From NCBI GenBank assembly GCA_003522145.1, contig DPGD01000024.1, positions 14,646-78,645 on the forward strand: a DNA stretch of 64,000 nucleotides. The letters are read 5' to 3'. This DNA is from Clostridiales bacterium. GTDB lineage: Bacteria; Bacillota; Clostridia; Oscillospirales; CAG-272. The notes beneath the pieces were generated by a model that had not been told where the DNA came from, ran no database searches, and saw only the letters and a list, made by a program, of their open reading frames with translations. Positions 1 through 64,000 of this stretch are shown here, in pieces (the first letter of the stretch is position 1; each line of letters opens with the position of its first letter). Made by a program: the position numbers and the translations under genes.

Positions 1-17
1 ACTCGGGCAATAGCATA

Positions 18-416
18 TTGCTGAAAAATATTATTTTGGAGGAAAGCACCATGAAACAAACTGAAAACGAAATCACCTACAACGAGAAAGACGGAATACT
101 TTATCCCGATTTATCAATTCCCGAGCAAACCGACAACCCTATCGGCAAATACGGTCAGATGCGGCTCGACTATTTGAAGAAGCACCGCAGGGGCACTTAC
201 ACCACCCTTTTGATGATGTTCAAATTGAACGCTTACCTCGCAGAGATTGACCGCGAGGTGCGATCAGAAGTCGATTTTTTGACTGAAGCACTTGCCAAAC
301 AGCGAGGTATTGACGAAAACCTTAAAGCAACTGATCAACTTAGATGGGTGCAAGAGATGAACAACTGTAAAGCATCCGCCGATGAAGTTGTGTTTCGGGA
401 GACGATTTACAAATGA
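18..416 (+). CDS. TnpV-like transposon-associated protein
   Basis: 132-aa ORF (ATG at 48, MKQTEN, is an equally plausible start). The pattern GKYGQMRLDYLKKHRRGTYTTLL...NAYLAEID...LRWVQEMNN...ADEVVFRETIY matches my recollection of the TnpV family of clostridial conjugative/mobilisable transposons. Confidence 0.7.
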   Translation: MLKNIILEESTMKQTENEITYNEKDGILYPDLSIPEQTDNPIGKYGQMRLDYLKKHRRGTYTTLLMMFKLNAYLAEIDREVRSEVDFLTEALAKQRGIDENLKATDQLRWVQEMNNCKASADEVVFRETIYK

Positions 417-668
417 GATCTGTTATCACTGAAGTTTGGTACGGGAATATTTGCCCTCAAGAGGACGGCATATTCTATACCTCAGAACTCAAGGAACTGC
501 TCGGCTACATGGCACGCCATCAAGCCAACCTCGAAACAATCTTAACCGATAGTTTTTCGATAAGCTGATGGAAAACCAAATGAGTTTGACAGCCTTGCGG
601 AAGCGGCAATATTTGAGTACAGCTTCAAACTCGGTGCAAAAATGATGCTTGAAATGTTAACCAAATAA
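413..668 (+). pseudogene. DUF6809-like small protein, disrupted by two apparent 1-nt deletions in homopolymer runs
   Basis: ATG at 413 overlaps the TnpV stop (ATGA) and reads MRSVITEVWYGNICPQ... to a stop at 566-568. The family-typical C-terminus (NEFDSLAEAAIFEYSFKLGAKMMLEMLTK, stop 666-668) lies in another frame. Adding one T to the T5 run (554-558) and one A near 578-580 restores a single ORF. Confidence 0.55.
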
Positions 669-671
669 CAA

Positions 672-704
672 TAACCCCGTAGCGCCTAAGTTGCTACGGG
701 GTTA
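672..704. terminator. Bidirectional stem-loop between convergent genes
   Basis: Perfect 12-bp stem TAACCCCGTAGC / GCTACGGGGTTA with a 9-nt loop, located between the + strand pseudogene end and the - strand ORF end at 715. Confidence 0.6.
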
Positions 705-714
705 TCATCAATTT

Positions 715-1542
715 TTAGGTCAAAATACATTCGTATTCATTGATCTTATTAATTATATCTTGCTCGTACTTATCTATGTATTCTGCGATTGAACTACATT
801 CCATTATATCTAATGAGTCGCAATACATATTATTCTCTCGGCAATACTTCTGACAATCAATGATATTAAAGTGTTGCGGAGCTAAAACCATGATAACTTT
901 AAACTTCTGTTTTAGCAAATTAAGTTGTGCCACTGTTATTTTTGGAAAATAAGTTGAAACGAGATTAAATATACCTTTGCCTGCCAATTTGAAATAGTCT
1001 TCGTAATTGGCCACGATCAAGACACTCTTTTTATTGGTTTGGACAGCCAAATTGTATGAATACAAATGGTGTGAGCGTTCAAATGACTTGGAGTTCGGGT
1101 ATTTATATAACTGTTGTTTGTCTGTTATGAAAAAATCAAAGCACGCTACTTTACCATTTTCATCAATGGTAGGAATGATAATACTATTCCGCATCTTGTC
1201 ACAGTAATTGCCCCGGAATGATTTTAATACCAACTTGGCAATCTCTAATTGTGATAATGTGTGTTCCTTTTCTTTTGTCATATAATTGATGAAAGTATTG
1301 AAGGAGTTATCATGAAAACCGATCCTCAACTGAACGATTGTCTTGCCGAATATTCCCCACGAATGCAAAATGTCAATTGCAGATTTTGCTTTGGGATTGC
1401 TCTTTAGTTGTTGGTGATAATACATTGCCGCGTCCCGCATAAGTTCGGAGAGGCATTCTGCTTTGTCTGCATCTAAGTCGATTTCTGCAACAGAAGCCAA
1501 TTCTTGTATTGCAGATTTATAATCCAACTCTTTGGTTTTCAT
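715..1542 (-). CDS. DnaG-like primase homologue lacking the zinc finger, with apparently degenerate Toprim acidic residues
   Basis: 275 aa in a very AT-rich gene. By eye it aligns to the DnaG RNA-polymerase core: AIDILHSWGIFGKTIVQLRIGF ~ ALEYLxxRGxxxExIxxFxIGY; CDKMRNSIIIPTIDENGKVACF ~ FDRFRNRxMFPIxDxxGxVxAF; YKYPNSKSFERSHHLYSYN ~ PKYxNSPETxxFxKxxxLYN. Where DnaG has EGxxD the ORF has ANYED, and where DnaG has DxD it has APQ. Confidence 0.5.
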   Translation of the reverse strand: MKTKELDYKSAIQELASVAEIDLDADKAECLSELMRDAAMYYHQQLKSNPKAKSAIDILHSWGIFGKTIVQLRIGFHDNSFNTFINYMTKEKEHTLSQLEIAKLVLKSFRGNYCDKMRNSIIIPTIDENGKVACFDFFITDKQQLYKYPNSKSFERSHHLYSYNLAVQTNKKSVLIVANYEDYFKLAGKGIFNLVSTYFPKITVAQLNLLKQKFKVIMVLAPQHFNIIDCQKYCRENNMYCDSLDIMECSSIAEYIDKYEQDIINKINEYECILT

Positions 1543-1789
1543 AAGAAATGTTATAATCTTTCATGAAGTGATTGAGTCCTTTCTGTTGGATGGTTTGTGG
1601 TGATTCTATTTTAACAGAACTCAATCACTTTTTCTATACCTTTTTGCTTTTTTCTGTCTCACATCTATTGTAACACTACAAATTACAATTTTATTTTTAT
1701 ATAAGACTCTTGCTTTTTTTACGGTTATATGTTATGCTATATCTGAACAATCAATCAGTCAATTATAAGTGAGGAGTTTACACATATCT

Positions 1790-2383
1790 ATGAGGACAGA
1801 ACGTCAACATAATGACAGAAAAATAGAAATTATGGAAAAATGTTTTGATTGCTATGCCGAAAACGGCCTGTCCAGCACGGGAATCAAAACGCTTGCCAAG
1901 GAATGTGGCTGTACATCGGGAACGCTTTACATTTATTTCAAAAATCTGGACGAGCTGATCGTCGAATCAACGGCTCACTGCATGGCAAAGGTGGAGGACG
2001 ACTTCATGGCCAGATCGCCGAACAGCCCGACGGAGCTTATGCGCTTTATTGATGAAACTCCGTATTGGACGGCAGAAAAGCACGGGAAGAAATACCGCCT
2101 GATGTATCAGGTCTATACGCATCCGAAATACATAGAACACGGCAAAAAATTCTTTGACGGCGTAAACAAGCGTTACACCGAATATGCAAAGAGCCTTGAA
2201 GCAAAGCTTGGCATCCCGTGCGAGGTGCTGACGCCTCTCATCTTCATTCTCATCCGCGCCAGCGTTCATTACGCTATGTTTGAGGACGAATACTATCTGA
2301 AAAGCCAGCTTGACGTTTTGAAGCAAGGCTCGGCCATGTTTATACAAAAATACAAAGCCACGCAGGAAAGCCCGAAGGCATAA
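1790..2383 (+). CDS. TetR/AcrR family transcriptional regulator
   Basis: N-terminal HTH signature RKIEIMEKCFDCYAENGLSSTGIKTLAKECGCTSGTLYIYFKNLDELI. The ORF opens at 1769, but ATG 1790 follows GAGGAG. Confidence 0.85.
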   Translation: MRTERQHNDRKIEIMEKCFDCYAENGLSSTGIKTLAKECGCTSGTLYIYFKNLDELIVESTAHCMAKVEDDFMARSPNSPTELMRFIDETPYWTAEKHGKKYRLMYQVYTHPKYIEHGKKFFDGVNKRYTEYAKSLEAKLGIPCEVLTPLIFILIRASVHYAMFEDEYYLKSQLDVLKQGSAMFIQKYKATQESPKA

Positions 2384-2448
2384 ATTTTCCTCGCGGCAAC
2401 ACATAACACGGCATATACTTATGCAAGGAAAGGATAAGGATAAAGAAC

Positions 2449-2745
2449 ATGACAACCAACAAACTTTTTGAAGGCGAACGGCTTACACTCACCCTGTCGG
2501 GAAGGCTCGACACCAATTCGTCCCCCGCACTGGAGGCGGAGCTGAAGCAATCCGTCGGTGGGGTGAAGGAGCTGATTTTTGATTTTTCCGGCGTAGAATA
2601 CATCTCCTCTGCGGGGCTTCGCATCCTGCTGGCGGCGCAGAAGGTGATGAACCGCCAGGGCAGCATGAAGCTGATCGGCGTAAACGACGACGTTATGGAA
2701 GTATTTGAAATCACCGGCTTTTCCGACATTTTGACCATCGAATAA
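2449..2745 (+). CDS. STAS-domain anti-sigma-factor antagonist (SpoIIAA/RsbV-like)
   Basis: 98 aa. It carries the conserved phospho-serine context DFSGVEYISSAGLRILL and the C-terminal VFEITGFSDIL motif. Confidence 0.9.
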   Translation: MTTNKLFEGERLTLTLSGRLDTNSSPALEAELKQSVGGVKELIFDFSGVEYISSAGLRILLAAQKVMNRQGSMKLIGVNDDVMEVFEITGFSDILTIE

Positions 2746-2755
2746 GCGAGGAATT

Positions 2756-5191
2756 ATGAAAACTTTCTTTTTGCTCTCCGTCGTAGCGCTTTTGCCCGTG
2801 ATTTTGTCCGCGCTGATATACCTTGCGGAACGGACAAAAGCCATCCGCAAGCTTCCCTATGCCGTCAGGCAGCTCCTGATCGGAGTTCTGTTCGGCGGGC
2901 TTGCGATTCTCGGAACGGAATTTGGGATCAAAACCGACGGCGCCATCATCAACGCAAGAGACGCCTCGCCGATCTGCGCGGGACTTCTTTTCGGCGCGCC
3001 GGCAGGAATCATAGCGGGACTGATCGGCGGCGTGGAGCGGTGGTTCGCAGTTCTTTGGGGAGCCGGGCAATATACCCGTCTCGCCTGCAGCATTTCCACC
3101 GTGCTTGCGGGCGTTTTCGCGGCTGTCCTGCGGAAATTCATGTTTGATAACAAAAAGCCGAAATGGTATTACTGTCTTGCGACGGCAACCATTACGGAGG
3201 TCATCCATATGCTGATGATATTCCTTACGAACATGACCGACGCAAGAACCGCGTTTTCGTTTGTGCGAACCTGCTCGCTTCCCATGATTGCGGTCAACAG
3301 TCTTGCCGTGATGCTTGCGGGGCTTCTGCTTTCGATTCTTTCCGGAGCGGATCGTAAAAGCGAAAGGCGCGACCTGAAAAAAATTTCACAGTCGTTTCAG
3401 CGGTTTCTCCTGATCTGCGTTACGGCGGGCTTTCTCATGACAACGATTTTCACATGGGCGTTGCAGACGGAGCTTGCCAAAAACGAGGCAAACAACCTGG
3501 TAAAGCTGAACATCGAAGATGTAAAAGCGGATATTCTTGACGCTTCCAACCACAACCTCCTGTCCCTCACGGCCAAAATCGCCGAACGCATCCATACGGC
3601 GGACAAGGTGGATTACGCGCTGCTTTGCGCCCTCGGAAACGAATACGATGTAGCCGAAATCAACATCATCAATCCGCAAGGCATCATCGTGGAAACCACC
3701 TACGAAAAGTTTCGGAATTACGACATGCGCGGAGGCCATCAATCGGCGGAGTTTCTTGTCCTGCTTGACGGGGAAACCAAGGAATATGTTCAAAACTATC
3801 AGCCTACCTCGTCCAATCCGGCCATTTCCCGCAAATATGCGGGCATCGTGCTGGACGGCGGCGGCTTTGTGCAGGTGGCTTATGACGCGGAGCGCTTCCA
3901 AAAAGACATTGATGACATTGTCATCGGAGTCACGCGCAACCGCCACATCGGAGAAAACGGCAGTATAATCATCGCCGGCGAGGATTGGAACATCGTCAGC
4001 GACAGACACGGAAACGAAGGCAAAAACCTCGATGTTTCCGGCATTTACATAGACCGCCCTACCATGCCCGAGGACAAGTATTTTGACGCCGTTGTTTACG
4101 GCGAGAAATCGCTTTGCCGATATATCGTTTCCGAAGGCTACTACATCGTGGCCGCCATGCCTTACACGGAGGCGGTGTTCTCGCGCGACGTGTCGGTGTA
4201 TGTGACGGTGTTTATGGAATTTGTTGTTTTCGGAATGTTGTTCATCGTCGTTTATTTTCTCATCAAGAAGCTGGTCGTGGACAACATGGTGAAGATCAAC
4301 CAATCGCTGGCAAAGATCACCAGCGGCAACCTTGACACCGTCGTAAATGTAAGAACCAACGAAGAATTTGCTTCCCTTTCCGACGATATAAACTCAACCG
4401 TTCTGACGCTGAAGCGCTATATTGCGGAAGCGGCGGCGCGCATCGACAAAGAATTGGAATTTGCCAAGGCCATTCAACATTCCGCCATTCCGATGGTTTT
4501 CCCGCCGTATCCCGGCCACAGCGAATTTGACATATACGCAACCATGGACACCGCCAAAGAAGTGGGCGGCGACTTTTACGATTTCTATTTTGTCGGCGAA
4601 AACAAGCTCGGATTTCTTATCGCCGATGTTTCCGGCAAAGGGATTCCCGCCGCCATGTTTATGATGACGGCCAAAACCATCATAAAAGGCTATGCCGAGG
4701 CCGGCAGGGACGTAGACGAGGTCTTTACCGTCGCCAATGCCAAGCTGTGCGAATCCAACGAAGCCGGAATGTTTGTCACCGCATGGATGGGCATGCTGGA
4801 TATAACCACCGGAAGGGTTGAATTTGCCAACGCAGGCCACAACCCGCCGCTCGTAAGACATGCAGACGGAAGCTTTGAATTTCTGAAATCCAAGCCGGGC
4901 TTCATTCTTGCCGGAATGGAGGGGATGAAGTATCGCAAAAACGAGCTTGTCCTTTCGGCCGGCGACGAGATCTATCTCTATACCGACGGAGTTACGGAGG
5001 CGACAAACGCGAAAAACGAGCTTTACGGCGAAAAACGGCTGGTAAAGCTGCTGGATTCCCTGCACGGACTGACAAGCGAAGGAATTTGTCGTGCCGTCAA
5101 GGCAGACATAGACGCTTTTGTGGGAGACGCCCCGCAATTCGATGATATTACCATGCTGTATCTGAAATATAACGGAGGCTCTGAAAAATGA
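2756..5191 (+). CDS. Membrane sensor PP2C phosphatase (5TMR-LYT N-terminus, extracytoplasmic Cache-like domain, HAMP, SpoIIE/RsbU-type PP2C)
   Basis: 811 aa. The N-terminal multi-TM region contains the INARDASP/LytS-like motif, followed by a roughly 240-aa extracytoplasmic segment between TM helices. HAMP-like: INQSLAKITSGNLDTVVNVRTNEEFASLSDDIN. PP2C motifs: GGDFYDF, ADVSGKGIPAAMFM, YTDGVTEA, DDITMLY. Confidence 0.9.
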   Translation: MKTFFLLSVVALLPVILSALIYLAERTKAIRKLPYAVRQLLIGVLFGGLAILGTEFGIKTDGAIINARDASPICAGLLFGAPAGIIAGLIGGVERWFAVLWGAGQYTRLACSISTVLAGVFAAVLRKFMFDNKKPKWYYCLATATITEVIHMLMIFLTNMTDARTAFSFVRTCSLPMIAVNSLAVMLAGLLLSILSGADRKSERRDLKKISQSFQRFLLICVTAGFLMTTIFTWALQTELAKNEANNLVKLNIEDVKADILDASNHNLLSLTAKIAERIHTADKVDYALLCALGNEYDVAEINIINPQGIIVETTYEKFRNYDMRGGHQSAEFLVLLDGETKEYVQNYQPTSSNPAISRKYAGIVLDGGGFVQVAYDAERFQKDIDDIVIGVTRNRHIGENGSIIIAGEDWNIVSDRHGNEGKNLDVSGIYIDRPTMPEDKYFDAVVYGEKSLCRYIVSEGYYIVAAMPYTEAVFSRDVSVYVTVFMEFVVFGMLFIVVYFLIKKLVVDNMVKINQSLAKITSGNLDTVVNVRTNEEFASLSDDINSTVLTLKRYIAEAAARIDKELEFAKAIQHSAIPMVFPPYPGHSEFDIYATMDTAKEVGGDFYDFYFVGENKLGFLIADVSGKGIPAAMFMMTAKTIIKGYAEAGRDVDEVFTVANAKLCESNEAGMFVTAWMGMLDITTGRVEFANAGHNPPLVRHADGSFEFLKSKPGFILAGMEGMKYRKNELVLSAGDEIYLYTDGVTEATNAKNELYGEKRLVKLLDSLHGLTSEGICRAVKADIDAFVGDAPQFDDITMLYLKYNGGSEK

Positions 5192-5595
5192 AGGAATTGA
5201 CAATCCCCGCAACCGTTGAAAACATAGAAAAGGTAACCGAATTTGTAAACCGTCAGCTTCAGGAGATCCACTGCCCGAGCAAGGCGCAGATGCAGATTGA
5301 TATAGCGATTGACGAGCTTTTCGGCAACATCGCGCATTACGCATACAGGCCCGAAACAGGCCCCGCCACGGTGCGCGTGGAGGTAACGGAAGCGCCGATC
5401 TCCGTCATTGTCACCTTTATTGATCATGGGGTTCCCTACGATCCTCTGAAAAAGGACGATCCCGACATTACCCTGTCCGCAGACGAACGCGCCATTGGCG
5501 GGCTTGGCATTTTCATGGTCAAGAAAACCATGGACGAAATCACATACGAATATAAGGACGGTCAGAACATCCTTCGCATCCGAAAGGATCTTTGA
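5188..5595 (+). CDS. RsbW/SpoIIAB-like anti-sigma serine kinase (HATPase_c)
   Basis: 135 aa. The start overlaps the phosphatase stop (ATGA). N-box-like DELFGNIAHYAY, G-box-like GGLGIFMVKKTMDE. Confidence 0.85.
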   Translation: MKELTIPATVENIEKVTEFVNRQLQEIHCPSKAQMQIDIAIDELFGNIAHYAYRPETGPATVRVEVTEAPISVIVTFIDHGVPYDPLKKDDPDITLSADERAIGGLGIFMVKKTMDEITYEYKDGQNILRIRKDL

Positions 5596-5638
5596 AGCCG
5601 TTTGGAGCCGATTGAAATTTTATAAACGAGGTAAAGGT

Positions 5639-6115
5639 ATGAGCCAACCGATATTCCGCCAAAAAAGTATGGAAAAAATCTCTTCCCCGGAGCAGATGAA
5701 CGATTACATCCGCGTGTCAAACCCAAGTGTATGGATGATCCTTGCCGCCGTTATCGTACTGCTGGCAGGCGTATGCGTGTGGGGAATGTTCGGATGTCTT
5801 GACACCTCCTTTCAAACGGGCGGCGTCTGCCGGGACGGCTGTCTGACCGTTTATGTCAAGGAAGCCGACTTTGCCAAAATCAAAGGAAAAGCCATTCTTT
5901 CGGTTGACGGCTCGGAGCTTTCGCTGTCCGATCTGCCAGGCTCTCCCGTTCGGCTCGATGACAGTGCCGATCCGTATCTTCTTCATCTCATAGGCGCTTC
6001 GGCGGGCGATTGGGTATATGTTCTGACAGTCGATGCCAAAGACATGAAAAGCGGCACGTTCTCCGTTTCGGTCATTACCGAGCGCGTCAAGCCGCTCGAC
6101 TTTGTGCTGAACTGA
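5639..6115 (+). CDS. Short HlyD-like NHLM/NHLP-type bacteriocin secretion protein (158 aa)
   Basis: ATG at 5639 follows GAGGTAAAGGT. The N-terminal FRQKSMEKISSPEQMNDYIRVSNPSVWMIL + TM helix is the signature opening of HlyD-type adaptors of NHLM bacteriocin exporters (TIGR03794-like, from memory). The protein is far shorter than canonical adaptors. Confidence 0.6.
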   Translation: MSQPIFRQKSMEKISSPEQMNDYIRVSNPSVWMILAAVIVLLAGVCVWGMFGCLDTSFQTGGVCRDGCLTVYVKEADFAKIKGKAILSVDGSELSLSDLPGSPVRLDDSADPYLLHLIGASAGDWVYVLTVDAKDMKSGTFSVSVITERVKPLDFVLN

Positions 6116-6124
6116 GGTGCGGAC

Positions 6125-8305
6125 ATGAAGGCAACCAAAAAAATCAAAGCGCCCCTGACAAAGGGCGTGGCCAAAGTGCCCGTGATCATGCAGATGGAAG
6201 CGCTGGAATGCGGCGCCGCAAGCCTTGCCATGATCCTTGCCTATTATGAAAAATGGATCCCGCTGGAGCAGGTGCGTCTTGACTGCGGCGTTTCGCGCGA
6301 CGGCTCCAACGCAAGAAATCTTCTCCGGGCCGCCCGAAGCTACGGCCTTGCGGCCAAGGGCTATCGCTATGAACCCGAAACCCTGAAAAAAGAGGGGAAA
6401 TTCCCCTGCATTATCCATTGGAATTTCAATCATTTTGTGGTTCTTGACGGCTTCAAGGGCAACAAAGCGGTGTTAAACGATCCCGCAAAGGGCACCTATA
6501 CTGTCCCTATGAGCGTTTTTGACGACTCGTTTACAGGGGTATGCCTGTTTTTTGAGCCGGACGAAGGCTTTGTGCCGGAGGGCAAGCCGCAGTCCATGCT
6601 GAAATATGCGCAAAAACGGCTTGTCGGCGCAAGCACCGCCATTGTATTCGTCGTTCTGACCTCTATGATCACATCCCTGCTCGGCATGATCACGCCGGCG
6701 TTTTCGCGCATCTTTCTTGACCGACTGCTGACAAAAGAAAACCCGGAATGGCTCACGCCGTTTACGATTGCACTTGTGGGAATAAGCGTCATTCAGCTTA
6801 TCGTTGCATGGATCCAGGCCATCTATTCTCTCCGCATCAACGGAAAGCTCGCCATGGTGGGAAACACAACCTTTATGTGGAAAATCCTGCGCATGCCCAT
6901 GGAATTTTTTTCTCAGCGCATGGCAGGCGATCTTCAGGGCAGACAAGCGTCGAACGCCATGATAGCGGAGCGGCTGGTCAACATGTTTGCGCCGCTCGCG
7001 CTCAACGCCGCTATGATGGTGTTTTATCTCGTGGTCATGCTCCGATACAGCGTCGTACTGACGATGATAGGGCTTTTTTCGGTGATTGCCAACCTGGCCC
7101 TTTCGGGAATTATTTCAAGAAAGCGCATCAATATCACCCGCGTGCAAATGCGCGACGCCGGCAAGCTGGCGGGAACCACGGTCGCCGGCATAGAAATGAT
7201 TGAAACCATCAAGGCCAGCGGCGCCGAAAACGGCTTTTTTGAAAAATGGGCCGGCTATCAGGCAAGCGTCAATACAAATCAGGTTCGGTATCAGCGCACC
7301 AATCTGCTTCTTGAGCTACTGCCGGCTCTGATAAGCGCCCTTTGCGGAACGGCCGTGCTGATGACAGGCGTTTTCCTGGCGATGGAAGGTCTGTTTACCG
7401 TCGGTATGATCATGGCGTTTCAGGGCTTTCTTTCGTCGTTCGTTTCCCCCGCAATGTCGCTGATTTCCGCGGGGCAATCGCTCCAGGAAATGCGCACCGA
7501 TATGGAACGGATTGAGGATGTTATGAAATATCCCGCCGACGTGACCTTTGCCGAGCACGAGGAGGAGGCTGTCGAATACGACAAGCTGGCCGGAAACATC
7601 GAAATCAAAAATATAACCTTCGGGTATTCCCGCCTGGCGGAGCCTTTGATTCAGGATTTCAGCATGACCTTGACGCCGGGAAGCCGCATTGCTTTTGTCG
7701 GGCCGTCCGGGTGCGGAAAGTCCACCCTCTCAAAGCTCATATCCGGACTTTACAAGCCTTGGAGCGGCGAAATCCTGTTTGACGGCAAGCCTTTGTCGGA
7801 AATTGATCGCAGCGTGTTTACAGGCTCCCTTGCCGTGGTGGATCAGGATATTATCCTGTTTGAAGATACGATTGCCAACAACATTAAAATGTGGGATAAC
7901 TCCATTGAAGACTTTGAAATGATCATGGCGGCGCGCGACGCGCAGCTTCACGAGGATATTATGCAGCGCGAAGGCGGCTATCAGTACCGGCTGACCGAGG
8001 GCGGAAAGGATTTTTCCGGCGGGCAGAGACAGCGCATGGAGATTGCGCGCGTGCTCGCGCAGGATCCCACGATCATCCTTCTTGACGAGGCGACAAGTGC
8101 GCTGGACGCCAAAACCGAATACGACGTGGTGAAATCCATCAAAGACAGGGGCATCACCTGTATTGTGGTGGCGCACAGACTTTCCACCATACGCGATTGT
8201 GACGAGATTATTGTAATGGATCAGGGAAAAGTCATTGAGCGCGGAACACACGAGGAGCTGATGAAACAAGGCGGAGCTTATACTCAGCTCGTATCAAACG
8301 AGTAA
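6125..8305 (+). CDS. Bacteriocin ABC exporter with N-terminal C39 peptidase domain (NHLM ABC1-type)
   Basis: 726 aa. C39 motif QMEALECGAASLAMILAYY (catalytic Cys about aa 29) and HWNFNHFVVL; six-TM permease region; Walker A GPSGCGKST, signature FSGGQRQR, Walker B ILLDEATSALD. Confidence 0.92.
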   Translation: MKATKKIKAPLTKGVAKVPVIMQMEALECGAASLAMILAYYEKWIPLEQVRLDCGVSRDGSNARNLLRAARSYGLAAKGYRYEPETLKKEGKFPCIIHWNFNHFVVLDGFKGNKAVLNDPAKGTYTVPMSVFDDSFTGVCLFFEPDEGFVPEGKPQSMLKYAQKRLVGASTAIVFVVLTSMITSLLGMITPAFSRIFLDRLLTKENPEWLTPFTIALVGISVIQLIVAWIQAIYSLRINGKLAMVGNTTFMWKILRMPMEFFSQRMAGDLQGRQASNAMIAERLVNMFAPLALNAAMMVFYLVVMLRYSVVLTMIGLFSVIANLALSGIISRKRINITRVQMRDAGKLAGTTVAGIEMIETIKASGAENGFFEKWAGYQASVNTNQVRYQRTNLLLELLPALISALCGTAVLMTGVFLAMEGLFTVGMIMAFQGFLSSFVSPAMSLISAGQSLQEMRTDMERIEDVMKYPADVTFAEHEEEAVEYDKLAGNIEIKNITFGYSRLAEPLIQDFSMTLTPGSRIAFVGPSGCGKSTLSKLISGLYKPWSGEILFDGKPLSEIDRSVFTGSLAVVDQDIILFEDTIANNIKMWDNSIEDFEMIMAARDAQLHEDIMQREGGYQYRLTEGGKDFSGGQRQRMEIARVLAQDPTIILLDEATSALDAKTEYDVVKSIKDRGITCIVVAHRLSTIRDCDEIIVMDQGKVIERGTHEELMKQGGAYTQLVSNE

Positions 8306-8319
8306 GGGGGCGGATCGAT

Positions 8320-10521
8320 ATGGGTTGGTTTGACGAACAAATCAGAGATCGCAAGCATAACGACGACGAGGCTTTTGCCGAAGCCTTTGCCAATATGGCC
8401 TCTGCCATCACCGGCAAAAAAATCGAAGCCTCCTTAAACAACGACCGCGCTGTTACCAAAGACGCCATCGACGAAATTCTGAAATATTATCATGTAAAGA
8501 GCCGCGAGGTGCCGGACGAAATCGGCGACATAAACGAACAGCTTGAATATCTCATGCGCCCTTTCGGCATTATGCGACGCCCGATCCGGCTGGAGGACGG
8601 CTGGTATCGTGACGCAATCGGCGCCATGCTCGGCGTGCTGCGCGAAAGCGGAAGGGTGGTGGCGCTGATTCCCACAGGGCTTTCCGGGTACAGCTATTTT
8701 GATTACGAAGTCGGCAAACGAAGAAAAATCAATCGCAAAAATCAGCACCTGTTTGAAATGGAAGCCATTGCGTTTTACAAGCCCTTTCCGCTGAAAAAAA
8801 TCAGCCTGCCGTCGCTGGCCGCATATATCATGCGGACGCTTTCGGCCTCCGATTTTGTGATGATCGCCCTGGCCACGCTTGCTCTATCGCTGATCGGCAT
8901 GATTTCCCCGATGATCAGCAAGCTCCTGTTTGCTCGTGTGCTTCCGTCGGGAAGCATGCGCCTGCTTATCGCCATTACGGTCTTCTCCGTGTCCGTTTCG
9001 ATCAGCACGCTTCTCTTTTCCGCCGTGAAAAAGCTGATCATGGCCCGGATCGAAACCAAGCTGAACATATCGGTTGACGCAGCCGCCATGATGCGCGTCC
9101 TGTCGCTCCCGGCCGATTTCTTCAAGTCGTACAGCGCAGGCGAGCTTTCAAACCGTGTGTCTCAGGTCGGTGTGCTTTGCAAAATGCTGGCGTCCACCGT
9201 CCTGTCTACGGGACTGACTTCCCTTTTCTCGCTCCTATACCTATCGCAGATATTTGTCTACGCGCCGGCTCTTGTCGCTCCCGCGCTGATAATTATTCTT
9301 GTAACCGTTGTATTTTCCATCCTGTCGTCGCTCATTCAGATGAAAATAAGCATACGTCAGATGGAGCTTTCCGGCAAAGAAGACGGTATGACCTATGCTC
9401 TCATTTCGGGCATACAAAAGATTAAGCTGGCCGGCGCCGAAAAACGCGCCTTTGCAAGATGGGGCAATCTTTATGCCGAAAGCGCAAGGCTTACCTACAA
9501 TCCGCCGATGTTTATCAAGCTCAACACCGTCATCAGCCTTGCCATAAGCCTTGCGGGAACGATCATCATGTACGTCATGGCGGTAAAATCGGGCATTTCC
9601 GTGGCCGATTATTACGCCTTCGGCACGGCATACGGCATGGTGTCCGGCGCATTTACGGCGCTGGCCGGAATCGCGCTCACCGTGGCGCAGATAAAGCCCA
9701 TCCTCCATATGGTAAAACCGTTTTTTGATACCGCACCTGAAGTTTCAGACGGAAAACAGGTGATCACAAGGCTGTCCGGCGGAATTGAACTGAGCAATGT
9801 TTCGTTCCGATACAGCGAAAACATGCCCCTGGTGGTAGACGATATGTCGCTTAAAATACGTCCCGGACAATATGTTGCCATCGTCGGGAAAACGGGCTGC
9901 GGAAAGTCAACGCTTATGCGTCTGCTGCTCGGCTTTGAGCATCCGCAAAAAGGCGCCATCTATTATGACGGGAGAGATCTGGAACGAATTGACCTCCGCT
10001 CTCTGCGGCGTCGGATCGGTTCCGTTATGCAAAACGGGAAGCTGTTCCAGGGCGATATTTATTCCAATATCGTCATTTCCGCACCGTGGCTGTCCCCAAA
10101 CGAAGCATGGGAAGCGGCGGAGCTTGCGGGAATTGCCGAGGATATAAGAAAAATGCCCATGGGGATGAGCACGATCATCTCCGAAGGCTCGGGCGGCATC
10201 TCCGGCGGACAGCGCCAGCGGCTGATGATTGCTCGCGCCATCGCGCCAAAGCCCAGAATCCTTATGTTTGACGAGGCGACAAGCGCGCTGGACAATCTCA
10301 CGCAGAAAAAGATCTCCGAAGCGCTCGACTCATTGAAATGCACCAGAATCGTAATTGCGCACCGGCTTTCGACCATCAAGCAGTGCGACAGGATCCTCGT
10401 GCTGGATCACGGAAAGATCATCGAAGACGGCAAATATGACGAGCTGATTGCAAAGAACGGCTTCTTTGCGGAGCTTGTCGCTCGGCAGAGGCTTGACGGC
10501 GCTCCCAAAGCCGATTTCTAA
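8320..10521 (+). CDS. Second bacteriocin ABC exporter permease/ATPase without peptidase domain (NHLM ABC2-type)
   Basis: 733 aa. It has a non-peptidase N-terminal domain of about 150 aa, a TM region, Walker A GKTGCGKST, signature ISGGQRQR, and Walker B LMFDEATSALD. Confidence 0.9.
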   Translation: MGWFDEQIRDRKHNDDEAFAEAFANMASAITGKKIEASLNNDRAVTKDAIDEILKYYHVKSREVPDEIGDINEQLEYLMRPFGIMRRPIRLEDGWYRDAIGAMLGVLRESGRVVALIPTGLSGYSYFDYEVGKRRKINRKNQHLFEMEAIAFYKPFPLKKISLPSLAAYIMRTLSASDFVMIALATLALSLIGMISPMISKLLFARVLPSGSMRLLIAITVFSVSVSISTLLFSAVKKLIMARIETKLNISVDAAAMMRVLSLPADFFKSYSAGELSNRVSQVGVLCKMLASTVLSTGLTSLFSLLYLSQIFVYAPALVAPALIIILVTVVFSILSSLIQMKISIRQMELSGKEDGMTYALISGIQKIKLAGAEKRAFARWGNLYAESARLTYNPPMFIKLNTVISLAISLAGTIIMYVMAVKSGISVADYYAFGTAYGMVSGAFTALAGIALTVAQIKPILHMVKPFFDTAPEVSDGKQVITRLSGGIELSNVSFRYSENMPLVVDDMSLKIRPGQYVAIVGKTGCGKSTLMRLLLGFEHPQKGAIYYDGRDLERIDLRSLRRRIGSVMQNGKLFQGDIYSNIVISAPWLSPNEAWEAAELAGIAEDIRKMPMGMSTIISEGSGGISGGQRQRLMIARAIAPKPRILMFDEATSALDNLTQKKISEALDSLKCTRIVIAHRLSTIKQCDRILVLDHGKIIEDGKYDELIAKNGFFAELVARQRLDGAPKADF

Positions 10522-10606
10522 CGCAAAAAACTTCAAAAATTTTTTCAGATTTTTATTAGCCTTTTTTTCTTTTGGATCGTATAAATCAACAGAAGGAGGA
10601 AGTAAA

Positions 10607-10843
10607 GTGATAGGCATAAGAGCAGGGCAACAAGACAGATTGCCCGAAATCAGCGAAAAAACGCTTTCGGCGCTGTTTGATTATCAATTGTTTGAAAACG
10701 AGCCTTCGCTCCGAAAACTCATAGATGAAGTGGAAAACGAATACGGTGCCGAAATTTCAGAGGATGACCTCTCGCTTGTCAGTGCGGCGGGCGAAACGGA
10801 ATCTTCCGAAAAGCGCAAAGGCAAAATGGACGGTACTCTATGA
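10607..10843 (+). CDS. Small acidic protein of unknown function, translationally coupled to the sigma factor
   Basis: GTG at 10607 lies 7 nt after AGGAGGA (10594-10600). The 78-aa ORF's stop overlaps the sigma gene ATG (ATGA at 10840-10843). The segment YGAEISEDDLSLVSAAG resembles the Nif11/double-glycine leader end of the downstream precursors. Confidence 0.45.
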   Translation: MIGIRAGQQDRLPEISEKTLSALFDYQLFENEPSLRKLIDEVENEYGAEISEDDLSLVSAAGETESSEKRKGKMDGTL

Positions 10844-11325
10844 GCCTTGCAACGGAAAAGGAAGCGCTGTATACGGAATACCACGACAAGGTAAGCCATT
10901 ATGTTTTCTGCAGACTGCAAAACAAAAGCGACGCAGAAGACATTGTCAGCGAAATCTTCCTGAAAGTTTACGAACATTTCGATACATTTGACGCAAGTCT
11001 TGCTTCCGTTTCCACATGGATTTATACGATCACACGGAACACCGTAACGGATTATTTCAGGTCAAACCGCATCTATGCGGAATTGCCGGAGGAGTTATCG
11101 GACGGAGACGACATCGATTGCGTTGTTTTACAAAAAGAATCTCTTGCGGCGCTCGGAAAAGCGCTCGGCAAGCTTGACGAGCGCCGCTGCGCCCTTGTGA
11201 TTTTAAAGTATTACAAGAAAATGTCTCTGAAAGATATAGCGGCAAGAATGGGCATATCGTATGCCTATGTAAAAATTCTGCACAAAAGTGCGCTGAACAA
11301 ACTTAAAAATGATCTGAGCGGTTGA
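10840..11325 (+). CDS. Sigma-70 family (ECF-like, two-domain) RNA polymerase sigma factor
   Basis: 161 aa. Region 2: DAEDIVSEIFLKVYEHFDTFD...STWIYTITRNTVTDYFR. Region 4 HTH: MSLKDIAARMGISYAYVKILHKSALNKLK. Confidence 0.9.
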   Translation: MSLATEKEALYTEYHDKVSHYVFCRLQNKSDAEDIVSEIFLKVYEHFDTFDASLASVSTWIYTITRNTVTDYFRSNRIYAELPEELSDGDDIDCVVLQKESLAALGKALGKLDERRCALVILKYYKKMSLKDIAARMGISYAYVKILHKSALNKLKNDLSG

Positions 11326-11358
11326 GTTCAAGCATAATTATACAGGAGGACAAACAAC

Positions 11359-11544
11359 ATGAAAGAACAGAAGGAAAAAATCAAAACCGACAAAGCGGAG
11401 CTGAATGAAAACGAGCTTGAAAAAGTAGACGGCGGCATGAAAGTAATAATCATCGGCGACGGAAAGATGGGGATGTGCGAAAGATGCGGCATATATGCCT
11501 ATATCGTTGACGGGCTTTGCGAAAAATGCAGAAAAAATAAGTGA
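11359..11544 (+). CDS. Precursor peptide P1: short double-glycine leader + 35-aa core with CxxCG-x9-CxxC
   Basis: AGGAGG RBS. Leader MKEQKEKIKTDKAELNENELEKVDGG, core MKVIIIGDGKMGMCERCGIYAYIVDGLCEKCRKNK (4 Cys). Confidence 0.75.
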   Translation: MKEQKEKIKTDKAELNENELEKVDGGMKVIIIGDGKMGMCERCGIYAYIVDGLCEKCRKNK

Positions 11545-11568
11545 CCGAGAAGAATAAAATACACGGCT

Positions 11569-11841
11569 ATGGAAAAAAACAAAAAGCTTACAAAAGCAAA
11601 TGCGGACGAATTATCCGATAAAAAACTTGAAAATGTTTCGGGCGGCACCGAAATCACGGACAATGAGAGCATTAAGATAAACAACAATAATTTTGACACA
11701 AGTATAAATTTCAATAATTTTGACACGAGCATCAAAATAAACAACAATAATGTTGATATGAGCATAAAGCATAGCAACGATATGAATAAAAACATTCTGC
11801 TAAACAACGATTCAGATATGAAAATACTGAAAAACAACTGA
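11569..11841 (+). CDS. Precursor peptide P2: short double-glycine leader + 64-aa Asn-rich, Cys-free repeat core
   Basis: Leader MEKNKKLTKANADELSDKKLENVSGG. The core contains IKINNNNFDTSINFNNFDTSIKINNNNVDMSIKH and has AT-rich coding DNA. Confidence 0.6.
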   Translation: MEKNKKLTKANADELSDKKLENVSGGTEITDNESIKINNNNFDTSINFNNFDTSIKINNNNVDMSIKHSNDMNKNILLNNDSDMKILKNN

Positions 11842-11894
11842 AAAGCGCTGTTATCCCGCCCAAAAACTTTTATGAATAAGGAGACGACAAGAAA

Positions 11895-12311
11895 ATGAAC
11901 ACCGAACTTATCGCCAAGGCAAAGGAAGCGAAATCCCCCGAAGAACTGATGGCTCTTGCAAAAGAAAACGGCATGGAACTGACCGAAGAAGCAGCAAGTA
12001 CATATTTTAATCAGCTCAACCCAAAAATGGGCGAGCTTGCAGATGACGAGCTTGACAATGTTGCCGGCGGCGGCTGCTACTCAAGCGGCGGACGTCTAAA
12101 AACTACCTGCGGATATAAATGCAAGCATTATCAAGACGGGCCTTCAACTTATGGTGTAAAAGGCACCTGCTGCAGATGCAGATACTGGGGCGTCGATCCT
12201 AACGCTATAAGCGCTTCTCTTTGGACAACGGTTTTAGAGTTGATCGTAAAAGCGGCTGAGGCGGCTGAACCTCGTGAGTGCTACCATCCCGCCAACAGTA
12301 AAAAGGGCTGA
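11895..12311 (+). CDS. Precursor peptide P3: Nif11-type leader + ~78-aa core (7 Cys)
   Basis: Leader MNTELIAKAKEAKSPEELMALAKENGMELTEEAASTYFNQLNPKMGELADDELDNVAGGG, followed by CYSSGGRLKTTCGYKCKHYQDGPSTYGVKGTCCRCRYWG... Confidence 0.85.
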   Translation: MNTELIAKAKEAKSPEELMALAKENGMELTEEAASTYFNQLNPKMGELADDELDNVAGGGCYSSGGRLKTTCGYKCKHYQDGPSTYGVKGTCCRCRYWGVDPNAISASLWTTVLELIVKAAEAAEPRECYHPANSKKG

Positions 12312-12370
12312 TTGGTACAAAAATTTGCACATTTAATTAAACAAATAAAAAACATCAAAGGAGCATCGCA

Positions 12371-12610
12371 ATGAAAATGAACAATGAACTTATCGCAAAA
12401 GCAAAACAGGCAAAAAACCCCGAAGAGCTTCTGGCTCTTGCAAAAGAAAACGGCGTTGAACTGACGGAAGAAAGCGCAAAGGCGTATTTCAATCAGCTCA
12501 ATCCCAAAACAGGCGAGCTTGCCGACGACGAGCTTGACAATGTCGCCGGCGGCGGCTGCCAGCAGAACAACGGTCATCTTGATAAATACAAGGATTTCAA
12601 CAACATTTGA
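12371..12610 (+). CDS. Precursor peptide P4: Nif11-type leader + very short core (1 Cys)
   Basis: The leader is near-identical to P3/P5. The core after GG(G) is only CQQNNGHLDKYKDFNNI. Confidence 0.7.
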   Translation: MKMNNELIAKAKQAKNPEELLALAKENGVELTEESAKAYFNQLNPKTGELADDELDNVAGGGCQQNNGHLDKYKDFNNI

Positions 12611-12661
12611 TTTTTTCCCGCACAACAAACATCTGAAAAATTTATTATGATAGGAGTTTTT

Positions 12662-13045
12662 ATGAAAAAGGATCTTTTAGTGAAAGCAAAACAAGCAAAA
12701 ACCCCTGAAGAATTGATGTCCTTCGCAAAGGAAAACAACATTGAACTGACCGAAGAGAGCGCAAAGGCGTACTTTGAACAGCTCAACCCCAAAACGGGCG
12801 AGCTTGCAGATGACGAGCTTGACAATGTTGCCGGCGGCGGATGCCATAACGGCGGCAGGCTTGTCGTTTCCGTAATGCATTACTGCGATGAATGGCGTTG
12901 CAAGGATGACGGCTCCCAATGCGATATAGACGGCGTACTGGTAAACTGCAACACCTGCAAGGTCGCCGCATACTGCTTTTCGTGCAAGTACTGTACCTAC
13001 GAAAAAGGGCTCTGGCTCTGCAATAACCCCGTTAACATGAAATAA
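12662..13045 (+). CDS. Precursor peptide P5: Nif11-type leader + ~68-aa core (10 Cys), paralogue of P8
   Basis: ATG 12662 after TAGGAG. Core GCHNGGRLVVSVMHYCDEWRCKDDGSQCDIDGVLVNCNTCKVAAYCFSCKYCTYEKGLWLCNNPVNMK. Confidence 0.85.
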   Translation: MKKDLLVKAKQAKTPEELMSFAKENNIELTEESAKAYFEQLNPKTGELADDELDNVAGGGCHNGGRLVVSVMHYCDEWRCKDDGSQCDIDGVLVNCNTCKVAAYCFSCKYCTYEKGLWLCNNPVNMK

Positions 13046-13071
13046 ACCTACTCAAACAAGGAGATTTTACC

Positions 13072-13485
13072 ATGGACAATAAATTTACACCCGAACTTAT
13101 TGAAAAAGCCAAAGAAGCGAAAACCCCCGAAGAATTGTTCGCTCTTGCAAAAGAAAACGGCGTTGAACTGACCGAAGAGAGCGCAGCGTCGTATTTTGAC
13201 CGGCTGAACCCCAAAACAGGTGAGCTTTCCGACAGTGAGCTTGATAATGTATCCGGCGGCGGTTGCCTCAGTGATGACCCCTACGATACTTGTATGGCGG
13301 ACGGCTACTGTTTGTCCGACTATGTATGCAGCCGTTGCGGCACAAGGGGTATTGACCATAGCACCGGCGTGTTGCGTTGTTCCGGATGTTTTGCAAGCGA
13401 CCCCCGCTGTCGGAACTGTAGGAACAGTATTGGGGATAAGAGCGATTCGGTATTAAAATGCAAGGTTCATCCGAGACCCTGCTAA
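13072..13485 (+). CDS. Precursor peptide P6: Nif11-type leader + ~75-aa core (11 Cys)
   Basis: The core GCLSDDPYDTCMADGYCLSDYVCSRCGTRGIDHSTGVLRCSGCFASDPRCRNCRNSIGDKSDSVLKCKVHPRPC contains CxxCG-x12-CxxC. Confidence 0.85.
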   Translation: MDNKFTPELIEKAKEAKTPEELFALAKENGVELTEESAASYFDRLNPKTGELSDSELDNVSGGGCLSDDPYDTCMADGYCLSDYVCSRCGTRGIDHSTGVLRCSGCFASDPRCRNCRNSIGDKSDSVLKCKVHPRPC

Positions 13486-13519
13486 AGAATATTTTAAATT
13501 GTACAGAGAGGATTCAAAG

Positions 13520-13915
13520 ATGGAAATGAACAAAGAATTGCTTGCAAAAGCAAAAGAAATGAAAACTCCCGAAGAACTCATGGCTCTCGCAAAAGAAAGC
13601 GGCATTGAAATGACAAAAGAAAAAGCGGATGAGTATTTTAAGCAGCTTAGCACAAGCTCCGGCGAGATATCCGATGAGGAACTCGATAATGTTTCCGGCG
13701 GCTGTGGCGGCGGATATGTTGCCGGCAGACCCCATCCTCAATTCGGCGTTGGTGAATCCGTTCTTTATATTTGCGGCTGGTTGGGAGGAGACAGGATAAC
13801 CGCGTCCGCCAAGGTCGTGAAGAGAAGCTATGAAAACGACGCATGGTATTATACCCTGAAAATACATGACGGAAGTGAAATAACGCTAAGCGAGTCGTAT
13901 GTAATAAAGAGCTGA
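13520..13915 (+). CDS. Precursor peptide P7: Nif11-type leader + ~70-aa Cys-poor, beta-rich core (2 Cys)
   Basis: ATG 13520 was chosen by alignment with P4 (MEMNKELLAKAK vs MKMNNELIAKAK). Core CGGGYVAGRPHPQFGVGESVLYICGWLGGDRITASAKVVKRSYENDAWYYTLKIHDGSEITLSESYVIKS. Confidence 0.75.
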   Translation: MEMNKELLAKAKEMKTPEELMALAKESGIEMTKEKADEYFKQLSTSSGEISDEELDNVSGGCGGGYVAGRPHPQFGVGESVLYICGWLGGDRITASAKVVKRSYENDAWYYTLKIHDGSEITLSESYVIKS

Positions 13916-13961
13916 GAACAAGACAGCTTTTACAAAATAAATTTGAGGCAAGGAGATTTTT

Positions 13962-14351
13962 ATGCAAAACAATCAAGAGCTTTTCGCAAAAGCAAAGGAA
14001 GCAAAAACCCCCGAGGAGCTGTTGTCTCTCGCGAAAGAAAACGGCATTGAAATGACCGATGAGAGCGCAAACGCATATTTTGAAATCATACATCCGAAAG
14101 CCGGCGAGCTTGCAGACGACGAGCTTGACAATGTATCCGGCGGCGGATGTCGCAAGAGTGACGGAAGACTTGTAGTTTCCGCCGGCTATTCATGCGGATA
14201 TTGGGAATGCAACAAATGCGGAGTGAAATGGAAAAATGCCGGTTACGGTACTTTTAAGTGCAGTAGGTGCGGAAAATCATCACATTGCAATAACTGCTAC
14301 TGGTGCTCATATGAAAAAGGGCTTTGGCTTTGCAATAACAAGGACAAATGA
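13962..14351 (+). CDS. Precursor peptide P8: Nif11-type leader + ~67-aa core (10 Cys), paralogue of P5
   Basis: Core GCRKSDGRLVVSAGYSCGYWECNKCGVKWKNAGYGTFKCSRCGKSSHCNNCYWCSYEKGLWLCNNKDK. It shares GRLVVS and C-x2-C-x5-C-x2-C-x2-C-x9-C / YEKGLWLCNN with P5. Confidence 0.85.
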   Translation: MQNNQELFAKAKEAKTPEELLSLAKENGIEMTDESANAYFEIIHPKAGELADDELDNVSGGGCRKSDGRLVVSAGYSCGYWECNKCGVKWKNAGYGTFKCSRCGKSSHCNNCYWCSYEKGLWLCNNKDK

Positions 14352-14365
14352 ACTGATTCGGGTAT

Positions 14366-15751
14366 ATGCGTTATATTTTGAACCCCAATGTCGCCCTGCG
14401 TTCATGGCAGCTCGTCCCCTACGCCTATTACATAAAGGGTGAACGCAATGCGGCAGGACTGAAAAAAGAAGAATTTGAATTTCTGTCGGCGTGTGACGGA
14501 AAAACCGACCTGCCGACAGAAAACGAAAGCACTCTCGCACACGAACTCATTGAAAAAGGCTTTATCCATAAAGCGGCGAGCGGAGAAAACCTCTCCGATT
14601 GGAGCAAACCCCGCATTTTTGAAAACCGTTATTTTCCCGCCATGAATCTGATGATAACGGGCAAATGCAATTATAATTGTATTCATTGCTTCAATGCCGC
14701 GGACAATGCCCCGCTGATGAGCGAATGGACTATGGATGAAATGAATACGCTTCTCGATCAGGCGCGCGATTGCGGAATCAATGCGTTCACAATCACCGGC
14801 GGCGAGCCTATGCTGCACAAAAATTTCTTTGAAATTATTGAAGGCATCTATTCGCGCGGAATGTTCGTCGAAGAACTGAACACCAACGGCCATTTCATAA
14901 ACAAGCAAGCGCTTGCGTGCCTGAAAAGCATCGGCTGCGTCCCGCTCGTGAAAATATCCTTTGACGGCATCGGTTATCACGATTGGATGCGGAATCATAA
15001 GGGTGCCGAGCAAATTGCGCTGGATGCGATTTCTCACTGTATTGAAAACGGGTTTCCCGTCAAAGTGCAGACCAACATGAACCGCCAAAACTGCGACATA
15101 ATGCTGGAAACGGCCAAAAAGCTGGACGCGATGGGCGTAAGCGAAACGCGGATGATCCGCACGACCGAAGCTCCGCGTTGGGTACAGAATGCCGGCGACG
15201 CCTGCCTTACGTTTGAAGAATATTTTGATAAAGCGATCTGCCTCTGGCAGAAATACGCGGCGGAAGCTCATGATATGAATCTGACCGTATGGCAAGTGGG
15301 AACGCTTTATCCAAAATCAAAATTTTATACCCTTGCCGCCGTCAATTCCTGCACAGGCCAATATCGCCCAAGCGCCCCCGTGTGCAAAGGCAACCGCGGC
15401 ATGGTTGCGGTGGCGGCCAACGGAAATCTTTACCCCTGCCATCAAATGTCCGGCTATTACGAGCAGCACGGATATTTTCTCGGCAACATCAAACAAACTC
15501 CGCTGAAAGAGTTACTTTCGGGCGGAAAATACCTTGACGAAGTCTGCACCACGCTCGGAACACTGAAAGAAAGCAACCGCAAGTGCGGCAATTGTTCCTA
15601 TTTTGAACGCTGTAACGGCGGTTGTCGCGCTATAGCGTTGGCACTTACAGGCGACAGGCTCGGAATCGATCCCTCCAAGTGCCTTTTCTGGGAAAACGGC
15701 TACGCCGAAAAAATTGCGGCGGCTCTGCCGGATTACGAAACAAATATTTAA
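14366..15751 (+). CDS. Radical SAM/SPASM-domain peptide maturase
   Basis: 461 aa. CX3CX2C = CNYNCIHC (aa 101-108). SPASM-type auxiliary cluster motifs: CKGNRGMVAVAANGNLYPC (C-x12-G-x4-C) and CGNCSYFERCNGGC (CX2CX5CX3C). The ~95-aa N-terminal extension before the SAM cluster could be a leader-recognition (RRE/PqqD-like) domain. Confidence 0.92.
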   Translation: MRYILNPNVALRSWQLVPYAYYIKGERNAAGLKKEEFEFLSACDGKTDLPTENESTLAHELIEKGFIHKAASGENLSDWSKPRIFENRYFPAMNLMITGKCNYNCIHCFNAADNAPLMSEWTMDEMNTLLDQARDCGINAFTITGGEPMLHKNFFEIIEGIYSRGMFVEELNTNGHFINKQALACLKSIGCVPLVKISFDGIGYHDWMRNHKGAEQIALDAISHCIENGFPVKVQTNMNRQNCDIMLETAKKLDAMGVSETRMIRTTEAPRWVQNAGDACLTFEEYFDKAICLWQKYAAEAHDMNLTVWQVGTLYPKSKFYTLAAVNSCTGQYRPSAPVCKGNRGMVAVAANGNLYPCHQMSGYYEQHGYFLGNIKQTPLKELLSGGKYLDEVCTTLGTLKESNRKCGNCSYFERCNGGCRAIALALTGDRLGIDPSKCLFWENGYAEKIAAALPDYETNI

Positions 15752-15773
15752 TATAAAGAAAGGACTCACGAAC

Positions 15774-15980
15774 ATGGATAACAAAAACAACGAAACAAAG
15801 GAATACATCCTCACGGAAGAAGAACTGAAAGCCGTTTCCGGCGGCAAATCGTCACAAGTCCCCGGTATTAACTGTCCGCGTTGCGGCAAATTTATTCCGA
15901 CAACCATTACGGATTTACTGGTCCAACCTCGTATCAGATGCCCGTACTGTTTGTTGATACTGAATATCAATCAGAAATAA
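15774..15980 (+). CDS. Precursor peptide P9: short double-glycine leader + 44-aa core with CxxCG-x17-CxxC
   Basis: ATG 15774 (the track ORF opens earlier, at 15714, overlapping the rSAM gene). Leader MDNKNNETKEYILTEEELKAVSGG, core KSSQVPGINCPRCGKFIPTTITDLLVQPRIRCPYCLLILNINQK. Confidence 0.7.
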   Translation: MDNKNNETKEYILTEEELKAVSGGKSSQVPGINCPRCGKFIPTTITDLLVQPRIRCPYCLLILNINQK

Positions 15981-16054
15981 TCTCATATCGGAGCAGCGTC
16001 AACCGACGCGCGGCATAAACCGGAAAAATTCCGGTGCCGTCATAAAACGCAAAA

Positions 16055-16106
16055 CAAGCGATATCTGTCTATCTGAAAGGATAAACTGATATCGCTTGCT
16101 TTTTTA
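16055..16106 (+). terminator. Rho-independent-type terminator closing the RiPP operon
   Basis: 11-bp stem CAAGCGATATC / GATATCGCTTG (22-nt loop) followed by CTTTTTT. Confidence 0.55.
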
Positions 16107-16137
16107 ATATTAAAATTTTGATAAGCGCTCCGGCGCG

Positions 16138-16461
16138 TCATTTCAATGATTCACGGACATAATACGCCTGTATTTCGCTTTCGGTAACAAGAACGGATTC
16201 CTGACGGAAAAAGGCGCAAAAATCTTTTGCAATATCGTTCACAACGGCTTTTTCAACGTCAATGAGAGTAAGCACAAGACTTGTTTCTCTGGCATATTCC
16301 CCGTTTTCATAAATGTATCCGCCTTCCTGTATGCCGAACGAAAACGGCACCTTGTATGAATGACAAACATTGCGAAGCACCCTGATGTACTTCTCGCTTT
16401 CAAACAGCTGTGTTTTCGTGGTTGAATCGTGCAGCCCTATATAAATTTCCGATTTGACCAT
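16138..16461 (-). CDS. Conserved-looking small hypothetical protein
   Basis: 107 aa from ATG 16461, preceded by GGAGGAGGAAGC. MVKSEIYIGLHDSTTKTQLFESEKYIRVLRNVCHSY... I cannot place the family confidently. Confidence 0.55.
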   Translation of the reverse strand: MVKSEIYIGLHDSTTKTQLFESEKYIRVLRNVCHSYKVPFSFGIQEGGYIYENGEYARETSLVLTLIDVEKAVVNDIAKDFCAFFRQESVLVTESEIQAYYVRESLK

Positions 16462-16508
16462 GCTTCCTCCTCCGCTTCCGCGCACTTTTCCGATGCTTCA
16501 TTATACCA

Positions 16509-16537
16509 TAAATCCACGCAGTTTTCAATCTCAATCA
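16509..16537 (-). promoter_or_regulatory. Sigma-A-type promoter TTGAAA-17-TATAAT (extended TG)
   Basis: On the - strand: TTGAAA (16537-16532), 17-nt spacer ending in TGG, TATAAT (16514-16509). It sits about 45 nt upstream of ATG 16461. Confidence 0.5.
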
Positions 16538-16579
16538 CGCAATTTGCGGATGAAGTGCCGACGACAGGGTATATAACCG

Positions 16580-16609
16580 AAAAAAGCACTTGCGGCGCAA
16601 GTGCTTTTT
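16580..16609. terminator. Bidirectional terminator hairpin
   Basis: AAAAA-AGCACTTGC-GGC-GCAAGTGCT-TTTTT. It is placed just downstream of the - strand phage-remnant genes and upstream of the 16509-16537 promoter. Confidence 0.65.
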
Positions 16610-16654
16610 GTGTGTCTACAGGTTAATTTAGATGCCAAATTTGTGTTATCCAAT

Positions 16655-17050
16655 TTAGATGCAGTGCGAAGAAACACTTCTCTCTTGGTGAAACAAGGGC
16701 TTGCAAGTGACCGCTATCTTCCGGGCTTGCAGAGCCATGCTTGTAAACGAGCTTATGTATGCCGTTTCGGTTTCAAAACCGATGTATTGTCTGCCGGTGA
16801 TGGTGAAATCCGCACCGAGCAGACTGCGGATGATTCTGTTCTTGTCACGCAGATAGTTACCTTTGCTGTAAAGAGACACACGTGCCTCCTGCACATCATA
16901 GGAAAGAGCATCGTCTGCATTGAGGGCAAAGCGGTCGGACATAGGCACCGCCACGATATAGGTATCCGGGGCGGTGTCGGTAAACACACCCGTTTCAAGC
17001 GGAATGCCGAGGGGTGTGAGAGTTTGTTTGATGTCTGCAAGGATATTCAT
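16655..17050 (-). CDS. Phage head-tail joining/tail-completion-like protein (family uncertain)
   Basis: 131 aa, 4-nt overlap with the upstream phage gene. Its position after the gp10-like gene is typical of HK97/SPP1-like head-tail modules. The C-terminal ~30 aa look atypical, so it may be junction-derived. Confidence 0.45.
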   Translation of the reverse strand: MNILADIKQTLTPLGIPLETGVFTDTAPDTYIVAVPMSDRFALNADDALSYDVQEARVSLYSKGNYLRDKNRIIRSLLGADFTITGRQYIGFETETAYISSFTSMALQARKIAVTCKPLFHQERSVSSHCI

Positions 17051-17478
17051 AGCTTATCGATCTCCTCGTCAAGTTTTTGCACCATTGCCGAGATACAGGC
17101 AGATTTTGTGCTTGTTTTTGCGGGTTTCAAAAAAGGCTTTGCAGGCTGACCATGCTTGCCGTATTCGAGAATATTTGCAAGCATTGCATTGCTTTTCCCA
17201 TCGGTGCGGTTTTCTGCAAAGCCGATCTTGACATTAAAGTCACCGTTTCTGTCTTGCAAAGCCCCGGAAGTACCGAGAGCAGACAAAAGCTACCCGGTGC
17301 TTCGGCTTTCCTCCTTGAGTTCTTTGCCGATAACTGCGGTAAGGTTGGAGCGAACTTTGTCTTCCACGATTTCCGCACCCGCTTCAAGCACTCTCGGCAA
17401 GATTTCATCGGTTTTTGCACCAAGGCGGGAGACCTTCAAAAGAAACTCCTCCGGCATTTTAATCGTTGCCTTTGCCAC
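17047..17478 (-). pseudogene. HK97 gp10-family phage protein split by an in-frame TAG
   Basis: ORFs 17290-17478 (MAKATIKMPEEFLLKVSRLGAKTDEILPRVLEAGAEIVEDKVRSNL...) and 17047-17286 (...DRNGDFNVKIGFAENRTDGKSNAMLANILEYGKHGQPAKPFLKPA) are in the same frame. They are separated only by the stop at 17290-17292. Confidence 0.7.
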
Positions 17479-17812
17479 TTGCCGTCACCTCCTTACAAAG
17501 CACTTCGATATACATTCCGCGACCTTTCACATTTTCGACCGAGGTGATTTCAAGCCGCTGTCCTGCATCAATAATAAGCATTTTGGTGGTAATCTCCACC
17601 GAAGGGGTGGCACGGAAGCGGAAAAGGTCGGTAGCCGTTGTAAAGGCGGCTCTGCTTGCCCATTTTTTGCTTCCGTGCCGTCCTTCTCGATAGGCGCGTA
17701 CTCTTGCCACCTCTTTATCCATTTGGACAGAAAAGCCCTCGTTGTCCTTCTCGGTGGTAGGCAGTACGATTTGAAGGAAGTGGTCTTGCCGTCCAAGGCT
17801 CATACCGACCAC
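17459..17812 (-). CDS. Phage head-tail adaptor / head-closure protein
   Basis: 117 aa. The pattern RQDHFLQIVLPTTEKDNEGFSVQ...VARVRAYRE...RFRATPSVEITTKMLIIDAGQRLEITSVENVKGRGMYIEV is typical of the SPP1 gp16/HK97 gp9 adaptor family. Confidence 0.7.
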   Translation of the reverse strand: MVGMSLGRQDHFLQIVLPTTEKDNEGFSVQMDKEVARVRAYREGRHGSKKWASRAAFTTATDLFRFRATPSVEITTKMLIIDAGQRLEITSVENVKGRGMYIEVLCKEVTASGKGND

Positions 17813-18120
17813 CTCCTATCCAAGCGGAGCAGAAGGTTTACGGTGTTCCACACTTGTGTTGCCGCCTGTACATTGTCTGCGAAAAAGCCACCCGTCGAGC
17901 CGTCTCTGCTCTCATAAAAGTGAGAGGCAAGCATAATGACCGCTTGCTCTGTGGTCGCAGGCATGGTGTTTTCCGCATAGTAGTTTTCAGGGATGTGCTG
18001 ATAACTCTCGGCATAGGAAACGGCAGCGGTAATAAAGGACTGCAACAGCGTGTCGTCAGCCGAGTGTTCAAGAATTAGGTTCTGCTTGACTTTTGTAAGC
18101 AGGTCATTCATCACCGCCAC
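17800..18120 (-). CDS. Phage gp6-like head-tail connector protein
   Basis: 106 aa. LTKVKQNLILEHSADDTLLQSFITAAVSYAESY...AVIMLASHFYESR matches the gp6-like/DNA-packaging connector pattern. Confidence 0.7.
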   Translation of the reverse strand: MAVMNDLLTKVKQNLILEHSADDTLLQSFITAAVSYAESYQHIPENYYAENTMPATTEQAVIMLASHFYESRDGSTGGFFADNVQAATQVWNTVNLLLRLDRRWSV

Positions 18121-18129
18121 CTCCCGTCA

Positions 18130-18720
18130 TCAGGCAGTTGCCTTCATTTTGAGAAGCTGTACCGCTTCGGGCAGAATGTGCTTGCCGTCCACGCGCTCCT
18201 TGGCAAGGAAGCCGACCATACCGTTGCCTGCAAAGAGTTCCTTGAGTTCTGCAAAGGAACGAGTGCCACGGTCACCGATGTTGTAGTAGGAAAAGTCACC
18301 GAATGCGACAGCCGCACCACCGGCAGCAGGCACCGGGAAGTAAGGAGAGGTGTAAATTTTGTATCCAAGGCAAGTGCCGGGTTCCCCTGCCTGAAGGGGC
18401 GGCTGCCAGAGATACTGGCCGTTCTTGTCCTTGAGTTTGCGAAGAGCAGCCACACACTTGTCATTGGTGAGGAATGCGGCATTCTTGCGGTAAGGACGCT
18501 TGAGGGAGTAGATGAGGTCGATAATCTCATCTGCGGTTACCTCGGATTCGGATGCAGTAACAACACCGACCTGTGCGCCACCGTTGGCGGCAAGCAGACC
18601 GAGGGGCTGACCGACACCCGTGCCGTTGATGAATGCATCCTCCTCGGCATTGGCGAGTGCCTTACCGAACTGCTTGAGGATGTAGCTTTCAAGATTGAAG
18701 GCATTGTCATAAAGTGTCAT
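18130..18720 (-). pseudogene. HK97-family major capsid protein, C-terminal half only
   Basis: 196 aa containing EEDAFINGTGVGQPLGLL...YRKNAAFLTNDKCVAALRKLKDKNGQYLWQP...GYKIYTSPYFP. Full-length capsids are about twice this size. The N-terminal half, plus the protease, portal and terminase genes, are absent. Confidence 0.8.
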
Positions 18721-18944
18721 TTCTTTGATATGATTCTTTTTATCTTCTCGTGAACACTCTCTGAAGCATCCTTGTCAAAGAATGTTCGCACGATATATTT
18801 GGTTTCGTCAATCTCCTTGACAAAGTCAAGCGGCTCGGGATAAAGGCTTGCGGCATAACGCTTTAAGCGATCTTCCTTTGTCATACGAGATTGTGCGATT
18901 ACTATTTCGTCTATCAGTTTGTGAATATCTTGATTCTCGTCCAT
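18717..18944 (-). CDS. Small TnpW-like protein (tentative)
   Basis: 75 aa. The C-terminal EIDETKYIVRTFFDKDASESVHEKIKRIISKK resembles the IGxTTYxVxxxFxxxxxETxxDKIxRLI motif I recall for TnpW-type proteins of clostridial transposons. Its stop overlaps the truncated capsid start (ATGA). Confidence 0.35.
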   Translation of the reverse strand: MDENQDIHKLIDEIVIAQSRMTKEDRLKRYAASLYPEPLDFVKEIDETKYIVRTFFDKDASESVHEKIKRIISKK

Positions 18945-18969
18945 TGGTTTTCCTTTCTTTTTTGAGTTT

Positions 18970-19456
18970 TTGGTAGCGCATCAAACTGATGCGTTAGCTC
19001 ACAATCGTTGTTGGCTTGATAGGACCGCACTGGAAGGACAGATTTCTGCGGCACAGACCGCACTGCAAGCTGCAATCGATCAGGTGCAACAAAATCTTGA
19101 TGATGCCAAAGCAGAACTCGACAAAGCCATTGCAGACGGCGACAAAGCGCTGGACGATAAGATCAAAGCACTGAGCGACGCGCTGGCTGCTGCCAAGACG
19201 GCACTTGATACAACAGGCGAAACCAATAAGACCGTACTGGAAGGACAGATTTCTGCGGCACAGACCACACTTCAGGCTGCAATCGATACGCTGAATGAAA
19301 GACTGGTCACTGCGGAAGACGAGCTGACCGCCGTTCGTTCCGAGACAAAAAAAAGCGCTCGTTACGGCGATCATCGTGATCTGCGCAGTGTTTGCCATAG
19401 CAGATGTTGCGATTTTGACTGTTGTCATGATCCGGACACGAAAAAACAAGAAATGA
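18970..19456 (+). pseudogene. 5'-truncated, frameshifted coiled-coil protein with C-terminal TM anchor
   Basis: The frame is open from 18970 with no convincing start. It encodes Ala/Gln/Asp-rich coiled-coil repeats. After the A8 run (19347-19354) the +1 frame encodes KKALVTAIIVICAVFAIADVAILTVVMIRTRKNKK-stop (19454-19456), a classic TM anchor. Confidence 0.65.
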
Positions 19457-19479
19457 CTTCTCGCAAAATGCTAAAGCAC

Positions 19480-19562
19480 GGGGATGGTAAAAAATTCTTT
19501 CGGAATTTTTTACCATCCCCGACGACATTGGTCTTGGCGGCTTTCAGCCGTCATTTTGCCGC
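19480..19562 (+). repeat. Intergenic hairpin + conserved GGCGGCTTTCAGCCGTCATTTTGCCGC motif (copy A)
   Basis: Hairpin GGGGATGGTAAAAAATTC-TTTC-GGAATTTTTTACCATCCCC (19480-19520), then CGACGACATTGG...GGCGGCTTTCAGCCGTCATTTTGCCGC (19536-19562). A homologous copy lies at 46584-46666. Confidence 0.6.
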
Positions 19563-19696
19563 AACAACCTTCATCCTTCCTTCTGCAAAAAGTCTTGCTT
19601 GCAGCGGCTGTCCGCTGTCTCTGCCAACTTTTTGCAGGTTCAGGTCCGCATCAGAAGGTTGCGGTGGCATCTTTTTCGTTACCTGTTACGAGCAAG

Positions 19697-19740
19697 AGAA
19701 ATCCGAACCCAAAGCCGCTTGGCAAAGGGTTCGGATTTCT
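19697..19740. terminator. Strong stem-loop (14-bp perfect stem) between the island and the his operon
   Basis: AGAAATCCGAACCC-16 nt-GGGTTCGGATTTCT followed by ATATATTTGTTT on the + strand. Confidence 0.45.
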
Positions 19741-19936
19741 ATATATTTGTTTCCGAAAGAAAATAGGTGTTCGGTACAGGCACGGTCGATCTGCCGTTGT
19801 CGGCATCACGCCCGGACATCGGCTATGAGCATATTCTTTGATAGCCGGCGCCAGGCAAAAACGAATTTCAGAACGGTCTTGGGCTCTTTACGCTTGTTTA
19901 TGCCGAGCATTCCGGATATGCCTGAATTCCGGAAAA

Positions 19937-20599
19937 TTATTTTGTCATTTTTTCCTGCTTTACCTTGTGGTCTATAATGTGACGGGAGGCCAGTTCCCTA
20001 TGCACATCCTCCACGGTAATGCCCATCTGCACCATCAGCACCAGCACATGGTACGCCAAATCGGCAATCTCATAGACCGTCTCCTTTTTGTCCTCGGCTT
20101 TTCCGGCGATGATGACCTCCGTCGATTCCTCTCCCACCTTCTTCAGTATTTTGTCCAAGCCTTTATCAAAAAGATAGGTGGTATAGGAGCCCTCGGGCCG
20201 CTTTGCCTTTCGCTCCTCCAACAACCGATAAAGCCCTTCCAGGCTGAATGTGCTAAGCTCTTCGTTCTGCCACACGGGATTTTCAAAGCAGGAAAAGCTT
20301 CCGGTGTGACAGGCCGGCCCCTCCGGCTCCACCACAACGGTCAGTGCGTCTTTGTCGCAATCGGCGGTTATGGAAACAATATTCTGATAGTTTCCGCTGG
20401 TTTCGCCTTTTCTCCACAGCTTCTGACGGGACCGACTGAAAAAGCAGGTCCTTTTTTCCTTTATGGAGATTTCCAGACTTTCCCGATTCATATAGGCAAG
20501 TGTCAGCACCCTTTTGGACACCGAATCCACCACAATGGCCGGAATCAATCCTTTTTCATCAAATTTCAGCTCATTTATATCCACCATGACTTTTACCAC
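19937..20599 (-). CDS. hisI: Bifunctional phosphoribosyl-AMP cyclohydrolase / phosphoribosyl-ATP pyrophosphatase
   Basis: 220 aa. HisI part: LIPAIVVD...[11 protein letters not shown]...[16 protein letters not shown]...[20 protein letters not shown]. HisE part: [24 protein letters not shown]...[14 protein letters not shown]. Confidence 0.95.
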
Positions 20600-20616
20600 C
20601 TTCTTTTAGATTGTCC

Positions 20617-21375
20617 TCAGATTCTCACATGGATTCCGTTTTGGGCAAGCTCTTTCTTCAGGTCCTTCAACCGAACCTCTCCGAAATGGAAGACCGAAGC
20701 AGCAAGACCGGCGTCCACCCCCGGCACCGCCTGAAAGAGCTCCACAAAATGCTGCGCACATCCGGCTCCGCCCGAAGCGATTACCGGAACCTCCACGGCA
20801 CGGCAGACAAGAGACAGCATTTCCAGATCAAAACCGTTCTTCACGCCGTCGGTATCGATGGAATTCACCACGACCTCTCCCGCACCGGAACCGACACATC
20901 TTTTGATCCACTCGATTGCTTCAAGACCTGTATCTTCTCTTCCGCCCTTTGCAAAAATATGCATCTCGTTTCCGACTCTTTTTACATCCGCCGAAAGGAC
21001 GACGCACTGGTCTCCGTAGCGTTTTGCCGCCTCACCCACTAATCCCGGATTCCGTATGGCCCCGGAATTCACACTGACCTTGTCTGCTCCGTTCCTCAGC
21101 GCATTTTCAAAATCCTCAAGAGTTCCGATTCCTCCGCCGACGGTAAGGGGAATAAAGATGGCGGAGGCCACTTTTTTCAGCACCTCGGTAAAGAGCTGTC
21201 TGCCTTCAAAGGAGGCCGTGATGTCGTAAAAAACCAGCTCATCCGCCCCGTTCTGACTGTAGTATTCCGCCAGCTCCACCGGATCGGAAACATCCCGCAG
21301 TCCTTTGAAATTTGTGCCCTTCACGACCCTGCCGTTCCGTATATCCAGACAGGGAATAATTCTTTTTGTAATCAT
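20617..21375 (-). CDS. hisF: Imidazole glycerol phosphate synthase cyclase subunit
   Basis: 252 aa. KRIIPCLDIRNGRVVKG...ADELVFYDITAS...PLTVGGGI...ADKVSVNSGA...GAGEVVVNSIDTDG. Confidence 0.96.
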   Translation of the reverse strand: MITKRIIPCLDIRNGRVVKGTNFKGLRDVSDPVELAEYYSQNGADELVFYDITASFEGRQLFTEVLKKVASAIFIPLTVGGGIGTLEDFENALRNGADKVSVNSGAIRNPGLVGEAAKRYGDQCVVLSADVKRVGNEMHIFAKGGREDTGLEAIEWIKRCVGSGAGEVVVNSIDTDGVKNGFDLEMLSLVCRAVEVPVIASGGAGCAQHFVELFQAVPGVDAGLAASVFHFGEVRLKDLKKELAQNGIHVRI

Positions 21376-22082
21376 CTTGCCGCCTCTATCGCTTCCTTTA
21401 GAGCTATCGCTCCTGTATAGTAAGCCTTACCGATGATCGCTCCGTAAAGCCCCATTTTGCGCAGTGCGCATACATCGTCCAAGGTGGATACGCCCCCCGA
21501 AGCGGTGATCCGCACCGAATAGGAGTGGCTCAACCGGCTGTAAAGCTCCCGGTTTGTCCCGGACATGGCACCGTCCTTTGAAATATCGGTACAGATGATA
21601 TTGCAAACCCCCAAGGCCTCCATATCGGCAAAGAAGTCGTCCACCGTGACCGACGAGGTTTCCGTCCAGCCTTTGACCGAAATACAGCCCTCTCTGATGT
21701 CCGCACCCACTGCGATCTTCTCCCCGTACTGCCTTAAAGCCTCCGCCAACAGTTCCCTGTTTTCAAGCGCCGCCGTGCCGAGTATCACCCTGGACGCACC
21801 TGCGTCAATATAGGAGGCAATGGCTTCCATCGTGCGGATTCCTCCTCCGATCTCCACAAAAGGAATCTCCCTGATGATTTCCTTCACCATTTCAAGGTTG
21901 GGCGTTCCTCCGTCACGGGCGCCCATCAGGTCTACGATATGAACCTGCTCCGCACCCTTTTTCCAAAAATCCTTGGCTACCTCCAGAGGAGAGTCGCTGT
22001 ATACCGTCATACGGCTGTAGTCGCCCTTGTACAGTCTGACGGCCTTTCCGCCGTACAGATCAATTGCCGGAAAAATAATCAT
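21372..22082 (-). CDS. hisA: ProFAR isomerase
   Basis: 236 aa. MIIFPAIDLYGGKAVRLYKGDY...HIVDLMGA...EIGGGIRT...RVILGTAA...ICTDISKDGAMSG...ASGGVSTLDD. Confidence 0.95.
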   Translation of the reverse strand: MIIFPAIDLYGGKAVRLYKGDYSRMTVYSDSPLEVAKDFWKKGAEQVHIVDLMGARDGGTPNLEMVKEIIREIPFVEIGGGIRTMEAIASYIDAGASRVILGTAALENRELLAEALRQYGEKIAVGADIREGCISVKGWTETSSVTVDDFFADMEALGVCNIICTDISKDGAMSGTNRELYSRLSHSYSVRITASGGVSTLDDVCALRKMGLYGAIIGKAYYTGAIALKEAIEAAR

Positions 22083-22091
22083 GTTGTTCCC

Positions 22092-22703
22092 TCACTTTAC
22101 GGCACAGAATGCTTTCAGAATGGCAAGACCCTTTTCCCCGCTCTTTTCGGGATGAAACTGACAGCCAAAAACATGGTCTTTCTCTGCGGCGGCGGTCAAT
22201 GTCCCGCCGTATTCCGTCACGGCACTCACGCTCTCACTGCAATGCACGGCATGAAAAGAGTGGACAAAATACACAAAGTCGCCCTCTTTCAGTTCCCCGA
22301 AAAGCGGACTGCTCTTCCGGAAGGAAAGAGCGTTCCAGCCGATGTGGGGAATCTTCAAGCCCGCAGGAATTACTTCGGCAATCGGGCGTATCTCCCCGGG
22401 AATCAGTCCAAGACCCAAATGCTCGCCGTACTCATAGCTTTTTTCAAACAGCAGCTGCATCCCCAGACAAATGCCCAGCAAAGGCTTGCCCTTGGCAACC
22501 TGTTGGCACACGATTTCGTCCAACCCATGACTTCTCAGTTTTTTTGCGGCGTCTCCGAAGGCGCCCACGCCGGGCAACACCAACCGATCCGCCCCCTCGA
22601 TCACCTCAGGGTCAGAGGTGACACAGCTTTCTTCTCCCACGGCCTTGAAGGAGCTGTGAAGCGAAAATAAATTTCCTACCCCGTAATCGACAATGGCAAC
22701 CAT
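22092..22703 (-). CDS. hisH: Imidazole glycerol phosphate synthase glutamine amidotransferase subunit
   Basis: 203 aa. MVAIVDYGVGNLFS...LVLPGVGAFGDA...LLGICLGMQLL...HIGWN...YFVHSF...FGCQFHPEKSG. Confidence 0.95.
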   Translation of the reverse strand: MVAIVDYGVGNLFSLHSSFKAVGEESCVTSDPEVIEGADRLVLPGVGAFGDAAKKLRSHGLDEIVCQQVAKGKPLLGICLGMQLLFEKSYEYGEHLGLGLIPGEIRPIAEVIPAGLKIPHIGWNALSFRKSSPLFGELKEGDFVYFVHSFHAVHCSESVSAVTEYGGTLTAAAEKDHVFGCQFHPEKSGEKGLAILKAFCAVK

Positions 22704-23290
22704 CAGAGTACCCCCTTGGTGGAGGGAATTTCATCCTCAAAGCCGCTCTCCGTTGCAACGGCCCTTCTTAGCGACCGTGCAAAGGATTTGAAGGCTCCTT
22801 CGATAATGTGATGCGCATTGCTTCCGGAAAGCTGTTTCACATGAAGGGTACACTCTGCGCTCCGCACAAAGGCGTAAAAGAACTCTTCGGCCAGTTCCGT
22901 GTCAAAATCTCCCACCTTTCCGGCACGAATATTCAACCCGTAGCCAAGGTAAGCTCTGCCCGAAAGATCCACCGCCGTCAGGATCAGTGCTTCATCCATC
23001 GGAAGCACGGTAAATCCATAGCGGCAGATCCCCCTTTTCTCTCCCACAGCCTGCAAAAAGACCTTTCCCAAGCAGACACCCACATCTTCCACCGTGTGGT
23101 GACCGTCCACCTGCAGATCGCCTGTGCATTTTACCGTCAGATCGAATCGGCCGTGACGGGCAAACAGCGCGAGCATATGGTCGAGAAATCCGATTCCGGT
23201 GTCGATCTTCCCCACTCCCCTGCCGTCCAGATTGATCTCGGCGTAAATATCGGTTTCATTTGTTTTTCTCTTGATTTCGGCTTTTCTCAT
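22703..23290 (-). CDS. hisB: Imidazoleglycerol-phosphate dehydratase
   Basis: 195 aa. RKTNETDI...GIGFLDHML...DLQVDGHHTVEDVG...NAHHIIEGAFKSFARSLR. Confidence 0.95.
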   Translation of the reverse strand: MRKAEIKRKTNETDIYAEINLDGRGVGKIDTGIGFLDHMLALFARHGRFDLTVKCTGDLQVDGHHTVEDVGVCLGKVFLQAVGEKRGICRYGFTVLPMDEALILTAVDLSGRAYLGYGLNIRAGKVGDFDTELAEEFFYAFVRSAECTLHVKQLSGSNAHHIIEGAFKSFARSLRRAVATESGFEDEIPSTKGVL

Positions 23291-23398
23291 TTTTCACTCC
23301 CCGCCGCACCGGACGGCTGAAACAACTCCGGTACAGTCCTGTTTTTTATAGGAACACGGCCCTGTATTCAACCGGTTCTGAAAATTCTGAACCGCCCT

Positions 23399-24463
23399 CT
23401 ATACCGGTTCCTTCAAAATGCTTTCCGTTGCCTCGAAGAACCGCTCCATCTGGTCTTTTGTGCCGATGGTGACTCGGTTGTATTCCCGAATTCGCTCAAG
23501 GCCGAAATGCCGCACCAGGATCCCTCTGGCCTTCAACTCCCGATACAGCTTCTCCCCCGCTATCTTTCCATGCCGCACAAACAGGAAATTCGTCTTGGAG
23601 GGGCAAACCTCAAAGCCCATTTCCCGGAGCTTTTTCGCCGTATATTCCCGGTTTTCTTCGATGATCCGGCAGTTTTTTTCGGTGTATTCCGGGTCGGACA
23701 GGGTCCCGATGCCCGCCGCCATGGTCATGGAATTTACATTGTAGGGGTTTGTGGAATACTTCATTCTGCGTAGGTCTTCAATCAGCTCCGGACACCCGGC
23801 GCCCAATCCCAGTCTTGCCCCCGCCATGGAACGGGATTTTGAAAAGGTCTGGGTTACCAGCAGATTTCGGTACTTCTTTATAAGGGGAATACAGCTTTCT
23901 CCTCCGAAATCCACATAGGCTTCATCTACCACCACCACATTGTCGGGATTGGAGCGGAGAATCTTTTCGATCTCACAGGTCGGAAGCGCAATGCCGGTGG
24001 GAGCGTTCGGGTTTGCGATAAAGATCGTTTTGTGAATGCCGCAGTAATCCTCGGCGCAAAGGGTAAAATCTTTTTTCAAGGGTATTTCGGTATAGGGAAC
24101 CGAATTGATTGCCGCAAAAACCGGATAAAAACCGTAGGTCACATCCGCAAAGGCCGCACCGTTTCGATCATCGCAGAAGGCCATAAAGGCAAAATTCAGT
24201 ATCTCGTCCGAACCGTTTGTCATTAAGACCTGATCCCGGTTCAAGCCAAGCGTCTTGGCCATTTTCTCTGTCAAAAGAGCACATTCCGGATCGGAATACA
24301 ACTGCAACCCTTCTGCCGCCTCTGCTGCGGCCATGACCGCTTTTTTGGAAGGGGGAAAGGGAGACTCGTTTGTATTCAGCTTGATATACTTCATACCATG
24401 GGGCTGCTCTCCCGGTGTGTAGGGGGAAAGCGTCTTGTATCTGCTGCTAAGAAACTCACTCAT
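23399..24463 (-). CDS. hisC: Histidinol-phosphate aminotransferase
   Basis: 354 aa. KLNTNESPFPPS...YSDPEC..., PLP-lysine context TFSKSRSMAGARLG. Confidence 0.9.
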   Translation of the reverse strand: MSEFLSSRYKTLSPYTPGEQPHGMKYIKLNTNESPFPPSKKAVMAAAEAAEGLQLYSDPECALLTEKMAKTLGLNRDQVLMTNGSDEILNFAFMAFCDDRNGAAFADVTYGFYPVFAAINSVPYTEIPLKKDFTLCAEDYCGIHKTIFIANPNAPTGIALPTCEIEKILRSNPDNVVVVDEAYVDFGGESCIPLIKKYRNLLVTQTFSKSRSMAGARLGLGAGCPELIEDLRRMKYSTNPYNVNSMTMAAGIGTLSDPEYTEKNCRIIEENREYTAKKLREMGFEVCPSKTNFLFVRHGKIAGEKLYRELKARGILVRHFGLERIREYNRVTIGTKDQMERFFEATESILKEPV

Positions 24464-24487
24464 TTTCTGTTTCTTCCGGTCCTTTCC

Positions 24488-25771
24488 TCACTGCTCGGAC
24501 TTTCTGCCCCGAATCCGTGCGCTCTCGGCATGAGCGGTCAGCCCTTCCTTTTCGGCAAAATAGGAAACACTTTCGGAAACCCGCCCCAGCGCCTCCGAGG
24601 TAAAATAGGTGTATTGGGTCTTTTTTACGAAATCATCCACCGAAAGAGGACTGGAAAACCGGGCCGTTCCGCCGGTGGGCAGGGTGTGATTTGGCCCTGC
24701 CAGATAATCTCCCAACGCTTCCGGACAGTTGCGTCCCATAAAGACCGAGCCGGCATGGCGTATTTTGTCTAAATAATCAAAGGGCTCGTCCACGCACAGC
24801 TCCAGATGTTCGGGAGCAATGGTATTGGACACCTGAATCGCCGTATTCAGATCCTGCACCACGATGATCTTGCCATTTGCGTCAATGGAGACCCGTGCGA
24901 TCTCTCTTCTCGGAAGCTCGGGAATTTGCTTTTCCAACTCTTCGGCAACCTTTTCGGCCAGCTCCTCGCTGTCGGTCACCAGCACGGCGCTTGCCAGCTT
25001 GTCATGCTCCGCCTGGGAAAGCAGGTCCGCCGCCAGAAACCGGGGGTTCGATTTTCCGTCGGCAATAATCAGTATTTCGCTGGGACCGGCGATCATATCA
25101 ATGGACACCCGACCGAATACCTGTTTTTTCGCTTCGGCAACAAAAGCGTTTCCCGGTCCCACAATTTTGTCCACCTTGGGAATGCTCTCGGTGCCGTAAG
25201 CCAGCGCCGCAACCGCCTGCGCACCTCCGACCTTGAAGATCCGATCCACACCGGCAATTTTGGCGGCCGCCAGAATCACCGGATTCACCTTTCCGTCCCG
25301 GCCGGGAGGCGTGACCATGACGATCTCCCCGCAACCGGCAATCTTGGCAGGAATGGTATCCATCAGAACTGTGGAGGGATAGGCCGCCGTGCCGCCCGGA
25401 ACATAAATGCCCGCCCGGTCGAGAGGAATCACCTTCTGCCCCATCACGATCCCATCGCTGTCGTTGATGATAAAGCTGTTGCGCACCTGTCTGGAGTGGA
25501 ATTTTGAAATATTGGCTTCTGCCTGCTTCAGCACCTTGATGAACTCCGGCTCCACCGTCTCAAAGGCCTTTGAAATTTCTTCCCCGGTCACTTCAAGACT
25601 CTCCAGCTTCACTCGGTCGAATCGCTCGGTGTATTCCCTTAACGCCGAATCCCCTTCCTTACGCACTTTTTCAAGAATTTCCGAAACCGTTTTTTCCACA
25701 TCGGTCTCCGGAACAGCTCTTGCAAAAATCTCGCTGTCCGGAATCTCACCGTATTTCATTATTTTAATCAT
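24488..25771 (-). CDS. hisD: Histidinol dehydrogenase
   Basis: 427 aa. GIYVPGGTAAYPSTVLM...KVGGAQAVAALAYGTE...VDKIVGPGNAFV...IAGPSEILIIAD...AEHD...EHLEL. Confidence 0.96.
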   Translation of the reverse strand: MIKIMKYGEIPDSEIFARAVPETDVEKTVSEILEKVRKEGDSALREYTERFDRVKLESLEVTGEEISKAFETVEPEFIKVLKQAEANISKFHSRQVRNSFIINDSDGIVMGQKVIPLDRAGIYVPGGTAAYPSTVLMDTIPAKIAGCGEIVMVTPPGRDGKVNPVILAAAKIAGVDRIFKVGGAQAVAALAYGTESIPKVDKIVGPGNAFVAEAKKQVFGRVSIDMIAGPSEILIIADGKSNPRFLAADLLSQAEHDKLASAVLVTDSEELAEKVAEELEKQIPELPRREIARVSIDANGKIIVVQDLNTAIQVSNTIAPEHLELCVDEPFDYLDKIRHAGSVFMGRNCPEALGDYLAGPNHTLPTGGTARFSSPLSVDDFVKKTQYTYFTSEALGRVSESVSYFAEKEGLTAHAESARIRGRKSEQ

Positions 25772-25807
25772 GTATCCTTCATTCCTTTCCGGCCGTCTGC
25801 CCGGTCC

Positions 25808-26446
25808 TCACTGTTTTTCGGCTACCTGAAGGGACAGACTGGACAGTATCTCCTCGATCGGCCGATCCTTGAACCGATAGCTGGATTTGTTGGAAATCAG
25901 CCTTGCGCTGATGCCCACGATCGTGTCAATGACCTCAAGACGGTTTTCTTTCAGCGTTGTACCCGTTTCCACAATGTCAACAATTACATCCGACAATCCC
26001 AAAATCGGTGCAATTTCGATGGAGCCGTTCAGATGAATAATATCGATGTCCCGTCCCAGCGACCGGTAGTATTTCTTGGCGATATTGGAAAACTTCGTGG
26101 CCACCTTCAGCGTGCGCCTGGTATCGTCCCGGAAATTTTCCTTTGCCGCCACGGCCATCCGGCAAACACCGGTTTTCAGATCCAACAGCTCATACACATT
26201 CGGCTCATACTCCAACAGGATGTCTTTTCCGGCAACGCCGATGTCGGCGGCTCCCCGCTCCACATAAATTGCCACATCCGACGGCTTCACCCAAAAGTAC
26301 CGTACCCCTTTTTCCGGGTTCTCGAATATCAGCTTTCTGCTGTTCTCCATCATCGACCGGCATTCAAAGCCCGCCTTTTCAAACATCGTATACACTTTTT
26401 CGCCCAGTCTTCCCTTGGGAAGGGCCACATTCAGCATCTCATCCAT
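25808..26446 (-). CDS. hisG: ATP phosphoribosyltransferase, short (HisZ-dependent) form
   Basis: LNVALPKGRLGEKVY... is the typical HisG opening. The start is ambiguous between ATG 26446 and 26437; the track ORF opens at 26467. Confidence 0.9.
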   Translation of the reverse strand: MDEMLNVALPKGRLGEKVYTMFEKAGFECRSMMENSRKLIFENPEKGVRYFWVKPSDVAIYVERGAADIGVAGKDILLEYEPNVYELLDLKTGVCRMAVAAKENFRDDTRRTLKVATKFSNIAKKYYRSLGRDIDIIHLNGSIEIAPILGLSDVIVDIVETGTTLKENRLEVIDTIVGISARLISNKSSYRFKDRPIEEILSSLSLQVAEKQ

Positions 26447-27557
26447 GGCTTTTACCTCCGTCGGCACGGAGCAGTCTCCGGTATCTGAACCTCTCCGGAA
26501 TATTTTTCAGCGCCGTCACGCTCTCTCCTTGATTACGAAGCCCGGCACACAGTCCTGCAAGCTCCTCCAGATCGCAATCATCGCCATAGACCACCAGCAC
26601 ATCCACATCATAACCGTCCCCCTTGCGCTTCAGCTCCTCCAGCATATCCAGATATACGGCAAAGCCGATGGCCTCATAGTTTTTGCCCATCTTCCGGACA
26701 AGACTGCCGTATTGCCCTCCGGACAGCATACCGGAGGGGATTCCGTTCACATAGCCTCTGAACACGATCCCGTTGTAATAATTCATATCATTGACTACCG
26801 AAAAATCAATGCGGAGCTTGTCGGCCGGTACCTCTTTGCAGAGCATTCCCACGGCCTCGGCCAACTCCTCTGACGCCTTTCCCGGAAAATTTTTCTGCAA
26901 AAAAATAAGGGATTCCTGAACACTTCCCTTCATCTTCATCAGGGATTCTATTTTTTCGGGAGAAAGGCCGTTGCTTTCAAATATTTCGCAGACACCGCGC
27001 AGATTTTTTTCGCCCATATACTTCAGGATTTCGTTCTTTGTGCCTGCGGAAAAGCCGTATTCGTCCAGAATATCGGAAAGGATGCCAGCGTGGGAAATCT
27101 CCAGCACATAGCAGGAAGAAATCAGCTCCAGACTTTTCGCCGCCAGCCCCAACACCTCGGAAATGCAGAAAACATCGATATTTCCAAGGCACTCTAATCC
27201 TGCCTGCTTGATTTCCTTGAACATCCGGGTGCCGCTGGACATTCTGTATACATTTTCATCGTAAAACAGTTTTTCTGTCTCGGCGGGCTTGGGATGTGCA
27301 TTCTTGATAATGGAAAGGGTCACATCCGGCTTCAGCGCCATCAGCTTTCCGTCTGTATCGGTGAAGGTGATCACATTGTCCGAAACAAGAAAATTTTTAT
27401 TGCTTGCATACAGGTCATACTCCTCGAATTTGTTCATTTTATACTGGGTATACCCGTAGCTTTTGTACAGACTCCGAAGCGAAAGCTCTGTCCGCTCTCC
27501 GAAGGTCAGAATATCATCCGAAACGATCATTTTGCCGTTCTTCCTTTCACTGTCCAT
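26439..27557 (-). CDS. hisZ: ATP phosphoribosyltransferase regulatory subunit
   Basis: A 372-aa HisRS-paralogue-like sequence directly upstream of short-form hisG. The start may be ATG 27530 (MIVSDD) rather than 27557. Confidence 0.85.
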   Translation of the reverse strand: MDSERKNGKMIVSDDILTFGERTELSLRSLYKSYGYTQYKMNKFEEYDLYASNKNFLVSDNVITFTDTDGKLMALKPDVTLSIIKNAHPKPAETEKLFYDENVYRMSSGTRMFKEIKQAGLECLGNIDVFCISEVLGLAAKSLELISSCYVLEISHAGILSDILDEYGFSAGTKNEILKYMGEKNLRGVCEIFESNGLSPEKIESLMKMKGSVQESLIFLQKNFPGKASEELAEAVGMLCKEVPADKLRIDFSVVNDMNYYNGIVFRGYVNGIPSGMLSGGQYGSLVRKMGKNYEAIGFAVYLDMLEELKRKGDGYDVDVLVVYGDDCDLEELAGLCAGLRNQGESVTALKNIPERFRYRRLLRADGGKSHG

Positions 27558-27843
27558 TTCTATCCTTCATTTTATCGAGAATACTGCGGTATCCGCCGCT
27601 GCCGTAAACCAGGCATTTATTCACCCGGCAGATGGTGGCCGTGCTTGCCCCTGTTTCCTTTGAGATTTCCTGATACCCTTTCCCCTCATCCAGCATCGTT
27701 GCCACCCGCAGTCGAAGGGACATATCCATGATCTCTCTTATGGTGCAGATATCCTCAAAAAAAGCCTCGCATTCTTCTGTGGTCCGCAATTTCAGAATCG
27801 CCTCATAGAACCGCTCTGTTTCCTGATCGTTTATTCTCTTCAT
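27547..27843 (-). CDS. YerC/YecD-family TrpR-like DNA-binding protein, first gene of the his operon (HisR-like candidate)
   Basis: 98 aa. FYEAILKLRTTEECEAFFEDICTIREIMDMSLRLRVATMLDEGKGYQEISKETGASTATICRVNKCLVYGSGGY is the YerC/YecD signature. It overlaps the hisZ ORF by 11 nt. Confidence 0.8.
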   Translation of the reverse strand: MKRINDQETERFYEAILKLRTTEECEAFFEDICTIREIMDMSLRLRVATMLDEGKGYQEISKETGASTATICRVNKCLVYGSGGYRSILDKMKDRNGQ

Positions 27844-27873
27844 TTCCCTACCCTCTCATTTTGGCTCTTTACT

Positions 27874-27902
27874 ATTTTATCATGCTAAAACAATAAAGTC
27901 AA
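27874..27902 (-). promoter_or_regulatory. Sigma-A-type promoter of the his operon, TTGACT-17-TAAAAT
   Basis: - strand TTGACT (27902-27897), 17-nt spacer, TAAAAT (27879-27874). It lies about 30 nt upstream of the yerC-like ATG. Confidence 0.5.
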
Positions 27903-28022
27903 CGGCTTTTCTCTTTCGTTTGTAAATATTCTTTTAACTCCTTTGAGAAGTTCCGTGAAATCTGCCGGACCGTCCTCAACAGGATAAAGGACACCTCTCC
28001 CTGTTCAACAGATGCCGACGGC

Positions 28023-28053
28023 AAAAAAAGTGCGGGAAAACCTGTTCCCGCAC
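28023..28053 (-). terminator. Rho-independent terminator of the 28101-28520 gene
   Basis: - strand GTGCGGGAA-CAGGTT-TTCCCGCAC followed by TTTTTTT. Confidence 0.7.
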
Positions 28054-28100
28054 CGGATGAACGCCTGTTCTACAAAAGGAAAACCGCAGAATCTCCTCTT

Positions 28101-28520
28101 TCATTTGTATATGGAAGTATAGGTTTTATCCGCCTTTTTCTTCTTTTTTCTTCCGAGATAAATCAGGAGCACAATGGGGCAGATGAGCGCATAGAGAATC
28201 AGATAGGCCACCAACAACAGCACCCACTTTTCAGACCGGTTCATATACCCGGAAAAATAAATCATGCCCAAAAGCACCAGACCGGTGCAAATAAAATGCG
28301 TGGAAACCCTGAAATACAGATTCAGCTTCGGAACAAAGAACACCAGGTTCGTCAGCGAAATGCCGGCCGCAACAAAAAGCAGAACCAAAATGTGCTTCCG
28401 ATCCATGGAGGATGCGCCGGACGCCAGAAAGAACAGCAGAATCAAGACCATGAAAATCCCACTCATCGGCAACAAAAAACGATATAATAGCTTTTTCAGT
28501 TGTTCAGAACTTTTTTTCAT
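28101..28520 (-). CDS. Small integral membrane protein (4 predicted TM helices), unknown function
   Basis: 139 aa with hydrophobic segments and a Lys-rich tail (GRKKKKKADK). Confidence 0.6.
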   Translation of the reverse strand: MKKSSEQLKKLLYRFLLPMSGIFMVLILLFFLASGASSMDRKHILVLLFVAAGISLTNLVFFVPKLNLYFRVSTHFICTGLVLLGMIYFSGYMNRSEKWVLLLVAYLILYALICPIVLLIYLGRKKKKKADKTYTSIYK

Positions 28521-28887
28521 ACAAGCGCAACCGCAGAAGGCGTCCCTCTCCGCATACTCTTCCTCCGTATACTTTTCTTCAGTATACTCTATTTTTCTCG
28601 GAATTGCAAGGGTAAATCAAAAAAAGTATCCGATTCTTGTGTATGTGCTGAAATTCCGGAAACCCAGAAACCAAAAATGAAATTCACAACGGGGATATGG
28701 TATAACGAACCGCCACAAACCATCGACCAAGGCAAGGTGTGCTTTCTCCGGGAATACCGTGGCACCAAAGGCAAAGAAACGGCCAGCGGCCGTTGAAGAT
28801 TTCCATTCGGAAGGATACCAGGAGCCTTTCTCCTGAATTTGTCTATTCTGCACAAATATTCTAAAGAAAAATTGTATGAAAAACATA

Positions 28888-28917
28888 TTGCCAACTGGCA
28901 AATCATTTTGATATAAT
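28888..28917 (+). promoter_or_regulatory. Candidate promoter TTGCCA-18-TATAAT upstream of the GH92 gene
   Basis: TTGCCA 28888-28893 and TATAAT 28912-28917, about 55 nt upstream of ATG 28971 (RBS GGAGG). Confidence 0.4.
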
Positions 28918-28970
28918 TGCATTAGTAAACAGAGTTTACAATTATCAAGAAACCAACCTGGAGGTTTACC

Positions 28971-31900
28971 ATGACAAGTTTAAAAAAGGCATTGATCCAT
29001 GCGGCGTCACTTCTGTTGACGACAATGCTTCTTCTTCCGGAAGGTGCAATGCTCCTTCCCGCTTTTGCAGAAGGATCAGACAGCCGCGCCACAAACGAGA
29101 CCCTGTTTGAAACATCGTTTGAAGAAAACGCTGTAGGGGCCTTTCTGCCCTCCAAAACAGAAGAAGGATCGGTATCCGGCGTTGTGATGGGCGAAAGCCC
29201 GATGGGCGGCGGCCCCGGCATCCCGATACTGTATGAAAGCCTTGAGGGCTCTCCCGATTATGTCAGCAGTGAAAACAAATTCAATCTGTTTGACGGAAAG
29301 AACAGCACCAAGTATATCTCAAGCGGCGCAGACATTTATGTCAGTTTTTCAACCGAAAAGTCGGTAGTGATCGACCGCTATGAAGTCTCTTCGGCAAATG
29401 ACTATCCGGGAAGAGACCCCAAGTCGTGGACGCTCTATGGCTCAAGCGACGGTAAGACATGGCAAAAGATCGACGCGCAAAGCGGGATAACCTTCCCCAC
29501 CCGTATGACCACCAAGAGCTTTGAAATCGGTAACACCGTGTCCTACAAGTGGTATAAATTCCATGTCACTGCCAACGGCGGTGAGTCGCTGACTCAATTT
29601 TCCGGTCTTGCCCTTTACGAAAAGGGTGATAGCTCTGACGAAGAGAAAGTAGATCTTGGAACACCGTATGAATTTGACCTTCCCACTATCCGATCCTCCG
29701 GAACCCTTTCCGGCGGCGAAGGCGTTTTAAATGCATTTGATGGCAATGTCGACAGCAAGGCTTGTATCGTCAACACCAGCACCTTGTGGATTTCCGGGAA
29801 GCTGAAGACACCTGCGGCGATCAATATGTACCGCATCGTATCGGCAAACGACCATGATCCGAGAGACCCTAAGGATTGGAATTTCTACGGCTCGCATGAC
29901 GGAGTAACATGGACGATGCTCGATACCCGCAAGGAAGCCGATCTGCCGGACAGAAATACGGGCTATTCCTTCTATTTTGACAATACCACCGTATACGAAT
30001 ACTACAAGCTGGACATCACCGCCAACAACGGCAAGGATTCTGTCGGTCTTAATGTCGTACAGTTTGCGGAGCTACAGCTCTATGTCGGTGAAAAGCAGGA
30101 TGTTTCCGACACCGCCGGTCCCGGTATGAAGACGGAGATCGCCTTCGGTCCGATTTCAACCGAGTGCAACCAGCCCGGTGCATGGAGCGGCAGGGCTTGT
30201 CTTGGAATCTACGGTGTGCAGACCCAGAAAGAGGATACCCACGCAAAGAGCGTGATCTTTGAGGGTCTTTCCATCAAGGTAGGAGAAGACACCACGCTCA
30301 GCTATGTTGTTTTCCCGGGACTCTATAACATCAATCAGTATGATTATGAATACACATCCTGCAGGGTGATCATCGACCTGAAATTCACCGATGGCAGTTA
30401 CCTTTCCGATCTCACGGTAAAGGATCAGAACGGTTCTGTGCTTACCCCTGCCGGACAGGTGGCGGGCGAATGTCTGTACACCGCACAGTGGAACTATGTC
30501 GAAGCCAACATCGGTGCGGCAAAGGGCAAGACTATTGAAAAGATCCTTGTTTATTTTGAGATGGACAAAGCGGAGGATGCCTCTAAATTCGTCACCTTCT
30601 TTGATGATATCAAGATCGAAAATAAGGTGGAAGAAAAGTACGAGCATCTTTCCGAGTACATCAACATTTTAAGAGGAACCAACAACAATATTGCCTTCTC
30701 AAGAGGAATGTGCACACCCGGTGTAACCGTTCCCAATGGTTTTAACTTCGTCACTCCCGTGACCGATCCTGAGGCCCCCACCCTGCCTTACACCTATCAG
30801 CAGAACGGGGACGGCAATCCGATCGACTCCTTCTCGGTCATTCATGCCCCCAACTTCTGGATCGGAAGTTACGGTTCCTTCCAGTTCATGCCAAACAGCT
30901 CGGTGAACACCCGGAACAGCACTCAAAACATCAGCGAAAGTGCTCTATCCACGAAAAACCGTGAATCGAATTTCAGTCACGACAACGAGACGGCAAACGC
31001 CCACTATTACAGTGTGGTGTTTGACGAAGGCAGCCCGGCATCTAAGGTGAAGGTGGAGATCACACCCACTTCCCACGCCTTCTATGTACGCTTCACCTTT
31101 CCGGATGATGCGGCAAACACCAATGTGATCTTCGACAATCTTTGGTCCTCCGGCACCCTTAAATTCGACGATGAGGGCAAAACCTTCCAAGCGACTACCA
31201 ACCACGGCAAAAAGATGCTCGTTTACGGTGTCTTTGATCAAAATCCCGCTTCTGCCACGGTGATCGGAGGAAAACAGGGAATCGTTTTCTTCCCGCAGGG
31301 CACTCGTGTGGTGACCATGAAGGTTGCAACTTCCTTCCTCTCTTCCGCCCAGGCCAAACACAATCTTGAGCTTGAGATCGGAAGCGCCGGCTTTGATGCC
31401 ATTTATAAGAGCGCACGCACTGCGTGGGATGATGTTTGCGGCATCTTTGAGATCGAGGGTGCAAGCTATACAGAACTGGTTTCCTTCTACTCCTCGCTTT
31501 ACAGAATGTACGCATATCCCAGCCTGTATTCCGAAAATGAAGGAACGAATGAAGATCCGATATGGGTATACGGTTCTCCCTACAAAAGCGGTATAAAAAC
31601 CGGTGGCATGATGTACACAAACAACGGCTTCTGGGACACCTATCGCACCGCATGGGCCGGCTATGCCCTCTTCACTCCCGAACGGGATACGGATTACTTA
31701 AACGGTATGGTGCAGCACTATATCGAAACCGGATGGATGCCCAGATGGCTTGGTCCGGGGGCAGTAAACTGCATGGTCGGCACCTCCAGTGATACCATCT
31801 TTGCGGATGCCTATCTGAAAGGAGTAAAGTTCAATTATGAAGCGGCCTGGGAATCGATGCTAAAGAATGCCTCTTCCTATTCCTCCAACATGACCTCCGG

Positions 31901-33578
31901 CGGCAGAAAGGAAAACCACACCGCTCCCTATTACGGTTACATTGCCAATAATGATCCTGTTGACGGCTCGTTCGTGCAGGAAGCATATTCCAGCTCGATT
32001 GAAGGATACATCAACGACTACGGCCTTTACAGAATGGCGGAGGCGATGGGAATGACCGATGAAGCGGAGTACTACTTTAACCGCTGCATCAGCTATATCC
32101 ATCTGTTCAACAAGGATGCCGACTTCTTTATGGGCAAGTCTACGACGGGCATCTTCTCCAGCACTGCTTCCGGCTATAATCCTGCAAAATGGAATGGCGA
32201 TATGTACGACTACACCGAATCGGTCGGTTGGGTCAATGCATTCCCGGCGGTATTTGACGGAGAAGGACTTACTGCTCTTTACGGCGGTGAGGAAGCGCTG
32301 ACCAGGAAGTTGGATGCCCTCTTTGATGACAGCATAACTGCCATGAAAAATGTGGTGGAGCTTGCTTCCGTTCACCATGAGATCAGTGAGTTCAAGGAAG
32401 TCAAGATGGGACAGTATATGCACAACAACCAGCCTTCCCATCATGTTATTTTCACCTATGCATTCTCTTCCACACCCTACAAGGTGCAGGAATACACCCG
32501 GGAGGTACTCCGCCATGTCTATGTCGGTTCTGAGATCGGACAGGGCTATCCGGGCGATGAGGATAACGGCGAAATGTCTGCCTGGTATGTCTTTAATGCC
32601 CTTGGTTTCTATCCTTACAGCTCCGGGTCGGGCGAGTATGTCATCGGCTCTCCCCTCTTTAAAAAGGTGACCGTTCATCTTGAAAACGGAAATGATATTG
32701 TGATCGTTGCCAACAACAATTCTCAGGAAAATGTATACATTCAGTCCGCAACGCTGAACGGAGAGAGCTTTAACAAGATGTTTTTAACGCACGAGCAGCT
32801 GACAAGCGGCTGTGAGATTGTTTTTGAAATGGGATCGGAACCCTCCGCCTGGGGCTCTGACGAGGACAGCGAGCCAACCTCGCTCACCGTTGCCGGAGCC
32901 GCACCGAATGCGCCTGGACAAGACCTCCTGGTTTCTGCGAAGGTGGAAACAGCCATTGCAGACAGCGCAAAGCTGTTTGACAACAACAGCTTGACCTCTG
33001 CTACTGTTACAAAGGGGGACATCATCACGCTGGATGCGGGCGCAGGAAAGGTTTCCATACTCACCATCACTTCTGCAAGCAAAAAGAATGCACCCACCGC
33101 CTTCACTCTTGAAGTTTCAAATGACAAAGAAACCTGGGTCAGCGTGCGCAGTGAAACCGATGAGTCCTGGCAGTTCAACAACTATATCAGACCGTTCGCC
33201 ATCCCGGAAAGTATGCGCGGAAACTACCGCTACTACCGTTTGACCTTTGATGCGGCAGGAACTGTCGCAGAGGTCGAGTTGCTCGGCAGTGCCGGTGAGG
33301 GTAGTCTTGATGCGCTTCCTTCTGAAGAAACGGATACCTCCACCGAGCCGCCTTCCGAGAGTCCGAGCGAAGGCCCTTCTCTACAGACCAGTGAAAGCCC
33401 TGCGGACACTTCAAGCGAAGCTCCGGGCATTGATCCCGGCAGCGAACCCTCTGAGCCGACAGATCATCGTCCGGAGGATGGGAAGGATAACAGCGTTTTG
33501 TATATCGTTATTGCGGCGATTGCCGTCGCTGTGATCGCTACGGCGGTACTCTTCATCATCCTGCGCAAAAAGAAGTAA
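28971..33578 (+). CDS. Secreted, membrane-anchored GH92-family alpha-mannosidase with multiple F5/8 type C (discoidin/CBM32-like) domains
   Basis: 1535 aa with a signal peptide and two N-terminal discoidin-like repeats (FDGKNSTKYIS...WTLYGSSDGKTW / FDGNVDSKACI...WNFYGSHDGVTW). GH92 hallmarks: NNQPSHHVIFTYAF and GYPGDEDNGEMSAWYVFNALGFYP. A further discoidin-like domain, an S/E/P-rich linker and a C-terminal TM helix + RKKK follow. Confidence 0.88.
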   Translation: MTSLKKALIHAASLLLTTMLLLPEGAMLLPAFAEGSDSRATNETLFETSFEENAVGAFLPSKTEEGSVSGVVMGESPMGGGPGIPILYESLEGSPDYVSSENKFNLFDGKNSTKYISSGADIYVSFSTEKSVVIDRYEVSSANDYPGRDPKSWTLYGSSDGKTWQKIDAQSGITFPTRMTTKSFEIGNTVSYKWYKFHVTANGGESLTQFSGLALYEKGDSSDEEKVDLGTPYEFDLPTIRSSGTLSGGEGVLNAFDGNVDSKACIVNTSTLWISGKLKTPAAINMYRIVSANDHDPRDPKDWNFYGSHDGVTWTMLDTRKEADLPDRNTGYSFYFDNTTVYEYYKLDITANNGKDSVGLNVVQFAELQLYVGEKQDVSDTAGPGMKTEIAFGPISTECNQPGAWSGRACLGIYGVQTQKEDTHAKSVIFEGLSIKVGEDTTLSYVVFPGLYNINQYDYEYTSCRVIIDLKFTDGSYLSDLTVKDQNGSVLTPAGQVAGECLYTAQWNYVEANIGAAKGKTIEKILVYFEMDKAEDASKFVTFFDDIKIENKVEEKYEHLSEYINILRGTNNNIAFSRGMCTPGVTVPNGFNFVTPVTDPEAPTLPYTYQQNGDGNPIDSFSVIHAPNFWIGSYGSFQFMPNSSVNTRNSTQNISESALSTKNRESNFSHDNETANAHYYSVVFDEGSPASKVKVEITPTSHAFYVRFTFPDDAANTNVIFDNLWSSGTLKFDDEGKTFQATTNHGKKMLVYGVFDQNPASATVIGGKQGIVFFPQGTRVVTMKVATSFLSSAQAKHNLELEIGSAGFDAIYKSARTAWDDVCGIFEIEGASYTELVSFYSSLYRMYAYPSLYSENEGTNEDPIWVYGSPYKSGIKTGGMMYTNNGFWDTYRTAWAGYALFTPERDTDYLNGMVQHYIETGWMPRWLGPGAVNCMVGTSSDTIFADAYLKGVKFNYEAAWESMLKNASSYSSNMTSGGRKENHTAPYYGYIANNDPVDGSFVQEAYSSSIEGYINDYGLYRMAEAMGMTDEAEYYFNRCISYIHLFNKDADFFMGKSTTGIFSSTASGYNPAKWNGDMYDYTESVGWVNAFPAVFDGEGLTALYGGEEALTRKLDALFDDSITAMKNVVELASVHHEISEFKEVKMGQYMHNNQPSHHVIFTYAFSSTPYKVQEYTREVLRHVYVGSEIGQGYPGDEDNGEMSAWYVFNALGFYPYSSGSGEYVIGSPLFKKVTVHLENGNDIVIVANNNSQENVYIQSATLNGESFNKMFLTHEQLTSGCEIVFEMGSEPSAWGSDEDSEPTSLTVAGAAPNAPGQDLLVSAKVETAIADSAKLFDNNSLTSATVTKGDIITLDAGAGKVSILTITSASKKNAPTAFTLEVSNDKETWVSVRSETDESWQFNNYIRPFAIPESMRGNYRYYRLTFDAAGTVAEVELLGSAGEGSLDALPSEETDTSTEPPSESPSEGPSLQTSESPADTSSEAPGIDPGSEPSEPTDHRPEDGKDNSVLYIVIAAIAVAVIATAVLFIILRKKK

Positions 33579-33767
33579 CTGCCAAACAATCAAAACTGCG
33601 GTTGGCATTTTTGACCGCAGTTTTGAGATAACAAAAGAATTTGGACTACAACTTTTTCAAACCGTGTTTTGCGAACCGTTTTCCGCTGTGCATCCATTTT
33701 CAGCGAAAGCCACTCATCATCCGATAAGAAAGGAAGTTTTTCTAATCAAAACGAAGGGCATAAAACT

Positions 33768-35366
33768 ATGAAAAACAAAGCAATTTCCGCACTGCTGTTC
33801 GGGGCGCTGTTATTCCCCTGCTTTTTGTTCGCCGGTTGTAACGAACAACCGAAGGAAACAACCAAGAATACTCCGTCGGAAAGCGTTCTCGTGGAGAGTC
33901 AAACACCGTCCGTGATCGGCACGGAAAGCACGGCATCATCCGATGAGACGCCGGATCCGACAACTTCTCCCTCAGAGGAAAGTGCTTCTCCCTCAGAGGA
34001 AAGTACAAGTGAACCTGAAAAAAGTGAATACCGAGTGTTGCTGGCAAGCGACATTCACAACAACAATCAACTGAATTGGTATGGGGTCTCTAACGAGAAA
34101 AGAATGGAGATGTTCGTTTCCGCCGTCAATGCAGAACATGAAAAGCAACCCTTTGATCTGATCCTGCTTTTGGGTGACTACTCGCTCGACTTCTGGGTAC
34201 ACGGCGGCTCGGTGCTCAATAACGGCCAAAGCAACACCGAGGATCTCATGAAAAATATCGCCTCGAAATTTCCGGCAGATGTCCCGGTCTTCTATCTGCC
34301 GGGGAACCACGAGCAGTATGGAAACGAAGCATGGAAAAAGATTACCGGCAATGACCGTTTCGGCACGGTAGTACTGGGAGACAATGTCTTTGTGATGCTG
34401 GATACCTTTGCGGGGAATCTTGATCCGACGGGCAATTCGGACGGAACATACACCGGCATTGATATGGCGTATCTTGAAGAACAATTTGATTCCTATCCCA
34501 ATGCAAACTTCTACATCTGTGCCCATTACATCAACCAAAACAGCGAGATGGCAAAGCTGCAAAAACTTACCGCCGAGCATGACAACATCGTCGGCTTTTT
34601 CATGGGACACGACCACAAAACAACGGTCATACAGCTTGGAAACAGCTGTCAGAACAAGACCATCGCACAGCTCGGTAACTTTGCCTATGGCAAGGGCGGA
34701 AGCAGCGATACGGAAAATTACTATTGGGGCTTCAGAGATCTTGTAATTACTCCGGATCGTGCTGTCAGCCGTTATATCGTTGCGGAAAGCGATGCAGTAA
34801 TCAACGGCAGTGCGGTGTACCGCACCAGAAGATTAATCTCTCAGCTGGAATATTACCCAAATGCAGGGCTTTTAGAAGATGAACCCGATCTCACGCCCAA
34901 ACCTCCGGTTGAGCCTTCTCTCGGAATTGACAAGCTCAATACCGTTCTTACAGAGTTGAAAAAGGAAAACGCTGCCGTTCCGGAGAGCGGCACCACCGTA
35001 TTATTCACAAATGCGCTCAGCGATTGCTATGATATTCGTTCCGCAACGGCGCTGAAATTTGATGTGACCTTCCATGCCGATGCGGATCTCACGCTGATTT
35101 CGGGGGTGTCGCAGTTTGAAATTACATCCTCCGGCAAATGCGATCTGGACGAATCGAACTGGGACGCTGCCGCGGCGTTTAAGGCACTCGGAAGCGTTAC
35201 CGCAGGGCAGAAGGTGACAATCACACTCCACATTTCCGACCTTAAGCCGGAAACGAAAGCAGGATCGCAAGAACTGGATCTTGAAAGGGTCAACTTCCTG
35301 CGTTGGTACTTCAAAAATGCAGGTGTAGCGATCATTTTTACGGCGGACAATTTCAGGTTTGAATAA
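33768..35366 (+). CDS. Lipoprotein metallophosphoesterase (calcineurin-like) with unknown C-terminal domain
   Basis: ATG 33768 gives MKNKAISALLFGALLFPCFLFAGC (lipobox). S/E/P-rich linker; phosphoesterase motifs LLASDIHN, LLLGDYSLD, LPGNHE, GHDH. Confidence 0.8.
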   Translation: MKNKAISALLFGALLFPCFLFAGCNEQPKETTKNTPSESVLVESQTPSVIGTESTASSDETPDPTTSPSEESASPSEESTSEPEKSEYRVLLASDIHNNNQLNWYGVSNEKRMEMFVSAVNAEHEKQPFDLILLLGDYSLDFWVHGGSVLNNGQSNTEDLMKNIASKFPADVPVFYLPGNHEQYGNEAWKKITGNDRFGTVVLGDNVFVMLDTFAGNLDPTGNSDGTYTGIDMAYLEEQFDSYPNANFYICAHYINQNSEMAKLQKLTAEHDNIVGFFMGHDHKTTVIQLGNSCQNKTIAQLGNFAYGKGGSSDTENYYWGFRDLVITPDRAVSRYIVAESDAVINGSAVYRTRRLISQLEYYPNAGLLEDEPDLTPKPPVEPSLGIDKLNTVLTELKKENAAVPESGTTVLFTNALSDCYDIRSATALKFDVTFHADADLTLISGVSQFEITSSGKCDLDESNWDAAAAFKALGSVTAGQKVTITLHISDLKPETKAGSQELDLERVNFLRWYFKNAGVAIIFTADNFRFE

Positions 35367-35392
35367 AAAATCTGTCACGGGCAGACAGATAG

Positions 35393-35441
35393 AAAAAAGC
35401 GGTTGATCCTTGCCGAAAGGTTTGGAACAACCGCTTTTTTG
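35393..35441 (+). terminator. Rho-independent terminator (bidirectional shape)
   Basis: AAAAAAGCGGTTG-22 nt-CAACCGCTTTTTT. Confidence 0.65.
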
Positions 35442-35478
35442 CCATGGATTGCATAATTAAATATTTAAATTAAATATT

Positions 35479-35517
35479 CAAAAAGGCAGATGCCCGGCGT
35501 TTTCCGGGTATCTGCCT
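35479..35517 (-). terminator. Rho-independent terminator of the infB operon
   Basis: - strand AGGCAGATACCCGG-AAAACG-CCGGGCATCTGCCT followed by TTTTT. Confidence 0.8.
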
Positions 35518-35533
35518 TTCTACTCTGCCCTGT

Positions 35534-38188
35534 TTATACTTCTCTCTTCACTTCCACCATTTCGTAGGCTTCCAGAATATCGCCTATCTTGATGTCATTG
35601 AATTTTTCGATGCCGATGCCGCACTCATATCCGGCGGCAACCTCCTTCACATCGTCCTTGAACCGGCGCAGAGAAGAAATCTTATCCTCGAAAATCACGA
35701 TGCCATCCCGCACGATCCGAATCTGAGCCTTTCTGGTAACCTTACCGTCCTGCACATAGCATCCGGCAATGGTGCCCACATTGGGTACATGAATGGTCTG
35801 CCGCACCTCGGCGTGTCCTTCCAATTCTTCCCGGAAGGTAGGTGCCAGCATGCCCGCCATGGCCGCCTTGATTTCGTCAATGCACTCATAGATGATCCGG
35901 TAGGTCCGGATGTCCACCGACTGACGCTTTGCCGAATCGATCGCCGTTTTATCCGGACGGACATTAAAGCCCACGATGATGGCATTGGAAGCCGCCGCCA
36001 GCATCACATCGCCCTCGGTAATGCCGCCGACAGCCGAGTGAATGACCCGCACCTTGACTTCCTCGTTGGACAGCTTCTCCAGACTTGCCTTCACCGCCTC
36101 CGCAGAACCGCCCACATCGGCTTTCACAATGATATTCAGTTCCTTGGCTCCGGCCGAAATCTGATTGAACAGGTCGTCCAAGGATACCTTGGCGGTGGAT
36201 TTGTACAGATCTTCCTTTTGTCTGGTCTTGCGCTGTTCGGCCAGTTCTCTTGCCATCCGCTCATCTTCCACGGCGTTGAATTCATCCCCCGCCTGGGGCA
36301 CATCGGCCAGTCCCGTGATCTCTACAGGCACCGAGGGGCCGGCAGTTCTGACCACCTTTCCCCGCTCGTCGGTCATGGCACGCACTCTGCCTACAGTGGT
36401 TCCGGCAATCACAATATCCCCGCTGTGCAGGGTTCCGTTCTGCACCAGCACCGTGGCCACCGGCCCTCTTCCCTTATCCAGCTTCGCTTCGATCACCAAG
36501 CCGGAGGCACGCCGGTCCGGATTGGCCTTCAACTGCTTCACTTCAGCGACCAGCAACACATTTTCAAGAAGCTCGTCAATGCCCGCTCCGGTCAGTGCCG
36601 AAACCGGCACACAGATCACATCTCCGCCCCATTCCTCGGGCACCAGTCCGTACTGGGTCAATCCCTGCTTTACCTGATCCGGATTGGCATGCGGCTTATC
36701 CATTTTGTTGATGGCCACAATGATGTCGATATTGGCCGCCTTGGCATGATTGATGGCCTCCACGGTCTGAGGCATGATGCCGTCATCCGCCGCCACCACC
36801 AGAATGGCAATATCGGTAGACTTGGCACCTCTGGCACGCATGGCAGTAAAGGCCTCGTGTCCGGGGGTATCCAAAAAGGTGATGTCCTTTCCCTGAACCT
36901 GCACTCTGTAAGCACCGATATGCTGCGTGATGCCGCCGGCTTCCCCGGCAGTGACCTTGGTGTGCCGGATGGCATCCAAAAGCGAGGTCTTGCCATGGTC
37001 CACATGACCCATAACGCAAACCACCGGTGCCCGCTCCTTCAGACTTTCTTCGGAATCCGCTTCCTCTTCAAAGAGCCGGTCTTCAATGGTGACCACCACT
37101 TCCTTTTGTACCTTCACACCGAATTCATCGGCAATCAAATAGGCAGTGTCGTAGTCAATGGTTGCATTGACACCCACCATCATTCCCATGGCGAAGAGCT
37201 TCTTCACCACTTCAGCGGCGGTTCTCTTCATTTTGGAGGCCAGATCGCTGACCACAATCTCGTCTCCGATGGTAATTTCCAACTGCTTTTTCGGGGCGTC
37301 CTTGGCCTTTTGCTGTTGATGGCGAAACCGATCCAACTGGTTATTCTGGTTCTGATTTTTGCCGTTCTTTCCGCCCTTGTTGCCTTCCAACTGGCTGTTT
37401 TTGTTCTGCTTCTTCAGCTTCTGAGTACCGCCCGCAAAGGCCTTTTTGGAGGTATCCACAAAGCCTTCCAGCTTTTCGTCATATTTGGACAGGTCCACAT
37501 TTCCGGAGCTTCTGGTGTCCACGACCCTGGTGCCGGCCACACGGGAGGACTTTTCGTCCAGCGTGGTGACTGTGGTCATCGGCTGATCGTTGTGCAGTCC
37601 GGTCTTGGGTACAAACACCTTCTGGCTCTGCTTTTCCTGCTGTTTTTCCTGCTGTTTCTTCTGCCGTTCCTGCTGTTTCTGAACCTGAAGCTCCATCTGC
37701 TTCTGCAAAGCGTCCTTGAAACGGGCCTGCTTTTCGGCGGCGATTTCCGCTTTGCTCTTCTGCACGGGGGCAGGTGCCGGTTTGGGCGCTTTCTTTTCTT
37801 CCTTGGGAGCCGATGCTTTCTTTTCTTCTGTCGGAGTCTCTTTCGGAGTTGCAACGGATGCCTTTTCAGCCGCCTTGGCTTCTTCCTTGGGCTTCTCTTC
37901 TTTCGGTTTTTCCGCTTTCTGCTTTTCCTCTTCGGGCTTTTCTTCCTTCGGCTTTTTCTCTTCCGTCCGGATATAACTCTCGCCCATCAGATATGCTCCC
38001 ATATCGGAAATCTGATTGTCGCCGGTCAAGACCGTTAGAAGTGCGTCAAATTCTTCGCTTTCCAAGGTCGCCATATTGCTTTTGTCCTTCAGACCGGCCT
38101 TCTCGGTATAGACGGCAAAATCCTTCGGCTTCATTCCGAAATCCTTTGAAAGACTGTTGATTTTGTATTTGTATTTATTGGTTACCAT
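35534..38188 (-). CDS. infB: Translation initiation factor IF-2
   Basis: 884 aa. K/E/P-rich N-terminus; GTPase core [17 protein letters not shown]...DTPGHEAF...NKMDK; conserved C-terminal domains. Confidence 0.97.
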
Positions 38189-38196
38189 ATGTTGCC

Positions 38197-38514
38197 CTAC
38201 CCTTTCTTCTGATTGAGAATAGCTTTTGCAAAGCCCTCATCGCATACACCCACTACTGCCACTTCTCCGCTTTTTCCAAGCAGGTGCCCCAATTCCGCAC
38301 CCGTCATGGAAAGGCGTTCCGTATCGAGTTCGTAATACCTGCAGCAGTCGGTGATTCTCTTTACGGTGTTTTCCGAAGCATCCTGCGCAATCAGCACCAG
38401 ATACGGCGACTTTTTTCCGCTCCGGATCGCCTCTATTGTCAACTCCGTGCCGATGACCGTTCTGCCTGCCTTCCGGCAAATGCCCAATAATCCGCTGATT
38501 TTACTCTGTTCCAT
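38197..38514 (-). CDS. ylxQ: L7Ae/L30e-family RNA-binding protein (YlxQ-like)
   Basis: 105 aa. [41 protein letters not shown]. Canonical position between ylxR and infB. Confidence 0.8.
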
Positions 38515-38779
38515 GTTCTTCCAGTTCTGTTGCGAGTACCCGCAAAAGCTCCTCCGGAATCGTGCAATTCAGATTGTTTTCCAGTCGCTTTGCCTTAACT
38601 GCCTTCCGGAAGCACTCCGCATTCCGGCAGATATATGCTCCTCTTCCTGCCTTCTTGCCCGTGAAATCCAGACTTACAAGCCCGTTTTGATCCCGAACCA
38701 CCCGTATCAGTTCCTTTTTCGGAAATCCCTTTCCGCAACCGACACAGCGTCTTTCGGGAATTTTTTTTACCGTTGCCAC
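38501..38779 (-). CDS. ylxR: YlxR/RnpM (DUF448) protein
   Basis: 92 aa. [21 protein letters not shown]...GRGAYIC. Confidence 0.85.
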
Positions 38780-38815
38780 AGAACCTCTCCTCCTTTCAAA
38801 TCAGCGTTTTCTCAA

Positions 38816-39847
38816 TCAAAGCCGATCCGTCTTGATGTCGATGCGAAACCCGGTCAGCCGTGCCGCCAATCTGGCATTTTGTCCTTCCTTGCCAATGGCA
38901 AGGGAGAGCTGATCCGGCGCCACCACCACCCGACAGCTCCGCTCTCCGTCGAGAATGACCTCGTCCACAGTGGCGGGGGACAAGGCCGCACGGACAAATT
39001 CTGCCGGGTCCTCGCTGTATTTGATCACATCGATCTTTTCGTTGCCCAATTCGGACATGATGTTGTTGATCCGTATGCCCTTGGAGCCAATGCAGGAGCC
39101 GATGGGATCTACCCCCTCCTCCCGGCTCATCACGGCGATCTTGGTCCGGTATCCGGCTTCTCTGGTGACACCCTTGATGACTACGGAGCCATCGGCAATT
39201 TCGGGAATCTCCAGTTCAAAGAGCCGTTTGACAAAGTTGGGGTGAATCCGGCTCAGAGTCACCAAAGGCCCTCTGCTTTCCTTGCGCACCTCGGTGATAA
39301 AGACTTTCACATGATCGCCCACATCAAAATTGTCGCTGTACAGCATCTCCTTCTTCAGAAGAGTGGCGTAGCCCGTACCGGTATCCACCACCGCATTTCC
39401 GGTAGTCGGATCGATTTTCTGCACGGTCACCGAGATAATATCCTCTTTTTTGTCCTCATACTGCTGAATCATGATGCCCCGCTCGGCCTCTCGGATGCCC
39501 TGAATGATCACCTGCTTTGCAATCTGTGCGGGAATCCTGCCAAAGTTTTTGGTCTTCATCTCAATCTCCAGCAGATCGCCCACATTCAGATGCCGTCTTG
39601 TATGCTTCTTTGCTTCCTCCATGGTGAATTCGGAAACCGGATCGGTAACCTCCTCCACCACCGTCATCTGACGGTACACATGGAATGCTCCCTTTTCTCG
39701 GTCAATGGCCACCCGCACATTGTTGCCGCCCACTTCCTTCTTCACGGCACTCAGCAGTGCTGCTTCCACCTTTTCCAGCATGTACTCCTTGGGAATGCCT
39801 TTCTGTCTTTCCAGATCCTCCAAAGCAGAAATTACTTCGTTGCTCAT
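38816..39847 (-). CDS. nusA: Transcription termination/antitermination factor NusA
   Basis: 343 aa. S1 and KH domains; [23 protein letters not shown]...[23 protein letters not shown]. Confidence 0.96.
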
Positions 39848-39864
39848 TTCTTATTTCCTTTCTT

Positions 39865-40404
39865 TCACTTAACTTTCCGATTCTCTTCCTTTTCAGACAG
39901 ATCCGCCGGTTCTTGTTCCTCTGAATCCATTCCGTCAAAATCAAAATAGATATTCGCTCTTGAAATTTTCTTCTTCTCGATGGCAAGCTCTCTGTTCTCC
40001 GCCTCCAAATGTACCGTGCCGTCTTCCTCCGCCGAGATCAGTCTGCCCTTCCATTCTTTTCTTCCCTCCACCGGGGTGAAAAGCTTCAGCACAATTTCTT
40101 CCCCCAGGGACTTTTGAAAATGCTCCGGCGTGCGCAGTTCCCGTTCCAGTCCGGGAGAGGAGACCTCCAGATGGTATGCCCCTTCCACCGGGTCCAGCTC
40201 GGTGATGATGGGGTCTACCAACCGCATCACCTTTTCGCAGTCGTCTAAGTCCACGCCCTTTTCACTGTCGATCGTTATGCGCAAGTACCATTCGCTGCCC
40301 TCTTTTACATAGTCTAAATCCCAGATGGAATACCCCAGTGCCTCCACCGGTTCCCTGACGGCCTTGTACACCGCCGCCGCTACGCTTTTCTGTTCTGTAG
40401 CCAT
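39865..40404 (-). CDS. rimP: Ribosome maturation factor RimP
   Basis: ATG 40404 (MATEQKS...); the track ORF opens at 40476. LRITIDSEKGVDLDDCEKVMRLVDPIITELDPVEGAYHLEVSSPGLERELR. Acidic C-terminal tail. Confidence 0.88.
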   Translation of the reverse strand: MATEQKSVAAAVYKAVREPVEALGYSIWDLDYVKEGSEWYLRITIDSEKGVDLDDCEKVMRLVDPIITELDPVEGAYHLEVSSPGLERELRTPEHFQKSLGEEIVLKLFTPVEGRKEWKGRLISAEEDGTVHLEAENRELAIEKKKISRANIYFDFDGMDSEEQEPADLSEKEENRKVK

Positions 40405-40779
40405 TTCTGCTCCGCTATGCCTTTTGCAAGATTTTTGCAAAGTCTCCCTTTCTTCCGGTATTGCGCCCCAAGGCACTTTTTTGAAGGTTCTCTTACAACA
40501 AGGAAGAGCAGTTTTTTCAAACTGCCCTCCATACTGAACTATCTTACCTTCTTACTATAACACATCTTCCGCTCTTTTGCAAGTACTTTTTTGAAAAAAC
40601 TGAAATTTTTTGCAGTTCGGACCCTGTTTTCAAGCCCCAAAAGGACAAAACGGTTGAAGCCGACCGGGAAAACCGCTCTCTGCGCCTGTATCCTCCGGGC
40701 TCCCTTCTCCTTTTTTTCGGTAGCTTAGGCCTCAAAGCCGGACATCCCGGATTTTTTTGGAAAAATTCAAAGTTTTCTG

Positions 40780-40808
40780 TTGTACTTTTCAAAACGGTAT
40801 GGTATAAT
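40780..40808 (+). promoter_or_regulatory. Sigma-A-type promoter TTGTAC-17-TATAAT (extended TG) upstream of lepB
   Basis: TTGTAC 40780-40785, spacer ending TGG, TATAAT 40803-40808. Confidence 0.5.
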
Positions 40809-40878
40809 GAAGGGTATAGAAGACGCACCCTGAAGAAGTACAAGGGTATCTTTGCAGATTTATAGGAGTGATCGAATC

Positions 40879-41937
40879 ATGTATCTTGAACAGCCGGATA
40901 AAGATCAGAATGAACTCGAAAAAAAAGGCCTTTCCAAAGAGGATGCTGACATTGTAAAGGACGGTTGTCCCAGCGACAACGAATATACACGATCCACGAA
41001 GGAAGCTCCGGATTCCACGCCGGCTTCTCCTGCCGACAAAGAGTTTTCCTCAGAGGAGGCGGAATCCGGAAATGAAGAATGCCTGAAGAAAGAAGCGGGC
41101 AAGGATCAGACTCCATCGGAGAATTCCGAGGATGCCTCCGATCTTCACAACGAAAGCGAAGTGCAATTGCCTATCACAGAAGAAAACAGCGGCTCGGACA
41201 CGGACAACGAAACCCTTCCCGAAATTTCGGAAAAGACCGGAGAAGAAAGCGAAACCGAAAAAGCATCCGAAACACCCGAAAAAGGCTCGGTTCAAACTTC
41301 CGGCCGGAAGAAATCCCGGAAGGAAGGCTTTTCTGCAACGGTTTTTGATTTTGTGGAGTTGGTTACCGTCTCGCTGACGATTGTCATGCTTTTGCTTACC
41401 TTTGTCCTGCGTCACTCGCCGGTTATCGGTCCTTCCATGAATCCCACCATTGAAGGAAGCTCGAAAACCGGAGGAGAAACCAAGGATGTGCTTCTCATTT
41501 CCAAAATGTTCTATACGCCGAAGAGAGGCGACATTGTGGTTTTGCAGACCACCAATGTTGAAGGAACGGTGCAAAGCTCCCTGAACCATCCGATCGTGAA
41601 GAGAATCATTGCCGTGGGTGGAGACACGCTGGTGATCGATCGGGAAAACTGGAAGGTTACGGTCACCGATTCCACCGGAAATGTGGTCTATGAAGAAAAA
41701 GGCAGAGAAAGCACCTCCTATGTAAATTATACAGATGCGGATATGCGTGCGGGCTATTTCATCGGAATGGGCAACATCTGCACCCTGGAAATTCCCGAAG
41801 GCTTTGTCTTTGTGATGGGAGACAACCGGAACAACTCCAGAGACAGCCGGGACATTGGCTTTATCGACGAACGGCTGATCGTAGGCCGATCCGTTTTGCG
41901 CATTTTCCCCTTTGACCGCTTCGGCACCGTAAGCTGA
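40879..41937 (+). CDS. lepB: Signal peptidase I with ~165-aa acidic N-terminal extension
   Basis: ATG 40879 after AGGAG. S26 motifs GPSMNPT, VKRIIAVGGD, GDNRNNSRDSR. They are preceded by an E/S/D/T-rich low-complexity region and one TM helix. Confidence 0.88.
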   Translation: MYLEQPDKDQNELEKKGLSKEDADIVKDGCPSDNEYTRSTKEAPDSTPASPADKEFSSEEAESGNEECLKKEAGKDQTPSENSEDASDLHNESEVQLPITEENSGSDTDNETLPEISEKTGEESETEKASETPEKGSVQTSGRKKSRKEGFSATVFDFVELVTVSLTIVMLLLTFVLRHSPVIGPSMNPTIEGSSKTGGETKDVLLISKMFYTPKRGDIVVLQTTNVEGTVQSSLNHPIVKRIIAVGGDTLVIDRENWKVTVTDSTGNVVYEEKGRESTSYVNYTDADMRAGYFIGMGNICTLEIPEGFVFVMGDNRNNSRDSRDIGFIDERLIVGRSVLRIFPFDRFGTVS

Positions 41938-41965
41938 AAGACCAACAACAGAGAGAGGACACACT

Positions 41966-42850
41966 ATGCCTTCCACTGAAATACAATGGTTTCCGGGGCA
42001 CATGGCCAAAACGCGGAGGATGATCCGGGAGTGCCTGCAGTTGGTGGATCTGGTTATCGAAATCTTGGATGCCAGAATCCCCTATTCCAGCAAAAATCCC
42101 GAAATTTCCTCCCTGTGTGAGAACAAACCCATTCTGACGGTTTTCAACAAATCTTCCCTGTCCGATCCGGCCGTAAACGACCGCTGGGTGTCCCATTATC
42201 GGAAAAACGGCGGAAATCCCCTTTTCATTGACTGTAAGACCGGCGTGGGGCTCAACCGCATAGAGCCGGAAATCCGCACCGTCCTGCAAGAAAAGATCCG
42301 GAGATACGAAAACAAAGGCATGTCCGGCAAGCGTCTAAAAGCCATGGTGGTGGGCATTCCCAATGTGGGAAAATCCACCTTCATCAACTGTTTGGCCGGT
42401 CGGGTAAAGGCAAAGGCGGAGGACCGTCCCGGCGTGACCGTCACCAAGCAGTGGGTCACCACCTCCGCCGGTATGGACCTTCTGGATATGCCAGGCGTGC
42501 TCTGGCCCAAATTTGAGGATCGTCTGGTGGGCGAGAACCTGGCGGCCACGGGAGCGATCAAGGATCAGATTTTAGATACCGAAGCTATTGCCGTGGCGCT
42601 TTGCGGTCGGCTTTTCGCCGTTGCGCCGGACAAGCTCTGCGCTCGCTATAAGCTGGAAAGAGAAGCTCTTGAAGGCCTTGAAAGCTGGCAGATTTTTGAA
42701 TTGATCGGAAAAAGGAGAGGCTTTCTGATGTCCGGAGGGATCGTGAACACCGAACGGACTGCCTTGATGCTTTTGGACGAATTCCGTTCGGCAAAAATCG
42801 GGCAGATCTCCTTGGAAACACCTGAAATTCTTGAAACAAATTCTATTTGA
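41966..42850 (+). CDS. rbgA: Ribosome biogenesis GTPase A (YlqF/RbgA)
   Basis: 294 aa. IQWFPGHMAKTRR...ILDARIP...NKSSL...GIPNVGKST...DMPGVLWPKF (circularly permuted GTPase). Confidence 0.93.
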   Translation: MPSTEIQWFPGHMAKTRRMIRECLQLVDLVIEILDARIPYSSKNPEISSLCENKPILTVFNKSSLSDPAVNDRWVSHYRKNGGNPLFIDCKTGVGLNRIEPEIRTVLQEKIRRYENKGMSGKRLKAMVVGIPNVGKSTFINCLAGRVKAKAEDRPGVTVTKQWVTTSAGMDLLDMPGVLWPKFEDRLVGENLAATGAIKDQILDTEAIAVALCGRLFAVAPDKLCARYKLEREALEGLESWQIFELIGKRRGFLMSGGIVNTERTALMLLDEFRSAKIGQISLETPEILETNSI

Positions 42851-43494
42851 AGACTGGTAAAAATATGCAGACGCCGGATTTTTTTTATGAGCAGGAAGCC
42901 ATAACCCAGGGCTTTGCGCTTGTCGCCGGAACCGATGAAGCAGGAAGAGGTCCCCTTTGCGGAGAAGTGGTGGCGGCAGCCGTCATTCTGCCCTCCGGAC
43001 TGACGATCAAAGGACTCAACGATTCCAAAAAGCTCTCGGAAAAAAAGAGGGAGTATCTTTTTGAGGTCATCCGGGAAAAGGCGGTTTCCTTCGGTATCGC
43101 CTCTGCCTCCGTGGAGGAAATAGACCGGTTGAACATTCTCAACGCCGCCCAGCTTGCCATGCGGCGGGCGGTGGCACAGTTAAACCCTTTTCCGGATATG
43201 GTTCTGGTGGACGGAAATATTGCAAGGGACTTTCCCTGTCCCACCAAAACCCTGATCGGGGGAGACGGATGCTCCTGTTCCATTGCCGCCGCCTCGATTC
43301 TGGCAAAGGTCACAAGAGACCGGATGTGTCTTTTGTGGGATCGGGAATACCCCCAATACGGAATCTCCGCTCACAAGGGGTACGCCACCAAGGCCCATAC
43401 AGAGGCTTTGCGCACCTACGGTCCCTGTCCCATCCACAGAAAGAGCTTTTTAACAAAAATCCTTGCGGGAACCCCTTTTGAAACCGAAAAATAG
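42847..43494 (+). CDS. rnhB: Ribonuclease HII
   Basis: VAGTDEAGRGPLCGEVVAAAVIL...LNDSKKLSEKKRE...DGN...ASILAKVTRDR...GYATKAH. The start is either TTG 42847 or ATG 42865. Confidence 0.93.
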   Translation: MKTGKNMQTPDFFYEQEAITQGFALVAGTDEAGRGPLCGEVVAAAVILPSGLTIKGLNDSKKLSEKKREYLFEVIREKAVSFGIASASVEEIDRLNILNAAQLAMRRAVAQLNPFPDMVLVDGNIARDFPCPTKTLIGGDGCSCSIAAASILAKVTRDRMCLLWDREYPQYGISAHKGYATKAHTEALRTYGPCPIHRKSFLTKILAGTPFETEK

Positions 43495-43546
43495 GAACTG
43501 CGCCTTCTTCCGAACAGAAGGGCGCAATCCCTTTGGTATCGTTTTT

Positions 43547-43744
43547 TCAGATGCTTCTCTGACGGAAGGTGGCACAGACGGTGTCGGTGCAGGATGTGGC
43601 GTAGGTCGGACCTACGGCAATCTTCTCGGCGGTGCAGTGGCTGTGCTGGTCGTTGTACACACAGTTTTTCACATCGCAAACCACGCCTCTCAATTTTTTC
43701 TTTCCCTCGGTACTGGTCTCTTCAGGCGGTAAAAACTGATTCAT
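43547..43744 (-). CDS. DUF1540-domain protein
   Basis: 65 aa from ATG 43744. VVCDVKNCVYNDQHSHCTAEKIAVGP...CTDTVCATF. Confidence 0.75.
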   Translation of the reverse strand: MNQFLPPEETSTEGKKKLRGVVCDVKNCVYNDQHSHCTAEKIAVGPTYATSCTDTVCATFRQRSI

Positions 43745-43821
43745 GTTCGCTCCTCCTTTCGCTGTTGTTGCCCCTTTATTTTGCCCCCAACGCCCGATTG
43801 TATACATGGGAGAGAAATTTT

Positions 43822-44520
43822 ATGGCTTTATATGTTCTGTCAGATACACATCTTTCCGGTGCTACCGAAAAGCCTATGGACATTTTCGGGGAACGCTGGA
43901 AAAATCATACCGAACGGATCGGCTATTTTTTTGAAAAAACACTCCGAACAGGCGATACCGTGGTCATTCCGGGCGATATTTCCTGGGGCATGACCTTGGA
44001 GGAGGCCCTTCCCGATCTGCAGTTTCTGAATTCTCTTCCGGGAAAAAAGATTCTTATGAAGGGAAATCACGACTATTGGTGGTCCACCGTCTCTAAAATT
44101 GAAAAATTCTTTGCAGAGCATCAGCTTTCAACGCTCTCTTTGCTTTTCAACAACGCCTATAAGGTGGAAAGCTTTGCTCTGTGCGGCACGAGAGGCTGGT
44201 ACAGCGACAGCACCAATCCTCCCTGCACCGACCGGGCAAAAATCGTTTTAAGGGAAGCCGGGCGCCTGGAGCGCTCCCTGCAGGCAGGGAGACAGTTGGA
44301 AGCGGAGGAGCTTCTGGCCTTTCTGCACTTCCCTCCTGTGTGGGGGAGTTTTGTCTGTAGGGAACTTTTGGAGGTGTTGCTCCGCTACGGAGTGAAACGG
44401 TGCTATTTCGGGCATATGCACGGACAATACAATCTTGCCCCCACTTTTGAATACGAAGGGATCTCCTTCACCCTCGCCTCCTCCGACTATCTGCAGTTCC
44501 GTCCTCTTTCCATTGTGTGA
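43822..44520 (+). CDS. Metallophosphoesterase family protein
   Basis: ATG 43822. MALYVLSDTHLS...VIPGDISW...MKGNHDYWW...LHFPP...GHMHG. Confidence 0.8.
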   Translation: MALYVLSDTHLSGATEKPMDIFGERWKNHTERIGYFFEKTLRTGDTVVIPGDISWGMTLEEALPDLQFLNSLPGKKILMKGNHDYWWSTVSKIEKFFAEHQLSTLSLLFNNAYKVESFALCGTRGWYSDSTNPPCTDRAKIVLREAGRLERSLQAGRQLEAEELLAFLHFPPVWGSFVCRELLEVLLRYGVKRCYFGHMHGQYNLAPTFEYEGISFTLASSDYLQFRPLSIV

Positions 44521-44555
44521 AGAACAGTATCCCATACTAAAGGAGTAATAGTATT

Positions 44556-45419
44556 ATGAAAATCGTTGAAAATCAAAGAATGGACGAGGAACGGGCCCTC
44601 TACAATTTGCAGAACGCCAGAGTGTCCAACTGCCGGTTTGAGGGTCCCCTGGACGGAGAATCGGCATTGAAGGAAGGACGGAATCTGGAAATCGACCGCT
44701 GTGTGTTTGCCCTTCGCTATCCCCTGTGGCATGTTCAGAACTGCACGGTTTCCGACTGTATTCTGGAAGAAGGCTGTCGGGCACCTGCCTGGTATGTGCA
44801 AAACGGCACTTTCGTGAATACCGTTGTGGAAGGAGTGAAATGTCTGCGGGAGTGTACCCAGGTGCAGTTTGAATCCTGCAAGGTCCATTCTCCGGAGTTC
44901 GGCTGGCGGTGCAAGGATGTACGGCTCACAGACAGCGAGTTTGTAAGCGAATACTTTCTCTTTGAAGGCAAGGATGTGGTCTTGAACCGTGTCCGGATGA
45001 AGGGCAAATACTCCTTTCAATATGTGGAGAATATGGTGATTGAGGATTCCATTCTGGATACCAAGGACGCCTTTTGGCACGCCAAAAATGTTAAGGTAAA
45101 AAACAGCACGGTGAAAGGCGAATACTTAGGCTGGTATTCTGAGGGATTAACCTTGATCAACTGCCGCATCATCGGTACCCAGCCCCTCTGCTATTGCAAA
45201 AATCTGACCCTACAAAACTGCACCATGGAAGAAACCGACCTGTCTTTTGAGTATTCGGAGGTCAACGCCGATGTGCAAGGCTCGATTCTTTCGGTTAAAA
45301 ACCCGAAAAGTGGCCGGATCGTGGCCGATTCCTACGGGGAAATCATTCTGGAGCATCCGGTTTATGAAAACTCCTGCTCGATTCTGACAAGGACACAGGC
45401 ACATGTGCGTCTCACATAG
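44556..45419 (+). CDS. DUF3737-like beta-helix repeat protein
   Basis: 287 aa with periodic repeats (NCRFEG / RCVFAL / NCTVSDC / NGTFVNT / SCKVHS ...). The family name is from memory. Confidence 0.5.
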   Translation: MKIVENQRMDEERALYNLQNARVSNCRFEGPLDGESALKEGRNLEIDRCVFALRYPLWHVQNCTVSDCILEEGCRAPAWYVQNGTFVNTVVEGVKCLRECTQVQFESCKVHSPEFGWRCKDVRLTDSEFVSEYFLFEGKDVVLNRVRMKGKYSFQYVENMVIEDSILDTKDAFWHAKNVKVKNSTVKGEYLGWYSEGLTLINCRIIGTQPLCYCKNLTLQNCTMEETDLSFEYSEVNADVQGSILSVKNPKSGRIVADSYGEIILEHPVYENSCSILTRTQAHVRLT

Positions 45420-45441
45420 GGATTTTTAAGGACATTGAAAA

Positions 45442-45548
45442 AGAGCAGCAAAATTTTTGCTGCTCTCAGTCTGTCGAAAAACGCCCATCAAGCGAGAGCT
45501 GAAATGGGCGTTTTTCGACAGACTGACTCGACTTATAATAAGTCGAGT
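45442..45548. repeat. Three abutting perfect hairpins (the first is terminator-like)
   Basis: 45442-45466: AGAGCAGCAAAA/TTTTGCTGCTCT. 45467-45525: 22-bp perfect stem CAGTCTGTCGAAAAACGCCCAT / ATGGGCGTTTTTCGACAGACTG with a 15-nt loop. 45526-45548: ACTCGACTT-ATAAT-AAGTCGAGT. Confidence 0.75.
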
Positions 45549-45649
45549 TTCATAATTTATTCAATTAAAATCCCTGCGGGAAGGGCGCATAACTCCTTCT
45601 CTTTTTTCATAGTATGTGAAATAGTTCCTTTCGGAAGGAGAACCGCTTC

Positions 45650-46570
45650 ATGATTCTGGTGGATGCCCATTGCGACAGTCTGGAAAAAGCCTCTCAAACC
45701 CAAAGCTCTCTCATTTCCCCCTACAACTTCTCCAAGAACCATCGGCAGCTCCAGTTTGCTGCGATCTTCTGCGGAGTTGAAGGAGAATCGCCCAAAGACA
45801 GCTACCTTCGTGCCCAAAGGCTTCTGGGGCAGTATACCCTCTCTCTTTCGTCTGAAGGGCTTTTGCCCGTGCGCAATTCTTTGGAATTAGACGAATTTCT
45901 ACGCTCCGACCGGAACGGGCTTCTTCTTTCCATGGAAGGTTCCACCGGACTTTTGGGCGATCCTGCAATTCTTGAAAAATTCTATAACGCCGGTTTAAGA
46001 GTTATGGGGCTCTGCTGGACCCACAACGAGCTTGCAAAGAGCAGTCGGCTTCTGGAAGGGGAAAAAGACACTGGCTTGAGCGCCCAGGGACGGAAAATGG
46101 TGGAGGCCGGCAATCGATTGGGGATGCTTTTTGATGTTTCGCACCTGTCAGATCGTAGTTTTTGGGATCTCTCTGCTCTTTCAAAAAAGCCGATTCTTGC
46201 CACACATTCCGATTTCCGGGGGCTCTGCTCCTGCAATCGGAATCTGACCGATGAAATGGCCCAGGAAATTGTACGGCAGGACGGGATGATCGGCCTGAAC
46301 CTCTGCCCGAAATTTCTTTCCGATCGGGAGGAAAGACAGACCCTTTTCGGATTTTTTGACCATTTGGAATACGGGCTTTCCCGTTTTGGCGAAGACCACC
46401 TTGGATTCGGACTGGATATTGACGGAATTGACCGGTATCCGGAGCCTTTGACTCCGGATTCCTCTCTGCACGACCGGATTGCGGAGTTTCTCCTGAAGCA
46501 CTATCCGCAAAGAGTCGTCGAAAAAATCTCCGGCAGCAATTTCATTTCTTTTCTGAAGAAGTACCTCTGA
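45650..46570 (+). CDS. Membrane-dipeptidase family (M19) dipeptidase
   Basis: 306 aa. ILVDAHCDSL...LSMEG...GLCWTHNE...DVSHLSD...ATHSDFR...NLTDEM. Confidence 0.8.
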   Translation: MILVDAHCDSLEKASQTQSSLISPYNFSKNHRQLQFAAIFCGVEGESPKDSYLRAQRLLGQYTLSLSSEGLLPVRNSLELDEFLRSDRNGLLLSMEGSTGLLGDPAILEKFYNAGLRVMGLCWTHNELAKSSRLLEGEKDTGLSAQGRKMVEAGNRLGMLFDVSHLSDRSFWDLSALSKKPILATHSDFRGLCSCNRNLTDEMAQEIVRQDGMIGLNLCPKFLSDREERQTLFGFFDHLEYGLSRFGEDHLGFGLDIDGIDRYPEPLTPDSSLHDRIAEFLLKHYPQRVVEKISGSNFISFLKKYL

Positions 46571-46583
46571 ACAGAAAAAAAGA

Positions 46584-46666
46584 GACTGTTAAAAAATCTT
46601 TCAGAATTTTTTACAATTTTTTACAGTCCCGACAACATGGGCGGCTTTCAGCCGTCATTTGGCCGC
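46584..46666 (+). repeat. Intergenic hairpin + conserved GGCGGCTTTCAGCCGTCATTTGGCCGC motif (copy B)
   Basis: Hairpin GACTGTTAAAAAAT...ATTTTTTACAGTC (46584-46628), then CCGACAACATGG-GCGGCTTTCAGCCGTCATTTGGCCGC (to 46666). Homologous to 19480-19562. Confidence 0.6.
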
Positions 46667-46752
46667 GGCATCCACTGAAATTTCTAAAAAATGAAGGGCA
46701 AAACCGACCAAGATCCCCTCAAAAATGCCGGAACCCACACCGACATTTTGAA

Positions 46753-46795
46753 GGGCTGTAAAAAACATCGAGTTTTTTACAGCCCCTTTTTGTTT
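46753..46795 (+). terminator. Plus-strand rho-independent terminator with no annotated plus-strand gene immediately upstream
   Basis: GGGCTGTAAAAAA-CATCGAG-TTTTTTACAGCCC followed by CTTTTTGTTT. Confidence 0.55.
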
Positions 46796-47015
46796 ATTGG
46801 TCGCTGCGGGAAGTTTTGAATACTTCCGAGCGATCTCTGACCAAGAGAGAAATGCACCAAAGAGCCGAAATGCCCACGATGGTGAAAATAATACGACTCA
46901 ACACCGAGTCACTGCCGCCGCAAATCCAGGAAACAATATCAAACTGGAACAATCCGATGCTGCCCCAATTGATTCCACCGATAATTGCAAGCGTCAGAGC
47001 AATCTTATCAAGCAT
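46794..47015 (-). CDS. DUF378-domain membrane protein
   Basis: 73 aa. LTLAIIGGINWGSIGLFQFDIVSWICGG...IFTIVGISALW. Confidence 0.8.
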   Translation of the reverse strand: MLDKIALTLAIIGGINWGSIGLFQFDIVSWICGGSDSVLSRIIFTIVGISALWCISLLVRDRSEVFKTSRSDQ

Positions 47016-47157
47016 ACGCTTTCTTTCCTTCTTTCGGGAATATTACTCCATAAGAGCCTAAACAGTATGCACTTTCCGGCCGTCTGCTATACATCGCACA
47101 GACAAGCGGATTCTCTTCCGGAAAAAAAGAAATTTTTTCTTTATTCTGAGCTTTGAC

Positions 47158-48849
47158 TCACCTGTGTTCCAACACAAAGAGGATGCTCTCTTTTACCTGA
47201 CGGAATACGGCCTTCAGTCTGCACTCTTCCCCTGCGGCCGGTAAATTTTTCAAATCGTTCTTTAAGGCCGAAATAGTCATACTCAGCATTTCATCTCTGA
47301 AGGCTTGCGCCGCATTGTCGCCCATTTTCGGCATAATACTGCGCATCAGCGCTTCCGCACTTTCCTCGCACACATACGGATGGGCACAAAAGCCCAGAAC
47401 AAACTCGGCCAGCGCCTCAACATCCAGCTTCTCAAAAGTCAGATCCTTCAATTCCTCTTCGGAAGAAAGAATTCCTGAAAGCCCGTTGCTGAGTAAAGAA
47501 ACCGCACGGGTTTCTCTTGCTACATCCTGAACACCTTGATCTGCCCTCTGGCGCATCTGTTCTTTTATGGAATGCATCTGCTCTGTGAAATGCTCCTCCT
47601 TTACCGTAAAGGACTCCTCCAGCCGGTCAAAAGCATAAAACACCGTGCTGTCAAATATCTCGGAGGTCATTTTGCCGGACCGGATATTGCTCACTAAGAT
47701 TGCCGTATACCGCTCCTCGCCCAGTTTCTTGAAAAACTGCTCTTTATCCTCGGTATACCGGAAGAGTTCCTGTTCGATGGAGGCGTCCAGTATTTTCGCA
47801 ATACCTACAATGCTTTCTTGCACATCCTCCGCACCGCACTGTGCCAAGGGAGTAAGAATGCCTTTCAAATCCTTCTCACCCTCGCCGTCCTCCTCAATCG
47901 TCGATTCACCGTACCGGCAGAAATCCGCAACCAGTCCGCAGATATACTTTTCATTTGCCACAGACTCTCCGATCTGCCGGACAAATTGACTGTCCGCCTC
48001 TTTGTATGTATCCGCTTCAAGCGTGGCAATCTTCATTCCGTCGGCAATCACAACGGCGCTGTGATCAATCACCTCAAAGGCATTGTATCGGGTCCCTTCC
48101 ATGTTGAATGCCCCAAAGTAGCCTGTGCAAAAATTAAAAGGCACTTTTGAAGCCAACCAGACCGGAGGACAGTTCAGAACCGAATCCGTAACTTTTGAAA
48201 CATCTTTCTCCAAAGACACGCCCTCGCTTTTGGAAATCTCCTCCAAAAACCCGTTTTGAACCAATTCCTCCGAAAAATCCTTTGCTACCGTTGCCACGCT
48301 GTTTACCGTGGAATACAGCGGCAACAGGAAAAAGAAAGAGAGCAAAAGAGCGTCTACTGCGCCAATTACCATGCCAATCACTCTCAGATGCTTCTTTACA
48401 CCGCTTACGGCAAAGGCAAGCCGAAAAGCACCGCCCAGAATCAACTTTCCCAAAAGAAGGAAAACAAAATACAGCAGCAAAAACAATCCCGAGGCGACCA
48501 GTGCGGTAATCAGACCCTCTGAAAGCGCACCGGTATAGGGCATCTGTTCAAGGGTCCGCCCCACATCTCCGCTTTCGCGGGAGACGATTTTCAAAACAGA
48601 TGAATAGATTTTCCCTGCAATGGGTCTTGCGATCAGTTTTGCAAGGAAAACCGCCGGAAACAGCGCCACCACCGTAATCGTAAGGGAGATCAACGAAAGG
48701 GCGGCACCCTTTCGGAATCCCCGGAACATTCTTATGGGCAAAAGGATCACCAGGAGCAGCAAAAAGGGCAGTAACAACACCAATAACAACAGCGGAAAGG
48801 CACCGATTTCCTTGAAAATATCGCTGAAAAACCTCAAAAAGCCGTCCAC
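47158..48849 (-). CDS. Large membrane protein with CvpA-like N-terminal TM region, unknown function
   Basis: 563 aa, GTG start 48849 after GGAGGAG. It has four to five N-terminal TM helices and a long soluble C-terminal region with no recognisable motif. Confidence 0.6.
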   Translation of the reverse strand: MDGFLRFFSDIFKEIGAFPLLLLVLLLPFLLLLVILLPIRMFRGFRKGAALSLISLTITVVALFPAVFLAKLIARPIAGKIYSSVLKIVSRESGDVGRTLEQMPYTGALSEGLITALVASGLFLLLYFVFLLLGKLILGGAFRLAFAVSGVKKHLRVIGMVIGAVDALLLSFFFLLPLYSTVNSVATVAKDFSEELVQNGFLEEISKSEGVSLEKDVSKVTDSVLNCPPVWLASKVPFNFCTGYFGAFNMEGTRYNAFEVIDHSAVVIADGMKIATLEADTYKEADSQFVRQIGESVANEKYICGLVADFCRYGESTIEEDGEGEKDLKGILTPLAQCGAEDVQESIVGIAKILDASIEQELFRYTEDKEQFFKKLGEERYTAILVSNIRSGKMTSEIFDSTVFYAFDRLEESFTVKEEHFTEQMHSIKEQMRQRADQGVQDVARETRAVSLLSNGLSGILSSEEELKDLTFEKLDVEALAEFVLGFCAHPYVCEESAEALMRSIMPKMGDNAAQAFRDEMLSMTISALKNDLKNLPAAGEECRLKAVFRQVKESILFVLEHR

Positions 48850-48910
48850 CCTTTTTCTCCTCCATCCTTACATCAAATACATTTTGTATTCTTTTCCGAC
48901 TCAATCGCTC

Positions 48911-50593
48911 TTATGAAAGTCTGTTTTCCGCAATCAAACCGTTTTCGATCAGTTTTTGCAACTCCACCGGCACTCCGTATACCGAGGCACCCACATGGAA
49001 ATTGAAATTGAAGCTTGAATTCAAGCCGCCGTCCGCCGCATGGGACAGGAATTGACCGGCTGTCACGCTGTCGCCCACGCTGACGGCAATATCTGAGGAA
49101 AGATTGGTATACCAGGTCATCAATCCGCTTCCGTGATCCACGATCACCATGCGCCCGGTGTAGATATGCTCTCCCACAAAGACCACCTTCCCGTCAAAGG
49201 CGGCGTGAACCTCTGTGATCTTTCCTTCCACATTCATGCCCTGTCCGCCGGTGGTTGCGCAATACATATTGTCGTAGGCGATATAGGTTTTGTTCAACTC
49301 CACGATCCGCACCCGCATTCCGAAACTGTAGTTGGAGGTATCCGAAACATAGTTCTTGGCGGCAGGCAGAACAAATTTTCCGCCGGCAAAAGAGAAGGCC
49401 GAATCGGCTGTCAGCACCTTCATCATCTTCGCATTCAGGTCTTTGAGAATCTCGTCCGTATAGAGAAGCTCTGCATTTTCAAAAGAATAGGGAATTTCGC
49501 CTTTGTCCGCAAAGGGCGAAACGGTCAGAAGCAGAATATCGGTGGCGGTGGAAGAGGTCAGACGGAGCGTATAGGCCGTTTCGGAATCCACCAGATCCAT
49601 CTTCAGGGGAATCAGGGCCTGCCAGCTCTCGCCCACCTTATAGAATTGGGGCGTGTACCCCAGCTCCGGCTCGGAAGTAAACTGAATTTCATTGGGGTCC
49701 ACCACATTGTAGGCAGAAAGGATCAGCACTTCCCCGCACCGGGCAAAGCTCTTGCTCAGGGAGAAGGCCGGCGTACCGAACATTCTGCCGCTGAAGTAGT
49801 ATTTGGCCTCGCCGTAGTACCCCTTGGCATCGCTCTGCTTCCAGTATGCCGTCAGGTCCACATACACATTCTTGGAGCCTTCAATGGAAATTTCCGAAAG
49901 ATTCTCCATACCGCCGGCATAAATCTGATAATTGGTGTCCTGCTCCCGGATCACGACCTGAACTTCATCCGGTTTCACCGAACTGTCCAGAGAAAAAATC
50001 GCATTGAAGCCCTCAACAAAGGTCTTTTCATCCCGGTCGGCATAGGAGCAGGAGGCCGTTTTCAACTGTCCTCCCGCTGTTTTATAGTGCCAGTCCAGTG
50101 TGTAAGGAACAAGGCTCTTTCCGCCGAAGGACACGACAGGCGCTTTCGCCTCGGCGTACACCGCCTCCGAAAAATCAGAATCCAGAAAAGCACCCGCACT
50201 TTCGGACGCAATCTTATATACCCGCTGTTCCGCATCGGTAAAATAGCAGGAATTGCTGTCGGAAGAAAGATAATAGACATAACTGTGCTCCACCCCATAG
50301 GCATCCAGATAGGTGGCCTCGTACCGCTCATAAGACAGCGCCTCCTCGGGAAGCACCGTCAACGCTGTGGGTCTGTTTTTTTCCTCTTCCCCGTGCAGTC
50401 CCGAAAAAATTTTCAGCGCCTCACTCTCCTTGTCACATTCGAGAGTTATGCCGTCGGCTTTCAGCACCATTTTTTCAATATCCGACAGCTTCTTGGCAGA
50501 CTCACTTCCCGAATAGAAATGATACCCCACCATAAAAATGGTAGGCAAGAGAACCACCAACACACAGGCAATAATCACAAATACTTTTTTCAT
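48911..50593 (-). CDS. M23-family (LytM-type) metallopeptidase with N-terminal membrane anchor
   Basis: 560 aa. C-terminal VVFVGEHIYTGRMVIVDHGSGLMTWYTNLSSDIAVSVGDSVTAGQFLSHA...FNFHVGASVYGVPVE. Confidence 0.8.
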   Translation of the reverse strand: MKKVFVIIACVLVVLLPTIFMVGYHFYSGSESAKKLSDIEKMVLKADGITLECDKESEALKIFSGLHGEEEKNRPTALTVLPEEALSYERYEATYLDAYGVEHSYVYYLSSDSNSCYFTDAEQRVYKIASESAGAFLDSDFSEAVYAEAKAPVVSFGGKSLVPYTLDWHYKTAGGQLKTASCSYADRDEKTFVEGFNAIFSLDSSVKPDEVQVVIREQDTNYQIYAGGMENLSEISIEGSKNVYVDLTAYWKQSDAKGYYGEAKYYFSGRMFGTPAFSLSKSFARCGEVLILSAYNVVDPNEIQFTSEPELGYTPQFYKVGESWQALIPLKMDLVDSETAYTLRLTSSTATDILLLTVSPFADKGEIPYSFENAELLYTDEILKDLNAKMMKVLTADSAFSFAGGKFVLPAAKNYVSDTSNYSFGMRVRIVELNKTYIAYDNMYCATTGGQGMNVEGKITEVHAAFDGKVVFVGEHIYTGRMVIVDHGSGLMTWYTNLSSDIAVSVGDSVTAGQFLSHAADGGLNSSFNFNFHVGASVYGVPVELQKLIENGLIAENRLS

Positions 50594-50713
50594 TCCACTG
50601 TTTTCCTTCCTGAAAATTCAGGCAATGCCCCGCTTGATTCATTATACACGAAAAGCACCAAAACATCAAGTATTTTTCACAAGATTTCTACAGAATTCTG
50701 CTTTTTGGGGCTT

Positions 50714-51430
50714 TCAGACAATCACCAGTCCCCCGTTTACTCCAAGAACCTGCCCGGTAATGAAGGCTCCGTCCTCCGAGGAAAGAAAAATACAGGCCTT
50801 TGCCACATCCAAAGGGGTGCCCAATCTTCCTAAAGGCGTTTCTTCCTTCAGTTCCTTCCGTGTATCTCCGGAAAGGCCGGCATTCATCTCGGTATCCACG
50901 ACCCCGGGTGCTATGCAGTTGACTGTAATTCCGGAGGGCCCGACTTCCTTGGCCAAGGCCTTTGTGAAACCGATCACTCCGGCTTTTGCGGCGCTGTACG
51001 CCACTTCGCAGGATGCGCCCACCTGTCCCCACATGGAGGAGATATTGAGAATCCGACCGTATTTTTGCCGAATCATCCCCGGCAAAAAGGCTCTGGTCAG
51101 ATAAAACGGCGCATCGTAGTTTACCGACCGCACCGCTTCCCACATCTCATCGGTCACCTCGTGAAGCAGAGAAAACTGAGCAATGCCGGCATTGTTCACA
51201 AGCACCTGCACGCTTCCTTCCTCCGCAAGAATCCTCTTGCAGGTTTCCTTCAGGGCCGAAAGGTCTGAAAGGTCGCACCTGTACCCCACTGCACCCAGTT
51301 GCCTTAGTTCTTCTGCCTGTTCTTCCGATTTCCGGTAAAGAAAAAGCACCCTGTCGCCCCTTTGCAGGAAGGCTTCTGCCACAGCTCTGCCGATTCCTCT
51401 TGTTCCTCCGGTCACCAAAACCCTTCTCAT
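50714..51430 (-). CDS. SDR-family oxidoreductase (FabG-like)
   Basis: 238 aa. TGGTRGIGRA...NNAG...YSAAKAG. Confidence 0.85.
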   Translation of the reverse strand: MRRVLVTGGTRGIGRAVAEAFLQRGDRVLFLYRKSEEQAEELRQLGAVGYRCDLSDLSALKETCKRILAEEGSVQVLVNNAGIAQFSLLHEVTDEMWEAVRSVNYDAPFYLTRAFLPGMIRQKYGRILNISSMWGQVGASCEVAYSAAKAGVIGFTKALAKEVGPSGITVNCIAPGVVDTEMNAGLSGDTRKELKEETPLGRLGTPLDVAKACIFLSSEDGAFITGQVLGVNGGLVIV

Positions 51431-51497
51431 TTTTTCTCTTCCTCTGACAAAATCTTAAAAATCAAGGGCTGCCGTAACCGACAGCCCTTCTGCTCTT

Positions 51498-52658
51498 TCA
51501 GCGCTTGTTCTTATTCAGCAGATCCAGCAATTCGCCGAATTCGTCATCCGAGAAGCCGCTGTCAGCCGCCTCGTCCTTTTCTTCGGTCTTTTCTGCCGTC
51601 TGCTCTGCACCGGTGCCTTCATTCACAGGCTTGGCAGTCGGAGCAGCTTTTTTGGCCGTAGCAGCGGAAGCCGCCTTCTCTGCCTGCGTATATTTATTGT
51701 TTCCGTCAAATCCGGCCGCAATAACGGTGATCCGCATTTCATCTTCCAGGGTGGGATCGATGATCGAACCCCAGATGACCGTTGCATCGGGATGAGCCTC
51801 ATCGGAAATGATATGCGAAGCAATGTCAATTTCCTCCAAGGAAATATCGGGAGAAGATGTGATATTGATCAGCAACCCTCTTGCTCCCTCGATGGAGGTC
51901 TCCAGCAATGGGCTGGAAATGGCGGCCTTTGCGGCCTGCTCTGCTTTATCCTTGCCCTGTGCTACGCCCACACCCATATGTGCGTATCCGGCATCCTTCA
52001 TGATGGTCGTCACATCGGCAAAATCCAGATTGATAATACCGATATTCCGGATCAGGTCGGAAATCGACTGCACACCGTGCTTGAGCACATTGTCTGCTTC
52101 CACAAAGGCGTTCAGGAAAGTAATGCGGGTGTTGGAAATCTGTTTCAGCCGCTCGTTGGGAATCACCAGCAGAGAATCCACGGTATCCCGCAGATTCTTA
52201 ATGCCGGCTTCCGCCTGCAGCATTCTCTTTCTTCCTTCAAAATCGAAGGGCTTGGTCACTACGGCAACCGTCAGAATGCCCATATCCCGGGCGATCTTCG
52301 CCACAATCGGGGCCGCGCCTGTTCCGGTGCCGCCACCCATACCGGCAGTGATAAAGACCATATCTGCGCCCTTCAGAGCCGCCGTCAGGTCCTCAACACT
52401 CTCCTCCGCCGCTCTTGCGCCCACATCGGGGTTCGCTCCTGCGCCGTGTCCCTTGGTCAACTTTTCGCCGATGGCCACCTTGTACGGTGCAACGGATTTG
52501 TTTAAGGCTGCCTTATCGGTGTTCACCGCCACGAATTCCACGCCTTCCACGCCCGATTCGATCATCCGGTTGATGGCATTGTTTCCGCCGCCGCCGACAC
52601 CTACGACCTTGATTTTTACCAGTGTGCTTTCAAACTGTTCCTGCATATCCATTGGCAT
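51498..52658 (-). CDS. ftsZ: Cell division protein FtsZ
   Basis: 386 aa. [16 protein letters not shown]...GAGANPDVG...[16 protein letters not shown]. Confidence 0.97.
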
Positions 52659-52783
52659 TCCCTGCCCTCCTGATTTTTATATTTTCTGTCCCCTTTGAAT
52701 ATCTTCTACGCCTATAGTACAATAATAAAGGATTATCGTCTGATTTTCAATAGGAGATTTCGTTTTTTACAAAAAATTAACAT

Positions 52784-53644
52784 TTATTTTGCTTCGCTTC
52801 CGGGTCTTGCATATGCTTTCTTCACATCCTCCACGCAAATCAGTCCGGAAAAGTCCTTTCCCAGCTTGTCCAGGATGCTTTCCGCCAGAGCGATCTTTTC
52901 GCTTTGATTCTTCTTATTGCCTAACCGTACTTCCACCGGGTCCGTCCCGTCTGCCTTATAACTCCAAAAGCCTAAATTGAACCGGCTTCCGGCATCCAAA
53001 ACCTTAAAACCTTCCCCGAAGACCGAAGCCTTTATCAAACGGATCAGTTCCGGAATATACCCTTCATCTCCCTCATCCGCATATTGGATACGGTTTCCTG
53101 CCACCGCATAGCGCACCTCCGGCATTTTTACCTCGATCAGTCCCGGATATGCCTGCTCCAAAGCCGCTCTGCTCTCATATATTCCAAGAATTTTTTCGCT
53201 TTCCGCCACTGCCGCAAAAACGGTTCGGCTGTTTTCGCCGAGGGCATAATCTCCCGTCTCGTAAAAGAACAGCGGACGCTCTTCCTGTACCTTCAGAATC
53301 ACGCCGTCCGGGTAGTCCTTCTCCACCGTTATATCTTCAATCAGCCTGTAATTCTCAAGAATGTTGCTTCTGATTTTCCCGGAATTGATAAAGAAAAGAA
53401 CATCCCCTTTTTTAACGCCGGCCTTTTCAAGAAGTTCTGCGGAATCGTAAACGGTGTTTCCCTCCACCTTCACCTCTTTGGCCTTGAAAAAGAGCTGACA
53501 GCACAGCAAAAACAGCAGACTCAGCACGATCAACGCACAAAGCACACAGGTCAGAACGATCATCCGGCCTCTTCGCTTCACTTTTTTCTCTAACTGCTGT
53601 TTCAACTCCTCATTGAGCAGTTCTTCTCTCTTCCATTCATCCAC
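52784..53644 (-). CDS. ftsQ: FtsQ/DivIB-type cell division protein
   Basis: 286 aa. One TM helix, then a POTRA-like KEVKVEGNTVYDSAELLEKAGVKKGDVLFFIN. Position between murG and ftsZ. Confidence 0.8.
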   Translation of the reverse strand: MDEWKREELLNEELKQQLEKKVKRRGRMIVLTCVLCALIVLSLLFLLCCQLFFKAKEVKVEGNTVYDSAELLEKAGVKKGDVLFFINSGKIRSNILENYRLIEDITVEKDYPDGVILKVQEERPLFFYETGDYALGENSRTVFAAVAESEKILGIYESRAALEQAYPGLIEVKMPEVRYAVAGNRIQYADEGDEGYIPELIRLIKASVFGEGFKVLDAGSRFNLGFWSYKADGTDPVEVRLGNKKNQSEKIALAESILDKLGKDFSGLICVEDVKKAYARPGSEAK

Positions 53645-53673
53645 GACCTTTCACCTCTTTTCAGGCGGGCTTT

Positions 53674-54801
53674 TCATTTCTTTCTTTTTTTCTTCTCCTC
53701 AACAACCTCTGCGATCTTCCGGAAGATCGTTTCCTCCGCATTGCGCACCGCAAAGCCCTTTGCCGCCATTCCCATATTCTCTAACTCTTTCCCGGAAGAA
53801 AGAAGTCTTGCGACTTCGTCGGAAAGTCTGTTTTCCGAAAGCTCGCTTTCTTTCAGAAGAACGGCCGCCCCCTTGTCGCTCAAAAGCCGGGCGTTCTTGG
53901 TTTGCTGGTTGTTGGTCACATTCGGAGAGGGAATCAGCACGGAGGGCTTCCCCATCACGGAAATCTCCGACAGCGTCATAGCGCCCGACCGGCAGATGAC
54001 CAGATCCGCCGCCGCCATATATTTGGGCATATCGTAGATATAATCCGAACACCGGATATTGGGGCAGTCTTTCAGCCCGGTTTTCTCAAAGGCAACCGCA
54101 AACTCTTCCTTGCACCGGTCGCCTGCGGCATGAAAGAACAGTACCTCCGGATGCTTCTTTCCGTAATTTTCAAAAACACCCAGCATCTCTTCGTTCAGCT
54201 TCTGGGCACCCAAAGATCCGCCGAAGGACAGCACCACCTTCCGGCAACCGGCCGGAATACGCAGCTCCCTCCGGGCGCTCTCCTTGTCCCAGGTGTAGTA
54301 CCCGCTTTTCAGAGGCGTTCCCACATGCAGCGTTTCCTTGGCGCTGGGAAGCTTTTCGGCAGTCTTGGCAAAATTCACAAAAATCACATCGGCCTTCCGC
54401 TCCAGCATCTTGACCGCAAACCCCGGTTCCGCATTGGATTCGTGCAAAAAGCAGGGTATGCCCTTGGAAGCCGCCGCCGCACAGACAGGCCAGCAAACAT
54501 AGCCTCCCGTCCCGATCACCGCATCGGGCTTCAATTGCTGTAAAAGCTTTTCCGCCGCACGAAAAGCCTTCACGGTCAGCACCGCCGTTTTTACATTTTC
54601 AAGAGTCAGGCGCCGCCTCAATCCCTGTATCTCCACATGGTGCATGGGATATTTTGCCGGAACCAGACGATTCTCAATGCCCCCGGGCGTGCCCACATAA
54701 TGAATCTCTGCCGCCGGGTCATGCTTTTCAATGGCTTCGCCGATGGCCAGGGCCGGATTCACATGCCCGCCGGTTCCTCCGCCGGATAACAGTATTTTCA
54801 T
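53674..54801 (-). CDS. murG: UDP-N-acetylglucosamine--LipidI transferase MurG
   Basis: ATG 54801 gives MKILLSGGGTGGHVNPALAIGEAI... The track ORF continues to 55578, but that part overlaps ftsW out of frame. Confidence 0.93.
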   Translation of the reverse strand: MKILLSGGGTGGHVNPALAIGEAIEKHDPAAEIHYVGTPGGIENRLVPAKYPMHHVEIQGLRRRLTLENVKTAVLTVKAFRAAEKLLQQLKPDAVIGTGGYVCWPVCAAAASKGIPCFLHESNAEPGFAVKMLERKADVIFVNFAKTAEKLPSAKETLHVGTPLKSGYYTWDKESARRELRIPAGCRKVVLSFGGSLGAQKLNEEMLGVFENYGKKHPEVLFFHAAGDRCKEEFAVAFEKTGLKDCPNIRCSDYIYDMPKYMAAADLVICRSGAMTLSEISVMGKPSVLIPSPNVTNNQQTKNARLLSDKGAAVLLKESELSENRLSDEVARLLSSGKELENMGMAAKGFAVRNAEETIFRKIAEVVEEKKKRKK

Positions 54802-54857
54802 AGAATCTCCTTGTATGGTCGGAATATTCAGGATATACGGAAAAACGAAGCTTCCGT

Positions 54858-56219
54858 TCAGCTCTTCTCCAGGCAGGAATACCGGGAAATACAAAGCAAA
54901 ACGCCCATCTCCATGAAAAGAATGATCAGGGCGCTCCCTCCGTAGGAGAAAAAGGGAAGCGAAACGCCGGTATTCGGGATCAGATTTGTGACCACGGCAA
55001 TGTTCAGAAACGCCTGAATCACCACCTTGGACACAATACCGATCACCGTCAATTTTGAAAAAACATCGGGTACTCTTTTGGAAATAATCAATCCGCGCAT
55101 GAAAAATGCCACAAACAGCGCAATGACGGCCACCGCTCCGATCAGGCCCAGTTCCTCGCAAACAATGGCAAAGATAAAGTCGTTTTGCGGTTGGGAAACG
55201 AACAGATGCTTCTGCCTGGAGTTTCCTAAACCTACGCCGAAAAAACCTCCCGAACCCACGGCATACAGTCCCTGCAGTGTCTGCCAGACCTCCGACTGGA
55301 CCGAATAGTTTTCCGGGTTCCGGAAGATATCCAGCCTCTTGGTTGCATAATCCGTGAATGCAATGATCGCAGCCACCCCGGCTCCGAAGCCTCCCACGGC
55401 TGCGGCGAACCACACTTTTTTGCCTCCTGCGGACCAGATGACCGCCATTCCGATGGCAAACATAATTACCGTACCCGAAATGTGCTTCTCCAGTGCCACC
55501 AGAATACAAACGACCAACACGATTCCCAACGGGATAAAGGTGCTGAACAGCGAGGAACGCCAGAAGCCCTTCGCCCACACCTGTTTTTCGGTCAGACTAT
55601 AGTAATAGGCCAAGATCAGCACCAGGCCCAGCTTCATAATCTCCGAGGGCTGAATCGAGAAAGAACCGATATACAGCCAGCGAACCGCCTCTCCTTCCGC
55701 CACCCCCAGAACCAAAACGGCCAGGAGCAGCAACACCGCTCCCCCGAAATACAGAGGGGTAATCTTTCGGATAAACCGATAGTCCAAAAAGGAAATTCCG
55801 AACATCAAGGCAATGCCGATTGCCGAAAAAGCCAACTGTCTTTTGATGAAAAAGTAGCTGTCACCGGTTTTTGAAAGGGCGTAGGCATAGGAGGCTGAAA
55901 AAACCATGATCGAGCCAAAACAAATGAGCAAAAGAATGATGACCAGCATCGGCCGGTCCACCCCGCCCCGCTCTCTGAAAATCTCCTTTGAATCCTCCGC
56001 CGCCGCAAGGACATTGCGCAAGCAGAAGCGCTTTTTTCCTGCTTTTTTTTCTTTTTCTTCGGGAACCTGAAGGATCGGCTCTTTTTTTCGGCCGCTTTCC
56101 TCAAAACCGTGAGCTGCATTTCCCTTCACTTCTCCCGAAACGGCCTCTCCCTTGCGCTTGATCTTCTGCTCTGCCGGCGGGGATTTCTTATCCTTTTTTC
56201 TTCCGGAAATGAATGACAT
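54858..56219 (-). CDS. ftsW: FtsW/RodA/SpoVE-family peptidoglycan glycosyltransferase
   Basis: 453 aa. A basic ~90-aa N-terminal extension precedes 10 TM segments. QPSEIMKL...SQPQNDFIFAIVCEELG...PFFSYGGS. Confidence 0.92.
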   Translation of the reverse strand: MSFISGRKKDKKSPPAEQKIKRKGEAVSGEVKGNAAHGFEESGRKKEPILQVPEEKEKKAGKKRFCLRNVLAAAEDSKEIFRERGGVDRPMLVIILLLICFGSIMVFSASYAYALSKTGDSYFFIKRQLAFSAIGIALMFGISFLDYRFIRKITPLYFGGAVLLLLAVLVLGVAEGEAVRWLYIGSFSIQPSEIMKLGLVLILAYYYSLTEKQVWAKGFWRSSLFSTFIPLGIVLVVCILVALEKHISGTVIMFAIGMAVIWSAGGKKVWFAAAVGGFGAGVAAIIAFTDYATKRLDIFRNPENYSVQSEVWQTLQGLYAVGSGGFFGVGLGNSRQKHLFVSQPQNDFIFAIVCEELGLIGAVAVIALFVAFFMRGLIISKRVPDVFSKLTVIGIVSKVVIQAFLNIAVVTNLIPNTGVSLPFFSYGGSALIILFMEMGVLLCISRYSCLEKS

Positions 56220-56433
56220 TGCTCACCGTCCTGTCCTTTCTTCAGAATTCAGGGTACCTCTGCATATTCAAAGTGTGTTCAAAGGGCATTTTGCCGCAGA
56301 ATAAAGCGCAGAACCAAAGAATACTTTGCCTTCCCGCAAAGCTCTGCGGCAATACTGCGGTTGCCGGCTGCGCCGGAAATTTTGAAAAACGCCCTTCAGG
56401 AGCTCTCCTGCCGACCTGCCGGGCAGGTCCCTT

Positions 56434-57462
56434 TTAAAACAGTCCGCTGCCGCAAAGTCCTGCGAATGCGAAAAGTACCGTCAGTGCCGAAAACACCGAC
56501 ACGATTTTCACCTCCGACCATCCGCACTTCTCAAAATGATGGTGTATAGGGCTCATTTTGAAGAGCCGTTTGCCATGGGTCAGCTTGAAATATCCGACCT
56601 GAAGAATCACCGAAAGGGTCTCCAGAATGTAGATCAATCCGCAGAACAGCACCACAAAGGGATTTTTTGCAAGGAAGGCCAGCCCGACCACAAGGCCTCC
56701 CAGAAAGAGCGAGCCGGTATCGCCCATGAAAACCCTTGCCGGGTAAAAATTGTACACCAAAAAGCCGGCGCATCCGCCCGTCAAGGCCGCAGAAAGCAAC
56801 AGTACACTGTTGTTTTCCATCAGAAATGCGCAGAGAATCGCATAGAACAGCCCGACCACCAATGTGACCGAGGAAGCCAACCCGTCGATCCCGTCGGTCA
56901 GATTGACCGCATTGACCATTCCCGTCAGAAGCACCAGGCAAAGAGCATAGTAGAATATCCGGAATCCGGTATTGGACAGCCAATATCTGTAGCCGAAGAA
57001 GGGGATGTATAGCGCATCGTTGGCCCCGCCCGGAATGACATTCAGATAAATGCCCACAAAAAGGAAGAGACAGGCCACAAACAACTGGAGAAAATACTTC
57101 TGGGGAGGGGTCAGCCCTTCATTTTTTCCTTTTTTGAATTTTGTCCGGTCGTCGATCACCCCGATCAGACAATTCAACAGTGCATAACCGTATACCAACA
57201 GCAATCCCTTGATGTCGGAGAGAAAATCAAGAGCATACCCTAAAGGAACCACCACCAGAAGCACCAGAAAAGATGCAAAGACAAAGGACAGTCCCCCCAT
57301 CGTCGGGGTTCCCTCCTTGTTCTTGTGCCACCGGGGTCCGATCTCCAGAATTTTCTGCCCCATCTTCTTGCTCTTCAAATAGGGAATGAGAAAACGGGAA
57401 ATCAGAACTGTCAGCAAAAATGTGGCAAAAAGTGTTCCCCCGTAGAATAACCCCTTCATCAT
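56434..57462 (-). CDS. mraY: Phospho-N-acetylmuramoyl-pentapeptide transferase
   Basis: 342 aa. HKNKEGTPTMGG...NAVNLTDGIDGLA...MGDTGSLFLGG...PIHHHFE. Confidence 0.96.
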   Translation of the reverse strand: MMKGLFYGGTLFATFLLTVLISRFLIPYLKSKKMGQKILEIGPRWHKNKEGTPTMGGLSFVFASFLVLLVVVPLGYALDFLSDIKGLLLVYGYALLNCLIGVIDDRTKFKKGKNEGLTPPQKYFLQLFVACLFLFVGIYLNVIPGGANDALYIPFFGYRYWLSNTGFRIFYYALCLVLLTGMVNAVNLTDGIDGLASSVTLVVGLFYAILCAFLMENNSVLLLSAALTGGCAGFLVYNFYPARVFMGDTGSLFLGGLVVGLAFLAKNPFVVLFCGLIYILETLSVILQVGYFKLTHGKRLFKMSPIHHHFEKCGWSEVKIVSVFSALTVLFAFAGLCGSGLF

Positions 57463-57495
57463 ACTGTTTTCTTTTCCTTTCCTGCGGACCTTCTG

Positions 57496-58968
57496 TCAGT
57501 TCCTGCCCGATTCTTTTTCGGCAAGGGCCGCCTTCAGGATGGCTTTCTCACTGAAGGGATGCTTGCCTTCCGCCGTGATCTCGTAGTTCTCATGTCCCTT
57601 GCCGGCGACCAGAATGATGTCGTCCTTCCGGGCATTCCGGACCACCCACTGCAACGCTTCCGTCCGGTTGGGGATCACTGTATAATTGCTCCCCTCCGAA
57701 ACGCCTGTAAGGATCTGCCGGATGATCTCCTTGGGGTCCTCCGTCCGGCTGTTGTCCGAAGTAATCACCGTAAAATCCGCCATGGCCGTGGCAATGCCAC
57801 CCATCACCGGCCGCTTGGTCTTATCCCGGTCGCCTCCGCACCCGAAGAGCGCCACCAGACGCTGAGACGGAGTTTTGAACGCCCGGATCGTTTTCAGCAC
57901 ATTCTCCAGAGCGTCCGGAGTGTGCGCATAGTCGATCAGAACCGTGAAATCCCCTCCGAGAGAAACCGTTTCCATTCTGCCGGATACCCCCTGCAGGCGG
58001 CGCAACGCCAGCGCCACATCCTTGCAGGACGCTCCGCAAAGCCTTGCCGACACGGCCGCCGCCAGGGAATTGGACACCGAGAACGCTCCCGGAATGGCAC
58101 AGGAGATATGGATCGCTTCATTTTCGCTGATCAGGTCGTATTCACTGCCCCGGATACCGTTGCTGACAATATTCTGGGCGGTAAAATCGGCGTAGCGGCT
58201 CTCTCTGCTGTAGGTATACCGTCTGCCGGACGCCTGCTCGTACATATACTTTCCGTAGCTGTCGTCGGCATTGATCACCGAGATCTTACTCATCTTGAAC
58301 AGTTTGGCCTTGGCCTTGGCATAGTTGGCCATGGTGCCGTGGTAGTCCAGATGATCGGGGGTCAGATTGGTAAAGATTCCGATTTCCGGAGTGATGGGCG
58401 CCAGCTTTTCATAGTCCAAAGCATGGGAGGAGGCTTCCATCACCAAATATTCCACTCCCGCATCCCGCATATCCGCAATCAGCTTGTATAACTGTGCAGG
58501 CAGAGGCGTGGTCATACTGCTTTTTACCTCCACATCACCGATCATATTCTTGATCGTACCGATGACTCCCACCTTTTTCCCCATTTCTTCCAAAATGCTC
58601 TTGAGCATATAGGTGATGGTGGTTTTCCCGTTGGTTCCGGTCACGCACAGCACCTTCAAGGAATCTGCCGGGTCGCCGTAGAACCGGCTCCACAGGAAGG
58701 CGTCCGTGCGGCGGGTGGAATTCACAATTACATGGGGATACTCCTCAAAGCCCTGGGGAACACGCTCGCAGATCAGTACCTTCGCTCCCTTTTCCACCGC
58801 TTTTCCGATATAATCGTGTCCGTCGTTATGCTCTCCCACAAGACAGACAAAGGCTTTTCCTTCAAGGTCCTCCCGGCTGTCCTCGGAAATTCCTTCAATT
58901 TCATAGTCCAGCACCCCTTCGCTACAGTCCGATACCTCAATTCCCTCTAAAAGTTTCTTCAGTTTCAT
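57496..58968 (-). CDS. murE: UDP-MurNAc-L-Ala-D-Glu:meso-DAP ligase
   Basis: 490 aa. VTGTNGKTT...EASSHAL...DYAHTPDALEN...GCGGDRDKTKRP (DNPR-type region consistent with a DAP-type enzyme). Confidence 0.92.
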   Translation of the reverse strand: MKLKKLLEGIEVSDCSEGVLDYEIEGISEDSREDLEGKAFVCLVGEHNDGHDYIGKAVEKGAKVLICERVPQGFEEYPHVIVNSTRRTDAFLWSRFYGDPADSLKVLCVTGTNGKTTITYMLKSILEEMGKKVGVIGTIKNMIGDVEVKSSMTTPLPAQLYKLIADMRDAGVEYLVMEASSHALDYEKLAPITPEIGIFTNLTPDHLDYHGTMANYAKAKAKLFKMSKISVINADDSYGKYMYEQASGRRYTYSRESRYADFTAQNIVSNGIRGSEYDLISENEAIHISCAIPGAFSVSNSLAAAVSARLCGASCKDVALALRRLQGVSGRMETVSLGGDFTVLIDYAHTPDALENVLKTIRAFKTPSQRLVALFGCGGDRDKTKRPVMGGIATAMADFTVITSDNSRTEDPKEIIRQILTGVSEGSNYTVIPNRTEALQWVVRNARKDDIILVAGKGHENYEITAEGKHPFSEKAILKAALAEKESGRN

Positions 58969-58989
58969 ACAGCTTATCCTTTCGCTTTT

Positions 58990-61278
58990 TCAGTTGTTGT
59001 CCTCAACGCCGTCGGTATGCCGGCTCTCCAGAATGATGACCGTGCCTATAGGGACCTTCCGCCCCTGGGGAATGGACTGGGAGATCACCGTTGCTCCCGT
59101 GCCCGCTTCATAATTCACCGAACCGGTGATCTGCACATTGAATCCGCCGGAAATCAGGGTGGTCAGAGCCGCTGAAACCTTATATCCGGTCACATAGGGC
59201 ACCGTCACCTCGCTTGGCTGGATCGGCTCCGCAGGTTCTTCCCCCGCAGGGCATACATAGAGATAGATCCGGCCTCCTTCGATCTGCATTCGGCTTCCTT
59301 GTGCAGGAAGCTGTCCGTAAATCGTATCTCCCTCTCCGATCAGCTCGTATTTCAAGCCCGCCTTCTGAATCTGGATCCTTGCATCGTTCAGGGTCATGGA
59401 GGTGAAATCCGGAACATCATAGCTCCGCAGCGCCAGCTCTTCCTCGGTATAATTTCTGCCCACGCCTAAATATTGCAGAGTTTCATCGACCACGCCTGCC
59501 ACATAAGGCGCTGCCACCGTACCGCCCGACTTGACGCTGGAGCCCGGCTCATCTACGATAATCAATACGGCAATCTTGGGATCATCCGCCGGTGCAAAGG
59601 CCACCGTAGAGCCCACGCGCAGAGTTTTGTCCTCTTCGTCTCTCTTCTCGGAGGTACCGGTCTTGGCCGCAACATTGTAGCCGGCCACATAGGCGTTTTT
59701 CGCAACGCCTGAAATCACGCCCTCGGCTAAAATCTCGGCAAGCTCCTTGCCCACCTCCTCGCTGATGATCTGTCGCTTTGCCGTCTTGTCTGCGTAGGAA
59801 ACCACCACATTTCCCTGGTCGTCTAAAAGCGACTCCACCACATGAGGGGTGACCATATACCCGCCGTTTGCCACGGCACAAACCGCAGTGATCTGCTGTA
59901 TGGGCGTGGTCTTGAAGGTCTGGCCGAAGGAGGAAGTGGCCAATTCCACCGCATTGAAATTTGAGAGCTTGTGATTGATGCCGGAGGCCTCTCCCGGCAG
60001 GTCAATTCCGGTTTTCCCGGTATAACCGAACTCCTCAAAATACTTCCAGAAGGTGTCCTTGCCGACCAGCGCCGCCGCCTGCATCATGGCAGGGTTGCAG
60101 GACTGCTGAAGCAGGTAAGAGAAGCTGTTTTCGCCGTGCCCCGTCTTTTTGTGACAGCTGATATGGGTACCTGCCACCGTCAGTCCTCCGGTGCAGGTCA
60201 TGCGGGTTTCGGGCGTCACCGCCCCGGTTTCCAAGGCAATGGCGGAGGTCACGATCTTGAATGTGGAACCCGGCTCATAGGTCTCGCTGACGCATTTGTT
60301 GCGCCACATGGAATAAATGAGGGACCACTTTAACTCGTTGTATTCCTCTGTCCCGGCGCTCAATCCGGAAAACTTCAGCTCGTCTGCATATTCGTCGGTC
60401 AGCGTGAAGGGAGAATTCAGGTCAAAGCCCCAGTTGGTGGCCATGGCGTAAATCGCTCCGGTCTCCACATCCATCACGATCCCGCAAACATTGTTTCCCG
60501 CCAAATTTTCCTTGTAGGTCTGCTCCAGATAGTTTTCCAGAATCGCCTGAATATTCATATCCAGCGTGGTCACCAAACCGTAGCCGTTCTTGGGATCGAT
60601 TTTGCTGTCGTACTTGCTGGGCATACTCTGATTTTTGGCATTGCGTGCCGTGATGTACTTGCCGTCCGTTCCGGTCAACTGCTCATTATATTGCAGCTCC
60701 AGCCCGAAAAGTCCTCCGTCGGTTCCCAAATAACCGATCACCTGGGCCGCAGAATTTTCATACGGATAATACCGCTTACTTCCGGCCTCCAGATAGATCT
60801 GCCCCACAAAATTGTTTTTGTCAATAAACCGGCGCACCTCATCGGCCGTGTCCTTGTCCACATCCTTCTTGATGGTCTCATCCTTTCTTGTGACCTTCAG
60901 AAGTTTCTTGTAGATGTCCTCATAATCCACCTGCAGAATGTCGGAAAGCCCCTTGGCAACCGTGTCCCGGTCCTCTTCCTTTATGTCCGCCGGAGAAACA
61001 AAGATCCGATAGGTCGTGATGTTCATGGCAAGGGCCTGCATATTCCGGTCGTAAATTGCTCCCCGCTCGGCTTTTATAACATTTTCCTGAATCAGATTGT
61101 CTAAAACCTTTCCCAGATAATAGTCATATTTCACAACTTGAAGGTCGAAAAGATTCGCTATCAATATTCCTGCCACCACCAGAACGACGGTCAGTATAAA
61201 GATCGTTCTTGCGTAAATGGACTTCGACCACTGTTTCATATTCTGAAGATTCCTTTCGATTTTCAACCGTGCGCCCAT
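58990..61278 (-). CDS. Class B penicillin-binding protein (FtsI/SpoVD-type) with C-terminal PASTA domains
   Basis: 762 aa. N-terminal TM; dimerisation domain; transpeptidase motifs STFK, SCN, KTGT; two PASTA-like repeats at the C-terminus. Confidence 0.92.
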   Translation of the reverse strand: MGARLKIERNLQNMKQWSKSIYARTIFILTVVLVVAGILIANLFDLQVVKYDYYLGKVLDNLIQENVIKAERGAIYDRNMQALAMNITTYRIFVSPADIKEEDRDTVAKGLSDILQVDYEDIYKKLLKVTRKDETIKKDVDKDTADEVRRFIDKNNFVGQIYLEAGSKRYYPYENSAAQVIGYLGTDGGLFGLELQYNEQLTGTDGKYITARNAKNQSMPSKYDSKIDPKNGYGLVTTLDMNIQAILENYLEQTYKENLAGNNVCGIVMDVETGAIYAMATNWGFDLNSPFTLTDEYADELKFSGLSAGTEEYNELKWSLIYSMWRNKCVSETYEPGSTFKIVTSAIALETGAVTPETRMTCTGGLTVAGTHISCHKKTGHGENSFSYLLQQSCNPAMMQAAALVGKDTFWKYFEEFGYTGKTGIDLPGEASGINHKLSNFNAVELATSSFGQTFKTTPIQQITAVCAVANGGYMVTPHVVESLLDDQGNVVVSYADKTAKRQIISEEVGKELAEILAEGVISGVAKNAYVAGYNVAAKTGTSEKRDEEDKTLRVGSTVAFAPADDPKIAVLIIVDEPGSSVKSGGTVAAPYVAGVVDETLQYLGVGRNYTEEELALRSYDVPDFTSMTLNDARIQIQKAGLKYELIGEGDTIYGQLPAQGSRMQIEGGRIYLYVCPAGEEPAEPIQPSEVTVPYVTGYKVSAALTTLISGGFNVQITGSVNYEAGTGATVISQSIPQGRKVPIGTVIILESRHTDGVEDNN

Positions 61279-61470
61279 GGCTCTTCCGGCCCCGGCGTCT
61301 TTACGAAACCGATTCTGTTTTATTGTACTCTGAATTTGTGAACTATTTGTGATAATCGGCGTGCTTCTATAAATTTATTTTACTTTTGTCCTTCCTATTC
61401 CTCAATACACAAATTGAGAGTATAACTTTTTTGTTCTACTCTCAATCGTTTTATTTATTCGGAATAAAGC

Positions 61471-62202
61471 CTACGATTCTCCCGTAAAGGCTTCCCAGAC
61501 ATCGGTAAAGTTCTTGGCCAAGGCGTTCAGCACCACCGAAACCACGGTTTCGCTCTTTTCGGGAGCGTCATAGTCCTCCACCTGATCCTCCTTCCGGGGT
61601 GTAACGGCAATGGGGGCGTTCATTTTTCCCTCATCCACCATGCCTAAATTTCCGGTGCTCTCCAAATACTGCCGCAGCTTGTCCACACTGTTCTTATTGT
61701 TCAACTCGGTCTGAAGTTGGTTCTTTTGATTGGACAGCTGCTCCACTTCGCTTTGCATGGCGGAAATATCCTTGGTATACTCGTTGATCCGCACGAAATT
61801 GAAAACCATGGACATGAAAAGCAGCGTACAGATCCCGCAGAAGACCACGGTCATTGCCGGAAAAGGTACTTTTTTCTTCTGAGAAATGGTATGCACCTTT
61901 ATTTTCCTTTTCTGCTTCTGACGGAATCCTTTCTCTCGTTCCGCAAAAAAGGAGACCTCCCCGATGGTCATGTCTTTCTTTTCTGCCGGAGCCGGTAAAT
62001 TTTTCTTCGCTTTTTCCGCTTTTCCCTGCTTTTTTGTCTTTTCTCCGGCATTTATCTTCTTTTTCTCCCCATGGGGCGTTTCCCAAGGCTCTTTGCGCTT
62101 GATCTTCCCCTCTCTGGAAATAATCGGCGCACAGCAGTAAGGCTGTTTCTTCTTTTCTTCATCTTTTTTTTTCATTTTCCGCAACCGCCTTTCTCTGAGC
62201 AC
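61471..62202 (-). CDS. ftsL: FtsL/DivIC-like septum protein with long Lys-rich N-terminal extension
   Basis: TM helix AMTVVFCGICTLLFMSMVFNFV followed by a coiled coil, EYTKDISAMQSEVEQLSNQKNQLQTELNNK. Position between rsmH and the PBP. The start is uncertain (62202 or 62175). Confidence 0.7.
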   Translation of the reverse strand: MLRERRLRKMKKKDEEKKKQPYCCAPIISREGKIKRKEPWETPHGEKKKINAGEKTKKQGKAEKAKKNLPAPAEKKDMTIGEVSFFAEREKGFRQKQKRKIKVHTISQKKKVPFPAMTVVFCGICTLLFMSMVFNFVRINEYTKDISAMQSEVEQLSNQKNQLQTELNNKNSVDKLRQYLESTGNLGMVDEGKMNAPIAVTPRKEDQVEDYDAPEKSETVVSVVLNALAKNFTDVWEAFTGES

Positions 62203-62249
62203 TCGGTTCTTTCTTTCAATCTCAAATACGGATGTCCGTATACGGTTTT

Positions 62250-63212
62250 TTACAGCTTTTCCGCACTGCGCAGTCTGGCACTGCGGCTACGGGGATTTTC
62301 TTCCAGTTCCTTTTCTCCCGGCTCGGTGCCCTTGTCTAAAAGACGGATCTGCGGCTTTTTTCCGCAGACGCATACGGGAAAGTCCGGAGGGCAGGTACAG
62401 CCCTTTGCCAAAGAAGCAAAGGTCTGCTTGGTGATCCGATCTTCCAGAGAATGGAAGGTAATTACCGCTATCCGCCCGCCTTTTTGCAGCAGGGACACCA
62501 GGATTCTCAAGGTCGGCTCGATAATGTCCAACTCCTTGTTGACCTCGATCCGTATGGCCTGAAAGGATTTTTTGGCCGGATGATGCCCGGTGGCTCTGGC
62601 CTTTAACGGAACGGCCCCCTTGATGATCTCGGCCAATTCCAGTGTGGTTCCGATCGGTTCCTTTTCCCTTTTCTGCACGATCGCCCTTGCGATCCGGGGG
62701 GCAAACTGCTCTTCCCCCCAGTGATACAGCACCCGGCGCAATTCCCCTTCGCCGTACCCGTTTACCACATCGTAAGCGGAAAAGCTCTGGCTCTGATCCA
62801 TGCGCATATCCAAAGGCGCATCTTTCATGTAGGAAAAGCCTCTCTCTGCCGTATCCAGCTGGTAGGAGGAAACGCCCAGATCCAACAGCGCTCCGTCAAT
62901 CCGCCCGATGCCCTCGTTTTTCAGCACTTCGCCCACATCCGAGAAATTGCTTTTTACCGTGCAAAAGCGTCCCTCGTAATCTTTCAGCCGCTCAGCGCAG
63001 GCCTTCAGTGCCGCATCATCCCGATCAATGCAGAACAGTCTTCCTTCCGGAGAGAGTCTTTTCAGAATTTCCAGACTGTGCCCGCCTCCCCCGGCAGTAC
63101 AGTCCACATATATCCCGTTTTCTTTTATGTTCAAGGCTTCGATCGCCTCGTTCTTCAACACCGAATAGTGGGAAAAGGTGCCCGTACCTTCCTCTTTTGT
63201 CTCTTCGTTCAT
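62250..63212 (-). CDS. rsmH: 16S rRNA (cytosine1402-N4)-methyltransferase
   Basis: 320 aa. [13 protein letters not shown]...[12 protein letters not shown]...[12 protein letters not shown]...[10 protein letters not shown]. Confidence 0.96.
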
Positions 63213-63251
63213 CCCGTTTCCCCTTTTCTTTTGCAGGACCCCGTCTGCCTT

Positions 63252-63668
63252 TTACAGTCCCAAAGCAATCAGGTCGGCTTCCAGTGCGGTGGCATCCATG
63301 CCCTTCTTGTACTCGTTGTAGGCATCCACATCCCAGATTTCCGCCTTCTCTCCCACGCCGATCACCACCACCGATTTTTGCAGACCGGCCAGATCCCGCA
63401 ATTGCTGGGGAATCAGAACTCGACCCTGGCTGTCCACATCGGTCTCGTTGGCCGAGGCGCAGAGCGAACGCTTCACATCCCTTGCCCGGATGGGCGGCAG
63501 TTCATCCAGCTTGGCGATGAATTTCTTCCACTCCTCCACCGGGTAAATGCAAACGCATTTGTCCACGCTCCGTGTCAGGTACACCTTCTCGCCCAGCTCC
63601 AAACGGAATTTTGAAGGAAGAAACATCCTGCCCTTTCCATCTATTGTGTGCTCATACTCACCGAACAT
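63252..63668 (-). CDS. mraZ: Transcriptional regulator MraZ
   Basis: 138 aa. MFGEYEHTIDGKGRMFLPSKFR...VDSQGRVLIPQQLR (duplicated SpoVT/AbrB-like halves). Confidence 0.96.
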   Translation of the reverse strand: MFGEYEHTIDGKGRMFLPSKFRLELGEKVYLTRSVDKCVCIYPVEEWKKFIAKLDELPPIRARDVKRSLCASANETDVDSQGRVLIPQQLRDLAGLQKSVVVIGVGEKAEIWDVDAYNEYKKGMDATALEADLIALGL

Positions 63669-63786
63669 GAATGCCCCCCTCCTTTCTTCCGCTCTGTATT
63701 TTCTGGAAAAATGGCTCTTTTTCCCTTTTCCGGCTTCGATTGCTCCACCGGAAGGGTCTCACACTCCAAAATTTCTCTGAAGTTTC

Positions 63787-63852
63787 ACCACTTTGCTCCA
63801 CTATGGTATATTTTTACTACACTTTCCACCACCTGAGTGAATTATAGACCAC
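63787..63852 (-). promoter_or_regulatory. Phased GTGG[TA]/GTGTA direct repeats, candidate MraZ operator
   Basis: - strand boxes GTGGT (63852-63848), GTGGT (63832-63828), GTGTA (63822-63818), GTGGA (63801-63797), GTGGT (63791-63787). Spacings are 20, 10, 21 and 10 nt. Two boxes sit in an AAAGTG context. Confidence 0.5.
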
Positions 63853-63869
63853 ACTTTTCTGCATTGCAA
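63841..63869 (-). promoter_or_regulatory. Sigma-A-type dcw promoter TTGCAA-17-TATAAT
   Basis: - strand TTGCAA (63869-63864), 17-nt spacer, TATAAT (63846-63841), about 170 nt upstream of the mraZ ATG. Confidence 0.55.
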
Positions 63870-63913
63870 GGAAAAAAAGCCGTGAATCGCTTTTTTTCGA
63901 CAAGAAAATGAAT

Positions 63914-63958
63914 AAAAAAAATCAATCGGAAAACAAAAAGATTTTCCGATTGATTTTG
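63914..63958. terminator. Bidirectional terminator hairpin upstream of the dcw promoter
   Basis: A-run, then ATCAATCGGAAAA-CAAAAAGA-TTTTCCGATTGAT, then T-run. Confidence 0.65.
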
Positions 63959-64000
63959 TTCAGAAACCGATGTTCGTTTATGCTATTTCAAACCTTTTCT

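Follow-up and report, generated by a model that had tools for sequence, protein, structure and literature searches.

An asparagine-rich, cysteine-free double-glycine peptide in a radical SAM locus: probable unmodified cargo of the adjacent C39 exporter

Why should a locus that encodes Cys-rich precursors, a peptide exporter and a radical SAM/SPASM enzyme also carry a gene for a peptide that is free of Cys and rich in Asn? The question is raised by positions 11569-11841 of the window (the whole stretch of DNA that was analysed, 64 kb in length). In the original prediction, the product of this gene, here called P2, was described as a Cys-free double-glycine-leader peptide adjoining a C39 peptidase ABC exporter within a 'Cys-targeting operon', and several roles were offered for it: an unmodified secreted peptide that co-opts the exporter, a substrate of Cys-independent radical SAM chemistry, a signal, a recently acquired insertion or a self-assembling peptide. 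The description of the peptide and its exporter is accurate, and translation of the plus-strand open reading frame (ORF) gives exactly the protein that was quoted. The features on which the argument depends are the following, and fetched loci used for comparison are designated by L numbers.

2449-2745: STAS protein, upstream of P2
2756-5191: SpoIIE-type phosphatase with a 5TM sensor domain, upstream of P2
5188-5595: RsbW-like kinase, upstream of P2
5639-6115, plus strand: 158-aa protein whose match is confined to the N-terminal 51 residues of the HlyD-like NHLP secretion protein (TIGR03794 partial, 35.4 bits)
6125-8305, plus strand: C39 peptidase/ABC exporter (Peptidase_C39, 2.4e-34; TIGR03796, 939.7 against a cut-off of 853.3)
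8320-10521, plus strand: second ABC exporter subunit, without a peptidase domain (TIGR03797, 736.7 against a cut-off of 709.4)
10556-10586, plus strand: two-block ECF-type promoter TTAGCC-N16-CGTATAAAT, followed by the p78 ribosome-binding site and start
10607-10843, plus strand: p78, a 78-aa ORF whose end overlaps the start of the sigma gene (ATGA); dN/dS 0.15-0.51
10840-11325, plus strand: ECF-type sigma-70 family factor, 161 aa (Pfam Sigma70_r2 and Sigma70_r4; TIGR02937, 95.9 against a cut-off of 42.9)
11359-11544, plus strand: P1, a double-glycine-leader peptide with a CxxC...CxxC core, directly upstream of P2
11569-11841, plus strand: P2, a 90-aa precursor gene (ORF and translation, 88 homologue clusters, dN/dS 0.23 in this frame only)
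11569-11646, 11647-11838 and 11839-11841, plus strand: P2 leader, core and stop codon, with cleavage predicted after Gly26
11667-11768, plus strand: imperfect 27/33-nt tandem repeats coding for [IF]NN(NN)[FV]D[TM]SI[KN] units (Tandem Repeats Finder and a repeat search)
11895-14351, plus strand: six precursors with Nif11-like leaders and cores of 18-79 aa holding 1-11 Cys, the other cargo
14366-15751, plus strand: radical SAM/SPASM enzyme (Pfam Radical_SAM and SPASM)
15774-15980, plus strand: Plast, a double-glycine-leader peptide with a CPRCG...CPYC core, whose relatives lie 3' of stand-alone P2-like genes

The transporter genes are of the TIGR03796/TIGR03797/TIGR03794 type, the trio that was defined for NHLP/Nif11 systems by Haft et al. 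2010 (PMC2887384), and the six Nif11-like precursors score 27-37 bits on TIGR03798. The radical SAM/SPASM enzyme reaches no curated family cut-off; the label 'Cys-targeting' is therefore an assumption of the original prediction, resting on the Cys-rich cores. Between P2 and the next precursor no terminator-like site was found. The p78 product has no family match; it carries a leader-like stretch (ISEDDLSLVSAAGE) and is present in every locus that has the sigma gene, and our guess is that it may regulate the sigma factor. In the more distant loci L044, L045, L048 and L053, the p78-sigma pair sits 3' of the radical SAM gene and not 5' of the precursors.

The surroundings of the locus deserve a brief description of their own. 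The module of STAS protein, SpoIIE-type phosphatase and RsbW-like kinase (2449-5595) is also found ahead of the exporter genes in the majority of related loci with enough upstream sequence, which suggests partner-switching control of the system, despite the ECF type of the locus sigma factor. On the other flank, short minus-strand ORFs at about 16600-18950 match genes of L001-L010 that have phage head-tail connector, HK97 gp10-like and truncated capsid Pfam hits, so that the region just downstream looks like a degraded prophage remnant of strain-variable gene content. An Rfam scan of 5000-17000 gave nothing relevant, and a plasmid BLAST matched nothing.

P2 is a conserved protein-coding gene

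The P2 leader (MEKNKKLTKANADELSDKKLENVSGG) is 26 aa long and ends in G25 and G26, with V23 at -4, L20 at -7 and L15 at -12; it has the length (15-30 aa), the GG end and the hydrophobic residues at -4/-7/-12 by which double-glycine leaders are recognized. The 64-aa core contains 19 Asn (29.7%), 9 Ile, 7 Asp, 6 Lys and 0 Cys, and its 9 acidic residues set against 6 Lys give a net charge of -3. Tandem Repeats Finder reports 3.3 copies of an imperfect 33-nt repeat at 11667-11768, where a second repeat search returned copies spaced at 27/33 nt, and at the protein level the imperfect unit is 9-11 aa long. The local GC content of 0.28-0.32 is low compared with about 0.45-0.55 in the neighbouring genes, and the P2 orthologues are all similarly AT-rich (GC 0.29-0.38); this results from the codons for Asn, Lys, Ile, Asp and Phe. 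P2 of the window is not preceded by a Shine-Dalgarno sequence (ataaaatacacggctATG), a detail absent from the original prediction, nor are its closest relatives, and in these its translation may therefore be weak. A good Shine-Dalgarno sequence precedes the more distant P2-like genes of L021, L043, L011 and L017.

An open frame of 90 codons would be expected by chance, at the base composition of P2, with p ~5e-4, and one arose in 5 of 20,000 shuffles. A protein search yielded 88 clusters of homologues at 49-93% identity, and the exact P2 sequence is found in 878 blocks of a contig collection, the ten places listed being metagenome assemblies and MAGs; the titles of the species sample indicate bacteria of the gut and rumen. 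Over 11 orthologues the dN/dS ratio (Nei-Gojobori) is 0.12-0.59 with a median of 0.23, P1 and p78 being similar, and in a six-frame test the P2 frame on the plus strand gave 0.23 versus 0.46-1.25 in the other five. The antisense ORF of 112 aa (11499-11837, minus strand) was rejected as a coding candidate: its dN/dS is 0.46, stop codons break its frame in L029 and L030, and it is a by-product of the Asn/Lys/Ile codon usage.

All members of the family have in common the leader, a highly conserved first unit (SIKINNNNFDTSI), the repeat units and the C-terminus NSDIKILKNN. The number of [IF]NN(NN)[FV]D[TM]SI[KN] units varies from about 2 to 6, and length variants differ by the in-frame gain or loss of whole 9- or 11-residue units. 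Across 50 aligned homologues V23, G25 and G26 are invariant, with S16 and L20 nearly so; F42, D43, T44 and one Asp per repeat are likewise nearly invariant in the alignment. Cys occurs in 14 of the 86 family cores, at positions that are not conserved. We conclude that P2 is a genuine conserved protein-coding gene, and the conservation check that had been proposed for it came out in its favour, the ORF being kept in related loci where the gene is present.

The family is nevertheless a narrow one, new in itself and yet of a known kind, namely, the double-glycine-leader cargo of a peptide exporter. A profile of the P2 core, run against 1.84 billion cluster representatives (50% identity), found 15 clusters at E <=0.001, of which ~10 are true members; the matches included proteins of 398, 456, 177, 2514 and 1622 aa, and the first three of these, on inspection, proved to be unrelated simple repeats. 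No model in Pfam or NCBIfam is matched above its curated cut-off. The best NCBIfam model, CTB family bacteriocin (NF038167/PF28158), scores 22.1 bits versus a cut-off of 32 over residues 11-53, and precomputed Pfam matches are graded only 'faint' or 'weak'; bacteriocin_sig (TIGR01847) scores 15.3 bits versus a cut-off of 15.7, and the Nif11/NHLP leader models TIGR03798 and TIGR03793 have no match in P2. A profile search of solved structures returned no sequence relative. AlphaFold gave a pLDDT of 46 both for the full precursor (50 sequences) and for the core alone (12 sequences), neither run being confident, and modelled the core with only short strands, located on the repeats; a sub-threshold Beta_helix match (E 0.0045) was seen in one homologue. 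No account of the P2 peptide family, or of this type of locus, was found in the literature searched. Three traits set the core itself apart: its richness in Asn, its negative charge and its variable number of repeats.

Distribution of P2 and of the other cargo

The relation between P2 and the radical SAM enzyme was examined in a sample anchored on the enzyme, which comprised 32 loci from different species in a one-genome-per-species collection; 21 of the 32 are complete from the second ABC gene through to the enzyme and are informative. Of these 21, 7 have a P2-like gene (L023, L025, L027, L029, L030, L040 and, in a divergent form, L043) and 14 have none. The distribution of P2 is thus independent of the radical SAM gene, and P2 is an accessory, dispensable member of the locus. 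The sigma factor is encoded in all 7 P2-positive loci, and all 7 fall among the 8 loci that have a P1-type gene, with P1 directly upstream of P2 (hypergeometric p ~7e-5, tabulated and calculated by hand and ignoring shared ancestry). Sigma factor and promoter are kept without P2 in seven loci (L031, L033, L034, L035, L037, L038 and L042).

One of the absences has left a scar. L026 is missing p78, the sigma gene, P1 and P2 and is in other respects near-identical to L027; the end of its ABC gene is joined to the last six P2 codons (ILKNN-stop) and to the normal P2-N1 spacer, and the junction (8215-8326; compare L027 and window positions 11800-11897) runs through a TCG(G)ATATAAAAAT microhomology, two copies of which bounded the deleted block. 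The Nif11-type precursors, the radical SAM gene and Plast are all intact in L026. It follows from this scar that the p78-sigma-P1-P2 module was ancestral there and was then deleted. The proposal that P2 is a recently acquired insertion does not survive this comparison, as P2 is ancestral to a clade of loci and its absence from L026 is a deletion. In L025 the P1 orthologue (7408-7578) no longer has its four Cys and seems to carry a frameshift (KRVIISTERREYAKDAERMP...), and the adjoining P2-like gene is intact.

P2-like genes also occur as stand-alone cassettes outside the locus. In L017/18 and L055-57, which represent two related, syntenic lineages, a P2-like gene precedes a gene for a Plast-like peptide, next to genes of purine biosynthesis; in L011-13 the P2-like gene is followed by a truncated Plast-like remnant (...GWRCPYCLSKL), and the cassette is decayed. 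Neither an exporter gene nor a related radical SAM gene is found on the sequenced contigs of L017/18, L055-57 and L011-13, and export there would therefore need a gene elsewhere in the genome. The one radical SAM gene in the vicinity, 7 kb from the P2-like gene of L017, is unrelated (26% identity, core domain only). The P2-like genes outside the locus are under purifying selection, with dN/dS of 0.13-0.40 versus other orthologues.

In 22 loci, made up of the window and 21 more, all double-glycine ORFs lying between the ABC genes and the enzyme were tabulated. The original prediction placed a Cys-free core inside a Cys-targeting operon. That the P2 core has 0 Cys is correct, but the anomaly is weaker than stated, since other cargo cores hold 0-2 Cys: there are Cys-free 13-aa cores in L031 and L034, cores with 1-2 Cys in L044 and, across the 22 loci, cores of 70 aa with 2 Cys and of 15-25 aa with 1 Cys. 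The Nif11-leader precursor at 13520-13915, with orthologues in L023, L025, L029, L030 and L040, carries just 2 Cys in its 70-aa core (CGGGY...WYYTLKIHDGSEI...), which resembles a small folded domain more than it does a Cys-rich peptide. In L021 (10001-10537), a P2-like gene and the CxxC peptide gene next to it have nearly identical leaders (MNESEKKSKKAENEL.ENEL..VSGG), a resemblance that indicates exchange of leaders between cargo genes.

The promoter element and the sigma factor

The TAGCC-N16-CGTATAAAT element has a single match in the 64-kb window, upstream of p78, and is conserved across 19 regions, with a spacer that is fixed at 16 nt and variable in sequence. The same element lies 5' of the p78-sigma pair in 16 further loci, 5' of P1 in L052 (a locus that lacks the sigma gene) and 5' of the P2-like genes that stand alone in L011, L017 and L055. 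A match to the relaxed pattern inside L024 falls within a coding gene and is due to chance. A -10 element of the CGTA type is characteristic of ECF sigma factors (Bacillus SigW is an example), and autoregulation is usual among these factors; for these two reasons the element may be taken as the promoter of the locus sigma factor, and P2 probably belongs to the regulon of that factor. As such, the ECF-type promoter would mark regulon members even outside the locus. The sigma gene beside the P2-like gene of L011 was considered as its cognate regulator and rejected, since its identity over region 2 is no more than 35%; it probably has no relationship to the sigma factor of the window. The two regions that had been put forward for reporter fusions differ in value: 10521-10606 indeed holds the conserved promoter, whereas 11326-11358 amounts to no more than a 33-nt spacer that includes a ribosome-binding site.

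In the stand-alone cassettes a second conserved element, TTCGACC(R)TATGTTATACTA, is found ~30-70 nt 5' of the ECF-type promoter (L017 9915-9940; L011 8742-8765; L055 ~5155-5185). It resembles an extended -10 element (TGTTATACT) and is absent from the window.

Weighing the explanations and comparison with known systems

We favour, with moderate confidence, the reading in which P2, expressed together with the sigma module, is unmodified double-glycine cargo of the adjacent C39 exporter and the radical SAM enzyme does not act on it; among the roles first suggested, it is the unmodified secreted peptide co-opting the exporter that the comparative data favour. The p78-sigma-P1-P2 module would be transcribed from the promoter at 10556-10586, probably recognized by the co-encoded sigma factor; the C39 domain of the NHLP-type exporter (6125-8305) would cut P2 after Gly25-Gly26, and the 64-aa anionic, Asn-rich repeat peptide would then be exported. 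P2 is always accompanied by a 4-Cys CxxC...CxxC double-glycine peptide, P1 in the full loci and a Plast-like peptide in the stand-alone cassettes. Its role would be extracellular, and we would guess that it acts together with this partner in competition or cell-cell interaction. Cleavage, export, sigma dependence and function are all proposed here from sequence, and the unmodified state is deduced purely from the distribution of the gene. Since the P2 core is anionic and polar, unlike the known pore-forming class II bacteriocins, an extracellular activity is likewise a guess.

Several other explanations have to be set against this one. P2 might be a Cys-free substrate of the radical SAM/SPASM enzyme, which would install a C-C or ether cross-link, or an epimerisation, on the F-D-T or D-x-S-I-K units. 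It lies in the same operon-like array as the other precursors with no terminator-like site before the next of them, the near-invariance of F42, D43, T44 and one Asp per repeat would suit such a modification, and the chemistry of the enzyme is open because it falls outside the curated families. The short leader is by itself no bar to recognition either, as P1 and Plast share this leader type and could be radical SAM substrates. Yet 14 of the 21 enzyme loci do without P2, selected P2-like genes persist in cassettes that have no related enzyme on the contig, the Nif11-like leader of the six main precursors is missing from P2, and most repeats have V, S, I or P where the aromatic residue would be, which leaves no conserved repeated aromatic motif for cross-linking; we regard the Cys-independent substrate of the original prediction as unlikely. 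Improbable to the same degree is a secreted signal that feeds back on the sigma factor and induces the locus. Such a role would fit the position of P2 directly 3' of the p78-sigma pair behind the same conserved promoter, which the stand-alone copies retain, as well as the presence of the sigma factor in 7 of 7 P2-positive full loci, and in the lantibiotics microbisporicin and planosporicin the exported peptide is known to exert feed-forward control through an ECF sigma factor. However, the seven loci with sigma factor and promoter that lack P2 imply that it is not an obligatory inducer, no P2-specific membrane sensor was identified, the sigma factor neighbouring the L011 gene (35% identical over region 2) is probably unrelated, and a 64-aa repeat peptide of variable copy number is unlike the known double-glycine pheromones.

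It is quite unlikely, in our estimation, that the core self-assembles into a beta-rich form (a solenoid with an Asn ladder, or an amyloid-like assembly, possibly metal-dependent) with a structural or sequestering role outside the cell. The 30% Asn content, the strand-like I-K-I and I-N-F segments between Asn runs, the variable repeat number, the short strands that AlphaFold places only on the repeats and the sub-threshold Beta_helix match of one homologue (E 0.0045) all speak for it; a pLDDT of 46 amounts to no confident model, the solved structures hold no sequence relative, the large-protein matches are unrelated simple repeats, and the repeats do not fit the GGxGxDxUx consensus of RTX proteins. 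Also unlikely is a more far-reaching reading, in which P2-type peptides would define a class of their own, that of exported peptides with Asn-rich repeats, and would form one half of a two-peptide extracellular system, the other half being the CxxC...CxxC double-glycine peptides (P1 or Plast). P2 might then serve them as a self-assembling or metal-dependent scaffold, with the pair under a dedicated ECF sigma regulon, or else it might bear an undescribed modification of its conserved Asp, Thr and Asn units. Next to no probability attaches to a spurious ORF or a decaying, recent AT-rich insertion, in spite of the low GC content, the lack of a Shine-Dalgarno sequence before the window copy and the absence of the gene from most related loci. 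Purifying selection acts in the P2 frame only, the leader motif and both ends of the core are conserved in 88 clusters, length variants differ by whole repeats in frame, and the absence from L026 is a secondary deletion; this last explanation is refuted.

The immediate significance of P2 is modest. The locus is common to many gut-like metagenome assemblies, and its repertoire of exported peptides is unusually large and varied; for the mining of such loci the lesson is that a peptide near a maturase need not be its substrate. Two by-products are useful in their own right, namely, the regulon-marking promoter and the recurrent pairing of P2 with a 4-Cys peptide, which makes a testable pair.

Against the established classes of modified and repeat-containing peptides, P2 was compared in turn and each assignment was rejected. 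A sactipeptide or ranthipeptide precursor is at odds with 0 Cys in the core and with the lack of obligate co-occurrence with the radical SAM maturase; for a graspetide precursor, no ATP-grasp ligase or other modifying enzyme was found among the annotated genes within 8-10 kb in any fetched locus; for a triceptide (three-residue cyclophane) precursor, Phe is kept in the first repeat only, the others having V, S, I or P. The ~60-aa leader domain of Nif11/NHLP-leader RiPP precursors is missing from P2, and the RTX reading fails on the repeat consensus given above.

Closer parallels are found among exported peptides that carry double-glycine leaders. Class II bacteriocins and pheromones with C39 exporters resemble P2 in their short GG leader, with hydrophobic residues at -4/-7/-12, and in the exporter gene adjoining, and two-peptide bacteriocins resemble it in having a second double-glycine peptide gene adjacent. 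Class II bacteriocins differ in that the P2 core is anionic, polar and 30% Asn, with repeats of variable number, instead of cationic and amphipathic or hydrophobic, and in that no immunity gene was identified for P2. The match to the CTB family bacteriocin model (NF038167), which is below the cut-off, lies mainly on the leader, runs on into the beginning of the core and leaves the repeat core uncovered. Microcin E492 has a double-glycine leader, is similar in size to P2, is exported by a C39 ABC system and forms amyloid; it has no sequence similarity to P2, being Gly/Ser-rich, pore-forming and from Enterobacteria, and aggregation of P2 by this likeness would be a conjecture. The NHLP/Nif11 export systems (PMC2887384) differ from the P2 locus in that P2 is without a Nif11 or NHLP leader domain, and in that the locus has a radical SAM/SPASM enzyme and an ECF sigma factor, not a cyclodehydratase or LanM. 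They share with it TIGR03796, TIGR03797 and part of TIGR03794, along with many diverse precursors whose leaders end in the same Gly-Gly.

Follow-up and report, generated by a model that had tools for sequence, protein, structure and literature searches.

Gene organization of the locus

The window, the whole stretch of 64,000 nt (64 kb) that we have analyzed, contains a cluster in which a canonical NHLP/Nif11 export system is combined with an uncurated radical-SAM/SPASM enzyme. All features described below are on the forward (+) strand. The first is a membrane sensor phosphatase with 5TM-LytS and SpoIIE/PP2C domains (2756..5191; Pfam PF07694, 2.7e-30, and PF07228, 9.1e-51). Many related loci have a homologue 5' of the cluster, and the gene is probably part of a regulatory module which travels with the cluster. 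It is followed by an ORF for a 135 aa RsbW-like anti-sigma serine kinase (5188..5595), whose orthologue in a related locus (L001) carries the PF13581 domain, HATPase_c_2. Beyond the export genes we find an ECF-type sigma-70 factor (10840..11325; Pfam Sigma70_r2 and r4; TIGR02937, 1.9e-27). Its start is overlapped by a 78 aa ORF (10607..10843), a candidate anti-sigma or partner protein which matches nothing in Pfam or NCBIfam; a 78 aa gene is found at the same position before the sigma gene in loci L001, L009, and L011.

The export genes begin with a short membrane protein (5636..6115), an HlyD-like stub akin to the N-terminus of the NHLP bacteriocin secretion protein. It matches only positions 1–51 of the TIGR03794 profile, with a score below the cut-off (1.3e-8, 34 bits), and has no Pfam match. 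Its start is probably at an internal Met, since the orthologue in L001 has 158 aa. In most loci this stub is directly 5' of the ABC genes. These are a peptidase-C39 exporter, NHLM ABC1 (6125..8305; TIGR03796, 939.7 bits, cut-off 853.3; Peptidase_C39, 2.4e-34), which is expected to cut the leader after GG and to export the core, and NHLM ABC2, the second ABC permease/ATPase subunit (8320..10521; TIGR03797, 736.7 bits, cut-off 709.4).

The remaining genes code for precursor peptides, P1 to P9, and for the radical-SAM/SPASM enzyme, which has 461 aa and is the presumed maturase (14366..15751; PF04055, 2.9e-15; PF13186, 3.7e-7). Three precursors, as read from their sequence, have a short double-glycine leader of about 25 aa, compared with about 60 aa in the Nif11-type precursors. 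They are P1 (11359..11544), with a CxxC...CxxC core kept in close relatives, P2 (11569..11841), with an Asn-rich repetitive core and a match below the cut-off to the NF038167 CTB-family bacteriocin (1.3e-4), and P9 (15774..15980), which lies downstream of the radical-SAM gene, has a CPxCG...CPYC core and is conserved in closer relatives only. The operon ends at a terminator-like hairpin (16056..16106) that can be read directly from the DNA, with a 10-bp stem (AAGCGATATC/GATATCGCTT) followed by a T run. A consensus scan for promoters and terminators in the operon gave counts no higher than in shuffled sequence; this hairpin was missed by the scan because of its long loop.

P5, P8 and related precursors

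P5 (12662..13045) and P8 (13962..14351) are confirmed as two paralogues of a single uncharacterized family of Cys-rich precursors with a Nif11-type leader. The P5 leader (12662–12838) has 59 aa and ends in ELDNVAGG, and the P8 leader (13962–14144) has 61 aa and ends in ELDNVSGG; the same GG motif is found in all related loci. An alternative start for P5 is possible at an upstream ATG (12647). P8 exceeds the cut-off of the Nif11-type leader model TIGR03798 (33.8 bits, cut-off 32.3). P5 is below this cut-off (27.4 bits, E=3e-6); its alignment runs to the end of the profile, and its leader is 70–80% identical to the other leaders. The cores, GCHNGGRLVVSVMHYCDEWRCKDDGSQCDIDGVLVNCNTCKVAAYCFSCKYCTYEKGLWLCNNPVNMK in P5 (12839–13042) and GCRKSDGRLVVSAGYSCGYWECNKCGVKWKNAGYGTFKCSRCGKSSHCNNCYWCSYEKGLWLCNNKDK in P8 (14145–14348), have 68 aa counted after GG and 67 aa after GGG, which agrees with the length of about 67 aa given in the sequence-only reading. 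They are 43% identical (BLASTP, E=1e-14). A family HMM finds exactly two places in the window, P5 (105 bits) and P8 (89 bits).

Most of what had been noticed in these two cores holds. Both contain an identical GRLVVS, and an identical YEKGLWLCNN at the C-terminal Cys array. The last spacing of this array had been miscounted as C-x9-C: The array is C-x2-C-x5-C-x2-C-x2-C-x8-C, as (T/S)YEKGLWL counts eight residues. The middle sections are indeed unlike, with CKDDGSQC in P5 (the CKDDG subtype) and CNKCG...CSRCG in P8 (the CxxCG, zinc-ribbon-like subtype).

Four other precursors of the operon have Nif11 leaders. In P3 (11895..12311; TIGR03798, 7.7e-7) a GGRL motif, GCYSSGGRLKTTC, had been taken as a hint of a recognition element shared with P5 and P8. 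The motif is present, and the similarity goes beyond it: P3-type cores are homologous to the family over the whole scaffold (hhalign 95.9%, E=5.6e-9), with an N-terminal GCxxxGGRLxTT..C and a C-terminal C-x-H-P-x-N-x-K in common with P5 and P8. P6 (13072..13485; TIGR03798, 2.4e-7) has a 12-Cys core in which the Cys scaffold (C17...C62) is kept, whereas GRLVVS and YEKGLWL are missing (family against the P6 type, hhalign 94.1%, E=1.2e-7). Judging from these profile alignments, P3 and P6 are distant members of the P5/P8 superfamily. P4 (12371..12610; TIGR03798, 36.8 bits, cut-off 32.3) has an 18 aa core, GCQQNNGHLDKYKDFNNI, which corresponds to the N-terminal element of the family alone and has orthologues in related loci. 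This element may act as a recognition element, as had been suggested. P7 (13520..13915; TIGR03798, 34.2 bits) carries an unrelated, Cys-poor core of 70 aa, with a weak Tudor-like match (PF09465, E=0.006).

Distribution of the family

The cores form a family of their own. An initial profile search gave 44 proteins, all of them short, and an exhaustive search among 1.84 billion representative proteins gave 76 matches. The core could have been an ordinary domain found outside the context of modified peptides. In fact, it is almost always C-terminal, after a leader of about 60 aa, and found almost solely in short precursors of this kind. The exceptions are a single repeat protein, matched spuriously, and a few gene calls that are wrong or chimeric. 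The only long match is P0076, a repeat protein of 1093 aa, where the matched stretch is a leucine-rich repeat, C(D/A)NLQYNEYENGLYLGN. The other N-extended matches correspond to miscalled starts or to chimeric assemblies joined at the leader, so the core is not a domain of larger proteins.

Scanning species genomes, we detected 68 loci in 68 species-level genomes, nearly all from gut Clostridia, with one to nine paralogues per locus. In human-gut metagenomes the family is frequent, and 460 contigs carry the P8 sequence without any change. Neither Pfam nor NCBIfam has a family matching the P5 and P8 cores. A literature search with the core motif strings gave a single match, an unrelated GRLVVS in a tardigrade paper, and the literature found on Nif11 and radical SAM consists of general reviews and a 2014 survey of anaerobes, with nothing on this family.

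Conservation and evolutionary rate of the cores

We have compared 145 unique complete cores, taken from related loci, with lengths of about 52–90 aa. The proposal of a paralogous scaffold with a variable loop is borne out: The two ends are near-invariant, while the insert between them varies in length, Cys pattern, and rate. The N-terminal constant strand is (G)C-x3-4-G-R-L-V-V-[ST]-x4-C, and the C-terminal constant module, a predicted beta-hairpin, is C-x2-C-x2-[C/M]-[ST]-Y-E-K-G-L-W-L-C-N. YEKGLWLCN is the most conserved block. C2, C17, C47, C50, and C62 are found in about 100% of the cores, and E56, W60, L61, and N63 are kept in at least 97% of them. In the wider family, a number of members replace K57 by G, R, N, D, S, or H and W60 by F or L, while Cys 17, 47, 50, and 62 are retained.

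The insert is hypervariable and usually contains a four-ligand Cys/His motif, similar to a zinc ribbon. A two-knuckle CxxC(G) insert is found in P8 (CNKCG, CSRCG) and in about 60% of the family members. P5-type inserts have Asp at the second ligand position, and there are minimal members with six Cys and without insert. Each core, P5 and P8, has ten Cys as originally counted, and ten is also the commonest number (55 of the 145 cores). On the other hand, a "10-Cys" core is not a defining trait, as the number ranges from 5 to 13. Cys totals are often odd, and some inserts have His in place of Cys (for example CKSCG...KHTHH and CKYCG...HRCSKH). Both features are expected of metal ligands and not of crosslink donors, and the cores may bind metal. 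The same two features argue against an all-disulfide knottin.

A diversifying pattern had also been proposed, to be checked by dN/dS. The insert does evolve faster than the flanks: Pooled dN/dS values are 0.45 (P5 type) and 0.81 (P8 type) in the insert, 0.06–0.19 in the flanks, and 0.12–0.13 in the leader. Nevertheless, dN/dS is never above 1, which points to relaxed or mixed selection in the insert and does not demonstrate positive selection.

Predicted structure

AlphaFold gives compact models with a pLDDT of 90.3 for P5 and 84.8 for P8, with beta strands predicted at GRLVV as well as in the (C)(T/S)YE-KG-LWLC hairpin. The cores are thus predicted to fold confidently without any crosslink. 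A sequence search of the PDB with the family profile gave nothing below E=0.31, and no structural neighbours of the models were found in the PDB.

The P8-type insert, with its CNKCG...CSRCG, resembles zinc ribbons, in which two CxxC knuckles sit on beta-hairpins, and other members swap Cys for His at this place. With few exceptions, the structures that Foldseek matches to the P8 model are zinc-ribbon or zinc-finger modules, the alignments covering about 30 residues at 2–3 A rmsd, but these matches are weak and not significant (E at least 2.5). Zinc-ribbon Pfam models do not match the cores either (best E=8.7), so neither Pfam nor Foldseek relates them significantly to known zinc ribbons. They also differ in that Asp replaces the second Cys in P5-type inserts and in that the minimal members have no insert at all.

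The radical-SAM enzyme

The enzyme has the CX3CX2C motif (CNYNCIHC) and a full SPASM Cys motif (CGNCSYFERCNGGC), together with an additional N-terminal domain of about 90 aa. The N-terminal 91 aa have no Pfam match at E values up to 10, including none to a PqqD-like RRE for leader binding. No NCBIfam family reaches its cut-off, as shown by the bit scores for PapB (71.8, cut-off 340), StsB (88, cut-off 625), and nif11 maturase 3 (70, cut-off 725). Models for SCIFF and other maturases either give no match or stay far below their cut-offs. WgkB (88 bits) and DynA (78.5 bits) give scores of the same order as the thioether synthases; all these scores are far below the family cut-offs and cannot tell one chemistry from another. 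Among solved structures, the sactisynthase SkfB is the closest relative, with a match over the radical-SAM core at no better than 1.5e-12.

Co-occurring enzymes were a suggested check. A radical-SAM orthologue with 45–92% identity adjoins the family in 46 of the 68 loci, usually 15–1600 bp downstream of the last family gene. Among the remaining loci, about 12–14 are contigs which end within about 1.5 kb, and about seven are arrays of family genes with neither a radical-SAM nor an exporter gene within 10 kb. Distant clusters still have the family gene together with the exporter and the radical-SAM gene, while we detect no cores of the P3, P6, or P7 type in them. Starting from radical-SAM homologues, of which there are 1535, we reached three contexts, one of them with six family genes and another with a scaffold-like core.

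Comparison with known systems

Systems that combine a Nif11 leader with a C39 exporter and a radical-SAM enzyme are already known. The Nif11-like leader family and NHLM export go back to Haft, Basu and Mitchell 2010, as cited in PMC4289311. Long Nif11/NHLP leaders are typical of enzyme-modified precursors. Anaerobe clusters with Nif11 leaders, radical-SAM genes, and peptidase-transporters have been described, with their chemistry unsolved (PMC4289311). The cluster agrees with Nif11-like/NHLM systems (TIGR03798, TIGR03796, TIGR03797) in its leader of about 60 aa ending in ELDNV(A/S)GG, in having several precursors with a common leader type and different cores in one operon, and in its C39-peptidase ABC exporter and second ABC subunit, both above the equivalog cut-offs. 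It differs from them in the P5/P8 core family, which is outside NCBIfam and Pfam and whose long cores look like folded proteins, and in the HlyD-like component, cut to a stub of about 158 aa. The best studied Nif11 systems use LanM or cyclodehydratases, whereas an uncurated radical-SAM/SPASM protein is found here.

A Cys-rich core beside an N-extended SPASM radical-SAM enzyme is also found in sactipeptides and ranthipeptides (subtilosin A, thurincin H, ruminococcin C, freyrasin/PapB, SCIFF), and the nearest solved relative of our enzyme is a sactisynthase. The conserved C-x2-C-x2-C spacing of the cores recalls what we take to be the donor spacing of thurincin H, and the C-x3-(D/N/E) at the core N-terminus presumably recalls the PapB motif. 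However, the enzyme reaches no sactisynthase or ranthisynthase cut-off, the cores have about two to three times the length, and their Cys count varies. The precursors also have a Nif11-type leader, presumably processed by the C39 exporter, and a thioether is only putative here. Class II bacteriocins with double-glycine leaders share the GG cleavage site, the dedicated C39 ABC exporter, and the presence of several variant peptides per locus, with a pattern of variation that suggests diversification. Nevertheless, their leaders have 15–25 aa, compared with about 60 aa here, and the core in our case is rich in Cys and comes with a radical-SAM enzyme. We recognized no immunity gene.

Discussion

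We consider it fairly probable that the P5/P8 family consists of Nif11-leader, Cys-rich precursors of gut Clostridia which are modified by the radical-SAM enzyme downstream and exported via NHLM. Expression would be controlled by the ECF sigma factor and the partner-switching genes. The long leader would dock the precursor on the enzyme encoded just downstream, which would then crosslink the conserved scaffold at one or a few places, most likely by Cys thioethers of the sactipeptide or ranthipeptide type. The C39 domain of NHLM ABC1/ABC2 would cut after GG, and the core would be secreted. Outside the cell, the constant scaffold would display the variable insert, and the product may be a strain-specific bacteriocin or a signal. 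Points that weigh against this reading are the scores of the enzyme, far below the cut-offs of all curated maturase families, the lack of a Pfam RRE match in its N-terminal 91 aa, the confident fold predicted for the uncrosslinked cores, and a dN/dS below 1 in the insert.

It is extremely improbable that the similarity is trivial, whether as a chance likeness between sequences rich in Cys or as a zinc-finger domain of the ordinary intracellular kind. Cys-rich profiles can inflate scores, and P0076 was matched in this way, but that match is spurious. The low E value between the two cores, the recurrence of the non-Cys motifs GRLVV and YEKGLWLCN in the 145 unique cores, and the practically constant fusion to a GG leader beside a peptidase-exporter refute this explanation.

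A more serious alternative, still an unlikely one, is that the cores are unmodified or only stabilized by zinc or disulfides. The Nif11 leader would be an export signal, and the radical-SAM enzyme would serve other peptides of the cluster, for example short cores of the P4 kind or the short-leader P9 type. The confident autonomous fold predicted by AlphaFold fits this proposal, as do the CxxCG...CxxC inserts with Cys to His swaps, the often odd Cys totals, and the zinc-ribbon and zinc-finger character of the Foldseek matches, which are not significant. Gene content offers further arguments in its favor. Loci L023, L024, L035, and L037 have arrays without a radical-SAM gene within 10 kb, and in L082 the only precursor detected next to the radical-SAM orthologue (61% identity) has a 14 aa core. 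In L060 a second double-glycine peptide separates the family gene from the radical-SAM gene, and P7 has the same leader on a Cys-poor, protein-like core. On the other hand, the gene directly 5' of the radical-SAM gene is usually a family gene, in several distant clusters a family gene is the only Nif11-leader precursor detected, and the P9 type is restricted to closer relatives. The conserved leader is under purifying selection (dN/dS 0.12), and its length of 60 aa exceeds what export alone requires; P1, P2, and P9 of the same operon are exported with about 25 aa. The radical-SAM enzyme might also modify the family by a different chemistry, such as a C-C or ether crosslink at the conserved aromatic, Lys, or Glu residues of YEKGLW (as in streptide, darobactin, or triceptides) or an epimerization. 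K-G-L-W and Y-E-K both lie in the best conserved block of the core, and we take them to resemble the Lys-Trp and aromatic-x-x motifs of other SPASM enzymes; the similarity to WgkB and DynA is on a par with that to thioether synthases. As noted above, none of these scores tells the chemistries apart. A number of members of the wider family have other residues at K57 and W60, while the four Cys stay. This speaks against a streptide-like Lys-Trp crosslink as the conserved chemistry, and we regard non-thioether modification in general as quite improbable.

Modification of the family by the downstream enzyme, followed by NHLM export, is thus the reading we prefer, and it makes the P5/P8 family a credible lead for a new modified bacteriocin. 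A bolder version appears doubtful at present: The family would open up a new class of modified bacteriocins of about 70 aa, with a novel mini-protein fold stapled by the radical-SAM enzyme into a rigid scaffold, display of a hypervariable, metal-binding loop, and arrays of up to nine paralogues used by gut Clostridia in strain warfare or signalling. Under that version, the scaffold would be a bacterial counterpart of the display scaffolds of the knottin or defensin type.

In summary, the core family lacks a model in Pfam and NCBIfam as well as a relative of solved structure, and the literature that can be searched does not mention it. If the preferred reading is true, P5 and P8 provide a well-defined substrate-enzyme pair for finding what this radical-SAM clade does. 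The scaffold with its variable loop would be usable for peptide engineering, and it could explain narrow-spectrum competition among gut Clostridia.

The Operon and Its Precursor Genes

Between 11.3 and 16.0 kb, the window carries on its + strand nine small open reading frames with double-glycine leaders (P1–P9). Two of them, P5 (12662–13045, +) and P8 (13962–14351, +), have leaders of 59 and 61 aa ending in ELDNV(A/S)GG. Their cores have 68 aa each, counted after the GG, and ten Cys each. GRLVVS and YEKGLWLCNN are common to both cores, which show 43% identity (BLASTP, E = 1e-14), and their alignment needs a single one-residue gap. The family HMM matches the window at P5 and P8 only. The middle sections do differ, as the sequence-only reading had described: CKDDGSQC in P5, CNKCG...CSRCG in P8. 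Its last spacing, C-x9-C, has to be corrected to C-x8-C, since (T/S)YEKGLWL counts eight residues. In four loci (L001–L004, for example 10001–10345 in L001), the P8 orthologue has an in-frame deletion of 15 aa in the leader (46 instead of 61 aa) and an identical core, the deleted stretch seems to be dispensable.

Upstream of the peptides we find, in this order, a 5TM-LytS/SpoIIE phosphatase (2756–5191), an RsbW-like kinase (5188–5595), a short HlyD-like stub (5636–6115), the two subunits of an NHLP/Nif11 bacteriocin exporter, a 78-aa ORF (10607–10843) and the ECF sigma factor gene it overlaps (10840–11325). Both exporter subunits exceed the NCBI equivalog cut-offs: TIGR03796, which contains a C39 peptidase domain, has 939.7 bits (cut-off 853.3) and TIGR03797 has 736.7 (709.4). 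Six of the nine peptides, P3–P8, have Nif11-type leaders (TIGR03798, E 3e-6 to 3.5e-9). A 461 aa radical-SAM/SPASM protein (14366–15751, +) comes directly after P8. P9, a peptide with a short leader, follows, and a terminator-like hairpin closes the operon. P5 and P8 thus belong to a known type: Nif11-leader precursors with an NHLM peptidase-ABC exporter pair and a radical-SAM partner. The literature already records systems of this type from anaerobes, with their chemistry still to be solved (PMC4289311).

The phosphatase, the kinase and the sigma factor with its small overlapping ORF form a regulatory set in the style of partner switching (2756–5595 and 10607–11325), which accompanies the cluster in many loci. 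A STAS protein is also part of it in L060 (4362–4673) and L082 (2584–2880). Directly beyond the terminator there is a prophage fragment (16655–18720, − strand) with genes for a tail terminator, head closure, a head-tail adaptor and a partial major head protein of 196 aa. L001, otherwise syntenic, has Nudix and HTH genes at this place.

Distribution of the Family

A profile of the two cores detected 44 proteins out of 5.8 billion, all of 56–118 aa. An exhaustive HMMER search with 22 cores as query (1.84 billion representatives, E ≤ 1e-3) gave 76 proteins. Nearly all have 80–150 aa and end in the core, which is preceded by a leader of about 60 aa. One match, P0076, is a false positive due to a leucine-rich repeat, the other exceptions are mis-called starts or chimeric assemblies joined at the leader. 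The sequence-only reading had considered that the core motif might be a domain of ordinary proteins. Since nearly all matches are short leader-bearing precursors, and the exceptions are spurious, no such use is found among these 76 proteins. Several database versions of family members (L011 6957–7274; P0018, P0027, P0045 and P0087) lack internal stretches in frame or start with foreign sequence (MreB-like, ABC-ATPase-like), the latter joined exactly where the leader ends. Most likely they arose at the repeated leader sequence, by recombination between paralogues or by chimeric assembly of metagenomes.

A scan with one genome per species gave 68 loci, nearly all of them in gut Clostridia. The hosts include Eubacterium sp. 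CAG:841 (100% identity), UMGS660 (99%), Ruminococcus sp. CAG:382, Candidatus Apopatosoma, and Oscillospiraceae and Lachnospiraceae MAGs. Two loci are in bins labeled Bacteroidaceae and Sphaerochaetaceae (L027 and L030), which could be due to mis-binning or horizontal transfer. The P8 sequence is present in 460 contigs. P5, P8 and the radical-SAM protein are all found, as exact sequences, in public databases; named cluster members appear as "hypothetical protein", and the P8 cluster has one that is annotated as "Nif11-like leader peptide family RiPP precursor". Our literature search for the family motifs found no paper containing them.

Anatomy and Evolution of the Core

We have compared 145 unique complete cores from related loci. 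Positions are columns of the family HMM, from column 7 on they correspond to P5's own core numbering +1. C2, C47, C50 and C62 are invariant (frequency 1.00), followed by C17 (0.97) and C22 (0.94). R8 (0.93), W or F at 20 (0.96), Y55 (0.91), E56 (0.99), K57 (0.87), G58 (0.94), L59 (0.95), W60 (0.98), L61 (0.97) and N63 (0.97) are also conserved. C53 has a frequency of 0.74, with Met in 0.15. Cores contain 5–13 Cys, with a mode of ten (55 of the 145). Minimal members have six (2, 17, 47, 50, 53 and 62) and almost no insert; larger ones gain C22, then one of C25, C29 or C37, then C38 and C41. A CxxCG knuckle, as in P8, is found in about 60% of the cores, and Asp at this place, as in P5, in about 27%. 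Several inserts have His for Cys (CKSCG...KHTHH, CKYCG...HRCSKH), and Cys totals are often odd. Because of these two features, metal ligation would fit the family cores better than an all-disulfide design.

AlphaFold2 models, made with 22–30 family sequences, are confident, with a pLDDT of 90.3 and a pTM of 0.71 for the P5 core (84.8 and 0.67 for P8). Strands are predicted at RLVV, within the insert, and in the (C)(T/S)YE-KG-LWLC hairpin. The structural matches of the P8 model are weak, none of them significant, and nearly all are zinc-ribbon or zinc-finger modules, in qualitative agreement with the zinc-ribbon-like insert of the sequence-only reading.

dN/dS values for the P5 and P8 types, respectively, are 0.12 and 0.13 in the leader, 0.19 and 0.18 in the N-terminal module, 0.45 and 0.81 in the insert (0.54 and 0.90 without Cys codons), and 0.06 and 0.15 in the C-terminal module. 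The proposal of a constant scaffold with a variable loop holds, because of the anatomy of the cores and the contrast between the insert and its flanks. Selection in the loop is relaxed or mixed; with dN/dS below 1, the data do not demonstrate positive selection there.

Related Peptides

Two other peptides of the operon are distant members of a wider superfamily. P3-type cores have in common with the family an N-terminal GCxxxDG(R/Y)LxTT..C, a central CxxCKYW and a C-terminal C-x-(H/N)-P-x-N-x-K (hhalign, 95.9%, E = 5.6e-9). P6-type cores have the Cys scaffold from C17 to C62 in common with it (94.1%, E = 1.2e-7), although Cys-rich profiles can flatter such scores. The 18-aa core of P4 (12371–12610), GCQQNNGHLDKYKDFNNI, is the family's N-terminal element alone. 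Among 255 unique double-glycine cores from related loci (L012–L079), 227 have a Cys at +1 or +2 after the GG, mostly as "GC" and regardless of the remaining core; most of the others have short, non-Nif11 leaders. The GGRL motif noticed in P3 is present. The likeness of P3, P6 and P4, together with these counts, supports, as an observation, a common element near the start of the core.

The remaining peptides are of different kinds. P7 (13520–13915), conserved in many related clusters, has a Nif11 leader and a Cys-poor core of 70 aa with a weak Tudor-like match (PF09465, E = 0.006), therefore quite different, protein-like cargo also uses this leader and exporter. P2 (11569–11841) has a short double-glycine leader and an Asn-rich repetitive core of NNNNFDTSIK units; its match to the CTB-family bacteriocin model is weak and below cut-off. 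Short GG leaders and paired CxxC motifs are found in P1 (11359–11544, MCERCG...LCEKC) and P9 (15774–15980, CPRCG...CPYC). P9, located after the radical-SAM gene, is conserved in closer relatives only. Downstream of some distant clusters (L062, L066 and L071, about 12100–13200) there are several peptides with a different leader, ELDAVAGG, and Gly/Cys-rich cores, for example GNCLCVVGGGGS...CACVVGGGG; they form a further precursor family close to this system.

The Radical-SAM Enzyme and Nature of the System

The enzyme contains CNYNCIHC and a SPASM motif, CX2CX5CX3C, and is extended at the N-terminus by an additional domain of about 90 aa. No curated family matches it at cut-off, the best being NirJ1 (107 bits against 650); among solved structures the sactisynthase SkfB is closest (1.5e-12). 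When the window proteins were compared with the 68 loci by tblastn, an orthologue (45–92% identity) was found in 46, usually starting 15–1600 bp past the last family gene on the same strand; one locus (L075) begins within its 3' end. About 12–14 loci are uninformative, since the contig breaks off at most about 1.5 kb from the last family gene. In about seven (L023, L024, L034, L035, L037, L047 and L048) the family genes have neither enzyme nor exporter within reach; some of the genomes concerned carry the full cluster elsewhere, on a different contig. Distant clusters retain a family gene, the exporter and the enzyme; P3, P6 and P7 types were not detected in them.

The enzyme has 1535 homologues at E ≤ 1e-30. 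Three contexts were sampled starting from them: L080 has six family genes and one P7 type, L083 has one scaffold-like core with five Cys, and in L082, whose radical-SAM orthologue has 61% identity, the only precursor detected (9476–9706) has a Nif11 leader and a 14-aa core, CDLGNEKYYQPFWG. A second double-glycine peptide separates the family gene from the radical-SAM gene in L060. The association between family and enzyme is strong, not exclusive. Putative substrates of this clade evidently include short cores that have nothing but the N-terminal Cys in common with the family; they may go down to the N-terminal Cys region alone, as the cores of P4 and L082 are so short.

Most likely, the leader would guide the radical-SAM/SPASM enzyme, which would crosslink the conserved scaffold; cleavage at the GG and export would follow, and the product would be a diversifying bacteriocin or signal. 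Thioethers would be the default expectation, because the substrate is Cys-rich; another chemistry is rather improbable. In the main alternative, the enzyme would work on the short cores, and P5 and P8 would be mini-proteins that carry no modification, owe their stability to metal or disulfides and use the leader as a means of export. We consider this unlikely, less so than a non-thioether chemistry.

The searched literature and databases hold no description of the core family, the scaffold-plus-loop design, the predicted fold or the enzyme clade. The kind of system is unsurprising; as a lead from genome mining the family is solid and testable, and its hosts are abundant gut bacteria.
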